Notes under the pieces: generated by a model
Database searches by the model: none
Told to the model about the DNA's origin: nothing
Seen by the model: only the letters and a program-made list of their open reading frames with translations
Shown: in pieces, positions 1 to 64,000 of the stretch
Position numbering within the stretch: the stretch's first letter is position 1
Layout of the letters: each line of letters opens with the position of its first letter
Program-made: the position numbers and the translations under genes
From: a bacterium
Lineage (GTDB): Bacteria > Zhuqueibacterota > Zhuqueibacteria > Residuimicrobiales > Krinioviventaceae
Assembly (NCBI GenBank): GCA_963674595.2
Contig: CAXXFV010000003.1
Span: 224,001-288,000, forward strand
DNA length: 64,000 bases
Direction: 5' to 3'

Positions 1-2
1 CC

Positions 3-1121
3 GCAAAAGAGTTATTAAAAAATACCGATCACAATCCGGAACTATATTCCGGTTCAAAAGACGAATGGAAAAAACTGTGTCAGCGCAATGATATTGATCT
101 GGTGATTGTAACGACTCCCTGGTACATGCACGCGGAGATGGCAATTTATGCCATGGAACAAGGGAAACACGTTGCATCCGAGGTGCCTGCTGCCGGCACA
201 ATCGAAGAGGCATGGCAACTGGTCGAAACAGCGGAACGCACCCGCAAACATTGTATGATGCTGGAAAACTATTCTTATATGCCTTTTCAACTGGTGATGT
301 TGAATATGGCACGGCAAGGATTTTTTGGCGAAATAGTACACGGGGACTGTGCCTATAATACAAGTAAAATGAAAAATAACTTTAACAAAAATATGTACTG
401 GAATATGTGGTGGCTGAGACAGTATGGTAGCCGAAGGGGAAATATTTATCCAACACACGGACTCGGTCCAATTGCACAAATGATGGATATAAACAGGGGC
501 GATAAATTAGAGTTTCTCGTATCTGTGGAAAGCAAAGATTTTATGATGGCTGCCAAAGCTAAAGAACTTGCAAAAACCGACAGTTTTTTTGAGGAATTTG
601 CAGACCTGGATTATCGAGGTAATATGAGCACGACGGTTATTAAAACGACACAAGGACGGACCATCATGTTGCAGCACGACGCAACAACGCCTTCCCCCCA
701 TAACATGATTCACGGAATTTATGGCACTCAAGGAGCCGCCCTTTATGATCCGCCGCCTCCAAGAATTTCCACCGGAAATCATAAATGGGTTTCTGATAAA
801 GAATGTGAAAAGCTCAAGATTAAGTATACACCGGAAATATTTAATAAACTGAATGAACTATCAAAAAACAGCGGACATGGCGGTTCAGACCTGAAAATAG
901 ACTGGCACTTGATTGACTGTCTGCACAACGGTCTGCCGTTGGACCAGGATGTGTATGACGCAGCCGCATGGAGTTCCATTGTGCCGCTTTCGGACTGGTC
1001 GGTGAGAAACAACTCAAACTCGATAAAAATACCTGATTTTACAGCCGGTGCCTGGAAAACAAACAAACGTAACATGGATATCGATCTAAGTCGTGGCGGC
1101 AACACAAAAATAATTGTATAA
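3..1121 (+). CDS. Gfo/Idh/MocA oxidoreductase, GH109 alpha-N-acetylgalactosaminidase-like (5'-truncated by the window edge)
   Basis: Frame is open from base 3 (AKELLK...DIDLVIVTTPW). Motifs GKHVASEVP, MMLENY, YPTHGLGP, GHGGSD and DVYDAAAWS are typical of GH109. Confidence 0.85.
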   Translation, partial: AKELLKNTDHNPELYSGSKDEWKKLCQRNDIDLVIVTTPWYMHAEMAIYAMEQGKHVASEVPAAGTIEEAWQLVETAERTRKHCMMLENYSYMPFQLVMLNMARQGFFGEIVHGDCAYNTSKMKNNFNKNMYWNMWWLRQYGSRRGNIYPTHGLGPIAQMMDINRGDKLEFLVSVESKDFMMAAKAKELAKTDSFFEEFADLDYRGNMSTTVIKTTQGRTIMLQHDATTPSPHNMIHGIYGTQGAALYDPPPPRISTGNHKWVSDKECEKLKIKYTPEIFNKLNELSKNSGHGGSDLKIDWHLIDCLHNGLPLDQDVYDAAAWSSIVPLSDWSVRNNSNSIKIPDFTAGAWKTNKRNMDIDLSRGGNTKIIV

Positions 1122-1215
1122 ATGTAACCTGTAAAATTAATAGGAAGATGGATTAAAATTCTATCCCATCTGCACCATGAATGACATTTAAATAAAAAAA
1201 TTGTCAAGGATAATT

Positions 1216-2526
1216 ATGCGATTATCAAACTTTTTCCAAGTACTTTTTTTCATTATTTGTTTGAATTGTGTATTCTGTACATCGGACAAGGAAACCAATA
1301 CAATAGAATATGACCTTGGAAATGGTGTTAAGCTATGTCTGGATGAACCGGTTGTGGTTGCAGTATCAGAAGTGGGCGAGAAGCGCTGGGGGCATCACCA
1401 ATTCGTCAGTATTTCACCTTACCCCGGCGACAGGATCCTGCTTCGCTATCATGTCGGGAAAGACGCTGTCTCAGCTTATGGGACGGCCTCACCCACCTAC
1501 ATCTCTGACGACAAGGGTGAAAGCTGGAAGCCATTAGTCGACGACTCACTTCCAAAGTCAGGATTAAGTTGTCCGTTATTCAACGGCGAATTTATCTGCC
1601 TGCCCATGGCCAAACCGTTCAATATAAAAGAGGCGAATCTGGCATTGCCTAAACCAATAGCTAAAGTTTATGCCTATAACTGGAATTTATTTTACAGCCT
1701 TGATGAATGTCCGCCAGCTATCCAAAATTACAAAAAGAATATGGAAGCCTCGCGCTGGACACCTGAATCAAAGCAGTGGCAGGACGAAATCATCCATTAT
1801 GACAGTAAGGATGCTTTAATATGGACCACAGCCAAAGAAGAAGAAAGTGTGCTTGTTTCGCGTACGGCCTTTGAACGTCCACCGTTAAAATTTGGCAATG
1901 AACTTTTTTATGCTGACTATCGCAGCAATTATCTCAATCCGGATGGTTCAGTGCCAAAGCATTTTAGTGTAACATGCATGGTTTCAAATGACAACGGTCA
2001 TAATTGGGAAAAAAGGTCACTTATTGCCACTGATGACAACGGCAAAGATGCAATGACAGAACCGATGCTGGCAGTCAATGCAAATGGTGAACTGGTCTGT
2101 GTTATCCGGCGAACAGACCATAACCAAAAGTCAATGATGATTACCTTTTCAAAAGATAGAGGAAAAACCTGGGAAAAACCGGTTGCACTCAATCAGCTTG
2201 GTAATTTCGGCGTAATGCCCTGTCTTACTCAACTTGATTGTGGAGTCATGGCGCTTTCCTATGGGCGACCGGGCATTTGGTTGTCTTTTTCACTTAACGG
2301 AACAGGACGGGAATGGACCGAACCGTTTCGTATACTTGAAGGCGACAACCGTAAAAAAATGGAAATAACTGACGGTTATACAACCATGCTGCCAATTGGT
2401 CCGAACCAACTTTTAATGGCCTATACGGATTTTGATTACAAAGATAAGCAGGGAAATCAACGAAAGGCCATACTCGTACGCAAGCTGGAAATAAAAGGTG
2501 CTGATAAGTTTAAAGGCGGGAGATGA
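1216..2526 (+). CDS. Secreted BNR/Asp-box sialidase-family (GH33-like) protein
   Basis: Signal peptide; Asp-boxes SDDKGESW, SNDNGHNW, SKDRGKTW; late GYT motif. ATG at 1216 follows AAGGA. Confidence 0.75.
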   Translation: MRLSNFFQVLFFIICLNCVFCTSDKETNTIEYDLGNGVKLCLDEPVVVAVSEVGEKRWGHHQFVSISPYPGDRILLRYHVGKDAVSAYGTASPTYISDDKGESWKPLVDDSLPKSGLSCPLFNGEFICLPMAKPFNIKEANLALPKPIAKVYAYNWNLFYSLDECPPAIQNYKKNMEASRWTPESKQWQDEIIHYDSKDALIWTTAKEEESVLVSRTAFERPPLKFGNELFYADYRSNYLNPDGSVPKHFSVTCMVSNDNGHNWEKRSLIATDDNGKDAMTEPMLAVNANGELVCVIRRTDHNQKSMMITFSKDRGKTWEKPVALNQLGNFGVMPCLTQLDCGVMALSYGRPGIWLSFSLNGTGREWTEPFRILEGDNRKKMEITDGYTTMLPIGPNQLLMAYTDFDYKDKQGNQRKAILVRKLEIKGADKFKGGR

Positions 2527-2692
2527 GATTTAACCTTTACCAAATATTGCCAATATACGAAAAAGGTGTATATTGCACCTGACTTTTTCAGGTGTTAAAC
2601 AATTCAAATTAAATATAAATGATTTATTTTGCAATGCAGTTATTGGTTACATCAGATTAGAGATTAAATCATCAGCAATGTACAGTGTGAAT

Positions 2693-2715
2693 AGCGCACC
2701 TTTTTTGAGGTGCGC
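2693..2715. terminator. Hairpin between convergent genes (further hairpins at ~2550-2595)
   Basis: gcgcacct-ttttttg-aggtgcgc inverted repeat. Confidence 0.45.
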
Positions 2716-2756
2716 CTATATCCCTTTTGATTTTACTGTTTATTGCTGCCGGTGTA

Positions 2757-3830
2757 TTATTTGGTTTGATTTATAACATAGTGAGTCTGTGTTGGAAATG
2801 CCATTTCAATTCCAGAGTCATCAAGATTTCGTTTAATACCCATATTTACTTTATGAACAATAATTTTCCAGTTATCATTATCAGTAATCCAGTACACTAT
2901 TTCTAAATCGAGAGAAAAAGCTCCGAAATTGACAAAACGAATCATGATATCATTATAGTCAATACCATCAATATTCTGTAATGTCTTGCGAATAATTTCC
3001 ATTGCTCTTTCCATATCGTCTGATGAGGTTTCATATACCAGACCTATTGTGATAACCTGACGGCGTCTTTCACGTTTTGAAAAATTCTCAACCATTGTGT
3101 CAACAATAGTACTATTAGGGACAACAACATGAGTACCGCCAACTGTTTTAATTCGTGTACTTCTCATTCCAACCTCTATAACAGAGCCGGAACGGCCATC
3201 CACTTCAATCCAATCATCAATTTGAAAAGGTTTGTCCCAAAAGATCGTTATACCGCCAATAATATTTTTTACGGCATCCTGCGCTGCAAGCGCAATCGCA
3301 AGTCCACCGATACCAATACCTGCCAGGATTGATAATATATCATACCCCAAATTAGATAAAATTACAATCGCTGCAAGTATCAAAATGACGGTTTTGATTG
3401 ACTTTTTCAAGATAGGTAATATTTGATCATCAAGTTTACTTTCAGACTTGCTGACCATAGGCTCGACGTACACTGTAATCAACATTTCAAAAAAACGTAC
3501 CAGAAACCATGTTACGGTTAATGTCAGCATTGTAATAACGACATTGTTAAAGAATTTTTCTCCCGTACCATTTAACACAAGGAATTTGGCGCCAAAGAAA
3601 ACACCTCCGGTTGCAATCAGTAAAACAATTGGCTCTTCAATAATGTCAACCAGATAATCATCAAACCGGTTTTTTGATTTTTCTGCCAATCTTCTAAGAT
3701 ATGTTTTGAAAAAATAATAAACAATTCGACCAATAATAAGAGACAGGACAATCGTACCGAAAAACAGTAAATATTTACCAATAGAATTATTAAAAATAGT
3801 ATAGTCTATAGCTTCACGAATTGAATCCAT
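2757..3830 (-). CDS. Small-conductance mechanosensitive channel (MscS family)
   Basis: TM helices, GIGGLAIALAAQD, KPFQIDDWI, VVVPNS and terminal GIEMAFPT. Confidence 0.92.
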   Translation of the reverse strand: MDSIREAIDYTIFNNSIGKYLLFFGTIVLSLIIGRIVYYFFKTYLRRLAEKSKNRFDDYLVDIIEEPIVLLIATGGVFFGAKFLVLNGTGEKFFNNVVITMLTLTVTWFLVRFFEMLITVYVEPMVSKSESKLDDQILPILKKSIKTVILILAAIVILSNLGYDILSILAGIGIGGLAIALAAQDAVKNIIGGITIFWDKPFQIDDWIEVDGRSGSVIEVGMRSTRIKTVGGTHVVVPNSTIVDTMVENFSKRERRRQVITIGLVYETSSDDMERAMEIIRKTLQNIDGIDYNDIMIRFVNFGAFSLDLEIVYWITDNDNWKIIVHKVNMGIKRNLDDSGIEMAFPTQTHYVINQTK

Positions 3831-4554
3831 TTTAACTCCATTTAAGTCATTAACTTTTTATTCAATCAAACTTTTTAGATTATAATTACATGATCGAAAT
3901 AATATAAAAAATAAAGTCCTGGATGACTAATTTTCCAAGACTTGTAGCCTAACAAGTAATTTTGCCTTCCAAGGTTCCGGCTTTAGCGATCTGATTTTGT
4001 AGTTTGTCAATATGTTGTTCTTTCTTTTTTCGGATTTATAAGGTAAAGAGAATTGTAAAAACTTTAAATTATGTTGTTATTTACATAAAAAATTCTTAAT
4101 CAATTTTAATTATACAATACTCGATATTTTACGTAAAGGAAATAACCTCAATTATTAGTCGTCCTTATCATACTCTACTAATAATAACAGGCAAAAGAAA
4201 GAATTTTGACTATTTACAAAAGTAAATATTAATTTTAATCCAAACAAGGCATTTTTTATTTTTGTGAAAGGACAATATTCTTATGTGTGGATACTGATGG
4301 ATTTGGTAAGAATTTGACAAAGATAAAGAGACGTTAAAAGTGTTAAACATAGCCTTGATAAAGTAATAACAAAAGCACATACGTCTTGCAACATGCCTGT
4401 CCGGCAACTGTACATATTGTCCCCATAAACCGGCTAAAAATAAAAAGAAAGAGAGATATACACTCATATCCAAAAGGATCGGGAACGCAACCAATAATTA
4501 GATGATGGACAAATTTTATTTACCAAATTTATTTTTTAAGGAGAGAAAACAAAA

Positions 4555-5667
4555 ATGAAGAAAAAAGGAATTAGTCTATTTATAATTATAATTACAATAT
4601 GTGCCATTCAGAGTTGTCATAGAAATGATAATTTATTTCCAAAAGAAATCGTATTATGTTTGGAACCGTCAGGGGACAATCCCCGAAACAGCGAAGGTGA
4701 TTTTATCCAATTGACAGATGGACGGATATTGTTTGTGTATACTCATTTCTCCGGTGGTGATTCCGATCATGCCAAAGCCAGCCTGATGGGACGCTATTCG
4801 GACGATGGCGGCAAAACCTGGACGAAAGAAGACGTAGAAATTATCCCGAATGAAGGCAATATGAACGTGATGTCCGTATCGCTGCTTCGGCTGGATAATG
4901 GTCAAATTGCACTGTTTTACCTGCGAAAAAATTCCCTGGAAGATTGTGTCCCGATGATGCGGTTATCTTCTGATGAAGCGAATTCGTGGAGTGAGCCCAT
5001 TCAATGTATTCAGGAAACCGGTTATTATATTTTAAATAACGACCGTGTTATCCAGTTGCCAAACGGTCGAATTGTACTTCCGGTATCACGACATACATCT
5101 CCGGGAAAAGAGTGGCACGCATCCGGGCGTATCATGTGTTATTATTCGGATGATTATGGTAAAACCTGGACAGGTTCACAAGAGGTACCAAATCCAAACA
5201 AAGTATATGTGCAGGAACCCGGCGCGATTCAACTAAAAAACGGCGATGTTATGATGTTTTGCCGCACCGACAAGGGTGTACAATATCTGTCATTTTCAAA
5301 AGACCAATGTGAAAGCTGGTCACAGTTTGAACCAAGTAACATTGTTTCACCGAGGTCTCCGGCAGCGATTGAGCGCATCCCGTCAACCAATGATTTGTTC
5401 ATGGTATGGAATGAAAACTATGAACCCGAACATCGCGGCGCGGGGCGTCGTACGCCCCAGAGCATAGCAATTTCTACAGATGACGGCAAAAACTGGAAAA
5501 AGCTTGGTGATATTGAAGACGATCCGATTGGTTGGTTTTGTTATACGGCAATTGACTTTACAGACGATCATGTTCTGCTGGCATATTGTGCCGGCAACAA
5601 ACTACACGCAGGATTGAACAGAACTCAGATCAGCCGTTTAAAAATTGCAGATTTTTATAGCGAATAA
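4555..5667 (+). CDS. Sialidase/BNR repeat lipoprotein
   Basis: Lipobox-like IQSC; PRNSEGDF motif; Asp-boxes SDDGGKTW, SSDEANSW, SDDYGKTW, STDDGKNW; AAGGAG RBS. Confidence 0.85.
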   Translation: MKKKGISLFIIIITICAIQSCHRNDNLFPKEIVLCLEPSGDNPRNSEGDFIQLTDGRILFVYTHFSGGDSDHAKASLMGRYSDDGGKTWTKEDVEIIPNEGNMNVMSVSLLRLDNGQIALFYLRKNSLEDCVPMMRLSSDEANSWSEPIQCIQETGYYILNNDRVIQLPNGRIVLPVSRHTSPGKEWHASGRIMCYYSDDYGKTWTGSQEVPNPNKVYVQEPGAIQLKNGDVMMFCRTDKGVQYLSFSKDQCESWSQFEPSNIVSPRSPAAIERIPSTNDLFMVWNENYEPEHRGAGRRTPQSIAISTDDGKNWKKLGDIEDDPIGWFCYTAIDFTDDHVLLAYCAGNKLHAGLNRTQISRLKIADFYSE

Positions 5668-5759
5668 CAGCTTAAAGACATTATGCGGGGTTCCGGAACG
5701 GCGCCCTGCATAAAATTTATTATTCGTACATTCCTCATACTCTTCCATTTAAATTTTCC

Positions 5760-5811
5760 TTGACAATAACAGCAGAAAAGCGTATCTTTATTCAAGATAT
5801 ACGTGAACGTA
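5760..5811 (+). promoter_or_regulatory. Sigma70 promoter plus palindromic operator upstream of the MerR gene
   Basis: TTGACA(5760)-17 nt-TATCTT(5783); palindrome TACGT-GA-ACGTA at 5800-5811. Confidence 0.65.
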
Positions 5812-5851
5812 CATGTTTAATTAAAAATAAAAGTAAACGCTTGGAGACACT

Positions 5852-6556
5852 TTGAAAGAACGGGTATTTACAAGAGATGAATTTCTTATAAAAACACAAA
5901 CCTCAGAACATGATTTAGCACTTTGGGAAAAGAATAAATTAATTCAATCCATGGGATTCACAGAAGACCAGACACCCATTTATTCACAACCTGCAATTGA
6001 GCAGGTAGAACAGATAAAAAAGTTACAGGAATTGGGATATGATCTGGATGGCGTGCAAAAGATTATTAAAAAAGTGGGATTACCCCAACAATCCAAATCC
6101 GGTAAAGACAGCAGCAAAGGCAAACAATATATTACTGTTGGCAATTTAGCAGAGCGAATTGGAGTAAGCCCCCGAACGCTTAAACATTGGGAAGACAAAG
6201 GTATCATCGTGCCGGATATGCGAAGCGAAGGCGGTTTTCGGCTTTATTCAGAACACTATGTTTATCTATGCCATTTGATTCAGGATTTACAATTGTTCGG
6301 TTACTCTTTAGAGCAGATAAAAATCATATCCGATTATTTTCGAGAATTCCTGAGGTTGGATACATCCCTCGAATCCATGCCGGCACAGGAAGCTGAAGAA
6401 AAATTGAATGAGATGTCCGGAGAAATCGATCAATTGATAAAAAAAATTAATAGTTACAAAGAAGGCATTCAGCGCTGGGAAGATTTATTAAAAAATAAAA
6501 AGAAACAGGTCCAGGGTTTAAAAAACAAAAATCAAAAACGAAAGAATGAAAAATAA
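5852..6556 (+). CDS. MerR-family regulator with two tandem MerR HTH domains
   Basis: WEKNKLI...LQELGYDL and TLKHWEDKGII...RSEGGFRLY...LQLFGYSLEQI, then a C-terminal coiled coil. TTG start after GGAG. Confidence 0.85.
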   Translation: MKERVFTRDEFLIKTQTSEHDLALWEKNKLIQSMGFTEDQTPIYSQPAIEQVEQIKKLQELGYDLDGVQKIIKKVGLPQQSKSGKDSSKGKQYITVGNLAERIGVSPRTLKHWEDKGIIVPDMRSEGGFRLYSEHYVYLCHLIQDLQLFGYSLEQIKIISDYFREFLRLDTSLESMPAQEAEEKLNEMSGEIDQLIKKINSYKEGIQRWEDLLKNKKKQVQGLKNKNQKRKNEK

Positions 6557-7829
6557 AATGATTTGTTCTCAGCTCATTTCTGTTCCGCCAAACCAGGCCC
6601 CCGCTATACACGCGGCACATCATCCCTGCTACCAGGATGATTATCAGCGTTTACACCATCTTTACCATTCATTGCAGCCGGGCAAAGCCGTAAAAAAAGA
6701 CGGCCTGATCATTGAAAAGATGCCTTTTCATTCCGAACATGCATTGGTCACCAAAACTCAACCGGACTATACCATGAACCGGTCATTTAAGGCGCTTTTC
6801 CAATACTACCTGGCTCAAAACACCTATTCAAATCAATATATTTTTAAAAGCCTGCAAGTGTCTGATGCGGATGTTTTAGAAAATCAAAATTTCCAGCTCA
6901 TTCTGCTGAGACCCAGTTCCGAATTTCCAATCCGCAAAGTGATTGTTATGCTCCACGGCTTAAACGAAAAGTCCTGGGACAAATACCTTCCCTGGGCAAA
7001 TGATCTGGTCCGTCGTACCGGGGCGGCCGTGCTTCTTTTTCCCACGGCCTTTCACATGGACCGTGCGCCGGAAACCTGGAGCAGTCCCAAATTAATGCGA
7101 CAGGTGGCAAAAGAACGGGAATCCCTGTTCCCGGAAGTAACACATGCTACGTTTGCCAATGCGGCCATCAGCCACAGATTGCAATTTGCGCCGGAACGGT
7201 TTCTGACGTCAGGGATACAAACCTATCACGATATTATTTCTCTTTCCTGGCAAATCCGGGGCGGGCAATTTTCATATATTGATAAAGATGCTGATATTGA
7301 TTTTTTCGGATATTCTGCCGGCGCGTTTCTGGGAGAAATTTTAATGATGGCCAGCCCTTCGCAACTGTTTGATGGTTCTAAATTATTCATGTTCTGCGGA
7401 GGGGCAACCATGAACCAAACCCATCCTGTTTCCAAAATGATCCTGGACAGCGAAGCCAGCGAATCCCTGACTGTATACCTGGATTCTTTTGAACGACAGG
7501 GCCATCATACCCCGCTGCCGATGGAATCACATCTTTTTTTCAAAGCCATGCTTCACGAAAGCCAGAATCCCGAATTCAGGGCAAAACGCTTTGCTGAAAT
7601 CGGAGCGCGTATTTTTGCCGTTGGTTTGGAAAACGATACGGTTATTCCGGCTGAAGCCATCAAAAGAACCATAACCGTACCGGGTGAACAAATTCAAAAC
7701 ATGACGCACCTGGATTTCGACCATCCCTATACCCATGAAAATCCCTTTCCTGTTGTTGAAAAATATAAATCCGACATTCAAAAATCCTTTGAACAGGTTA
7801 TGACACTGGCGGCCGATTTTTATCTGTAA
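6546..7829 (+). CDS. Alpha/beta-fold hydrolase (DUF6051-like)
   Basis: MLHGLNE, FPTAFHMDRAP, nucleophile elbow GYSAG, YTHENPFP; overlaps the MerR stop codon. Confidence 0.75.
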   Translation: MKNKMICSQLISVPPNQAPAIHAAHHPCYQDDYQRLHHLYHSLQPGKAVKKDGLIIEKMPFHSEHALVTKTQPDYTMNRSFKALFQYYLAQNTYSNQYIFKSLQVSDADVLENQNFQLILLRPSSEFPIRKVIVMLHGLNEKSWDKYLPWANDLVRRTGAAVLLFPTAFHMDRAPETWSSPKLMRQVAKERESLFPEVTHATFANAAISHRLQFAPERFLTSGIQTYHDIISLSWQIRGGQFSYIDKDADIDFFGYSAGAFLGEILMMASPSQLFDGSKLFMFCGGATMNQTHPVSKMILDSEASESLTVYLDSFERQGHHTPLPMESHLFFKAMLHESQNPEFRAKRFAEIGARIFAVGLENDTVIPAEAIKRTITVPGEQIQNMTHLDFDHPYTHENPFPVVEKYKSDIQKSFEQVMTLAADFYL

Positions 7830-7854
7830 ATACAGGCACTCTTATAATCACCTC

Positions 7855-8126
7855 CAAAAAAAAATACAATCATTCTCAACATTTTTCAAAAAGCACTTGC
7901 ACTGTTTTTAAATTATATGTATTATTAATGTATCAGTAATATTATTTATTTCAGAATAATTTATCGAGCATGGGAATTACTGATACGCTTATTATTTTCT
8001 AATTGCAAATTATGGGATTTAAAAACACATACAAGGAAGAGATCGCCTGTTTTTTAGCATCATATCCCTGTTCTTTCTAATATAAATTATTGGGTCAAGT
8101 GTGTTCGGTTATTGGCATAGATTGAC
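7855..8126 (+). repeat. Dispersed promoter plus structured leader element, copy 1
   Basis: TTGCAC(7897)-17-TATTAT(7920); ATCAGTAAT...ATTACTGAT stem; blocks tcgagcatggga, atgggat, caaggaaga, aaattattggg shared with copies 2 and 3. Confidence 0.8.
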
Positions 8127-8242
8127 TGAATTGTTTTTCAGACAAATAATAATGTTTATAATTTTTATTTATTGAAAAACATTTTAACAGAAATGTACAC
8201 AAACCCGTCTCTCGAATTTAGTATTAAAAAAATTGGAGGCAA

Positions 8243-9487
8243 ATGATGTCGAAATCTAATTACCTGCTGATATTAATCTTTTTGTTCAGCCTGAGCTGTC
8301 AGAAAGACAACAATCCGGTTGACAGTAATGAGGTTAACGGCAAAGATGATACAATTGATATCAGCGTAAAAGAATCCAATTTATATGTAAATCTTGTATT
8401 TACTGACTCGACTTTTAGCGATTTAAATGGAGTACCGGTACGAATAGAAGGCGCAGTCTCTGATACACAAAAAACAGACGGCTCGGGAATTGCCTGGTTT
8501 AAATCAATACCAACCGGAAATTATAATGTTTTTATTGACATCTCTTATTTCAAGCCATATTCATCAAACATTGTAGTGACGGACCCGGCTACTCAACTAA
8601 AGGTCAATTTACAAAGACTTTATACAAATTTTAACGGAAAAGTGGTTGACCCCGTGGGGAAACCGGTTTCCAATGTAAACGTCTCCTTGTATTTAAATGA
8701 TGAGTATTTTTATTTAAGTAGAAAGCCCAAAACCATTGGAAATTTTGTAACTGATTCATTAGGTAGTTTTATAGATTCTCTGCCAAATGGAGAATACAAA
8801 ATTGAACTTTCCAAAGAAAATTATATTGACGCAACCTTTCAAATTAACATTGATTCCTCCACGGCAAACACTGACTTGACCATCTCAAAAAAACCAAGTA
8901 TAGATTATTTGCCCTTGCACGTAGGTAATAAATGGACATATAAAGATATTTATACATCGGGTGATCCGATTTATGTTTATCAAAAGTTTATTTCAACATA
9001 CCGGGTTGAGGTAATTTCAAGGGATGAGGCGCCAAATGGATTTAAATACACTCTTTCTCATTCCAAACAGGGGACAAAAATCAGTTATAATTACAGTAAT
9101 GGAATTGATTCTACACAAGTCAGCTATGAAGACGAGTGGCTAGATGAAATAGTTGTTAAAACCGACAGCATTTTAGGCGGATATCCTGCGTGCCGTTTAC
9201 TGCTTAATTATTTTGCAATTGGAGATAATTGGGAATACGATTGGGATTATTATATTAAAGCACAAAATTTTAGTTCATTTGAATTAAACGGCACGACCTT
9301 TCCTTCGGTAGTGCTTAGGATTTCATCCATAATTGGGATGAATTTTTATGAAAATTATGAGTATGCAGGTGACATTGGTTTGGTAAATTTTGAATACTAT
9401 AGAAAAATTGGTCATAATGAAGTTTATAAACGAAAAAGCACACTGGAAGGTGCAGAAATACTCGGAAAAACAACCTGGCCTGATTAA
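8243..9487 (+). CDS. Lipoprotein with carboxypeptidase-regulatory-like (Cna-B-type) domains
   Basis: Lipobox LSC; TDGSG..F..IPTGNY and GKVVD..GKPV...TDSLGSF...GEY repeats; YLPLHVGNKWTY domain; GGAGG RBS. Confidence 0.7.
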   Translation: MMSKSNYLLILIFLFSLSCQKDNNPVDSNEVNGKDDTIDISVKESNLYVNLVFTDSTFSDLNGVPVRIEGAVSDTQKTDGSGIAWFKSIPTGNYNVFIDISYFKPYSSNIVVTDPATQLKVNLQRLYTNFNGKVVDPVGKPVSNVNVSLYLNDEYFYLSRKPKTIGNFVTDSLGSFIDSLPNGEYKIELSKENYIDATFQINIDSSTANTDLTISKKPSIDYLPLHVGNKWTYKDIYTSGDPIYVYQKFISTYRVEVISRDEAPNGFKYTLSHSKQGTKISYNYSNGIDSTQVSYEDEWLDEIVVKTDSILGGYPACRLLLNYFAIGDNWEYDWDYYIKAQNFSSFELNGTTFPSVVLRISSIIGMNFYENYEYAGDIGLVNFEYYRKIGHNEVYKRKSTLEGAEILGKTTWPD

Positions 9488-9705
9488 CTTTTTTAACAGT
9501 CGGCTATTACTATACCCCATATTTATGCCCGGAAAATTCCGATCTCCGGGCATCGGTAAACAGCTTGGCGTATCCATGTATAAGGCATCTTTCTCAAAAA
9601 CATTGTAATAAGATAGATATATAGTTGGGTTCAGCTCATAGGTTCCACTTTCCAAGGGGCTGAACAGTAGAATAATCAAAATTGTAAAGTGTTAACATTT
9701 TATAT

Positions 9706-9990
9706 CCATAAAAAAATAACAATTCCATTATTTTCAACATTTTTCAAAAACCACTTGCGCTAGTTTTAAATAATATGTATTATTCTCTTATCAGCAAAAG
9801 TTTTTTCAGGACGATTGGTCGAGCATGGGAGTTCCTGATGCTCTTTTAGCTGATTTTCTATAATTTAAATATGGGATTAAACTGTACATGCAAGGAAAAG
9901 ATTGTAATTTTTTGAGAATCATATTCTTGGTTATTTATACATTAAATTATTGGGCTGGGAGAGGTGTGTTTGTGTGTAAGATAGATTCAC
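9706..9990 (+). repeat. Dispersed promoter plus structured leader element, copy 2
   Basis: TTGCGC(9755)-17-TATTAT(9778); same conserved blocks as copies 1 and 3. Confidence 0.8.
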
Positions 9991-10111
9991 ATAAAAAATG
10001 ATAATAGTACCACATGTATTATAACATGTCTTAAAATCATATAATAGTAAAAGGCCAAGCTTCTCCTAAATCAAAACCTACAAAATAACAGATTACACAA
10101 TAAGTTGTAAA

Positions 10112-10636
10112 ATGAAAGATTTTATAATGGACATTATCAAAATAGCTACCTCTGGCATATTTGGTATTTTAGGTATATTACTTGGATACTTTTTAAGCCG
10201 TAATAGTACCCAAAAAGCAGTTGACATGTCATTTGAAAAATTAAACATTATTATTGACAAACAAGAATTTATACGAGCTGCAAATAAGTTTCGTAATTCT
10301 TTTATAAAAGAAATCGTAGAGCTTGAAAAAATGGGTAATAATCCCCCCAAAGAAAGTGTTTATAAAGTTTTATTCGCTGCTCGTGATAGACATAAAAATG
10401 CAATGATAGATTTCAGATATTTCTTAAAAGGAGCTGATCTCGACAAATTCAATCAAGCTTGGATAGATTTTTCTGGAGATGATTATGAGAATCAAAATTT
10501 TAAAAAAAGTTATCAACAATATGATGTAAATGAAAACATAGAAAATATTTCTGAATTTGCATTGAAAAAACTAGCAATGAAAAATATAGATAAATTACTT
10601 GATTTTTCTAGACTTGAAAATCATAAAACCATATAA
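10112..10636 (+). CDS. Hypothetical protein with a single N-terminal TM helix
   Basis: 174-aa ORF, hydrophobic IATSGIFGILGILLGYFL, very AT-rich. Confidence 0.6.
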   Translation: MKDFIMDIIKIATSGIFGILGILLGYFLSRNSTQKAVDMSFEKLNIIIDKQEFIRAANKFRNSFIKEIVELEKMGNNPPKESVYKVLFAARDRHKNAMIDFRYFLKGADLDKFNQAWIDFSGDDYENQNFKKSYQQYDVNENIENISEFALKKLAMKNIDKLLDFSRLENHKTI

Positions 10637-10643
10637 TAATAAA

Positions 10644-11555
10644 ATGATCCAAAAAAACACAGTGATTATTCTTGGGGCTGGGGCCAGCAAACCATATAAT
10701 TTCCCTCTCGGAGTAGAACTGCGAGATGAGATAATAAAAATAGGTGCAAATGATCGTGGACTAGAAGCTACTTTTTTTTCACAGATTACAGGATTTGATT
10801 CAGGATACCTATATAAATTTACAACAGATTTATCTAAATCTGGTTATTCTTCAGTCGACGCATTCTTAGAAAACAGGCCTGAATGGATTGAAATAGGAAA
10901 GCATACAATTGCACATAAACTGTTTTTTTATGAAAAAAATGCAAAATTATTTCCACCTGAACAACCAAAGGACCATTGGTACGAAACTTTATGGCATAAT
11001 ATGATGGCTCCAACGTGGGAAGAATTTAAATTAAATAAATTACAAATTATTACTTTCAATTATGATCGTTCTTTAGAACATTATCTATCAACTATTTTAA
11101 GTAACAATTATAATATCTCTAAAGAAGAGATAATTCCCTCATTACCAATTATACATGTTCATGGTGATTTAGGTTCTTATAAAAATTATGGGAACCACTC
11201 CTTTGAAAATATAAAATTTGCAGTTTCTTCTATAAAAATTGTACATGAAAGTAATAATTCTACAAAAGAATTTAAACTAGCTGATAAAATCATAGAAAAC
11301 GCGAAGTCAATTCTATTTATTGGATTTGGATACCATATACAAAATTTGATAAAATTTAAATTATTTAAATCTTATTATGAAAATCCCAGTTTAGCATTAC
11401 GGCATCAATATAACAATCTTTTAGGTACTCACAGAGGAATTAAGTCTAAAGCATGGACTAAAATTTGTGGACGATTTAATTTTTCAAGAGAAGCAAAAAA
11501 TCAAGGTGGTGGTTCAATATCGGAATTTTTATCCGAATCGTTGGATTTAGATTAA
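10644..11555 (+). CDS. SIR2-like domain protein (putative NADase/defence effector)
   Basis: N-terminal ILGAGAS, ITFNYDR, HVHG and FIGFGY are SIR2_2-type motifs. Start placed at ATG 10644. Confidence 0.75.
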   Translation: MIQKNTVIILGAGASKPYNFPLGVELRDEIIKIGANDRGLEATFFSQITGFDSGYLYKFTTDLSKSGYSSVDAFLENRPEWIEIGKHTIAHKLFFYEKNAKLFPPEQPKDHWYETLWHNMMAPTWEEFKLNKLQIITFNYDRSLEHYLSTILSNNYNISKEEIIPSLPIIHVHGDLGSYKNYGNHSFENIKFAVSSIKIVHESNNSTKEFKLADKIIENAKSILFIGFGYHIQNLIKFKLFKSYYENPSLALRHQYNNLLGTHRGIKSKAWTKICGRFNFSREAKNQGGGSISEFLSESLDLD

Positions 11556-11795
11556 TAAAAAAAGCCATACTTTAGATACTCGAATAAAAATGTATTGCTT
11601 TCCACCTAACCCCAATCATCCAAAACTCGATCTCCCTTACCGCAAAAATATCGAGTGCGTTCTAAAATTATCTTGAAGCAACTGACATTTTTCACTACAT
11701 TGTGCCTTAAAAATAATTGAAACAAATCCGGGCTGGAAATTTTGGTCCGGTTTTTTATATCCATAAAAATAATTCTATCTCAACAAGGACTTTTC

Positions 11796-12692
11796 ATGCT
11801 GCAAACCCATCTCGGAGAAATAGCCGCCCTGTTAACCGCTGTTTTTTGGACCGCTACGGCCCTGTCTTTCGAAAAAGCAGGCAAACTGATCGGCTCGTTG
11901 GCTGTAAACTGGATCCGCCTGGCAATGGGCCTGGTGTTTCTCTCCATTTTTACATTGTTCACCAGGGGCATGCTTTTTCCTGTGGATGCCACAGCCCATG
12001 CCTGGCTCTGGCTTGGCATTTCGGGATTAATCGGTTTTGTCATCGGAGACGTCCTTTTATTTCAGGCATTCGTACTGATCGGCTCCCGCGTCAGCATGCT
12101 GATTATGGCGCTGGTCCCCCCTATTACCACTTTAATCAGTTGGTTTATGATGGGCGAAACATTGACGGGCACAGACTTGTTAGGTATGGGCCTGGTTGTC
12201 AGCGGGATTGCCCTGGTGGTGCTTGAACGTCCAAGCGGAGAGAAAAACATCAAGCTGTCACACCCTGTTTCCGGACTTTTGTTTGCTGCCGGCGGCGCTG
12301 TCGGACAAGCCGTGGGATTGGTGTTCAGCAAGTATGGTATGGGCGATTACAATGCCTTTGCCGCCACCCAAATTCGGGAATTTGTGGGTCTTTTGGGCAT
12401 GAGCCTGCTCTACTTTCCTTTAAGGGCATGGGGTAAAGTGGGCCTGGGATTTAAAAATAAAAAGGGCATGCTTTATACCACCAATGGTGCCTTCTGGGGT
12501 CCTTTTCTGGGGGTTAGCTTCTCACTGTTGGCCGTTCAGCACGCCCTGGCCGGTGTGGCCTCAACCATCATGTCCATTGTGCCGGTGCTTATTATTCCAC
12601 CCGCCATCATTTTCTTTAAAGAAAAGGTCACGGTAAAAGAAATGACGGGCGCAATGATCGCCGTCATTGGAGTCGGATTGTTGTTTTTATAA
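11796..12692 (+). CDS. DMT/EamA family transporter
   Basis: About 10 TM helices in two EamA repeats (GEIAALLTA...; FFKEKVT). ATG at 11796 follows AAGGA. Confidence 0.88.
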   Translation: MLQTHLGEIAALLTAVFWTATALSFEKAGKLIGSLAVNWIRLAMGLVFLSIFTLFTRGMLFPVDATAHAWLWLGISGLIGFVIGDVLLFQAFVLIGSRVSMLIMALVPPITTLISWFMMGETLTGTDLLGMGLVVSGIALVVLERPSGEKNIKLSHPVSGLLFAAGGAVGQAVGLVFSKYGMGDYNAFAATQIREFVGLLGMSLLYFPLRAWGKVGLGFKNKKGMLYTTNGAFWGPFLGVSFSLLAVQHALAGVASTIMSIVPVLIIPPAIIFFKEKVTVKEMTGAMIAVIGVGLLFL

Positions 12693-13088
12693 AAAATTTG
12701 AACTATACAATTTAAAAAAATTGATCACCCAAATGGCTGCCTTATCTGCGGTCGTATAAAAAAAGTACCGCCTTTACAGGTATAAACCGATATATCGATG
12801 AAACGTTTCAATATTGATATTGCCGATTCCCTCCCTGAGATTGTCCTGAAATAACCTAATCGAATTTTATAATTTAATACTTTCCTTAAATTTAGGTTGT
12901 ATCATTAAAAAACAATTATTAAAATAATCGACGGAAATTAAAATTTTACTCTGAAAAATAGTAAAAATTAGTGCTTTTATTTTTGATCAATGATATTCTA
13001 TAAAATTTAAATAATGGTAACGGATTCGGAATTTCAATTTAAAAAGCAGGCAAAGACCTGTTTGACAAAATTGTTAACAGGATCGGTT

Positions 13089-15047
13089 ATGGGCAACAAA
13101 TTATTTATAAAAAACATTATTTTTGTATTATTTTTAATTACAATTACAAATTGTAATATGGCTTTTTGTGCTGAAGAGCCGGTCCTCAAATGGAATTACA
13201 ACCAACCTCCGTTAAAATGGGGATACAACGATTTGAATAATGACGGCACTCCGGAAACATTATTGTATACATGGAACGGGAAAACGGTAATTTTTGTCAA
13301 CGATGACGGTCAACTACCCTGGAGCGCTGAACAGGAAAATCAGGACTGGAATGCCTATTTTAATAAAGCATTTAATGTAGAACAAAATCCACCGGTTATG
13401 TGGAACCCGATACGCAATAACTGGGGTAATTATACAATTTTAGTAGACAAGGACAGCTCAGGCAGATTTGACGACAACAATGACTTTTATTACAAAGCAA
13501 TGGACCTGAACAATGACGGGCAGCCGGAAGCAGAATTTTTAGTCCCTTTTCCGGGTCGTTCCGTATGGGGCAAACCATACTCAGCAAAACTGCATATCAA
13601 CCTGAACGGTGAAAACGATATGTGCTACCTTTCCTGGAAAGATTTTTTCTACCCGGATGAACAAACGTATACAGACGGCTTCAAATACATTATGAACATC
13701 CACGGCAGCGGCCTGTTTATGAATTGCTATCGTGCCGATATCATCAAAAGCTGGGAGAATCCAATTGCCTGGTATGACTTTGATTTTGACGGACGAACGA
13801 ATATGGTGATGCGATGTGCGGACACATTTCCCGGCGAGAATGGCCATAGAGGAGCAATCGGAGAAGCAGAATTTGCCTTTGAACTAAATTCCAAAACTTC
13901 TGAAAAGCTTTGGAGTGCTTTGGATTTACAATTGACATACTATGACAGTACGCAGGGTTTTGATATTTCCAAATATGCCGACAGAATTGAAAAAATTAAA
14001 GGCCTTAAAGAAGCCGATTTTTTATCCGAAAAATTACTGGCCCATCGGCAGGAAGCGCTTAGGCTGACGGTACCTTACCTTGACGGTTATATGATAATGA
14101 CAGATTATAACGACTGGGAAGGGGCCTGGTTTATTTTTGATGAAGACGATGAAGACGTCCGCTGGGAGGAGATGTTTAGCGTTCATGAAAAAATTAACGG
14201 CGAGTTTTCCGACCGAATCGGCGACCGCTGGGAACACGACAAAGACTTTTCCGGCAAAGGAAAGCTTTATGTTGGAAAATTTGACGGCAGAATCCATTTG
14301 TTTGGGGCGGATGAAGGATATTGGGAGATAGACTACCTGGGTTTATATCATGGAAGTTGTGACCGGGGAAAAACCAAAGAAGGCCCGAAACCGCCAAAAG
14401 GTTTAAAATATCCGTTGGTACGATATTACGACAGTGATAAAAATGGATTTATCGATAAAATAGAATATTCAACGGTTGAATATCAAAATGAAAGACAATC
14501 AAAAAATGTGGTCAAAATCATCAATCTTTTTGATTATGTCACAGCCGAAAATCCACATCCAGATGTATGTGAACTGTTTAATCCAAAAGTAGATGTTCCA
14601 TTAAAAGGATTTAAAATAGAAAACTGGGATGCCCAGTCCTTGCAAGCAAAAGATTTTGAAAACAGCCCAATCAAAGCAGCCTATGATAAATTTTATAAAT
14701 TCTATGGAACTGTTGGTGAAAATCTCTGGAACGATGCGGAAAAATTATATGCCGTTGCAAAAAAACATAACCTTAACCAAAGTGAAAATGCGGACAAAGA
14801 TTTAAAAATCCATTATACCAGGGAAAAATTATCAACATTTAAGGTACTTGATATTCCTTCGGGTTACTCCAGACATTTACAGGCAAACGAAAGACACGAA
14901 AAATATAGGAACGGTTTTTGGCTAAAAGAAAAGGTCTTTGACGATATATTAAAAGCACTTTCGGATGAGGAAAAAATTCAAGCATGTAGTTATTATTACC
15001 GGAATGAAACAGACAGCCTTTGTAAATATTTAGACAGCAGGTTTTAA
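13089..15047 (+). CDS. Secreted hypothetical protein with several Dx[DN]xDG Ca-binding-like motifs
   Basis: Signal peptide after MGNKL; DLNNDGTPE, DLNNDGQPE, DFDFDGRTN, DSDKNGFID. Confidence 0.65.
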   Translation: MGNKLFIKNIIFVLFLITITNCNMAFCAEEPVLKWNYNQPPLKWGYNDLNNDGTPETLLYTWNGKTVIFVNDDGQLPWSAEQENQDWNAYFNKAFNVEQNPPVMWNPIRNNWGNYTILVDKDSSGRFDDNNDFYYKAMDLNNDGQPEAEFLVPFPGRSVWGKPYSAKLHINLNGENDMCYLSWKDFFYPDEQTYTDGFKYIMNIHGSGLFMNCYRADIIKSWENPIAWYDFDFDGRTNMVMRCADTFPGENGHRGAIGEAEFAFELNSKTSEKLWSALDLQLTYYDSTQGFDISKYADRIEKIKGLKEADFLSEKLLAHRQEALRLTVPYLDGYMIMTDYNDWEGAWFIFDEDDEDVRWEEMFSVHEKINGEFSDRIGDRWEHDKDFSGKGKLYVGKFDGRIHLFGADEGYWEIDYLGLYHGSCDRGKTKEGPKPPKGLKYPLVRYYDSDKNGFIDKIEYSTVEYQNERQSKNVVKIINLFDYVTAENPHPDVCELFNPKVDVPLKGFKIENWDAQSLQAKDFENSPIKAAYDKFYKFYGTVGENLWNDAEKLYAVAKKHNLNQSENADKDLKIHYTREKLSTFKVLDIPSGYSRHLQANERHEKYRNGFWLKEKVFDDILKALSDEEKIQACSYYYRNETDSLCKYLDSRF

Positions 15048-15098
15048 TTTCCCCTTGATGATAGGATGAATGAAACATTATAACGGTAGTAATGAGCT

Positions 15099-15135
15099 AA
15101 AAATGGGTACAGTTGTGGGTCTGGCCCATTTTTTT
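15099..15135 (+). terminator. Probable intrinsic terminator
   Basis: aaaaatggg...cccatttttt stem with T-run after the 13089-15047 gene. Confidence 0.5.
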
Positions 15136-15209
15136 ACTCTATAAAATAATAAACGAACATATAATATTCATGCATACCACTTCACCCACTCTCTTAAAAA
15201 ATCTAATAG

Positions 15210-15455
15210 TATAAAAATCCCTTGCGCTGATTTTGAATAATTCGTATTATTCTTTTATCAGGGATAAATGATAATTTTTCAGGACAATTGGTCGAGCACG
15301 GATGTTCCTGATTTACTTTTATCTCACTTTCCATTTTTCAAATACGGGATATAACAGCACACACGAGGAAGAGACGGCACTTTTTAAAAAGCCAGCTTTC
15401 TCTAGTTAATGAACTAAATTGTTGCTGGGAAAAATATAAATAATGTGTTTAGATA
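15210..15455 (+). repeat. Dispersed promoter plus structured leader element, copy 3
   Basis: TTGCGC(15222)-17-TATTAT(15245); ATCAGGGA...TTCCTGAT stem; same conserved blocks. Confidence 0.78.
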
Positions 15456-15517
15456 AAAAGTATATGAAAATGATTTGATAATTAACAACTCTAATTCGAC
15501 AAGTTGGGGAGAAACCA

Positions 15518-17413
15518 ATGAATGGACTAAAAAAATCTGTATTAACAACTATCTTGTTGTTATTAATATTTTCATGTAAAAAAGATCTTTCCACTGATTA
15601 CAAGAAAACAATCAGTTATCCTGTCTATATTTCAACGATTGCTGTTCCTCATACAAACTGGATGTGGCAATATCCCAAACCCCAGGGCAATACACTTAAT
15701 TCCGTATTCACAATTAATGAAAATGAAATTTGGGCGGCTGGTGAAGCCTCAACAATACTACATTCAAAGGACGGCGGTAAAAACTGGTCAGTAAAATCAT
15801 TTCAATCAGAGGAAAGCTTTTTTGATATTTTTTTTCTGAACGAAAATATCGGCTGGCTGGCCGGAACAAACGGCATCATTTTCAACACATTGGATGGCGG
15901 TGAAAGCTGGCAGTCACAATTACTGGATGTTAATAACTGGGTAATCAGTATTTACTTTATCGACGAAAATAATGGATGGGCTGTAGGTTATGATGGCTTG
16001 ATTGCAAATACAATTAACGGCGGAGAAACCTGGCACACAAGTTTTTATAGCGGCGCTACCTGGTTTTATTGCGTTTATTTTCAAGATATAAATCATGGGT
16101 GGATCGTCGGTGACAAAGGCACAATTCTTTATACAGACAATGGCGGCAAGACGTGGGACAAACAATCCTCCGGTACCACGGAAAAACTTGACGATATATG
16201 TTTTATAGAAAACAAAGGATGGATCGCCGGTCATTCCGGAGTGGTTTTGTCCTCTGCCAATAATGGAAAAAGCTGGCATCAGGCTGGTAATACGAATTCC
16301 AACAGAAATAGCAGCATTGTCTTTACCGATCAAAATAATGGCTGGATTGTTGGTAGGCGGTCGGATAATATTTTCCACACAACAAATGGTGGGAATACCT
16401 GGACGGCTCAATCAATTGATGGGTTTGAAGGTCTTTTATCTGTTTCCTTTATTAATGAAAATAAAGGATGGGCAGTCGGTAAAAACGGACTGATGTTCTT
16501 TACCGAGGATGCCGGCGATACCTGGCAAATGTTTTCAACACATCGTAAAACAGAGTGGTTTGAAAGCATTTTCTTTATCGATTCGAAATTCGGGTGGACT
16601 GCCGGCGGCAGAGGTGAAATTCTATGCACAACAGACGGCGGACAAAACTGGGATGATATATCTCCGGACATTACCCACAATCTTTGTGATATATTTTTCC
16701 TGGATCACAACAACGGCTGGGCTGTAGGCGGTTCATTGGGTAAAGATATTATCATTCACACAAATAATGGTGGTAAAAACTGGGACATCCAATCTGTTGA
16801 TACCTATAGTTATCTGAATAGTGTTTTCTTTATTGACCAAACAACCGGGTGGGCAGCGGGCACGGATGGTACTATTTTACATACTGAAAATGGGGGTGAG
16901 AACTGGACAGATCAATCTCCCGGAATTGATATATGGCTGGAAACCATCCAATTCCTGGACAAAAATACAGGCTGGGCCGCCGGTCACGGCAGAACAGTTG
17001 AAGGACACAAAAGTCACATTTTTCACACAAAAGATGGCGGTATAACATGGTCTCCTCAAATAATAAATTCAAGTTATATCTGTGATATTTATTTCAAGGA
17101 CACACAAAATGGCTGGGCAGTCGGCACTGATAGATATATTCATTATACAAAGGACGGCGGGCAAACATGGCAGGAAAGCCAGAATTTTAACGAAATTAAC
17201 TTATTAAATAGCGTATGTTTCGCAAATAATTCTACGGGATGGGCAGGCGGTTACCATGGAAGGATGTTTAAAAGCACAGATGCGGGTAACCATTGGGACC
17301 TTCAATTTATAAATACCTGTACAGACATAAATTCGCTTTATTTTATGGATGATAAAACAGGATGGCTGGTTACAACAAATGCAATTTTGCATACAACCAC
17401 AGGTGGTGAATAA
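15518..17413 (+). CDS. YCF48-related/BNR beta-propeller lipoprotein
   Basis: Lipobox FSC; ~14 repeats of F.D...GW..G..G.I..T.DGG..W. Confidence 0.88.
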   Translation: MNGLKKSVLTTILLLLIFSCKKDLSTDYKKTISYPVYISTIAVPHTNWMWQYPKPQGNTLNSVFTINENEIWAAGEASTILHSKDGGKNWSVKSFQSEESFFDIFFLNENIGWLAGTNGIIFNTLDGGESWQSQLLDVNNWVISIYFIDENNGWAVGYDGLIANTINGGETWHTSFYSGATWFYCVYFQDINHGWIVGDKGTILYTDNGGKTWDKQSSGTTEKLDDICFIENKGWIAGHSGVVLSSANNGKSWHQAGNTNSNRNSSIVFTDQNNGWIVGRRSDNIFHTTNGGNTWTAQSIDGFEGLLSVSFINENKGWAVGKNGLMFFTEDAGDTWQMFSTHRKTEWFESIFFIDSKFGWTAGGRGEILCTTDGGQNWDDISPDITHNLCDIFFLDHNNGWAVGGSLGKDIIIHTNNGGKNWDIQSVDTYSYLNSVFFIDQTTGWAAGTDGTILHTENGGENWTDQSPGIDIWLETIQFLDKNTGWAAGHGRTVEGHKSHIFHTKDGGITWSPQIINSSYICDIYFKDTQNGWAVGTDRYIHYTKDGGQTWQESQNFNEINLLNSVCFANNSTGWAGGYHGRMFKSTDAGNHWDLQFINTCTDINSLYFMDDKTGWLVTTNAILHTTTGGE

Positions 17414-17562
17414 AAAAGATGTGCTGGTATTCATTATAAAGCTTTTGTATTTCATCAATAATTATCTAGCTGGACTCGGCCTTTAGGCTACGTTATAAGT
17501 AATAAATATCAGAACGTTCGAAGACATTTTTAAAACAAAACGTAAAAAAAGTGAGGAATACA

Positions 17563-18069
17563 ATGAAACGCTTATTCCTGTACAGATTTTATTTAATCTA
17601 TTTGTTACTTTTTTTCTTTATCAATTGCGAAAAAGATACAGTTACGGTTCCTGATGAATTAAAACAAGAGTCTGAAATAATTGATACAAGCCAGCATTCC
17701 ATGATGATTCATCTGGACAAAACAGAATACAAAAAAGATGAAATTGCCAAAATAACTGTTACAAACATTTTAAAAAAAGATTTAATTTTAGGCCACTGTG
17801 CTTTTAATATAGGATTTGACATTGAAAAAAGAATAAATAGAAAATGGGAAATGCCTTATACAGTAACCTGCCTTGCAATAGGAGAGCCGTTTTATATAGC
17901 ACAAGATTCAACATTAAAAGGCTCGATTCATTTTCCAATTTTTGAAAATGAACTTGACAGCGTCGAAGGTTATTACCGTCTTAAATTATGGCTCCAAGAT
18001 GCTCAAGAAAGAACTTTGATAGCTGATTCTTTAAGAGTATCAGATCCTATTAAAATAGTATCTGACTAG
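17563..18069 (+). CDS. Hypothetical lipoprotein, Ig-like
   Basis: Hydrophobic signal ending INC; LDKTEY..DE...ITVTN...GYYRL pattern. Confidence 0.6.
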   Translation: MKRLFLYRFYLIYLLLFFFINCEKDTVTVPDELKQESEIIDTSQHSMMIHLDKTEYKKDEIAKITVTNILKKDLILGHCAFNIGFDIEKRINRKWEMPYTVTCLAIGEPFYIAQDSTLKGSIHFPIFENELDSVEGYYRLKLWLQDAQERTLIADSLRVSDPIKIVSD

Positions 18070-18270
18070 ATAAAAACATTAGCTAAAACCTGGCAAAAAG
18101 TTAATCTAAAGAGATTTAATTAAATACCATTCAAACTTTCCAAATAATCCTATTATATTAATACCGGGTTACAGATATTATTTTTAAAATATGAGGTGGC
18201 ATATTGATTGAAAATTTATTACAAAAATCCCTTGCACACTTTTTTTATAATTTGTACTATCATCATATAG

Positions 18271-18759
18271 ATGTCAGCCATATTAAATAATCCAAATTTT
18301 ACTCTAGTGTTTAAAATGCATAAAGTTCCATCTGAAAAAGACTGGGGAAATTATAAAGAAAATTTTGATTCTTTATATGCCTATGAAATGTTCTTTGGTA
18401 AAACCAATGATGACATGCAGGAAAGCTTTCAGGTAAACGTTATCGAACGGGTCGATAACTTACGATGGATGCCGGTAAAAGCATTTCGATACTATATATT
18501 TGGATTAAAAGATTATGTTATGAACGGTGCTTTTGAATTTTCGGACGAGGCAGATGCTTCATCATGTTTTCTGGACCTCATCATAGAAAAACAGGAAAAT
18601 CAGTCCGATTATATTTATCCTGTTTTACAGGATTTAATGGAAGCAATCGAGTATGTCGGCAAACATCAATCTGAATTTGATGCTGATGAAAACATATATG
18701 GCAATTTTAAAGAAAAACTGGAAAGAATTAAAGAGCTGGAAAAAACGTATAAACAATAA
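18271..18759 (+). CDS. Hypothetical acidic protein (start may be MHKVP, ~18316)
   Basis: 162-aa ORF; upstream TTGCAC(18232)-17-TACTAT promoter. Confidence 0.6.
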   Translation: MSAILNNPNFTLVFKMHKVPSEKDWGNYKENFDSLYAYEMFFGKTNDDMQESFQVNVIERVDNLRWMPVKAFRYYIFGLKDYVMNGAFEFSDEADASSCFLDLIIEKQENQSDYIYPVLQDLMEAIEYVGKHQSEFDADENIYGNFKEKLERIKELEKTYKQ

Positions 18760-18798
18760 ATACTTTACTCTCATATCAAAAGCGCTAAAGACGGAAAA

Positions 18799-20250
18799 AT
18801 GACAGAAAAAGAAAATAAACATTGCGAAAAAAGTATCACAAACCTGCAAAAAAAATCTGTTCCTAAAATGCCGCTTGCAATTATTGCCATGATCGGTCCG
18901 GCCTTTATCTGGGCGTCATTTGCCCAGGGCAGCGGCGAGCTTGTATGGTGGCCTTATCTGGCCGCTAAATACGGCCTGTCCTTTATCGGTCTGCTGCTTC
19001 CGGCCTGCCTTATACAATTTTTTGTTAACGCTGAAGTCATTCGCTATACAGCTTTAACAGGTGAGGGCATCTGGGCCGGATTCAAACGACTTGGGATTTG
19101 GTACTCTATACCGCTGTTTGCACTCTGTTTTATATCGCTTCTGTGGTTCGGCGGATACGCCAGCGCCGGTGGTACGGCCCTTTATGAGCTGACACACTTT
19201 CCCGGTCATGTATCTCCCCGGGCCGGATCATTATTCTGGGCTTATGTAACCATTGCTTTGTTTTCATTCGGCATGTTTAAATCAACACGCGTATATAAAC
19301 TGCTTGAAAATTTTATGAAGGTCATTGTGGGCATAACCGTCATCGGACTTTTAATCTCACTGTTCCAGCCGCAGGTCTTTTCGGCATCAAAAGATTTTTT
19401 CTCCTCTTTTTTTAATCCCTTTAGCATCAACATCCCTGCAAACTGGGACCCGACTGACGCATCAAAACTGTTGACAGCAGTGGCCTTTGCCGGTTTGGGT
19501 GGATTTTTTACGCTGATGTATTCCTATTGGATGAAAGACAAAGGTGTGGGCATGGCTGTTTATACCGAAAAAGTCCAAACCGATAAAGATATATCCGGTA
19601 AACAACAGCCGGAACATACAGGCTTTTATTTTGAGGACACTCCGGAAAACAAAACCAACTGGATGGCCTGGCGAAAATATTTACGTTATGACAATCTTTT
19701 TGGTGTTTTAATTAATTTATTTACGGTTATGATTACAACCTGGCTGGCCCTGGCCCTGCTGGCACCCAAAGGGATTTATCCACAGGGCTGGAAAATCGCT
19801 GTGGTACAGTCCGATTTTTTTTATCAGTGGCTGGGTACAATAGGAAAAATTTTGTTCCTCATCATCGCGGCCGCTTTTCTGGGTGACACATGGTTTGCGG
19901 CAGCAGACGGCGCATCACGCGAGTTTGCGGATTTTACACGATCCCATTCATCCCGGGCCGGACAAAAAAGCTTTAGCTATTGGTATTACTTTTGGCTTGT
20001 TTTTCTTATTGCTGTTACGTGTATCACCATGCCCCTGGCACAACCCGGCGCTTTGATTCAAATTGGCGGTGTAATCAGTATCGTTGCTTTCGTTCTGTTT
20101 ATCCCTGTGCTTTATTTCCTGAACTATCGATTGCTGCCTAAAAAATTCCCACAATGGGTAGTCCCTCCTGTTTGGCGGGCTATTATACTCTGGAGTGTTT
20201 GGGCAATATATCTTTTAATAGCAATCTGGTATCTCTATATTGTTTTTTGA
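18799..20250 (+). CDS. Nramp-family (MntH/YcsG-like) permease
   Basis: IGPAFIWASFAQGSGE, RYTALTGE, ~11 TM helices; lacks the canonical DPGN metal motif. Confidence 0.75.
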   Translation: MTEKENKHCEKSITNLQKKSVPKMPLAIIAMIGPAFIWASFAQGSGELVWWPYLAAKYGLSFIGLLLPACLIQFFVNAEVIRYTALTGEGIWAGFKRLGIWYSIPLFALCFISLLWFGGYASAGGTALYELTHFPGHVSPRAGSLFWAYVTIALFSFGMFKSTRVYKLLENFMKVIVGITVIGLLISLFQPQVFSASKDFFSSFFNPFSINIPANWDPTDASKLLTAVAFAGLGGFFTLMYSYWMKDKGVGMAVYTEKVQTDKDISGKQQPEHTGFYFEDTPENKTNWMAWRKYLRYDNLFGVLINLFTVMITTWLALALLAPKGIYPQGWKIAVVQSDFFYQWLGTIGKILFLIIAAAFLGDTWFAAADGASREFADFTRSHSSRAGQKSFSYWYYFWLVFLIAVTCITMPLAQPGALIQIGGVISIVAFVLFIPVLYFLNYRLLPKKFPQWVVPPVWRAIILWSVWAIYLLIAIWYLYIVF

Positions 20251-20285
20251 AAGAAAAAATTTGCAACAAATAAAAGGAATTTAAA

Positions 20286-21725
20286 ATGGAATCCCGACAA
20301 AACAGACGTGAGTTTTGTAAACAGACATTGCTGGCCCCTGTTGGTTTGAGTTTGGCAGGTTTGTTCCAATCCTGTGCAGAAAAAAGACAAAAAAGGCCCA
20401 ATATCATCTTCATCCTGGCAGATGATCTGGGTTATGGTGATTTGGGCTGTTATGGTCAAAAAGACATTCAAACACCCAATATTGACAAACTGGCAGCCGA
20501 AGGCATGCGTTTTATGCGCCACTATTCCGGCAGTACTGTGTGCGCGCCTTCACGTCACTCTCTGATGACAGGCAGACATACCGGACATTCCTATTTACGC
20601 GGAAATTCACACAGCCTGGCCACCCGGCGCGATCCCGATGACATGACGGTTGCAACTTTTCTCAAACAGGCCGGATACCATACGGCATTAATCGGTAAAA
20701 GTCCCATGGCATGCTGGACAACCGATGCTCAATTACCGAACGACAAGGGATTCGATTACGCATTCGGTTACCTCGATCATGGCAAGGCACATCATTATTT
20801 CCCCAAAACACTTTATCGTAACGGTGAAAAAATAAACTATCCGGATAACAATCTGCACACCGGTACGGTTTACAGTGATGATTTGATTCTTGAAGAATCA
20901 TTAAAATATATTGAAGAAAGAGCAAAAGCAGATCAGCCCTTTTTTATACACCTCGCTCTTCAAATCCCGCATGCCAGTTTGGTGGCTGAGGAAAAATGGA
21001 AAGCTAAATATCGGAACAAGTTTGATGAACAACCGGTAACCGACCAGAACCATTATACCAACCAACCGGAACCCAAAACGACTTATGCCGCCATGGTTTC
21101 AAGAATGGATTGGGATGTGGGTCAGGTGCTCAACAAACTGCAGGAACTTGGGCTGGATGAGAATACGATTGTTCTGTTTTCCAGCGATAATGGTTCCATG
21201 AACGAAGGAGGCTATCAAAGAACATGGTTCAAATCAAGCGGAGAATTACGGGGCGGTAAACGTGATCTGTATGAAGGCGGCGTTCGCGTACCCCTGATCG
21301 TGCGCTGGCCCGGAAAAATAGAAGCCGGAAGTAAAAGTCAGCATATCTCAGCTTTTTGGGATTTTCTACCGACTGCCCTTGAAATTGCAGGCGCAAAAAT
21401 ACCGAATGATATAGACGGCATTTCCTTTCTGCCCACACTTTTAGGAAAAGAGAATCAAAAAGAACATGATCATCTTTACTGGGAATTTCATGAACAAAAC
21501 GGGAAAAGGGCGGTATTGGCCGGAGACTGGAAAGCAGTCCAGTTAAACATGCATTCCAATCCTGGTAAAATAGAACTCTACAACCTGGCAGACGATCCTT
21601 CGGAAACAAACGATATTGCAGACAGCCATCCCGACAAAGTAAACGAACTTGCCGAATTGATGGAAAAAGCGCATAGCCCCCACCCGGTGTATTACTGGGG
21701 CAATCCGGACTTGGTAAGAAAATAA
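20286..21725 (+). CDS. Arylsulfatase (S1 family) with Tat signal
   Basis: NRREF Tat motif; PNIIFILADDLG; CAPSR formylglycine motif; SSDNG; GGKRDLYEGGVRVP. Confidence 0.93.
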   Translation: MESRQNRREFCKQTLLAPVGLSLAGLFQSCAEKRQKRPNIIFILADDLGYGDLGCYGQKDIQTPNIDKLAAEGMRFMRHYSGSTVCAPSRHSLMTGRHTGHSYLRGNSHSLATRRDPDDMTVATFLKQAGYHTALIGKSPMACWTTDAQLPNDKGFDYAFGYLDHGKAHHYFPKTLYRNGEKINYPDNNLHTGTVYSDDLILEESLKYIEERAKADQPFFIHLALQIPHASLVAEEKWKAKYRNKFDEQPVTDQNHYTNQPEPKTTYAAMVSRMDWDVGQVLNKLQELGLDENTIVLFSSDNGSMNEGGYQRTWFKSSGELRGGKRDLYEGGVRVPLIVRWPGKIEAGSKSQHISAFWDFLPTALEIAGAKIPNDIDGISFLPTLLGKENQKEHDHLYWEFHEQNGKRAVLAGDWKAVQLNMHSNPGKIELYNLADDPSETNDIADSHPDKVNELAELMEKAHSPHPVYYWGNPDLVRK

Positions 21726-21918
21726 AATTGATGTTTTAAACATTAAAATAAATTCGTGAAATAATATATTGAAAGGTCTATTTTTGATTTAAAATAAGAT
21801 ATATCAAAAAGAGTTAACTGTTTTTATTTCATAATCAAATTTGATAGCATAACCGTACTTAAATATCATCACCATAGTTTTCTGACTTAATCATTCAATT
21901 CAAAAAAAAGGTAAGGGT

Positions 21919-22911
21919 ATGAGAAAGTTGACAATTGCGATTATTTTACTGGTGATAGGCCTAAATTTTATGTGCAAACAAACAGAAACATCACAACAAT
22001 ACATTCAGATCAAAGGAAAACTCGACGGGCATAAATTTAATTATACGCCGGAAGCTTATGGTGCAGCGCTGTATGTTGATGATCTTGAATTCCAATTTAA
22101 AAAAATCAAAATCGGAGATATTTCATACGATGAGATTGAAATAAATAATATCAATAAAAGAGGTTTGTTACATGTCGGCCGGTTCCAAATCAACCAAAAA
22201 CCGCAGGATAGTTCACAGGTTGATATCAATTTCAACATTGCTAATGCTTGTGCAGAAATAGATATTCCGGGCGGAACATTTGAAATAACCAGAATTTTAA
22301 AAGACAGAATTGCCGGTCAATTAAAAATGGATATTTCGGAAAACGATTGGGTCCAATGCGAATTTGATTTAAAATTATATGATTTTATAGCAAAATTACC
22401 TTTTCCGGTAAAAAGTATGGATGGAACGGATCTGGAATATAAAAAAATAACCGATTCATATCCGGATGACTCTCTCAAATATGGAGACCTGGCTTTAAAT
22501 GGGAATTTTAAAAATGTAGAGTTTAATACGTTAATAAAAAATGGTCATATCCAGATGAACAAAGCTAGCATGGAAATAATAGCTTACAATGTCGATTTAT
22601 TAAACCATATTGAAATTGAAATGCAGGCACTCCCCATTGACGAAAAATTACGTGTCGGCAGTTTCACACTTGTTCCCATGGACCAGCAGGGCAAGATCAA
22701 ATTGGCAAATAACGAACTTTTTGCAGAATGGGAAGATTCCATTTCAAAAGATTCATTTGATAAAGATTATCCGATACAAGGGAATTTTGAGATCCTTGCT
22801 TACGATAGTACAACCATAGCCGGTGCTTTTACATTTAATATTCTTGATAGCCTCATGTCAATAGGTTTTGCAAACGGGAAATTTAAATTACCTGTTCAAA
22901 TTATAAAATAA
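21919..22911 (+). CDS. Hypothetical lipoprotein with an internal domain duplication
   Basis: Signal ending FMC; repeated VG.F and G.FEI...IAG segments. Confidence 0.6.
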   Translation: MRKLTIAIILLVIGLNFMCKQTETSQQYIQIKGKLDGHKFNYTPEAYGAALYVDDLEFQFKKIKIGDISYDEIEINNINKRGLLHVGRFQINQKPQDSSQVDINFNIANACAEIDIPGGTFEITRILKDRIAGQLKMDISENDWVQCEFDLKLYDFIAKLPFPVKSMDGTDLEYKKITDSYPDDSLKYGDLALNGNFKNVEFNTLIKNGHIQMNKASMEIIAYNVDLLNHIEIEMQALPIDEKLRVGSFTLVPMDQQGKIKLANNELFAEWEDSISKDSFDKDYPIQGNFEILAYDSTTIAGAFTFNILDSLMSIGFANGKFKLPVQIIK

Positions 22912-22981
22912 AAGATCAGTTTTCAGAGTATTAGCAAAAATAAAATAAATAACAATTTTTATAAAATTTTTGGAGGGTATC

Positions 22982-25456
22982 ATGAGAACATTTAAACTCG
23001 TGTATATAAATTTTATTTTAATCTTTTCACTGTCATCCGTCGTTATGGCACAATCACAGATGATTGCCGATATTACTGAAAATGTGGAAACAGAGTTTGC
23101 GACATACCAACCCTATTTGGTCGAATTTACTCCATCAGTCCCATCGTTTACAATTGATCCGGATTTTGCTAATGTAAATTATTTTACTAGAATGCCATCT
23201 ACCTTAAATGAAACAGAAATGAATTTACTGGCAAAGAACTATTTTATCGTAAAAAAATCACCCTATAAACAGTTATTTGATATCTATAATGAATGTACCT
23301 GGCACGGCACCCCGGTTTTTGTAACAACAGATGCGGTTTTGCATACCTTTCATGTTTTGTATGATAAACTTTTAGCGGAAATTGAAATACAAAAGTTTAA
23401 CAGCATGCTGCGGTACATGACCGATACCTTACTTGCAAACGCAAAAATAACAAGTCAAACCGCATCAAATTCTGCCGTGCAGGAAGCAGCCTTGAAAAAC
23501 CTGGCCTTTTTGTATGTTGCCAAAAAATTACTGGACGGCGACACCGTAACTGTTCCGGAATCTGTTTCCGCTCTGGTGGATTCAGAACTGGTGCTGATCC
23601 AAAACACAAAAGGATATGCTTTTTCACCAATTTTAGGGACGTTTTCCAAAATGGACTATAGCCAGTTCAAAGTACGGGGCCATTACACACAGTCAGATGA
23701 ACTGAAAGCATATTTTAAAACCATGATGTGGTACGGCTGGACCATCATGACTATGGAACCCGATTTATTCGGTGAGATAGCGGAACGCCACACCCTGCAG
23801 GCGCTTATGCTGGTGCAAATGATTTTCAATCTGGAATCGGACGAACAGCCGCTATTGGAATTATGGAAAAATATTTATGAACCCACTGTTTTCTTTGTCG
23901 GTAAAACAGACGATCCAAACATTCACGACTATAAAACAATTGCCGACCAGGTTTACGGTGAAAATTTCCTGTCACTTGACCCGGACGAGTTGGCGGACAG
24001 CGCATCCCTGACTCAGTTTATGGCTAAAGCCCAGGAATTGCCGGAGCCCAAAATACCCAACTGGATTTATGGTACTTTTATAACCTATAAAGGATTTCGT
24101 TTCATGGGCCAGCGATTTATACCGGATTCATATATGCTAGCCCATTTAATTGATCCCTATGTAAGGGATCGTTTTTTCCCGATGGGATTGGACATCATGT
24201 CAATACTGGGTTCGGAGCGGGCCTTAACAATTGCCGATTCTGTTTATAACGAAACGTCCTTTACAAACTACACCGAAACAATTAATCAATTTAAACAGGA
24301 ATACAAAGCATTGAGCGCTGAAACCTGGGCGCAAAATCTTTACTGGAACTGGCTGTATTGCCTGATGCCGCTGTTTTACGAAAAAGGCCCCGGCTATCCG
24401 TTATTTATGCAATCACCTGCCTGGATGGACAAGGAACTGATGACGGCGCTGGCTTCCTGGGCGGAATTACGGCATGATACCATTCTCTATGCCAAACAAT
24501 CAACATCCCCATGCGGCATTACGCCGGGACCACCCAAAGGTTACGTAGAGCCGAACCCGTATCTTTATGCACGTTTGGCAAGTCTGACCAAATTTGCCAG
24601 AGAAGGCCTTGGCTCGCGAAATTTGTTTCTGGATGAATTTACGGAAAAATTTGCTCTGTTTGAAGATTTGTTGATTTTCTTAAAAAGAATTTCGATTAAA
24701 GAACTGGAAAATACTCCATTAACAGACACGGAATACGATGACATTTATTGTTTCGGCAAAGTTATGGAAAAAATTGTTTCCGAGGTCAAAGACCCATCCA
24801 ATCCCTGGGAATCAGACGCAGATGACATGGCTGTTGTAGCCGATGTGCATACGGATTCCAATTCCGACAAATGTCTTGAAGAAGGTGTCGGATATCCGCT
24901 GGAAATATATGTCATTGTCAATGAAGGCGGCGATACAAGAATGACCCGTGGCGCTATCTTTTCTTATTATGAATTCAAGCAGCCTATTTCAGACCGGCTA
25001 ACGGACGAACAATGGCGTGAGATGCTGGTCAGTGAAACCCCGCCACAATTGCCCAAATGGATGTCGAGTTTTATTGCCAATGAATATATGCCCTACGGGT
25101 TTTACGACTATGCACCGGAAAACCTGTTTCACAAAGACTTTGTCGCTGTCGAACAGGATGACAAAACCAAAGTGCCGCAAAAACTGAATCTTTTACAGAA
25201 TTATCCCAATCCATTTAATCCGGAAACGGTGATCCAATTTGAATTGCCTGAACCGGGATACATAAAACTCTCGATTTATAACATGCTGGGACGACAAATA
25301 AAAACTTTATTTGACGGGTACAAATCCGCCGGATTTTACCAGGAAACATGGAACGGTCTTGATGCATTAGGGAAACAAGTCCCCAGCGGTGTTTATTTTT
25401 ACAGACTGGAGGTTAACAGACAACAATATATAAAGAAAATGATGATGGTGCGATAA
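22982..25456 (+). CDS. DUF3160-domain protein with FlgD/T9SS C-terminal sorting domain
   Basis: DYSQFKVRGHY, FRFMGQRF, SWAELRHDTILYAKQ, GYVEP; C-terminal QNYPNPFNP...SGVYFYRL. Confidence 0.88.
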   Translation: MRTFKLVYINFILIFSLSSVVMAQSQMIADITENVETEFATYQPYLVEFTPSVPSFTIDPDFANVNYFTRMPSTLNETEMNLLAKNYFIVKKSPYKQLFDIYNECTWHGTPVFVTTDAVLHTFHVLYDKLLAEIEIQKFNSMLRYMTDTLLANAKITSQTASNSAVQEAALKNLAFLYVAKKLLDGDTVTVPESVSALVDSELVLIQNTKGYAFSPILGTFSKMDYSQFKVRGHYTQSDELKAYFKTMMWYGWTIMTMEPDLFGEIAERHTLQALMLVQMIFNLESDEQPLLELWKNIYEPTVFFVGKTDDPNIHDYKTIADQVYGENFLSLDPDELADSASLTQFMAKAQELPEPKIPNWIYGTFITYKGFRFMGQRFIPDSYMLAHLIDPYVRDRFFPMGLDIMSILGSERALTIADSVYNETSFTNYTETINQFKQEYKALSAETWAQNLYWNWLYCLMPLFYEKGPGYPLFMQSPAWMDKELMTALASWAELRHDTILYAKQSTSPCGITPGPPKGYVEPNPYLYARLASLTKFAREGLGSRNLFLDEFTEKFALFEDLLIFLKRISIKELENTPLTDTEYDDIYCFGKVMEKIVSEVKDPSNPWESDADDMAVVADVHTDSNSDKCLEEGVGYPLEIYVIVNEGGDTRMTRGAIFSYYEFKQPISDRLTDEQWREMLVSETPPQLPKWMSSFIANEYMPYGFYDYAPENLFHKDFVAVEQDDKTKVPQKLNLLQNYPNPFNPETVIQFELPEPGYIKLSIYNMLGRQIKTLFDGYKSAGFYQETWNGLDALGKQVPSGVYFYRLEVNRQQYIKKMMMVR

Positions 25457-25492
25457 AAAAAATTTTGAAATCAAATTGGATGAATAACGATC

Positions 25493-25915
25493 CTAAATAA
25501 ACGGATTAATTATTGAAAGGGATTGTATTTTTTGCTGATGTTGCAAATCCTCGGAATATAGGATATTACACTCTGCTTGTATAGCAGCAGCGATTATCAA
25601 AGAATCATAAAAAGAATATTTCCATCGTTCCATAATATCTAAAGCTCTGTGATAAATCTCTATATTTGAAAAAATCGTACATAATGGAGCCAATACATTA
25701 TCCAAATACTTTTGACAATCACTAACAGAAAAAGGAACCAAAAACTTGCGTGTTGCGACATTAATAAATTCCTGGATAACTTGATAACTGATACAGCCAT
25801 TTTTTTCAAAAAGAGCTCTTTTAACAAGGTTATGTGCTTTTTCCCTTTTTACCGGTTCACTCTGATTGAATGCATAAACAAAAATATTCGTATCGATAAA
25901 ATATTTATCGTTCAT
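25493..25915 (-). CDS. PIN-domain toxin (VapC-like)
   Basis: FIDTNIFVY, QVIQEF, SFYDSLIIAAA, LYSEDLQ, INPF. Confidence 0.9.
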   Translation of the reverse strand: MNDKYFIDTNIFVYAFNQSEPVKREKAHNLVKRALFEKNGCISYQVIQEFINVATRKFLVPFSVSDCQKYLDNVLAPLCTIFSNIEIYHRALDIMERWKYSFYDSLIIAAAIQAECNILYSEDLQHQQKIQSLSIINPFI

Positions 25916-26126
25916 TTAACTCATCCCGTGTATATTTTTTGTCTGATTTCACATAACTCAGAGTTTGCATCAATTCATCATAGTCTTGTGCTTTAAAACT
26001 GGAATTTGCAAAAGTTTTTAGCCACTGCCGAAAAGAGGCATTTAACGTTGTTTTATCAGCCTGTGCCCTTTTTCTGGCTTTTTCAATTAATTCTTCGTCA
26101 GCACTTAATGTAATATTTTTTAGCAT
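25905..26126 (-). CDS. Cognate antitoxin (ribbon-helix-helix type)
   Basis: KNITLSADEELIEKAR...TTLN...TRDEL; overlaps the toxin start. Confidence 0.8.
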   Translation of the reverse strand: MLKNITLSADEELIEKARKRAQADKTTLNASFRQWLKTFANSSFKAQDYDELMQTLSYVKSDKKYTRDELNER

Positions 26127-26151
26127 ATCATTAACTCCAAAATTTTATAAT

Positions 26152-26183
26152 TACACGATTGCAGTGTACACTAATATAGTGTG
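26152..26183. promoter_or_regulatory. Tandem TA operator palindromes
   Basis: TACAC-N7-GTGTA (26152-26168) overlapping TACAC-N7-GTGTG (26167-26183), just upstream of the antitoxin. Confidence 0.6.
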
Positions 26184-26261
26184 TTTAGTTATAAAAAGCA
26201 ATATACTTTTAATAAAAGTTTACGAATCTCCAGTTCAAGTGGATAAAAATATCCTCACCTA

Positions 26262-26951
26262 TCACCTTACCCGGCAATCCCGGCCATACTCTTTTAATTC
26301 CTGTATTATTTCGTTCAGTTCATCCTGGGTATATTGCTCGGTTTCTGCGAGTTCAGGATCGTAGACGTTGGTTGGAACGAATTTTTGCAAATAAAAACGT
26401 TCCGCCCCTTTAATCGTTATGGTAATTTTTTTCAGATCCTCCACTGTTGTGAGATGTTTTACCACGGTGGTCCGAAATTCATGATGAATACCGGAGGTTA
26501 TAATCAATTCAATACTCTTTTCCAATACCTCCGCATCAACCTCATACCCTGCAATCTTTGCATAATCCGGCAGCGGCGCTTTTACATCCATGGCAATATA
26601 ATCAACAAGTTTTTTATGAACAAGCAGTTGCAGCATATCCGGATGTGTGCCGTTGGTGTCCAGTTTTACTAAAAATCCCATCGTTTTAATTTTTTCAGCA
26701 AATTCAGGTAAATCCGTATGCAGTGTCGGCTCACCCCCTGTTATACAAACCCCATCCAGCTTGCTGCGACGCGTTTCTAAAAAGCTGAAAATATCAGCAA
26801 CAGGTATATTTTGCACCTGTTTTCCGGGAATGATTAATTCGGGATTGTGGCAGTAACGACAGCGAAAGTTGCAGCCGACCGTAAAAATAACAGCCGCAAT
26901 TTTCCCGGGATAATCAATCAAGGAACATTTTTGCAATCCGCCAATGATCAT
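26262..26951 (-). CDS. nrdG: Anaerobic ribonucleotide reductase activating enzyme (radical SAM)
   Basis: SLIDYPG, GCNFRCRYCHNP, ITGGEPT, KLDTNG; adjacent to nrdD. Confidence 0.9.
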   Translation of the reverse strand: MIIGGLQKCSLIDYPGKIAAVIFTVGCNFRCRYCHNPELIIPGKQVQNIPVADIFSFLETRRSKLDGVCITGGEPTLHTDLPEFAEKIKTMGFLVKLDTNGTHPDMLQLLVHKKLVDYIAMDVKAPLPDYAKIAGYEVDAEVLEKSIELIITSGIHHEFRTTVVKHLTTVEDLKKITITIKGAERFYLQKFVPTNVYDPELAETEQYTQDELNEIIQELKEYGRDCRVR

Positions 26952-26953
26952 GT

Positions 26954-29038
26954 TCAGGCTGCAAAGGTTTGACGTAAATCAAATTCGGCTTTTTTGCCGT
27001 CATTCCATTGATTTATCGGGCGCAAATAGCCGACAACCCGTGAATAAATCTCACAAGAACTGGAACATTTTTCACAAACTGCCACTTCTCCCGAAATATA
27101 ACCGTGATTTGGACAGACACTGAATGTCGGCGTTAGAGTAAAATATGGTAAATGATAATTTTCACAAATCTTTTTTACCATGTTTTTCACGCTTTCAGTT
27201 TCTTTAATTCTTTCACCAAGGAAAAAATGTAAAACCGTACCGCCGGTGTATTTCACCTGTAAATCATCCTGCAATTCCAGGGCCTCAAAAATATCGTCCG
27301 TAAAATTGACAGGCAATTGTGTCGAGTTGGTATAAAACGGATTCTTGACATCTTTACCCTGTCCATTGCCAAAAATGGCTTTCTGAAATTGCTGCTGGTC
27401 CAAAAGCGCTAATTTATACGATGTCCCTTCTGCCGGCGTTGCTTCCAGGTTGTAATTATTTCCGGTTTCTGTCTGAAAATCGATAATAACATCGCGCATA
27501 AAATCCAAAACATCCTCTGCAAATTGTTTCCCTTTTGCGGAGGCAATATTTTTTCCATAAATATTTTCTATGGCCTCGTTCATACCCACAACGCCGATTG
27601 TGGAAAAATGGTTCTTCCAAAAATTGCTGTGCTGTTCTATAATATTCCTTAAATAAAATTTTGTATAGGGATAAAGATTACAATCCGTAAAGTGTTCCAA
27701 AACTTTTCTTTTAATTTCCAGACTGTCCCTGGCAATGACCATAAGCTCCCTAAGCCGGTCCATAAACTCTTTTTCACTTTTGGATTTTAATCCAATACGG
27801 GGTAAATTTATCGTTACAACGCCGATAGAGCCGGTTAAAGGATTGGCACCAAACAAACCGCCGCCGCGTTTTTCCAACTGCCTGTTATCAATCCTTAACC
27901 GACAGCACATGGAACGAGCGTCATCCGGGCTCATATCTGAATTCACAAAATTCGAAAAATAGGGCAATCCATATTTACCTGCTGCTTCCCACAATAATTC
28001 ACTCGATTCGCTGTCCCAATCAAAATCTTTGGTAATATTATATGTTGGAATTGGAAAAGTAAAAACACGCCCGCTGGCGTCGCCTGCAATCATAACTTCC
28101 AAAAAGGCCTTGTTAAACATGTCCATCTCTTTTTGAAAATCCGCATAGCACTCGTTTTGCGGCATGCCGCCAATAATAACCGCCTGTTCAGCATAATGTT
28201 TTGGGACCGTCAAATCCAGCGTAACGTTTGTAAAGGGCGTTTGAAAACCAACCCGGGTAGGTACATTCAGATTAAAAAGAAACTCCTGAATGGCCTGTTT
28301 AACTTCTTTGTATGTCAAATTATCATAGCGGATAAACGGGGCAAGTAACGTGTCAAAATTACTAAAAGCCTGGGCACCGGCTGCTTCGCCTTGCAGGGTG
28401 TAAAAAAAGTTCACAATTTGTCCCAATGCGGCACGAAAATGCTTTGGCGGTTTGCTGGTAATTTTGCCTTCAACGCCAGTGAACCCTTCCATCAACAGGT
28501 CCCACAGATCCCATCCCACACAATAAACGGAAAGTATGTTCAGGTCATGAATATGAAAATCACCATCAGTATGGGCCGCCCTAATATTTTCCGGATATAT
28601 TTTATTAAGCCAATAATTTTTACTGATTTCACTGGAAATATAATTGTTCAATCCCTGCAACGAATAGGACATGTTACTGTTTTCTTTTACCTGCCAGTCT
28701 GTTTTGTAAAGATACTTTTCAACCAAACCATTGTTAACAGCATTGGTAAGTTCACGCAATTGTTTATGCTGGTCCCGGTATAATATATAGGCCTTGGCGG
28801 TCCTTTTAAACTTTGAATCCAACAAAACATCCTCTACAATATCCTGTATCTGTTCGACCTGGGGAATATTGTCGTGAATGATTTGTTCGGCCAGGAGCAA
28901 CACCTTTTGAGTCAACCGGCCTGCCCTAACAACATCAAACTCTCCCGTTGCTTTTCCGGCTTTGGCAATCGCCTGAACAATCTTGTTTTCGTCAAAATCG
29001 ACAATCTGATCATTGCGTTTTTTAATCTGTTTGAACAT
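26954..29038 (-). CDS. nrdD: Class III anaerobic ribonucleoside-triphosphate reductase with ATP-cone
   Basis: ATP-cone (IKKR...VEQIQDIVE), RSMCCRL, EATPAE, glycyl-radical YSRVVGYLRP. True start is ATG 29038 after AAGGA; the ORF track runs on into the riboswitch. Confidence 0.95.
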   Translation of the reverse strand: MFKQIKKRNDQIVDFDENKIVQAIAKAGKATGEFDVVRAGRLTQKVLLLAEQIIHDNIPQVEQIQDIVEDVLLDSKFKRTAKAYILYRDQHKQLRELTNAVNNGLVEKYLYKTDWQVKENSNMSYSLQGLNNYISSEISKNYWLNKIYPENIRAAHTDGDFHIHDLNILSVYCVGWDLWDLLMEGFTGVEGKITSKPPKHFRAALGQIVNFFYTLQGEAAGAQAFSNFDTLLAPFIRYDNLTYKEVKQAIQEFLFNLNVPTRVGFQTPFTNVTLDLTVPKHYAEQAVIIGGMPQNECYADFQKEMDMFNKAFLEVMIAGDASGRVFTFPIPTYNITKDFDWDSESSELLWEAAGKYGLPYFSNFVNSDMSPDDARSMCCRLRIDNRQLEKRGGGLFGANPLTGSIGVVTINLPRIGLKSKSEKEFMDRLRELMVIARDSLEIKRKVLEHFTDCNLYPYTKFYLRNIIEQHSNFWKNHFSTIGVVGMNEAIENIYGKNIASAKGKQFAEDVLDFMRDVIIDFQTETGNNYNLEATPAEGTSYKLALLDQQQFQKAIFGNGQGKDVKNPFYTNSTQLPVNFTDDIFEALELQDDLQVKYTGGTVLHFFLGERIKETESVKNMVKKICENYHLPYFTLTPTFSVCPNHGYISGEVAVCEKCSSSCEIYSRVVGYLRPINQWNDGKKAEFDLRQTFAA

Positions 29039-29057
29039 GGTTTTCCTTTCGGGATTA

Positions 29058-29088
29058 AACAAAAAAAACTCGGCCAAAGCGCCAAGTT
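29058..29088 (-). terminator. Riboswitch expression-platform terminator
   Basis: Minus strand aacttggc-gctttg-gccgagtt followed by a T-run. Confidence 0.7.
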
Positions 29089-29142
29089 CCTGTGTAATCC
29101 AAATGGCTTGACGCGAACCAAAAGCGGACCTTTTTAGGTTCA

Positions 29143-29208
29143 TTGTACAGGGTCGGACTATAACCGTTGCGCGACAGTACCGGAATTTCACCGGATTTCA
29201 CCATACAA
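29143..29208 (-). ncRNA. Cobalamin riboswitch (short AdoCbl-variant/class II type)
   Basis: Minus strand tgtatggtgaaatccggtgaaattccggtactgtcgcgcaacggttatagtccgaccctgtaca: cobalamin core ggtgaaattcc / ctgtcgcgcaacggt / agtccga with a closing stem, in the nrdD leader. Confidence 0.85.
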
Positions 29209-29314
29209 ACCGCTTTAAATTTTCTTATATTCTATAATTTATTGTTTATAAACAAGACCTCTTAATTCCTATTACATATTTATTTTAACATCCGTTCCGG
29301 TACAATAAACACAA

Positions 29315-29857
29315 TTATTTTTTAACATTCAAGTCATTTTGTTGAAAATCTTTATAAAGTAAACTGGGCTGAATACCGGAATTGCCCTGGTATTTTCCGC
29401 TATTATAATTTACATAATCACCTTCAATTGTGTGATAATAAATCTGACAGACCTGTACACCGGCATAAATTTTAACCGGCTGCACACAAAAAATTTCCAG
29501 GGTCCAAAATCCCTTAAAACCAACATCGCCAAATCCTGCCGTAACGTGGATAAAAACACCCAACCTGCCAATGGATGAACGTCCCTCCAGCATAGGGACC
29601 AGATTACGGGTTTCAGTATATTCAACGGTCCTGCCCAAATACAATGTGTTCGGTTCCAGCAACAGGCCCTCGTCCGGAATGGTGATTAACTGCGCCTTGT
29701 TCTCACGTTTCATGTCCAGTTCTTTGTTTTCATACACCAGCAGTTCGTTATAAAGAGACAAGTTATAGCTGTTTGGATTCAGTCTTTTTTCATTAAAAGG
29801 ATCAATAACAATATCCCCGCCGATGCGTCTTTCAATTTCCTTACCTGAAAGTATCAT
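29315..29857 (-). CDS. dcd: dCTP deaminase
   Basis: MILSG, LNPNSYNL, EGRSSIGRLG, AGFGDVGF.G..TLEI, KYQG. Confidence 0.93.
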   Translation of the reverse strand: MILSGKEIERRIGGDIVIDPFNEKRLNPNSYNLSLYNELLVYENKELDMKRENKAQLITIPDEGLLLEPNTLYLGRTVEYTETRNLVPMLEGRSSIGRLGVFIHVTAGFGDVGFKGFWTLEIFCVQPVKIYAGVQVCQIYYHTIEGDYVNYNSGKYQGNSGIQPSLLYKDFQQNDLNVKK

Positions 29858-29892
29858 TTGTATTCCTAAATTTATTGTCCAGTTCGCAAAAA

Positions 29893-30078
29893 TCACATTA
29901 TATAATTTACAAAAGCCACAATCAGCTTTATAAAAGGCCATAAAAAAAGCAGTACTAAAAACAGGGCAATCCATTTTATATTATTTTTCTGCTGAGGTAA
30001 TTCATACCCGCATATTGGACAAACCTGTTCTCTTTTGTCAATCTCGACAGCACAAGAAGGGCACTCTCTTTTTTGCAT
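29893..30078 (-). CDS. Small zinc-ribbon membrane protein
   Basis: CPSC...CPICG plus a C-terminal TM helix; GGAG RBS. Confidence 0.7.
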   Translation of the reverse strand: MQKRECPSCAVEIDKREQVCPICGYELPQQKNNIKWIALFLVLLFLWPFIKLIVAFVNYIM

Positions 30079-30263
30079 AACCGCTCCATTCTATAAAACA
30101 TGAGAAAAAGTGTACTTATATTTGCATTAAAAAGCAAGAATTTTCGTTTATAACCCCAACGATACGATAGTTCCTAAATCAGCTTGGAACAAATATTGAC
30201 AATAGGTAAACATTTTTATATATTGCGCTGTGTTGTTTTTAACAATTTCTACAGGAGAATGAA

Positions 30264-31379
30264 ATGAACGATCCCAGATATGATAAACTTGCCGATGTCC
30301 TGATACATCATTCTACCCAATTACAAAAAGACGAAAATATTTTAATAGAGGCAATAGATATACCGTCGGAAATGGTTGTTGCGTTAATGCGGAAAGCTAA
30401 AAAGGCCGGGGGCAATCCCTTTGTAACCATTAAACAAAACACAATTCTTCGCGAAATTTATTCATTGTCTTCTGAAAATGCCATGCAGCTTGTTGGCAGC
30501 CTTGAAGCCCAGCGTATGGAAAAAATGGACGCCTATATCGGTCTTCGCGGCAGTTATAACATAAACGAACTTTCGGACGTCCCGGATGCACAGATGAAAA
30601 TCTATCAAAAACATTGGTGGCAGCCTGTACATCTGGATGTACGCGTTCCCAAAACAAAATGGGTTGTACTGCGCTGGCCGCATGCGTCTATGGCACAGCA
30701 GGCGGGTATGAGCACCGAAGCCTTTGAAAAATTTTATTTTGATGTTTGTACAATGGATTATGGTAAAATGTCCAAAGCGATGGACTCTCTCGTAGAGCGT
30801 ATGGAAAAAGCGGACAAGGTGCATATTACAGGTATCGGAACAGATCTTACATTTTCAATAAAAGGTTTCAAGGCTGTTAAATGTGACGGCGGCCGAAACA
30901 TTCCGGACGGCGAGGTGTTTACCGCGCCTGTAAAAAATTCGGTAAACGGGTATATCACCTATACGGCCAAAACCATCTACCAGGGCATTGTACACGAAAA
31001 TATTCGGTTAGAGTTTAGAGACGGCAAAATCATCAAGGCAACATCCGATAAAACAGAGGCTTTAAATAAAGTACTGGATACGGATGAAGGTGCACGATAT
31101 ATCGGTGAATTTGCCTTTGGTCTGAATCCATATATTACCGATCCCATGCTGGATATATTATTTGACGAAAAAATAGGTGGATCTTTTCATTTTACGCCCG
31201 GTGCCGCCTATGATGAAACCGACAATGGCAATAAATCCCAGGTCCATTGGGACATGGTTTGTATACAAACCCCAGAATATGGCGGCGGAGAAATTTATTT
31301 CGATGACGAACTGGTACGTAAAGATGGGCAATTCGTATCCAAAGACTTGTTGGCATTAAATCCGGATAACCTAAAATAA
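30264..31379 (+). CDS. Aminopeptidase (M29, AmpS/PepS family)
   Basis: NIPDGEVFTAP, GEFAFG, LFDEKIGGSFH, N.SQVHWD. Confidence 0.92.
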   Translation: MNDPRYDKLADVLIHHSTQLQKDENILIEAIDIPSEMVVALMRKAKKAGGNPFVTIKQNTILREIYSLSSENAMQLVGSLEAQRMEKMDAYIGLRGSYNINELSDVPDAQMKIYQKHWWQPVHLDVRVPKTKWVVLRWPHASMAQQAGMSTEAFEKFYFDVCTMDYGKMSKAMDSLVERMEKADKVHITGIGTDLTFSIKGFKAVKCDGGRNIPDGEVFTAPVKNSVNGYITYTAKTIYQGIVHENIRLEFRDGKIIKATSDKTEALNKVLDTDEGARYIGEFAFGLNPYITDPMLDILFDEKIGGSFHFTPGAAYDETDNGNKSQVHWDMVCIQTPEYGGGEIYFDDELVRKDGQFVSKDLLALNPDNLK

Positions 31380-31395
31380 TTAAACGGAGTATCTA

Positions 31396-31611
31396 ATGAA
31401 GGTGTCAATAGAATATTGTGCGGTGTGAAACTATTATCCATATGCTGCCAGGTTGGCAGATGCAATAAAACAAAAATTTAATATTACAGCAGATCTGATA
31501 AAATCGAGCGGCGGCGTCTTTGAAATACATAAAGACGGGCAATTAATATTTTCAAAAAGACAAACTGGACGTTTTCCGGAAACGGACGAAATACTGGAAA
31601 AGCTATTATAA
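31396..31611 (+). CDS. SelW/SelT/SelH (Rdx family) selenoprotein, UGA = Sec at 31426-31428
   Basis: GGAG RBS; MKVSIEYCAV-U-NYYPYAARLADAI...SSGGVFEIHKDGQLIFSKRQTGRFPETDEIL (71 aa), CxxU motif, SECIS-like hairpin; not in the ORF track. Confidence 0.9.
31445..31459 (+). promoter_or_regulatory. Bacterial SECIS element
   Basis: CTGCCA-GGT-TGGCAG hairpin with a G-starting loop 22 nt after the UGA. Confidence 0.75.
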
Positions 31612-31646
31612 AGGAGCACGTTACGTCAACAACAAAAAACACAGAT

Positions 31647-32690
31647 ATGCAAATAGCAGCAGCACTTTCAGATGCCAAAAATCTGGAATTCATTAAAGCT
31701 TTGGATAGGCTGGAAAATTTAACAGAAGAACCCGTCAAAACTTTAACCCTAATTTTACAGGCACGATGTTATTTGGGAATTGATGATTGGGCAAAAGCAG
31801 AAAAATGTTATAAAAATATCCTTAAAACATGCAAACCGGATGAATATTTCGAACGGGCAGAGGCAGAACTCATTCTGGGGCAAACAGAAAACGCCTTGAA
31901 ATCATTTCATGCCGGACTACAAGTAAACCAGGAAAATGGCGAGGCTTATTTTTTAAACGGATTGGTTAATTATAAAACCGGACGAGTAGTAGCAGCGTTG
32001 CAGGAAATTCGTAAAGCTATTGAAAACAACTTCGAGTGGGAAGATGACGACCCTGCTGACCAGGTCGTTCAACATACACTCGCTTTGGAAGAATTTCACG
32101 ATTTTGAGCATTTATATCTGGATATATTTGATGAATTGTTGAATAATCAACAAAATCCGCAAAACCGTTGGCTTTCAATCAATATTCCGATTTATGAATT
32201 TTATACGGAAAAAAATCCTGAAAAACAACTGTTAAAAGCCTATTCGATCGCACAAATGTTTTCCAGTGAGTTTGACATGGCTTTTTTAAAAAACGGCAAA
32301 CAACAGTTGCAAAAAATTATAGATGATTTTGCCAAAAGTGAAACCGACGCTCACTTTGGTCTGGAAGCAAAAAAATTATTTCAGGAAGAAAAATACCAGG
32401 AAATATCAAACCTGGTGTTAGCAATGGTGTTGGAACATTTAAAAGAGTTTTCACATATTTTTGCTTTAAAAAAGGAAATTTTTCAGGCGTCAGATTTGCA
32501 GGGACTCGTGCGAATTCTACCGTTACAAATAGCACGTTCATTAATGTTTTTATACGCATCCAGCGCGCCGGAAGACCAATTAAAGCAATTTATCCAACAG
32601 GATATAAACATAGAATATATAGCTGGTCTAACAGCAGCCGGTTTTATAACATTTTACAATCAAATTGACAAATATAAAAAAATAACATAA
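31647..32690 (+). CDS. TPR-containing hypothetical protein
   Basis: N-terminal TPR-like helices (ARCYLG..AEKCY; EAYFLNGLV..KAI). Confidence 0.7.
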   Translation: MQIAAALSDAKNLEFIKALDRLENLTEEPVKTLTLILQARCYLGIDDWAKAEKCYKNILKTCKPDEYFERAEAELILGQTENALKSFHAGLQVNQENGEAYFLNGLVNYKTGRVVAALQEIRKAIENNFEWEDDDPADQVVQHTLALEEFHDFEHLYLDIFDELLNNQQNPQNRWLSINIPIYEFYTEKNPEKQLLKAYSIAQMFSSEFDMAFLKNGKQQLQKIIDDFAKSETDAHFGLEAKKLFQEEKYQEISNLVLAMVLEHLKEFSHIFALKKEIFQASDLQGLVRILPLQIARSLMFLYASSAPEDQLKQFIQQDINIEYIAGLTAAGFITFYNQIDKYKKIT

Positions 32691-32755
32691 AACGTTTCAT
32701 AATTGGGAAAGAGAATAAATTTTAAATTTTTCCCAAACTAAAGGAGGGCCCATCT

Positions 32756-34306
32756 ATGTTAGCTGAATTTTACAATGAACCTTACAGTAACTTTGCAGAT
32801 ATTCAAATCAAAACAGCGCAGGAAAAGGCATTAGAAAGCGTCAGGGCAAAATTTAATAATGAATACAAACTTTTCATTGATGGCAAACATGTAAAAAGCG
32901 ATCGTCTGCACAAAAGTTATAATCCGGCAAACAGCGATCAGGTTGTCGGTACGTTCCATAAAGCCGGTAAACATGAAGTTGACCTGGCAATGGACGCTGC
33001 GTTAAGGGCCTTTGAAAAATGGCGCTGGGTGGCCCCCAAAGAACGAGCCATTGTGCTTTTAAAAGCTGCTCAAATTATGCGCAAAAGAAAATATGAAATT
33101 AATGCCTGGATGATTTATGAAACGGGTAAAAGCTGGATTGAAGCCGAGGCTGACACGTCCGAAGCGATTGATTTCCTCGATTTTTATGCACGTGAAATGA
33201 TTAGATGGAGTGAAATTAAAGGCGTCACACCATTTCCCAATGAATATCCGGAACTTTCTTATATCCCGCTGGGTGTCGGCGCTGTTATTCCGCCCTGGAA
33301 TTTTCCCATGGCGATTTTGACAGGGATGACAGCAGCAGCAATTGTCACCGGCAACACTGTTTTGCTAAAACCAGCCAGTGATTCACCAACAATCGGTTAC
33401 CAACTTGTAGAAATTATGCAGGAAGCAGGGCTGCCGGAGGGAGTATTAAATTATATACCCGGAAGCGGCAGTGAAATCGGAGATTATCTCGTTCAACACC
33501 CAAAAACTCGATTTATTTCCTTTACCGGCTCAAAAGAAGTCGGATTACGGATTATTGAACTGGCAGCACGCCCCTCCCCTGGTCAAATTTGGGTTAAACG
33601 TGTTATTGCTGAAATGGGCGGTAAAGACACAATTATCGTAGACAGCGATGCAAATCTGGATGATGCGGCAACAAACATTGTGGCTTCTGCCTATGGATTT
33701 CAGGGCCAAAAATGCTCGGCATGTTCGCGTGCTATTATTTTGGAAGATGTGTATGAAGAGATTACCGAACTGATTGTAGAAAAAACAAAAAAACTCACAG
33801 TAGGGGCAACTGAAAATCCCAATAATTATATGGGACCGGTTATAAATAAGAGCTCTGAAGAAAAAATCCTTTCATATATCGACATCGGAAAAAAAGAAGG
33901 AAAGCTTGCTGTGGGTGGAGAAAAAATATCGGATGAGGGTTATTTTATTACACCGACTGTTTTTAAAGATATTCAACCCGGAGCAAGGCTGGATCAGGAA
34001 GAAATTTTTGGACCGGTGCTGGCGCTGATTAAAGCCAAAACTTTTGACGAAGCTATCAATATTGCCAATAGTACGGAATACGGACTCACCGGGGCCGTAT
34101 ACTCTAAAAACCGTTTTAAAATTGAAATGGCTAAAAAGAAATTTCATGTTGGTAATTTATATATTAACCGAAAATGTACGGGAGCAATGGTAGGGGCACA
34201 TCCGTTCGGCGGATTTAATATGAGTGGTACAGATTCCAAAGCAGGAGGACAGGACTATCTCGGATTATTTATGCAGGCAAAATCTATTTCAGAAAAACTT
34301 TTATAA
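32756..34306 (+). CDS. pruA: L-glutamate gamma-semialdehyde (P5C) dehydrogenase, RocA/PruA type
   Basis: [54 protein letters not shown]. Confidence 0.93.
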
Positions 34307-34313
34307 CATAAAA

Positions 34314-34341
34314 AAAGCGGCGCTAACAAATGCGCCGCTTT
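34314..34341. terminator. Bidirectional intrinsic terminator
   Basis: aaagcggcgc-taacaaat-gcgccgcttt between convergent genes. Confidence 0.75.
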
Positions 34342-34347
34342 AATATA

Positions 34348-34866
34348 TTAAAACCAGTATCTATGTAATGGAGGGCACCCACCTGGGCCACAACCATCTT
34401 TACCTTGCGGATCAAAACATCTTTTTCCCATCTTTCCGGGTCCGCGAAATCCCATATCAAATTTGTGTTCATCCCAAATCTTTTTTTGATCATCCGAAAG
34501 GATGCTTCGCATTTTAAAACGATGGGCAACATTTTTCTTTTCAAGTTCAGCTTTTACTTTACTCTTTTCATCTATGATATTTGAAATTTTATTCATATCC
34601 GGATTTTCATCCAGACAAACTTCTTCCATATCAAGTCTAAGAATTTCCAGTTTATTCTTTAACGGTAAAATCTCTTTCTGATGGGCAATTCTCAGTTCAG
34701 CAAAAGCTTCCTTTTGATCTTCTGTTAATTGTAATTTTTCTTGCAGCATCTCTCTTTTTCCCGGGAAATCTGCTTTACCTCTGTCTCTTGGAGGCATCTG
34801 AGCAAATAACGAACCCGTAAAAATGAGCGCCAGCACTAAACAACTAAAAAATGTTTTATTTTTCAT
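34348..34866 (-). CDS. Spy/CpxP family periplasmic chaperone (LTxxQ)
   Basis: Signal peptide; LQLTEDQ...LSDDQK. Confidence 0.85.
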   Translation of the reverse strand: MKNKTFFSCLVLALIFTGSLFAQMPPRDRGKADFPGKREMLQEKLQLTEDQKEAFAELRIAHQKEILPLKNKLEILRLDMEEVCLDENPDMNKISNIIDEKSKVKAELEKKNVAHRFKMRSILSDDQKKIWDEHKFDMGFRGPGKMGKRCFDPQGKDGCGPGGCPPLHRYWF

Positions 34867-34868
34867 AT

Positions 34869-35381
34869 CTATTCTCCTTGTTCTCTTTTGTTCATTGATT
34901 TTTTATGCCCGAAATCTCGAGGACCTTTTTTAAACGCTCTTTCTCGAAATAAAAAGTTTTCAATAACAGGTTTCCAAAAATCATCAGGCATTTTCTCTTT
35001 TAAACCTAAAAAATGAGTTACAGTTAAAAATTCAATTTTAGCTTTTATATGTTCAATTGCTTCAACAGATACTTTAATCGAATCCATGTCAGGTTCATCT
35101 CCCAACAGTTCCTGAAACAATTTTTCTCTTTCAACATTAATCTGGGCAAACAACGGTTCAATTTTACTAAAATGTTCTTTTCTGGCATCGCGCAAAAAGT
35201 TACTTTCCTCAGGAGGAAATTTCATCTCTGCACCCTGTGGGCCACCTGGGCCTTCATGCATTGGGAAAGGCGGCTCCGGTGGCGGCATTTTTTTCATTTT
35301 CCACAGGTAAAACAATGTGCCCAAAACTGAAATATTTATAGCTAAAGAAAACAATAAAACAGCTAATGTCCACTTTTTCAT
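34869..35381 (-). CDS. Periplasmic heavy-metal-sensor/CpxP-like membrane-anchored protein
   Basis: SLAINI TM anchor, Pro-rich linker, helical domain with EPD. Confidence 0.7.
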   Translation of the reverse strand: MKKWTLAVLLFSLAINISVLGTLFYLWKMKKMPPPEPPFPMHEGPGGPQGAEMKFPPEESNFLRDARKEHFSKIEPLFAQINVEREKLFQELLGDEPDMDSIKVSVEAIEHIKAKIEFLTVTHFLGLKEKMPDDFWKPVIENFLFRERAFKKGPRDFGHKKSMNKREQGE

Positions 35382-35393
35382 AACGTCCTCAAA

Positions 35394-35852
35394 TTACTTT
35401 TCACTAACTTCAAATACCAATTCAGAATATTGCTGAACCAGCGATGTTTCTGAAATTTTTGTAATAACCGAATTATAGTCTGCCAGACTTTTATAATTTG
35501 TTGAATCATTATCAAACCGGGTGTATAATTGTGAGCCTAATAAAAATCCTACAAATAATCCTGCTGCCACGGTTGCCGGGAGTAAAACCTTTTCACTAAA
35601 ATGAAAAACCTTTTCCCACCAGTGTTCAGAAACAGGCTTTCTTAACTCGGCCCGGACACGCGTCAGCAAGAATGGCGCTTTTTCAGCTCCAGGGATAGAA
35701 CCCAAGAGGGAATCCACCCTTTTCAATTGTTCAAGTTCAGTTCGGCACTTTTCACAACTTGCCAGGTGCTTTTCAACAAGTTCCAATACACTTCCTTGAA
35801 CTTCTCCATCCAGGTAAGCAGAGAATTTTTTACTTATTTTTGTACACTTCAT
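35394..35852 (-). CDS. Zinc-binding anti-sigma factor (zf-HC2)
   Basis: C...SAYLDGE...HLASCEKC plus a TM helix. Confidence 0.88.
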   Translation of the reverse strand: MKCTKISKKFSAYLDGEVQGSVLELVEKHLASCEKCRTELEQLKRVDSLLGSIPGAEKAPFLLTRVRAELRKPVSEHWWEKVFHFSEKVLLPATVAAGLFVGFLLGSQLYTRFDNDSTNYKSLADYNSVITKISETSLVQQYSELVFEVSEK

Positions 35853-35878
35853 AATAAACTCTTTAGTTATACAATTAA

Positions 35879-36448
35879 TTAGTTTATATAATTCGATAAA
35901 TTTTTCGCCAACGCCAATTTTGCCCTATGCAACCGCGATTCAACAGAAGAAACAGTGGTATTCATAACATCAGCAATTTCCTTATAAGACAGTCCTTCAA
36001 ACCGGTGCAAAATAACGGCTGTTCGCTGATTTTTAGGAAGTTGATTGACAGCATAAATTACCATTTCTTTTAATTCTTTTTTTTCCATATCCTGCATCGG
36101 ATTGTTAGTGTCTTCAATTTTTTCTAACAGGCTATTTTCATTTTGATCGTTTTTTGAAAAAATACTGGTTAGTTTTTTTCTTTTCCTGGCACGCAAAACA
36201 TTATAACAATGATTTATACAAATTCGATACAACCAGGTTGTAAATTGTGCATCCGGTTTAAACTTGGGCAACGCACGATATACTTTAATAAATATCTCCT
36301 GGGCGGCATCTTGAGAATCCGTATCATCTTGTAAAAGGCGATAACAAGTATTTAAAACAATCATTTGATACTTTTTAAAAAGAGTATCAAATGCCTGCTC
36401 ATCTCCGGCTTTGAATTTTTCTATTAATTGTTGATCCTGCATTTCCAT
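35879..36448 (-). CDS. ECF RNA polymerase sigma factor
   Basis: DAAQEIFIK, FTTWLYRI, EGLSYKEIA..V.SRLHRAK. Confidence 0.93.
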   Translation of the reverse strand: MEMQDQQLIEKFKAGDEQAFDTLFKKYQMIVLNTCYRLLQDDTDSQDAAQEIFIKVYRALPKFKPDAQFTTWLYRICINHCYNVLRARKRKKLTSIFSKNDQNENSLLEKIEDTNNPMQDMEKKELKEMVIYAVNQLPKNQRTAVILHRFEGLSYKEIADVMNTTVSSVESRLHRAKLALAKNLSNYIN

Positions 36449-36503
36449 TCCGTTTTATAAATTAAACACCACAATGAATAAAAACTTGCATCAACATAAA
36501 AAA

Positions 36504-36537
36504 AAACTCCTAAAGAAACCATATTCTTTAGGAGTTT
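36504..36537 (-). terminator. Intrinsic terminator after the GWxTD gene
   Basis: aaactcctaaagaa-accata-ttctttaggagttt, with the A-run on the plus side. Confidence 0.75.
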
Positions 36538-36568
36538 AATGATTTTTTGAAAAAAATAAAATAAAAAT

Positions 36569-37981
36569 TTAACGAAGTGCGGGTTTTATCCAGCGTTCCC
36601 AATCAGAATCATGCATTTCTTTCCTGGCAGTTGAATGGACCAATTCAAATTCGCCCATATTATTTTTATCAACAAAATAAAATTTAACACCACCTTGAAC
36701 ATCGTTATAAACCCAAATTTCATAACCACGGACTTCAAGCGTTGAAGGAAACCGTTGTACCTCACTCGGAGTACCATAAACCATTAAAACACGACCTTTA
36801 TCAGATTTCCATCCGCCTCTTAGAGTTCCTTTAAAATTAGCGTCAGCATACTTTGCCCCGCCTAAATAGTTTAAACGATATTCATTTTGCGGAGTTTCCG
36901 GACTTTTGTCCCGTTCTTTCCAGAAATCATATAAAAACTGTGGTTTTTCTTTAAAAGCTAATTTTTCATACTCTGATCTTTCTGATCTTTTGGAAATGTA
37001 TTTTGTATACTCAAATTCCGCGTCCAATTGTTCTTCGGATAATGTATTATAATAACTTAACAGTTTATCTTCCTGTTCTTTGCTGGATTGTTCTGCTATT
37101 TTTTCTTTAGTAAAATCACCGGCACGATAGACAAAAAATCTTGAATTTGCCATAACAACATCCTTACTGTCCCAATCTTCAACACGAACAACCATTTGAT
37201 AGGTCCCGGAATGTAATGTCACAACATTAATTCCTTTAACAGCAACTGCCGACAACCCAGGTTTTTGTCTTTCAACTGCCGAAACATCCTTTACAACGTT
37301 ACCCTTTTCATCTAATATTTGGTAACTAATACGATAAGTACCTGTGCCATTATTTTCAACCGGAGACAAATTATATATTTCCAAATAACTGTAAGCAATA
37401 GGAGCATGTAATCCGAAAATTCGGTCAGCACTCGGAAAAACTTTATACCCATTTTTTACATAAACACTTGGAGAATTATCAGGTTGTATAGAGCAAGCCA
37501 ATTGCAAATCACTGATTTGAAGGTTTGTTTTTGAAAACTCTCGAATATTGATCTTTGTAGAATCTTCAAAACCAATCTCGGAATTTAAATCGCGAATAGT
37601 AAATAAAATTTTATACTCACCAGGTATCAGACTAAACGTACTTAGGTTAAATAGCTGTTTGCCTTCAGATATCTGAGACAAACTATCAACATCGGTTTTA
37701 TTCTGTACTATTTTAAAATCAATAACAGAATCTTGCTTTACAATAGTTGTTACGGTTTCATATCCGGCTTCATAGGCACCTTCTTTTTCAACAAAGGTGA
37801 GCGACTTTTGGTTAACAGTTGAATAAACTTCAAGATAAGTTTTATTCTCAGCATAAAAAAATTGTGCTAAATGAACAGAATATTCCAAAGCAGGGGGCTC
37901 TGCCTGCTGAGCGTATACGGCAAAGCATGTTAAAAACGGCAAGCCAAAAATAAAATACAACATTCGTTTCAATGATCTCAT
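36569..37981 (-). CDS. GWxTD domain-containing secreted protein
   Basis: FWKERD..PET..NE, GWKSDKGRVLMVYG.P, YEIW.Y, FVD. Confidence 0.88.
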   Translation of the reverse strand: MRSLKRMLYFIFGLPFLTCFAVYAQQAEPPALEYSVHLAQFFYAENKTYLEVYSTVNQKSLTFVEKEGAYEAGYETVTTIVKQDSVIDFKIVQNKTDVDSLSQISEGKQLFNLSTFSLIPGEYKILFTIRDLNSEIGFEDSTKINIREFSKTNLQISDLQLACSIQPDNSPSVYVKNGYKVFPSADRIFGLHAPIAYSYLEIYNLSPVENNGTGTYRISYQILDEKGNVVKDVSAVERQKPGLSAVAVKGINVVTLHSGTYQMVVRVEDWDSKDVVMANSRFFVYRAGDFTKEKIAEQSSKEQEDKLLSYYNTLSEEQLDAEFEYTKYISKRSERSEYEKLAFKEKPQFLYDFWKERDKSPETPQNEYRLNYLGGAKYADANFKGTLRGGWKSDKGRVLMVYGTPSEVQRFPSTLEVRGYEIWVYNDVQGGVKFYFVDKNNMGEFELVHSTARKEMHDSDWERWIKPALR

Positions 37982-38036
37982 AATATTCCCTTTCTTAAAA
38001 GTAAATCGATCCTGATAATTTTAAAAACTCTATTAA

Positions 38037-39047
38037 TTACATTTTTGAATTCGCAAACAAACCAGACTTTCCAAGATCACTTTGATTTATGAAATTATAG
38101 TACTTTTTGTAGCTTGAAAGAGCCCTTTCTGCTTCAGATGAGTTTGGGAAACGTTCGTAAAAATCTAAAAATACTAAAAAATAAAGCGGAATTGTGTTCC
38201 AATTAATTTTCCATTTGTTATAAAGAGCAGGTTTAATAATGTCATTTAAATAGTCATTATCATAAAGGTTATCTTTTTTTTCAATTAATTTTACATGTTT
38301 CAAGTGACATAAATAAATATTATGGCTTATTTGATCGTGTACAAGTGAATTATTAGTAGCTTTTAATAGTGTATAAAATCTTTTTATTTCGTTAACATAA
38401 TTATTTTGTATTGAATCTGTTGAAAACGTTTTATAAGTAATGGTTGAAACAATCCAGACTCCTACAGGTTTGTTCAACTCCTGCGCAGGTTTGTAACGAT
38501 AAGTTTGACAGTATTCAAGTGCAGCGCTATCAAGTAATGTGAAACCAGATGATTGCTGAATATTTGGCTGGCTAACGTATCCATCTTTATCCACAAAAAA
38601 CTTTAAAATTACACTTCCCTCTTCACCTTTTTCTTTTGCAGAGTTTGGATAATTTAAAACCGGCCTGTCAATTAATTCAGGAGAACGTATTTCATGTTCT
38701 ATTCTTTCCGAGCTGTTAATTTGTTTCCTTGTAGAATGTCCCTTATATAGCACTAATGTGCAATTATCTAGTATTTTATATTCTATATTTGATCTAGTTT
38801 TCAGTTGATCAAATACGTTATAGAGCTTAATGGGGCCGTTACTAAAAGTAAATGATACATTATCCACAATTTCATCAAAATAAATAAAATTTATATCAGT
38901 TTGGTTCGAAATTTGTTTTAAAACACTTTTTAATGAACTATTGTTAATAATCGAAATCGTCTCATTTGTCAATTTGGATGCGGTCATGCCAAACCGGCTT
39001 GAAACAAACAAACTCAAAAATAAAAATGTGTATATATATTTTTTCAT
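38037..39047 (-). CDS. STN-like domain fused to a TonB C-terminal domain (no beta-barrel)
   Basis: Signal peptide; STN-like SLKSVLKQISNQTDINFIY; TonB_C YP..AK..G.EG.V...F.VDKDG....SSG...LD.AA. Confidence 0.75.
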   Translation of the reverse strand: MKKYIYTFLFLSLFVSSRFGMTASKLTNETISIINNSSLKSVLKQISNQTDINFIYFDEIVDNVSFTFSNGPIKLYNVFDQLKTRSNIEYKILDNCTLVLYKGHSTRKQINSSERIEHEIRSPELIDRPVLNYPNSAKEKGEEGSVILKFFVDKDGYVSQPNIQQSSGFTLLDSAALEYCQTYRYKPAQELNKPVGVWIVSTITYKTFSTDSIQNNYVNEIKRFYTLLKATNNSLVHDQISHNIYLCHLKHVKLIEKKDNLYDNDYLNDIIKPALYNKWKINWNTIPLYFLVFLDFYERFPNSSEAERALSSYKKYYNFINQSDLGKSGLFANSKM

Positions 39048-40051
39048 TTATTTTTTCTTAAAAGATATTGGGTATCATTTTTATCAAACGAATAACCATC
39101 ATTGGTTGCCAGGCAAATGGATTGCAAAACTTTTTCCACTGTTGCCTCTTTAAAAAGAGCTGTTATTGTTGTTTTGAGCAAGCCCTCATCATCAACATCA
39201 ATATTTACATTAAATCTTCTTTCCAGTTCAGAAACAACCTCAGCCACAGGTGTTTTTTCAAAAACCAACACTCCGTTTTGCCATTGTAACAAATATTCAG
39301 CATCAATATTTTCTGCAGGGCTCGATGTTCCTTTTGCGTCTATCTGGGCCATTTGATCAGTATAAAGGTCAAGACCTTTGGCATAAGAGCTGTCGGATAA
39401 GAGCTGGACATGTCCTTCCTTGACAATAACACGCGTTTTATTGTCCCGACACCACACATTAAAGGTCGTCCCTTTAACCAGTGTTTGTGCATTATCTGTA
39501 ATTACAGCAAAAGGGCGTCTGTCTTTTGTAACATGGAATAACGCTTCACCCTGTAAATGGACTTGCCTCTTATCACTTGAAAATTTATTCTTAAAAGTTA
39601 TAGAACTTGCCGAATTTAAAACAACTGTGCTATTGTCTGAAAATGTGTATTCGGTTATTTGTCCGTTTGCTGTTGTTAGAAAAATAGTTTGATTTTTTAC
39701 AAATCCCTCCCACAAAAACAAACTTGTGCAGAAAATTAACAAAACCGCCATAGCATAACCGATAACCACTCTTTTTTCAAAATGTAATCTGATAACATCC
39801 ATCAGGGACAAATGCACTTTTGTTTCCGGTTTTATGTTAAATCGTTTTTCAAAATTGTCCCAGGATCGCTGCACATTAATATCAATTGCGAGTTCGGGCT
39901 GTTTTTGCGAATTCCATGTTTCCGTGATTTGGTTATAAAATTGGTTATTACTTTTATTTTGTAATTCATTCTCAAATTGCTTTTGTTCTTTATCTGAAAG
40001 ATGGTCTGTAATTTTTTTAACACACAATTTTTCAAAACGGGCTTTATTCAT
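39044..40051 (-). CDS. FecR family anti-sigma/transmembrane sensor
   Basis: Central TM; DNSTVVLNSAS, VHLQGEALFHV, VKGTTFNV, WQNGVLVF, ELERRFNV. Confidence 0.92.
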   Translation of the reverse strand: MNKARFEKLCVKKITDHLSDKEQKQFENELQNKSNNQFYNQITETWNSQKQPELAIDINVQRSWDNFEKRFNIKPETKVHLSLMDVIRLHFEKRVVIGYAMAVLLIFCTSLFLWEGFVKNQTIFLTTANGQITEYTFSDNSTVVLNSASSITFKNKFSSDKRQVHLQGEALFHVTKDRRPFAVITDNAQTLVKGTTFNVWCRDNKTRVIVKEGHVQLLSDSSYAKGLDLYTDQMAQIDAKGTSSPAENIDAEYLLQWQNGVLVFEKTPVAEVVSELERRFNVNIDVDDEGLLKTTITALFKEATVEKVLQSICLATNDGYSFDKNDTQYLLRKNK

Positions 40052-40104
40052 TATAAATCCTGATTAATGGTTCATATACATAGACGTATAAACTTTTAAA
40101 ACAC

Positions 40105-40650
40105 CTACATTTTATTTTTATCTTTACATAAAAATTGCAGTTTTTTTATGGCTGTATATAAGCGTTTTTCAACTGTTTTGGGAGAAACTTGCAAAACATT
40201 GGCAATTTCTTTGATTTTAAGTCCCTGATAACGGCTCAGTAAAAAAGGAGTTTTTAATTTTTCAGGTAACTGATTAACAGCATTTTCCACATCAATCATA
40301 GTGGTTAGAGCATTACTGTTTTCAAAAACAGGTTCATAGTCAGTATTTTTAGTAAAAGTCATTTTGTATCTGGATTTTTTTCGATATCGGTCAATAACGA
40401 GTCGATTTGCGATTTGAAAAAGGTAGGCTTTGAATGAAGTATTTATTATAATTTTGGAATGATTTTGCCACAATTTAAAAAAAACATCCTGTACAATGTC
40501 TTCTAATTCATCAGGCTCATTATAATGATAGGCGGTAAACTGTATTAACTTTTTAAAATATCTAAAATATAGTGCCTTAAATGCAGAATAATTCCCCTTC
40601 TGAAGCTCAAGGGCAAGTTGTTCATCGCTGCTATCTTTAAAATCTTCCAT
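40105..40650 (-). CDS. ECF sigma factor (FecI-like)
   Basis: EDIVQDVF.KLW, SFKAYLF, FLLSRYQGL..KEIA..L.VS.KTVE; upstream TTGACT-17-TACCTT promoter. Confidence 0.92.
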   Translation of the reverse strand: MEDFKDSSDEQLALELQKGNYSAFKALYFRYFKKLIQFTAYHYNEPDELEDIVQDVFFKLWQNHSKIIINTSFKAYLFQIANRLVIDRYRKKSRYKMTFTKNTDYEPVFENSNALTTMIDVENAVNQLPEKLKTPFLLSRYQGLKIKEIANVLQVSPKTVEKRLYTAIKKLQFLCKDKNKM

Positions 40651-40716
40651 ATTTTCCCTTTTAATGAAAAATAAGGTATCAAATTTTAAAAAGATAGTCA
40701 AATAATTTTTGGCAAA

Positions 40717-41304
40717 TTATTTTAATGCTTCAACCCAGTAGAGATTGGGTTTTTCAATAATCTGAAGAGGTGTAAACATTGATGAATATTGTTTCATGAA
40801 CAAATCTGCCTGCTGCATCATGTCATGACAAACCACGCCGTTTAAACCGGAATGAAGTTTATTTAATTTCCGGCTGCAACTGGTATGTAAAATAAGTACT
40901 TTGCCGCCCGGTTTCAGAATGGAATAAATTTGTTCCATTACCTTTTGTGGATTTAAAATATGTGGGAAAACAGAATAACAAATCACTTTGTCAAAATAAT
41001 TTTTTGTAAACGACAAAGCGCTCATATCTGCGCACACAAAATCCACATTAGGGCTTTTATACCGCTTTTTGCCGATAAAAAGCATTTTTTCAGCAAAATC
41101 TGAAGAGACCACTCTTCCCGACTGACCGACCATAGGAATTAAGTAACGCACCAGTTTACCAGTCCCTGATCCCAGGTCCAACACCCGGTCACCGGGTTTC
41201 ACACCAAAATCTGCAAGCAAATCAGGTAGACATTTTTTATCCTCTGCTATATTGTCCCATTTTTCTGAAATACTGTTAAAATAGTCACGATGTTCAAGAG
41301 ACAT
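40717..41304 (-). CDS. Class I SAM-dependent methyltransferase
   Basis: VLDLGSGTG, DFAEKM, VFPH, LKPGG. Confidence 0.88.
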   Translation of the reverse strand: MSLEHRDYFNSISEKWDNIAEDKKCLPDLLADFGVKPGDRVLDLGSGTGKLVRYLIPMVGQSGRVVSSDFAEKMLFIGKKRYKSPNVDFVCADMSALSFTKNYFDKVICYSVFPHILNPQKVMEQIYSILKPGGKVLILHTSCSRKLNKLHSGLNGVVCHDMMQQADLFMKQYSSMFTPLQIIEKPNLYWVEALK

Positions 41305-41306
41305 TT

Positions 41307-41795
41307 TTATATCCTTTTTTTAATAAATGGAATGATTATCAGCATGACAAGAATGCCGGGGATTCCTTTAACAACGGATGCAATGGAAAAAAGTTTTGGT
41401 GGTAAACCTAATAACGGAGCCAGTAGAAAAACACCTACTAATAGAGTAAACCGTGAAAACAACAAACCCATAAAAAGAGCCCAGAAAACAGACCAGTTTT
41501 TTTTGTTATAAAAAAAAGATGAAATGCCGGCCAAAACAGTCAGTTCTGCCATCATAATCTGTAATATCGGTGGTGAAATCGGCGGCATGCCGGAAATAAC
41601 AAACGACAAAAGGGGCGTTATCGCCCCTACAAAAATAGCATAGGAAATTGGTAAAAAGAAAGCAGCCGCCGCAACAGGCCAAAACATGGGTAAAAAAACA
41701 CTCCCCATTCCGATGGAATGAAATAAAATCGGAATGACCAATCCAAGAGAGATAAACATAGCGCTTAACGTAAGTTTTTTGGCTGACAACTGCAT
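41307..41795 (-). CDS. ECF transporter S component
   Basis: 5-6 TM helices, 162 aa; LPMFWPV, GAITPLLS...GMP, M.AEL, GIPG. Confidence 0.8.
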   Translation of the reverse strand: MQLSAKKLTLSAMFISLGLVIPILFHSIGMGSVFLPMFWPVAAAAFFLPISYAIFVGAITPLLSFVISGMPPISPPILQIMMAELTVLAGISSFFYNKKNWSVFWALFMGLLFSRFTLLVGVFLLAPLLGLPPKLFSIASVVKGIPGILVMLIIIPFIKKRI

Positions 41796-41808
41796 CTAGT
41801 TTTTCCTG

Positions 41809-43641
41809 TTAAAAATTATAGATTAATTCCATTGTTGAATATCTGCCCGGCATGGGACAGTCCCACATTGTCTGGTACTCTTTATCCAGGGCGTTTTTAA
41901 CGCTGAATTTTAAACCCACGCCATGTGTTAAATTAAATGATGTAAAAATATTCAACAAAGAATAATTTGACATTGGATTTTGATGATTGTTATCACCATA
42001 CAGATCACGCACATAAATAAAATTAAAACCTGATCTGGCAAATAACCAATCGTAAGCAACGTATGTTGTTAATTTTTTACCGGGACTGTTTAGTGTTTCA
42101 TCCTGCAAATCAAGTTTTGACCAGGACGCGGAAAGGATCAGCTTTTCCACAGGATAACAATTTACACTGACTTCATAACCTGTATGATCAAATTCACCGG
42201 TGTTTACAAATTGCATTGGCGGTCCTTGCATTTGGATGAGGTTTGAACCTTTTGAGCGAAACAGGGCTGTTTCAATATTCAACCAATGATAAAGTTGTTT
42301 ACTCAAGCCGATCTCATAATTCCACATTCGTTCCGGTTCCAGTTCTTCATTTCTTGGAGGCATGACGTACAGTTCCCGAATAGAAGGGCTTCGAAATCCT
42401 TTAGCAGCAGATAAACGAACAGATGTACTATTGTTTATATGGTAAACCAACCCGGCTTTCGGTAATATTTCCGATCCATACAGTTCATGTTTTTCAAAAC
42501 GAACTCCTCCGGACAAAATAAACCGCTCATAAAAAAGCTGCTGCGTATGGATGTAAGGTGCGTATTCAACTACATTTTTCTCTGTATAATCAAGATAGGG
42601 ACTTTTGGTTACGGAATCTTCAGCATCACCCCCGTATTGTTTTATATCAAACCCGATTGTAGTACCGTTCCCTTTAAATAGTTTCATATTCTGGTAAAAC
42701 ATAACGCCGATGGTATGGTCCTTTGAACGCCAGCCGTCGTAAATTTTATGATCACCAAAATTACCATGCATTTTTAAATAAGAGTCACCCAATTTGCCGC
42801 TATGAGAGATCGTTACATCAGCGCCGGACCGTTGTAAATCATACCAATGATCTACATAAGGTGTTGTCTCTGTGCCTGGGTCCAAAAGATATAAATCTGT
42901 TAGATTGGCATTAAACTCAATCTGGGTAGCCGGATTAAGGTTGAGTCCGAAATGCGCCGTATAAAAATCACCTTCATAGTCTGATTCTTCACGATGCCCG
43001 TCGGTTTCATTACGTCCTGCCGTAACATGGTATTCAAAAATGCCACTTTTTCCACCATGGGCAACTCTGTAATTCCTGGTGTCAAAACTTCCCATACCGG
43101 CGGAAACCTGGGTGTTAAAGCCGTCTTCAGTTGATCTTTTAGAGACAATGTTAATAACGCCGCCCATGGCATTGGTGCCGTATAAAAATGAAGCCGGGCC
43201 ACGAACAACTTCAATACGTTCCACTCCATCCAGGGAATAGGCATCAGGAATCGGATGTCCCATCATTCCCATAATATCCGGGCGTCCGTCGCGCAATACC
43301 AGCACACCTGTAACCGGTGAACCACCAATACCACGAATGGAAATACCTCCCGCAGCACCTGACGAAACACCATATCCCATAACAGCACGCTCAGAGATAA
43401 AAACACCCGGAACGTTTTGAGTGACAAGATCAAATACAGAATTTGCTACCGAATTTTCTATTAGTTTTTCATCGATTACAGAAACACTCGCCGCAATGTC
43501 TTTTTGTACACCGGCAATTTTTGTTGCCGTAACAACGACCGGATTAAAACGATATTTTACGGAATCCTGGCTTTCAGTGCGGGCATAAAGCAAACCAACA
43601 CTAAAAACCAAAATAAAAGCACACAAACTCAATTTTTTCAT
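41809..43641 (-). CDS. TonB-dependent receptor (NikR operon)
   Basis: TonB box VVVTAT; plug ERIEVVRGPASFLYG.NAMGGVINI; C-terminal PGR...YNF; no N-terminal STN extension. Confidence 0.92.
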   Translation of the reverse strand: MKKLSLCAFILVFSVGLLYARTESQDSVKYRFNPVVVTATKIAGVQKDIAASVSVIDEKLIENSVANSVFDLVTQNVPGVFISERAVMGYGVSSGAAGGISIRGIGGSPVTGVLVLRDGRPDIMGMMGHPIPDAYSLDGVERIEVVRGPASFLYGTNAMGGVINIVSKRSTEDGFNTQVSAGMGSFDTRNYRVAHGGKSGIFEYHVTAGRNETDGHREESDYEGDFYTAHFGLNLNPATQIEFNANLTDLYLLDPGTETTPYVDHWYDLQRSGADVTISHSGKLGDSYLKMHGNFGDHKIYDGWRSKDHTIGVMFYQNMKLFKGNGTTIGFDIKQYGGDAEDSVTKSPYLDYTEKNVVEYAPYIHTQQLFYERFILSGGVRFEKHELYGSEILPKAGLVYHINNSTSVRLSAAKGFRSPSIRELYVMPPRNEELEPERMWNYEIGLSKQLYHWLNIETALFRSKGSNLIQMQGPPMQFVNTGEFDHTGYEVSVNCYPVEKLILSASWSKLDLQDETLNSPGKKLTTYVAYDWLFARSGFNFIYVRDLYGDNNHQNPMSNYSLLNIFTSFNLTHGVGLKFSVKNALDKEYQTMWDCPMPGRYSTMELIYNF

Positions 43642-43661
43642 TCTAAAACTCCCACACGTAA

Positions 43662-44081
43662 CTATTTTAAATTTTTACCTGATAATGTTGTAACCAGTTT
43701 TCCATGCCGAACACCTTTCTGACCAATAAGTTCATCAGCAATATGACGAACATCCTTGGCTTTGCCGCGGACCGCTAAAACTTCCAGACAATTATCATGG
43801 TCCAAATGAATATGCATGGTCGACAAAATTTGGTGATGGTGTACGTGCTGCAAACTGGTCAATTTTTCTGAAGACTCGTGTTCATGGTGATTATAAATCA
43901 GCGTAACTGTACCAACAATTTCAGCTTCATCTTTTTCACACTCACTTTGTATCAAAGCCGCCCTTATTAAATCACGAATGGCCTCAGAACGATTTTGATA
44001 CTTTTTATCACGAATTAAATTATCAAATTCTTTTAACAAATTATCGTCAAGAGACATTCCAAATCGGGTTAAATTTCCCAT
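43662..44081 (-). CDS. nikR: Nickel-responsive regulator NikR
   Basis: RFGMSL...[14 protein letters not shown] domain; [11 protein letters not shown] Ni site. Confidence 0.95.
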
Positions 44082-44090
44082 TTGTCCTCC

Positions 44091-44138
44091 TGGTGTTACC
44101 TTTTTTAAAAAAGTAACACCAAAAAACTAGAAAATCAA
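44091..44138 (-). promoter_or_regulatory. NikR operator overlapping a sigma70 promoter
   Basis: TGGTGTTAC-N13-GTAACACCA inverted repeat (44091-44121); minus-strand TTGATT-17-TACTTT. Confidence 0.8.
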
Positions 44139-44166
44139 GTCCTTTTTATATTTTTATGAAAAAAAT

Positions 44167-45453
44167 TCAGATAAAAAGAAGGCTGGCAAAAGTTACAGTA
44201 GAATTTTGTTGGTCCATAACAGCAGACCCATAATCGAGAAAATATCCCCGGTTTGCCTGGATGAGTTCCAGTAAAACGGTTAATGCCGAATAGCCGCAAA
44301 CACGAAAAGTATTATTGTTTTGGTGAAATAATTTTTGCATTCCGTTCTGGTCCAGTCGACACAAATGCCGGATTATTTCCTGGTCGTTTTTTTCCACCCT
44401 GGCCAAAAAATCAGCATCAGGTGCTTCGGAATCACCATAGCTCGGGCCGATGTGTGAAAAATCAACACTGGCAACAAAACATATCGAGCCATTAAAAGAG
44501 GCCAGAGTTTTTTTCAAAATTTTGAGAAAATTTTGAAAATTTAATCCGGCGTCGTTTGCATGACCATTAAAAATTCCATGAGAAAAAGAGGTTAAAATTG
44601 GCAGAATTGAAAATTCTTTAGAAATATGGTGTTTTAAAAATATGGTTTGAAATTCAATACTGTGTTCATCCCGATGCGCAAGTTCATCTTCAAGATAACA
44701 TTCGCCGCCGTTTTTGACAAACTCGCTGATCAGGTTTTTATTAACAGGCACTGTTCCCAACGGTGTGTAAAAATCATGCCGGGTTATGGAAAACATATTT
44801 TGTAATCCCTGGTGCCCTATTCCCAAAATCACATACAAATCTGCCTGTTGAATATGGGGAAAAACTTTATAGGCGGAAGCATAGGTCTTTGCGCCTAACC
44901 GGAGATCAATATGCGGCACCACAAGTCCGGACACATGCTTTTTCCTGATCTTATCCAGTATTTCAGAATCGATTGAAGCTGCTTTGTGCCATGACTGTAT
45001 ATCACGGTCTAAATCTTTCTGATCACTGGAATAACTGCTCCCGGCACAAACCGGGTATCGAAAGGGTTGATTTCGGTATTTGGTAATTATCGATTTCAGC
45101 TTGTTTTGAAACCTGGTATTATCAATATAAAATTCTTCATCAAGCTTGCTTATCATATCCATTAAACGGTCTCTGGTCAGCGCAGCACCAAACTTTGTTT
45201 CATATTCCGATTGTATGGAAGCAAAAGAAGTTGAACCATTGAAAAATCGCAACAGGTAAAACAGGTCCTGTGGAAGATAAATATTTCTCTCAGAAACACT
45301 TTGCGTGTCACGCAGGGCAATATATAAATTACCATTATCATCCTGCACAGGATAAGGTTCTATTGTGGTTCTTATTTTGGGTGCAAAGTTTTTCGAAACC
45401 GTGTTAAGGTTTTCATGATATGAATTGTGTTCTTTATCCAAAAAATCATCCAT
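44167..45453 (-). CDS. AmmeMemoRadiSam protein B (Memo-like) with N-terminal extension
   Basis: R.PVCAGSSY, VPHID, GIGH, TPLG, EHSIEFQ, SVDFSHIG, VCG. Confidence 0.85.
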   Translation of the reverse strand: MDDFLDKEHNSYHENLNTVSKNFAPKIRTTIEPYPVQDDNGNLYIALRDTQSVSERNIYLPQDLFYLLRFFNGSTSFASIQSEYETKFGAALTRDRLMDMISKLDEEFYIDNTRFQNKLKSIITKYRNQPFRYPVCAGSSYSSDQKDLDRDIQSWHKAASIDSEILDKIRKKHVSGLVVPHIDLRLGAKTYASAYKVFPHIQQADLYVILGIGHQGLQNMFSITRHDFYTPLGTVPVNKNLISEFVKNGGECYLEDELAHRDEHSIEFQTIFLKHHISKEFSILPILTSFSHGIFNGHANDAGLNFQNFLKILKKTLASFNGSICFVASVDFSHIGPSYGDSEAPDADFLARVEKNDQEIIRHLCRLDQNGMQKLFHQNNNTFRVCGYSALTVLLELIQANRGYFLDYGSAVMDQQNSTVTFASLLFI

Positions 45454-46673
45454 TAGTAAAGTAAATATTTCTGTCGCATTTGTTTAAATTTTTCCACATC
45501 GCGGTCACTTGTTTCCAATACAGTTGATATAGACTTGCCATCTTTTATCGCTTTTACCAAATCATCATTTCCGGCCAGGAGATTAAACCACCGTTCATCA
45601 AACCTGAATTCGTCAGGAAACAAGGAATATAACACATATATTAATGAAATGCCAAACCGAACAGATAAAAATTGTTCCGCATTTGTTACTTGCAGCATTA
45701 ATCCATAACAGCGTTGATCTAAATATTTTGGATTCGAACTCATCCCGGGAATGGATTTTGGTACGAATGAGGTTGTATCAAACGCTATTCCTTTATTTTT
45801 GATCTTTAGCATCTCATTTTTTAAAATGGAGGCATCTATCCACGGTGCACCGATTTTAACAAACGGCTGTCTTGTTCCCCTCCCCTCAGAGACATTAGTC
45901 CCTTCCAGAAAAGCCATTCCGGGATATACCAGCGCTGAAGAAAACTGTGGAATATTTGGAGAAGGCGCTGTCCACTCTGTTTGCCAATCGGGCCAAAAAT
46001 GCTTTCGCTGCCAACCGTTTATTTTAATAACCTGCAAATCGACTTGGCCAGTTTTCAGCCATCCTTCGTTATTAAACATGGTTGCCAGTTCTCCAACCGT
46101 CATACCATGACGGACAGGAATGGCGTGCATCCCGACAAAGGATTTAAATTGCGGTATCAACATCGGACCTTCAACAATAATACCGCCCAAAGGATTTGGA
46201 CGGTCCAGAACCACAAAAGGAATATTCTGTTCAGCAGCAGCCTCCATCGCAAGCGACATGGTGCTGATATAGGTATAAAATCTGGCTCCAATGTCCTGAA
46301 TATCAAAAACCAGGACGTCAATATTTCGCAACATATCAGGCAATGGCTTTTTAGTACTACCATACAAACTAAAGATTGGTATACCTTTTTCGGTCAAATC
46401 GGAATTGAAAATAGTATCACCATTTTCTTTTGTCCCCTCTAGTCCATGTTCCGGTGAAAATAATGCGGCAAGATTTATTGTTGTTGATTCCAGGAAAACG
46501 TCAATTATATGGCGCGAGTCTGTAGTGATTGCCGTATGATTTGTAATTAAACCAACATTTTTACCTTTTAAAGCTGAAAAATCTTGTTTCACAAGTTTAT
46601 CCAATCCTGTTTCCAGCGGATAAACGATTCGGCAAAAAAGCAGTAGATAAAAAAGAATAAAAAAACGACTCAT
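45453..46673 (-). CDS. namZ: Exo-beta-N-acetylmuramidase NamZ (DUF1343)
   Basis: GLITNHT, SPEHG, SLYG, FDIQDIGARFYTY, LDRPNP, PSPN, SEGRGT. Confidence 0.9.
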   Translation of the reverse strand: MSRFFILFYLLLFCRIVYPLETGLDKLVKQDFSALKGKNVGLITNHTAITTDSRHIIDVFLESTTINLAALFSPEHGLEGTKENGDTIFNSDLTEKGIPIFSLYGSTKKPLPDMLRNIDVLVFDIQDIGARFYTYISTMSLAMEAAAEQNIPFVVLDRPNPLGGIIVEGPMLIPQFKSFVGMHAIPVRHGMTVGELATMFNNEGWLKTGQVDLQVIKINGWQRKHFWPDWQTEWTAPSPNIPQFSSALVYPGMAFLEGTNVSEGRGTRQPFVKIGAPWIDASILKNEMLKIKNKGIAFDTTSFVPKSIPGMSSNPKYLDQRCYGLMLQVTNAEQFLSVRFGISLIYVLYSLFPDEFRFDERWFNLLAGNDDLVKAIKDGKSISTVLETSDRDVEKFKQMRQKYLLY

Positions 46674-46685
46674 TATTATGACAAT

Positions 46686-48683
46686 CTAATCGGCTTCCAG
46701 ATTTTGCCGGCGTGGTTCTAGCGATGCAATTTTGGGAATGGAAATGATTTCGCCAGGCTGTAACTTGTCGAGGTCTTTATCTTTATTAGTATGATATAAT
46801 AACCAACAGGGAATATTAAATTTTTGATAACATAATTTCCAAACATTGTCCCCGTTTTTAATATTATATTTTTGATAGCCTAAAAACTTGTAACTATTAA
46901 AAAACCTCGTTTGAATTGTTTTGTGATATTCAATCCGGCGCTCATGGAACTTTTGACTCTCCACGTTATCAAATGTCAGCTTTAACCGTTGTCCGACACG
47001 AATATTTTGATTCAGATGCAAATGATTTAACTGACGAAGTGTTTGTGCAGAAACATCCAGCCACTCGGCAAAATGCCCCAATGTTTCATCAGGTTCTACG
47101 ATAATCCTGTCATTATCAGGAGGCGCAAAATCCAAATTAAAATTCCATACCAGGGAATCAACAGCGTTTCTTAGATAACTGGTATCTGTAATAGCAACAA
47201 CAGGCAGTGTTTGTTTGGACCTTCCTGCCTCCGATGGCAAAATATTGCGCTGGGCTACTTGTACATCAGGCTGGTTTGCCTCTTCATTTTGTGATTTTTG
47301 TTGCTTATTATCAGCAAGGTTTGATTTTTGGGGATTATTGTGTTGATTTGGGATTTCCAAAACCTGGCCGATTTTAATCAAATCAGGATCAGTAATATCA
47401 TTATACACCAAAAGTTCATCTATTGTCGTCCCGCTTCGCTTTGCGATTGATGCCAAATTATCACCGGGTTGAATGCTGTATACATCACCAGCAATCTGTT
47501 TCTTACTTTTTGTGGTTTTACCGAGTTGAGCATACAAGGCAGCCGGGTCAAACTGGTCTACGATTGGGAGATTCATCGTATATCCCTTGGGTATACAACG
47601 TCTGGAGGCTCTGATGCGAGAGCGAAAACCGGGGTTATACTCTATTAAAACATTTTTGTCGATACCGAAACAATTGGCCAACGTGCTCAAATAAACATAA
47701 TCCGGTATAACAAAACGCTGAATTTCAATGGGAGGATCAAACGTTAATTCCCCGAAAAGTTCTTTATAATTTTGGGCAACCTGTGTAGCAGCGATAAATT
47801 CAGCATAAAAATTCCGTGATGCAAAACCAAAAGAACGGCTTTTATACTCGTCGTAAATCACACCAAAATCGCTTGTGTTCAATTGCGCCTGGGCACGTTT
47901 CATTCCAGCCAATCCATGATTATAGGCTGTAATCGCCAAGGGCCAGGAGCCTAATTCTTCATAGTTTTTTTTCAATAATCTGGCAGCAGCATCTGTAGAA
48001 TGAAACGGATCACTTCGTTCGTCAATAATGCTGTTAACCTTCATAAAAAGGCGGCCGGTCCCTCTGGTAAATTGCCATAATCCGGAAGCCCCCATTTTGG
48101 AATAAGCTGTGTGGTTAAAAGAAGACTCTACATGTGGCAAATAACCTAATTCAACAGGTAAATTATATTTCTCAAAAATCTTTTCAATTTCGTGCATATA
48201 ACGACCTGAACGAATAATACCTTCCTTGAAACGATTTTTTAGTCCTTTCTGGCCCCTGATATTTTCCATGGCGATGTTATATTTTTTAGGTTTGTCAATT
48301 CCCTGCCATAGATAAAAAACAAATCGTTCTTTATCAGTTAAACTCTTGGGATCCACCAAACTATTATATTTTGAGAGTTTTTTAAGGATATCACAATACT
48401 CTTTTTTTACATCTTCAACTTTTTCCCATTTTTTATGAAAGCTGATATTATTATCAGAGTAATTGTCCAAAGTGATGACATCATATATTATATCCAGGTT
48501 TTCACTATCATGAATAACAACCTGACTGTCTGCATAAAAACTGAATATTTTTACCCAAAAATCGATATTTTTTTCAATTCGCCGGGGAATTTCAAAAACA
48601 TTCTCTTGTGTAAAACCAGCTTGAATCATAAAAAGAATGAATAATGCAGAAAAAATATAAATTCGTCGTAATCCCTTTGTCAT
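46686..48683 (-). CDS. MltD-like lytic transglycosylase with LysM domains
   Basis: PHVESSF, GASGLWQF, LAITAYNHG; LysM repeats. Confidence 0.9.
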   Translation of the reverse strand: MTKGLRRIYIFSALFILFMIQAGFTQENVFEIPRRIEKNIDFWVKIFSFYADSQVVIHDSENLDIIYDVITLDNYSDNNISFHKKWEKVEDVKKEYCDILKKLSKYNSLVDPKSLTDKERFVFYLWQGIDKPKKYNIAMENIRGQKGLKNRFKEGIIRSGRYMHEIEKIFEKYNLPVELGYLPHVESSFNHTAYSKMGASGLWQFTRGTGRLFMKVNSIIDERSDPFHSTDAAARLLKKNYEELGSWPLAITAYNHGLAGMKRAQAQLNTSDFGVIYDEYKSRSFGFASRNFYAEFIAATQVAQNYKELFGELTFDPPIEIQRFVIPDYVYLSTLANCFGIDKNVLIEYNPGFRSRIRASRRCIPKGYTMNLPIVDQFDPAALYAQLGKTTKSKKQIAGDVYSIQPGDNLASIAKRSGTTIDELLVYNDITDPDLIKIGQVLEIPNQHNNPQKSNLADNKQQKSQNEEANQPDVQVAQRNILPSEAGRSKQTLPVVAITDTSYLRNAVDSLVWNFNLDFAPPDNDRIIVEPDETLGHFAEWLDVSAQTLRQLNHLHLNQNIRVGQRLKLTFDNVESQKFHERRIEYHKTIQTRFFNSYKFLGYQKYNIKNGDNVWKLCYQKFNIPCWLLYHTNKDKDLDKLQPGEIISIPKIASLEPRRQNLEAD

Positions 48684-48898
48684 TCCTTAGGCTCTCCCAA
48701 CTCCGCCACAAAATATATGGTTAAAATGTTTACTTTTATTATGGCTCAAATGAAACATACTATGTCCCAAAAGATACATAATCTACCGGTTCATCAACAC
48801 AATAAAGCCAATAATAACAACACCATAAGATTTTCTATAGAGAAATCTTTTCCCCCTTAATGCAAAAATTTTGCCAATTTATAGGTCGTATCTAGGCG

Positions 48899-49372
48899 TT
48901 ATTTATCAGGTCCATCAATATCCAGTTCATCCCAATCTTCAGTGTTCTTCATCAGGAACAACTCGATCAGATTAGGATTTATTCGGACAATATTTAACAC
49001 AACTTTAAGCAATTCATCTTTGGTCATTTTTTCTATTTCACGCAATTTGTTCCCAACATCTACAAAATCGTCTCCGTCATTAACCCATGCATACAATAAG
49101 GAAATACCATGAACGCATAATTTACGGGAGTGACCACAGGAACAATTGCTCATCAACTCTTTATCCTGCAAGGTTACGTCAACATCATAGGATTCAAAAT
49201 AGTTTCCTACCCTTCCGGAAAGCTTGTTGCGAAAAACGGCTGCCCGGCTTACCTGGATGGAATCATAATATGGTAAAGCCTCACCATCTGTAACCTGGGC
49301 ATCAAACGCTTTGACTTGCTCAAAATCAAGTTCTTTTAATTCCGAATAAATATCGTCGTTAAATGTTTTCAT
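48899..49372 (-). CDS. SWIM zinc-finger protein
   Basis: CSC...CVH motif. Confidence 0.75.
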   Translation of the reverse strand: MKTFNDDIYSELKELDFEQVKAFDAQVTDGEALPYYDSIQVSRAAVFRNKLSGRVGNYFESYDVDVTLQDKELMSNCSCGHSRKLCVHGISLLYAWVNDGDDFVDVGNKLREIEKMTKDELLKVVLNIVRINPNLIELFLMKNTEDWDELDIDGPDK

Positions 49373-49400
49373 AATATTTTATATCTTTTTCTATAAAAAA

Positions 49401-50336
49401 CTAGTTTGAATAAAATTTTTCCATTTTAATTTTTCGTTTTTTTATTTCATCCAGCTCTTTTTTTGCCAGTTTTCCAAATTGGCTGTCCGGTTCTTTTTCT
49501 ACGGCCAGTTCCATTTCTTCAATGGCATTTGTATATTCGTTTTTATCTTTTTTATTATAGGTTAATCCCATATAGTAATGAGGTTCGGCACGTTCTGGGA
49601 ACAGAGAGGCTGCATAACCAAATTCTACAATAGCGTCCCACAATGTTTTATTTCTTTTACCGCTTTTATAAAAATTTCTTCCATTAGCAATATGTAACAG
49701 ATATTTCGCCTGTTTATGGTCCGGTTTTTCTTCAAGGGCTTTGGTAAAAATGTCAATCGCTTTTTTAAACTGTTTTTTATCCAGGGCCTTTTGCCCGGCT
49801 ATTATTTCATTTTCGGCCAACTCCTGACGCTTAACAATATTGTCTAATTTTTTCATTAGATTGGTTGAATCAGGTGACAATTCCAGGGCTCTGTTATACT
49901 TAATAACAGCCAAGTCATGCTTTCCCCGATTAAATAAAGCATCACCTGTTTTTTCGATAATTTTATAATTCAGACTATCATAGGCCAGGGCTTCTTGGTA
50001 TTGCTTTTGTGCCTCAACATATTGTTTATTCTTTTGTAATTGATCACCCAACTGGCTCAAAAGATTTGTGATGTTGTTTAAAACATACTTTTCCTGAGGT
50101 TTTAAGACATTTGCTTTTTTAAAGGCAAAAACAGCACTATCCGTTTTTTCGATTTTTTTATAAGCTTTTCCCAAAAGCACAAAAGCCTCAAAGTCAGTAG
50201 AATCTTTTTCTACGGCAGCCCGGCAAAGCGATATAGTACTATTGAAATTATTTTCATCAAATTGTTTCTGTGCGTTATTCAAATGTCCACAACTAAATAT
50301 AAACAGTATAAAAAGTATTGTTATAAACCGATTCAT
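49401..50336 (-). CDS. TPR lipoprotein
   Basis: Lipobox FSC; multiple TPR motifs. Confidence 0.82.
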   Translation of the reverse strand: MNRFITILFILFIFSCGHLNNAQKQFDENNFNSTISLCRAAVEKDSTDFEAFVLLGKAYKKIEKTDSAVFAFKKANVLKPQEKYVLNNITNLLSQLGDQLQKNKQYVEAQKQYQEALAYDSLNYKIIEKTGDALFNRGKHDLAVIKYNRALELSPDSTNLMKKLDNIVKRQELAENEIIAGQKALDKKQFKKAIDIFTKALEEKPDHKQAKYLLHIANGRNFYKSGKRNKTLWDAIVEFGYAASLFPERAEPHYYMGLTYNKKDKNEYTNAIEEMELAVEKEPDSQFGKLAKKELDEIKKRKIKMEKFYSN

Positions 50337-50539
50337 TATTTTCCTTCATTTTAATTCAGATTTACGCGAAAATTAATATAAAACAAAAACAAGTAAGAAG
50401 CAATTACTAATCAGTCATCAAATGAATCCACAATCATTTTTCGATGGTAATACCAGACAAGGAATGGATGATATGTTTCAATATTTGAAGCCTATTTCTC
50501 TTTTAAACCCGAAATTTTTAATATTAATAATTCTCCCGG

Positions 50540-64000: not shown

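Follow-up and report, generated by a model that had tools for sequence, protein, structure and literature searches.

We analysed a window of 64,000 nucleotides of bacterial DNA (positions 224,001 to 288,000 of contig CAXXFV010000003.1), in which three diverged intergenic elements lie ahead of accessory genes (Table 1). Each unit consists of an A/T-rich upstream tract, a sigma-70-like promoter and a leader of roughly 200 nt, the whole repeat being about 260 nt long. A previous sequence-only reading had placed three copies here, and their positions were borne out by an alignment with 70% mean column identity and by a direct-repeat search, which recovered them as families D2, D4 and D5; in D5, the homology of copies 1 and 2 begins at 7856 and 9714. 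The geometry given in that reading, namely TTGCRC, 17 nt, TATTAT, 6 nt and ATCAG, was found exactly in the sequence of all three copies. The fourth, promoter-only relative that it had proposed is present as well (direct-repeat family D2), 10 nt ahead of an ORF at 18271, and also forms the right boundary of a segment that varies between strains. Past the hairpin, the leader of copy 1 contains a Shine-Dalgarno-like block (about 8032-8041), the partner arm of this block (about 8062-8070) and a G/T-rich tail (about 8087-8104).

Table 1. Features of the three promoter-plus-leader units and their genes in the window.
Feature	Positions	Strand	Basis
Copy 1, A/T-rich upstream tract (5' edge of the module)	7858-7896	+	repeat boundary, strain junction, family A-run
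Copy 1, promoter (TTGCAC 7897-7902, 17 nt, TATTAT 7920-7925)	7897-7925	+	sequence and 80-copy profile
Copy 1, leader 5' hairpin, from predicted +1 (ATCAG at 7932)	7932-7985	+	fold; family covariation
Copy 1, remaining leader	7986-8105	+	model R1 match 7930-8092
Lipoprotein-like gene behind copy 1, CarboxypepD_reg and SdrD_B domains	8243-9487	+	
Copy 2, upstream tract and promoter (TTGCGC 9755-9760, TATTAT 9778-9783)	9714-9783	+	sequence, repeats, family profile
Copy 2, leader (ATCAG at 9790; 5' hairpin 9790-9854)	9790-9951	+	R1 match 9788-9951, 130.6 bits
Two genes behind copy 2: 174-aa protein without Pfam family; 318-aa protein, weak SIR2_2	10112-11555	+	
Terminator-like hairpin and T-run closing the unit ahead of copy 3	15115-15137	+	
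Copy 3, upstream tract and promoter (TTGCGC 15222-15227, TATTAT 15245-15250)	15210-15250	+	sequence, repeats
Copy 3, leader (ATCAG at 15257); outer helix degenerate, middle and inner helices kept	15257-15423	+	R1 match 15255-15423, 126 bits
YCF48/BNR-repeat lipoprotein gene behind copy 3	15518-17413	+	PSII_BNR
Promoter-only relative (TTGCAC 18232-18237, TACTAT 18255-18260)	18217-18260	+	D2 repeat, 77% to reference copy

As for the genes behind the three copies, the CarboxypepD_reg and SdrD_B matches support the Cna-B-type call previously made behind copy 1, and PSII_BNR (E=1.2e-67) confirms the YCF48-type call behind copy 3. The SIR2 call for the second gene behind copy 2 (10599-11555) is weak, with a SIR2_2 match (E=9e-4, 19.8 bits) under the 24.5-bit cut-off.

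A profile of the three copies produced 81 matches in the genome at E<1e-8, so that the resemblance seen in the window is far beyond chance. The iterated profile yielded 121 matches at E<=1e-3 in the 6.6-Mb genome, 87 of them at E<1e-15, and the matches were spread over 20 of the 37 contigs. The three copies read from the window are real, but the family numbers about a hundred, not three. Model R1 matched all 69 candidates scored in its own genome and none of the 40 relatives searched, and a model search of a phylum genome sample matched none of 150. These data demonstrate that the three elements are members of a family with roughly 90-120 copies of one promoter-plus-leader unit, which is lineage-specific as far as the genomes searched show. 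The leaders have a median pairwise identity of 61% (5th-95th percentile 50-73%), and just 4 of 3147 pairs are more than 90% identical. An Rfam search returned neither an Rfam family nor a riboswitch match for the module, in agreement with the previous reading.

The promoter is conserved throughout the family. Across 80 copies, conservation at its core positions is 95-100%; in the 80-copy profile, the TTGC of the -35 element reaches 96-100% and the TTTG directly ahead of TAT(a/t)AT 88-100%, and, counting back from where the -10 box ends, positions -38 to -34 are occupied by A in 91-99% of the copies. A consensus promoter scan did not list the module promoters, because TTGCRC agrees with TTGACA at only three of six positions. 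The start site is predicted from these motifs. The 5' edge of the module coincides with the upstream tract of the promoter, and outside it the flanks are unrelated and often contain terminator-like hairpins.

The module is directional with respect to genes. A co-oriented ORF of at least 100 aa starts within 600 nt downstream of 67 of the 80 copies (61 with co-oriented ORFs only, 6 with both orientations), whereas an ORF on the opposite strand only was found in 3 copies and no ORF of this size in 10. BLAST divided the 86 downstream proteins into 74 clusters, so that they are mostly unrelated, and Pfam assigned them varied accessory functions, with 36 of 80 lacking any family. This cargo includes defence, toxin-antitoxin and type IX-secreted proteins, a REP-associated transposase and the single integron integrase of the genome.

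The conserved 200 nt might instead be a multi-copy small RNA gene working in trans, for which its own promoter, its structured 5' domain and the 10 copies without a nearby ORF could be cited. A free-standing small RNA, one of the possibilities raised previously, is nevertheless very unlikely, since 67 of the 80 copies run into a co-oriented ORF and inspection of the copies revealed no shared terminator at the 3' end of the module. Moreover, a search for loci elsewhere that resemble or complement the conserved blocks over an extended length found none; its best matches covered 13-20 nt with E>=0.01.

The 3' half of the leader could also encode a conserved peptide, starting from a TTG after the Shine-Dalgarno-like block, whose translation controls the downstream gene. 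Many copies have this block, a 5-nt gap and a TTG, followed by open frames of 14-84 codons with a common peptide start of the type L-R-R-S-x-N-H-I-P-V. The integron integrase uses the leader TTG, 5 nt past the block, as its start, so that the block is plausibly usable as a start site. The openness of the frames is uninformative, since all three are open in the consensus, and the three copies in the window have early stops or lack the TTG. Further, the indels that separate copies include, as read from the alignment, some of 1 or 5 nt, close copies diverge past about 12 codons, and third codon positions show no excess variation (0.65, 0.39 and 0.63 bits at positions 1-3 in 11 scorable copies). 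A conserved small ORF is not supported by the frames and the codon-position variation, as had been said before, and we give hardly any credence to a leader peptide.

The leader opens with a hairpin of about 75 nt, formed by outer, middle and inner helices and maintained by compensatory change. In a partner-swap duplex test, the arms paired better with their own partners (-10.5 kcal/mol) than with swapped ones (-8.1 kcal/mol), and none of 2000 permutations was as good; for the inner helix, the result was 0/2000 against 618/2000 for the control. In a sequence-only MAFFT alignment of 57 copies, 83.0% of hairpin cells were paired, compared with 34-50% when the partner was slid, and 58 double-change cells were counted against a shuffled mean of 37.1 (0/500). 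The model-fitted alignment of 82 distinct copies gave 85.3% paired cells, changes on both sides in 23 of 28 pairs, and 118 double-change cells against 52.6 (0/500). An unbiased scan of all window pairs placed its top five pairs within the 5' hairpin (z -6.6 to -4.3). A second, short helix found weak support (7/2000 in the partner-swap test; z -2.7 in the window-pair scan), and 3' of the hairpin the leader is conserved at the sequence level only. The structured leader proposed previously was therefore upheld by covariation for the 5' hairpin and not for the rest of the leader.

Individually, the three hairpins in the window are modestly better than their shuffles (z -1.9 to -2.6), with folds of -9.8 kcal/mol (z -2.6), -20 kcal/mol (z -1.9) and -16.9 kcal/mol (z -2.1) for copies 1 to 3. 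The previously suggested ATCAG/CTGAT stem corresponds to the outer helix of the family and covaries; in copy 3, the 3' arm of this helix is mutated. The pairing ATCAGGGA/TTCCTGAT put forward for copy 3 was not retained; it takes the 3' arm of the inner helix, and the minimum-energy fold keeps the middle and inner helices instead. For the CsrA/RsmA binding that the previous reading suggested for the GGA motifs, the genome does contain a csrA gene, but most of these motifs sit in stem arms.

The strand on which the hairpin acts bears on its nature. G-T/T-G cells outnumbered A-C/C-A cells by 144:86 in the MAFFT alignment and by 189:86 in the fitted alignment, which favours the sense strand, the roughly 2:1 bias being partly favoured by the fitted alignment itself. 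In all 5 comparisons, the sense strand gave the lower fold energy, while the hairpin folded about equally well antisense, with equal or better z-scores. Since the antisense fold is nearly equal and the G-T bias only about 2:1, a single-stranded DNA structure is possible.

In contigs from other samples, whole module-plus-gene units of the window are absent or replaced. In one contig of run X8, 7857 is followed immediately by 9714, so that precisely copy 1 and its gene are missing, and 12691 is connected to 18223 through 99 different letters; in a contig of run X3, 9636-11617 (copy 2 and its two genes) is replaced by 1092 other letters.

Such gain and loss of units between strains, the high copy number confined to a single lineage and a hairpin that folds on both strands would be expected if the hairpin were the single-stranded DNA signal of a non-autonomous REPIN- or MITE-like element, spread by a Y1/REP-associated transposase or another recombinase, with promoter activity as a by-product. 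Between two module copies on contig C23, the genome indeed encodes a REP-associated tyrosine transposase (NF047646, 85.5 bits; cut-off 80), and contigs rich in modules contain four weaker matches to Y1_Tnp. We nevertheless consider this unlikely. The repeat is asymmetric and directional (67 versus 3), its 5' edge is a promoter upstream tract, and inspection of the copies and flanks revealed neither terminal inverted repeats nor the target-site duplications that the previous reading had proposed to look for. The old, diverged copies with a promoter still conserved at 95-100% indicate selection for expression rather than recent transposition. In addition, the apical loop of the module is better conserved than its stem, the reverse of REPINs, in which the stem is conserved above the apical loop; other, shorter palindromes in the genome look more REP-like, and G-T outnumbers A-C.

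The units could also be integron-type gene cassettes, with the element as a gene-less promoter cassette or as part of an attI/attC-like site for the integron integrase. Gene-less integron cassettes that bear promoters have been described (PMC11014356, PMC6557892). Here, a module copy is fused to the integrase of a reverse-type integron with a textbook attC behind its first cassette, and this protein is the sole bona fide integron integrase of the genome (TIGR02249, 454 bits; cut-off 265). An attC/attI-like site was seen by eye between module and ORF in about 15 of 80 copies, a profile of the 3' half of this site found about 10 sites, and toxin-antitoxin, defence and secreted proteins are cargo typical for cassette arrays. 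Most copies, however, have a recognisable attC on neither side, their upstream flanks being terminators or unrelated palindromes, and the true cassette adjoining intI has no module. At the strain junction 7857|9714, which coincides with the 5' module edge, no GTTRRRY-type core site was seen. A crude scan for attC sites returned 118 hits, compared with 67 for shuffled DNA, without clustering near modules, a weak test since it missed the known attC. Cassettes of this type are a distinctly improbable explanation.

The family is probably a portable, lineage-specific module for expressing accessory genes, with a 5' hairpin that would act at the RNA level. Directionality, the 95-100% conserved promoter core and the unrelated genes behind it support the portable-module reading, and the previous interpretation as a whole is partly supported. 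In the proposed mechanism, the A/T-rich tract and the sigma-70-like promoter (TTGC-type -35, 17-nt spacer, TTTG and TAT(a/t)AT) would be the DNA part, with transcription predicted to start about 7 nt past the -10 box, at or just ahead of ATCAG. The transcript would begin with the long three-part hairpin of about 75 nt, continue through a sequence-conserved leader of about 120 nt with the Shine-Dalgarno-like block and TTG, and pass through a variable spacer to the gene's own ribosome site. The module would thereby supply a strong promoter to horizontally acquired or accessory transcription units; the paired 5' end may shield the mRNA from 5'-end-dependent decay, serve as a common platform for a regulator, or both, and module and gene(s) would be gained, lost or replaced between strains as whole units. 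A pure stabiliser role leaves the conserved apical loop and linker blocks unexplained. If this is true, a large part of the flexible genome is under one kind of control. The family itself is an extensive natural example of promoter re-use.

Among known systems, 5'-terminal stem-loops stabilise mRNA in the E. coli ompA 5' UTR and the Bacillus aprE and ermC leaders. The module shares with them a hairpin at or a few nucleotides from the predicted 5' end and a long leader movable between genes; its hairpin is much longer, has a sequence-conserved apical loop and is naturally present at the head of about a hundred predicted transcription units. Correia, ERIC and REPIN elements are intergenic repeats that occur in many copies, have the potential to form hairpins and can bring promoters with them. 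The module resembles them in these repeat and hairpin properties, and this genome has a REP-associated transposase; unlike them, it has no terminal inverted repeats that we could see, strict gene orientation, old diverged copies and a selectively conserved promoter.

Correia, ERIC and REPIN elements are named in the study of putative mobile promoters and promoter re-use in prokaryotes by Nijveen, Matus-Garcia and van Passel 2012 (PMC3575422). As in that study, homologous non-coding upstream regions precede unrelated genes in one genome with no known mobile element attached, and an RNA motif may ride along. According to that study, its families are mostly pairs of about 92% identity, whereas the module has about a hundred copies with a far lower median identity, reaches about 200 nt into the predicted transcript with a covarying hairpin, and forms strain-variable units with its genes. 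With the gene-less cassettes of Blanco et al. 2024 (PMC11014356) and Tansirichaiya et al. 2019 (PMC6557892), the module has in common that non-coding units in accessory-gene arrays give downstream genes sense-strand promoters; in this genome, the integrase of the reverse-type integron bears a module copy. Unlike the cassettes described there, most modules lack a recognisable flanking attC, and a single family of homologues recurs about a hundred times over 20 contigs, its conserved structured leader included.

The three look-alike stretches described in the sequence-only reading are real repeats, with 70% mean column identity on alignment and detection as direct repeats (families D2, D4, and D5), and the fourth, promoter-only relative was found at 18217-18260. 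The repeat unit, referred to here as the module, comprises an A/T-rich upstream tract, a sigma-70-like promoter, and a leader of about 200 nt that begins at ATCAG with a hairpin of about 75 nt. A profile built from the three window copies gave 81 matches at E<1e-8 in the genome (assembly of 6.62 Mb, 37 contigs, 38.8% G+C), and after one iteration 121 matches at E<=1e-3 were obtained, 87 of them at E<1e-15 and about 30 of the 121 being promoter-only pieces. The matches lie on 20 of the 37 contigs and reach their highest density, 7-12 per 100 kb, on C13, C29, and C26. The best 80 of the 121 matches were taken as loci L001-L080, among which L039, L002, and L030 are window copies 1, 2, and 3. The family is diverged, since the median pairwise identity among 82 distinct copies was 61% across 169 leader positions, and more than 90% identity over the leader was seen in only 4 of 3147 copy pairs. 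In one further stretch (L087, G000:C29:42000-54000), five modules are arrayed within 7 kb, and two near-identical Gp49/HigB-type toxin pairs stand behind adjacent modules, which suggests that whole units were tandemly duplicated there.

The promoter geometry was exact in all three window copies, as had been claimed: TTGCRC, 17 nt, TATTAT, 6 nt, and ATCAG at 7932, 9790, and 15257. With the final base of the -10 box taken as -1 and positions in the 80 copies numbered upstream from it, a five-A run at -38 to -34, preceded by a T-run, was 91-99% conserved, CTTGC at -30 to -26 was 95-100% conserved, TTTG at -10 to -7 was 88-100% conserved, and the TAT(a/t)AT box showed 98-100% conservation at four positions. 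Beyond about -55 the flanks are unrelated, often with terminator-like hairpins or other palindromes; thus, the repeat starts where a promoter would start. That the promoter core is nearly invariant in a family so old and diverged speaks for selection on promoter function and against recent copying. The module promoters were absent from the list of the consensus promoter scan (57 sites against 45.9 expected) because TTGCRC matches just three of the six positions of TTGACA. We infer from these sequence data that the module is an active promoter. As a separate observation, a short A/T-centred palindrome with GGGAT...ATCCC ends recurs directly upstream of modules L013, L014, L065, L067, and L069; one of its 10-nt arms occurs 175 times in the genome, both strands counted, and the palindrome may be the genome's REP or a common terminator.

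In most copies, single-sequence folds gave a single nested hairpin starting at ATCAG, whose helices are listed in the table. RNAalifold on a MAFFT alignment of 67 copies returned no pairs, an alignment artefact in the variable arms, and pairing was therefore tested by partner swaps and against a hand-drawn structure. The arms of the same copy paired at -10.5 kcal/mol versus -8.1 kcal/mol for swapped arms, and none of 2000 permutations was as good; the inner helix behaved likewise (0 of 2000), with 618 of 2000 for a control region. As neutral drift from a paired ancestor would make own and swapped partners equal, this test is not inflated by relatedness. In a sequence-only alignment of 57 copies scored against the hand-drawn 28-pair structure, 83.0% of the cells were paired versus 34-50% with the partners slid, and the covariation score was 0.188 versus 0.163 after shuffling (0 of 500). 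The alignment of 82 distinct copies fitted to R1, the covariance model of the leader, leans to the structure by construction; there, 85.3% of the cells were paired, 23 of the 28 pairs showed changes on both sides, and double-change cells numbered 118 versus 52.6 (0 of 500).

An unbiased scan of all pairs of 14-column windows placed the five strongest signals inside the leader hairpin (z -6.6 to -4.3), with z -2.7 for a short second helix (AGGAA with UUCCU and GAUU with AAUC), and revealed no further helices or pseudoknot. Consequently, the earlier proposal of a structured, covarying leader holds for the 5' hairpin, by the swap tests, the double changes, and the window scan, but not for the remaining leader, where the UUUACCA block, the GGGAUU block, the Shine-Dalgarno-like block with its TTG, and the G/U-rich tail are conserved as sequence only. 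Covarying direct repeats in the 3' half of the leader were likewise not supported (664 of 5000 permutations were as good).

Concerning the folding strand, the plain alignment held 144 G-T/T-G cells against 86 A-C/C-A cells, and the R1-fitted alignment 189 against 86. The sense-strand fold was lower in five of five comparisons, although the antisense z-scores were equal or better. The G-T excess and the lower sense folds modestly favour the sense strand, that is, the transcript; a DNA hairpin would be the somewhat less likely alternative. This G-U bias weakens the explanation that the hairpin is a mobile DNA signal, and so do the asymmetry of the module, which runs from an A/T tract at its 5' end to a G/T-rich tail at its 3' end, its strict orientation, and its old divergence combined with an invariant promoter. 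For a REP/REPIN element in particular, the evidence points both ways. In REP/REPIN systems, a single transposase gene is flanked by short palindromes, which are often arranged as inverted pairs and can face either way. The genome does encode a REP-associated tyrosine transposase (NF047646; 85.5 bits, cut-off 80) with a module copy on either side, and contigs C29, C26, and C16 hold four weaker Y1_Tnp matches; on the other hand, the modules are directional and asymmetric and carry a conserved promoter, and other palindromes are abundant. No inverted termini of the MITE or Correia-like kind were seen on inspection of the flanks of the 80 copies, nor were the target-site duplications that the sequence-only reading had proposed to look for.

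The reading best supported by these data is a portable expression module, consisting of a promoter and a leader with a selected hairpin in its first 75 nt. The hairpin starts 6-7 nt past the -10 box; a 5'-terminal stabiliser would be recognised by a stem that opens only a few nucleotides from the mapped 5' end and that alters mRNA half-life. Pairing of the 5' end is the classic means of slowing 5'-end-dependent decay, as in ompA-type leaders, and the paired 5' end predicted here may slow such decay of the mRNA. Additionally, the conservation of the apical loop and the linker blocks suggests that a specific factor may bind there too.

Several known ways of reading such a leader were compared with the family. 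No Rfam 15 family matched in the region at gathering thresholds, in agreement with the earlier expectation, and a search of 7800-18400 at E<=5 gave only three chance-level matches of 20-21 bits, all on the minus strand. Leaders bound by CsrA/RsmA carry GGA motifs in loops, one of them overlapping the ribosome site of the gene, in genomes that have csrA. The genome studied here has a csrA gene (86.9 bits); three of the five GGA-containing blocks sit in 5' arms of helices when the consensus is inspected against the hand-drawn structure, and the ribosome sites of the downstream genes themselves fall in the variable spacer, outside the conserved leader. A trans-acting sRNA finds little support, as the four conserved blocks of five copies showed no outside locus of extended similarity or complementarity. 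Likewise, there is little support for a leader peptide, given that tests did not support a small ORF in the leader, which agrees with the earlier remark that no ORF is conserved. Pairing of the leader with the 16S 3' end, examined by eye, was limited to a 4-nt GAGG match; the 16S 3' end carries the standard CCUCCU anti-Shine-Dalgarno sequence. The ribosomal RNA operon itself lies at 59284-64000 of the window on the minus strand (5S, 23S, two tRNAs, and a 16S cut by the window end), and the window also holds an AdoCbl-II (cobalamin) riboswitch aptamer at 29145-29215 on the minus strand (38.1 against a gathering score of 36.5 bits).

The modules stand in front of genes, mostly in the same orientation. 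Counting ORFs of 100 aa or more whose start lies no further than 600 nt away, only co-oriented ORFs follow 61 of the 80 copies, both co-oriented and opposite-strand ORFs follow six, opposite-strand ORFs alone follow three, and ten have none, with smaller ORFs after several of these ten. By hand tally, the first ORF lies at most 550 nt from the predicted RNA start in 72 of 80 copies, at a median of about 320 nt. BLAST clustering divided the 86 proteins encoded downstream into 74 clusters, the largest with 11 members. Pfam searches on 80 of the 86 assigned no family to 36, and found type IX secretion tails in eight, consistent with the superphylum of KSB1/Zhuqueibacterota. The other families identified were two Gp49/HigB-type toxins and one nucleotidyltransferase; TIR, Schlafen/AlbA_2, and KAP NTPase domains; GmrSD, a type I restriction R subunit, and an SNF2 helicase; a caspase domain, DUF4238, and sensor kinases; and a Y1 transposase, which is the REP-associated one, together with a tyrosine recombinase, which is the integron integrase described below.

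The comparison of window positions 4000-21000 with contigs of four other sequencing runs, all low-depth metagenome contigs, revealed variation in whole units. A contig of run X8 (5,789 nt) matches 6690-7840, continues with 17 letters that equal 7841-7857 but for one, and then joins 9714-12691, so that exactly copy 1 and its gene are missing; past 12691 it carries 99 other letters and resumes at 18223, the start of the promoter-only copy. In a contig of run X3 (27,529 nt), 9636-11617, that is, copy 2 and two genes, is replaced by 1092 other letters. The first X8 joint falls at the 5' edge of the repeat, outside any shared sequence, and this position speaks against a misassembly caused by the repeat. 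By the joints in these two contigs, units of a module plus its gene or genes behave as strain-variable cassettes.

Gene capture is also touched on by a module copy that supplies the promoter, the leader, the ribosome site, and the first eleven or so codons of the genome's only bona fide integron integrase (TIGR02249). The TTG of the leader itself, 5 nt past the Shine-Dalgarno-like block, is the first codon of the integrase ORF, and these first codons are therefore module sequence. The integrase is co-oriented with the genes downstream of it, the 'reverse' arrangement reported for Treponema, Chlorobium, and others (PMC6557892). Its stop codon is followed by a region of about 150 nt ending in a GTTAGCG-type core, then by a secreted-protein gene, a textbook attC, and a next ORF without a module; a near-identical copy of the 150-nt region follows module L047 on another contig.

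Features located in the genome and helices of the leader hairpin
Feature	Location	Strand	Description
Integron integrase	L088:7821-8813 = G000:C3:115823-116767	-	TIGR02249, 454 bits against a cut-off of 265
Textbook attC, ~150 nt	L088: ~6130-6280	-	CTAAC and GTTAG cores with matching inner boxes; DNA fold -23 kcal/mol, z -2.5
Repeat of at least 12 kb, 91-96% identity	G000:C3 ~116.8-129 kb and G000:C10 51.9-63.5 kb		Partial copies on C9, C25, C3
REP-associated tyrosine transposase	L024:2615-3160 = G000:C23: ~97.8-98.4 kb	-	Module copy on either side
Outer helix of leader hairpin			ATCAGC with GCTGAT
Middle helix of leader hairpin			AAAGGAC-type with GUCCUUU-type
Inner helix of leader hairpin			UCAGGA with UCCUGA; closes a sequence-conserved loop of ~22 nt

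These findings raise the question of whether the module units are integron cassettes, which have at their edges attC sites whose cores read RYYYAAC and GTTRRRY. An attC/attI-like site was seen by eye between module and ORF in about 15 of the 80 modules, and a motif profile gave about 10 sites for the 3' half of such a site. The explanation is weakened, however, because most copies have no recognisable attC sites around them, and the true cassette beside the integrase gene has an attC yet no module. Moreover, the modules are not positioned as a cassette array: they are spread over 20 contigs, the single integrase is on C3, and the window copies lie about 108 kb from it. A crude genome scan for attC was uninformative: it gave no enrichment near modules but itself missed the known attC. 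That site also escaped a gapless search for inverted repeats near intI; counts of motifs for the attC halves were noisy, and a single-sequence nhmmer search with the attI-like region found only two copies.

The 12 kb upstream of the integrase's module, which contain a gpA-type terminase-like gene, are 91-96% identical to a stretch of C10, and another repeat, of about 6 kb and with copies on C3, C5, and C9, is common to a second group of modules. In both groups, the similarity crosses the promoter into the leader and then ends, with different genes beyond. Thus, as judged from these repeat boundaries, a minority of modules form the end of a large multi-copy element on its cargo side.

All 69 candidates scored in the genome itself were matched by R1. 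The model matched in none of 40 relatives (18 of the same family from 10 other genera and 22 of the same order), and in none of 150 genomes of the phylum spanning 93 genera, for which 18 candidates per genome were scored with stricter filters. Among species-representative genomes, an exact pattern had four matches, all in other phyla (three in Gammaproteobacteria and one in an unclassified bacterium) and all in an apparent coding region that we take to be clpB; their likeness to the module does not go beyond the pattern itself. The degenerate pattern had no matches in JGI metagenome contigs, and blastn gave no match to the module in plasmid and phage collections. Among the genomes and collections searched, the module family was not found outside this species.

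Beyond the portable expression module, a wider reading can be considered, although we hold it to be unlikely: the module would be the handle of an undescribed cassette system, in which the promoter-hairpin marks more than 100 accessory units (defence genes, toxins, secreted proteins, the REP-associated transposase, and the integron integrase), a dedicated factor recognising the conserved apical loop switches them together, and the repeats serve as joints for swaps of whole gene units between strains. If true, this would be a functional integron analogue in which promoter-leader repeats take the place of attC sites.

Among published concepts, the nearest is that of putative mobile promoters, defined by at least 80% identity over at least 50 nt upstream of non-paralogous genes in one genome, most families of which are pairs at about 92% identity (PMC3575422). 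The module family agrees with it in kind, having similar upstream sequence before largely non-paralogous genes (74 clusters of 86 proteins). Copies 1 and 2, at 79% over 92 nt (D5), are borderline by this definition, and most pairs fall below its identity cut-off. At the level of systems, the closest analogue is the promoter-carrying, gene-less integron cassette (PMC11014356, PMC6557892). The module differs from both in scale, with about a hundred copies; in age, with its 61% median identity; in the covarying RNA hairpin inside the unit; and in heading strain-variable gene units as well as the integron integrase itself. No description of the family was seen in the consulted portions of the literature on mobile promoters, KSB1/Zhuqueibacterota, and promoter-bearing gene-less integron cassettes. 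Promoter re-use is known mainly as near-identical upstream pairs; here, about a hundred old copies are kept in one genome, and selection appears to have held the promoter core and the 5' RNA hairpin ahead of much flexible gene content, with whole units varying between strains. The module is tied to gene capture by the integrase fusion and by its place at the cargo end of 12-kb elements present in several copies. If the hairpin stabilises mRNA or binds a common regulator, the family would reveal the means by which an uncultured bacterium brings acquired genes to co-ordinated expression, and the module would be a compact natural expression part.
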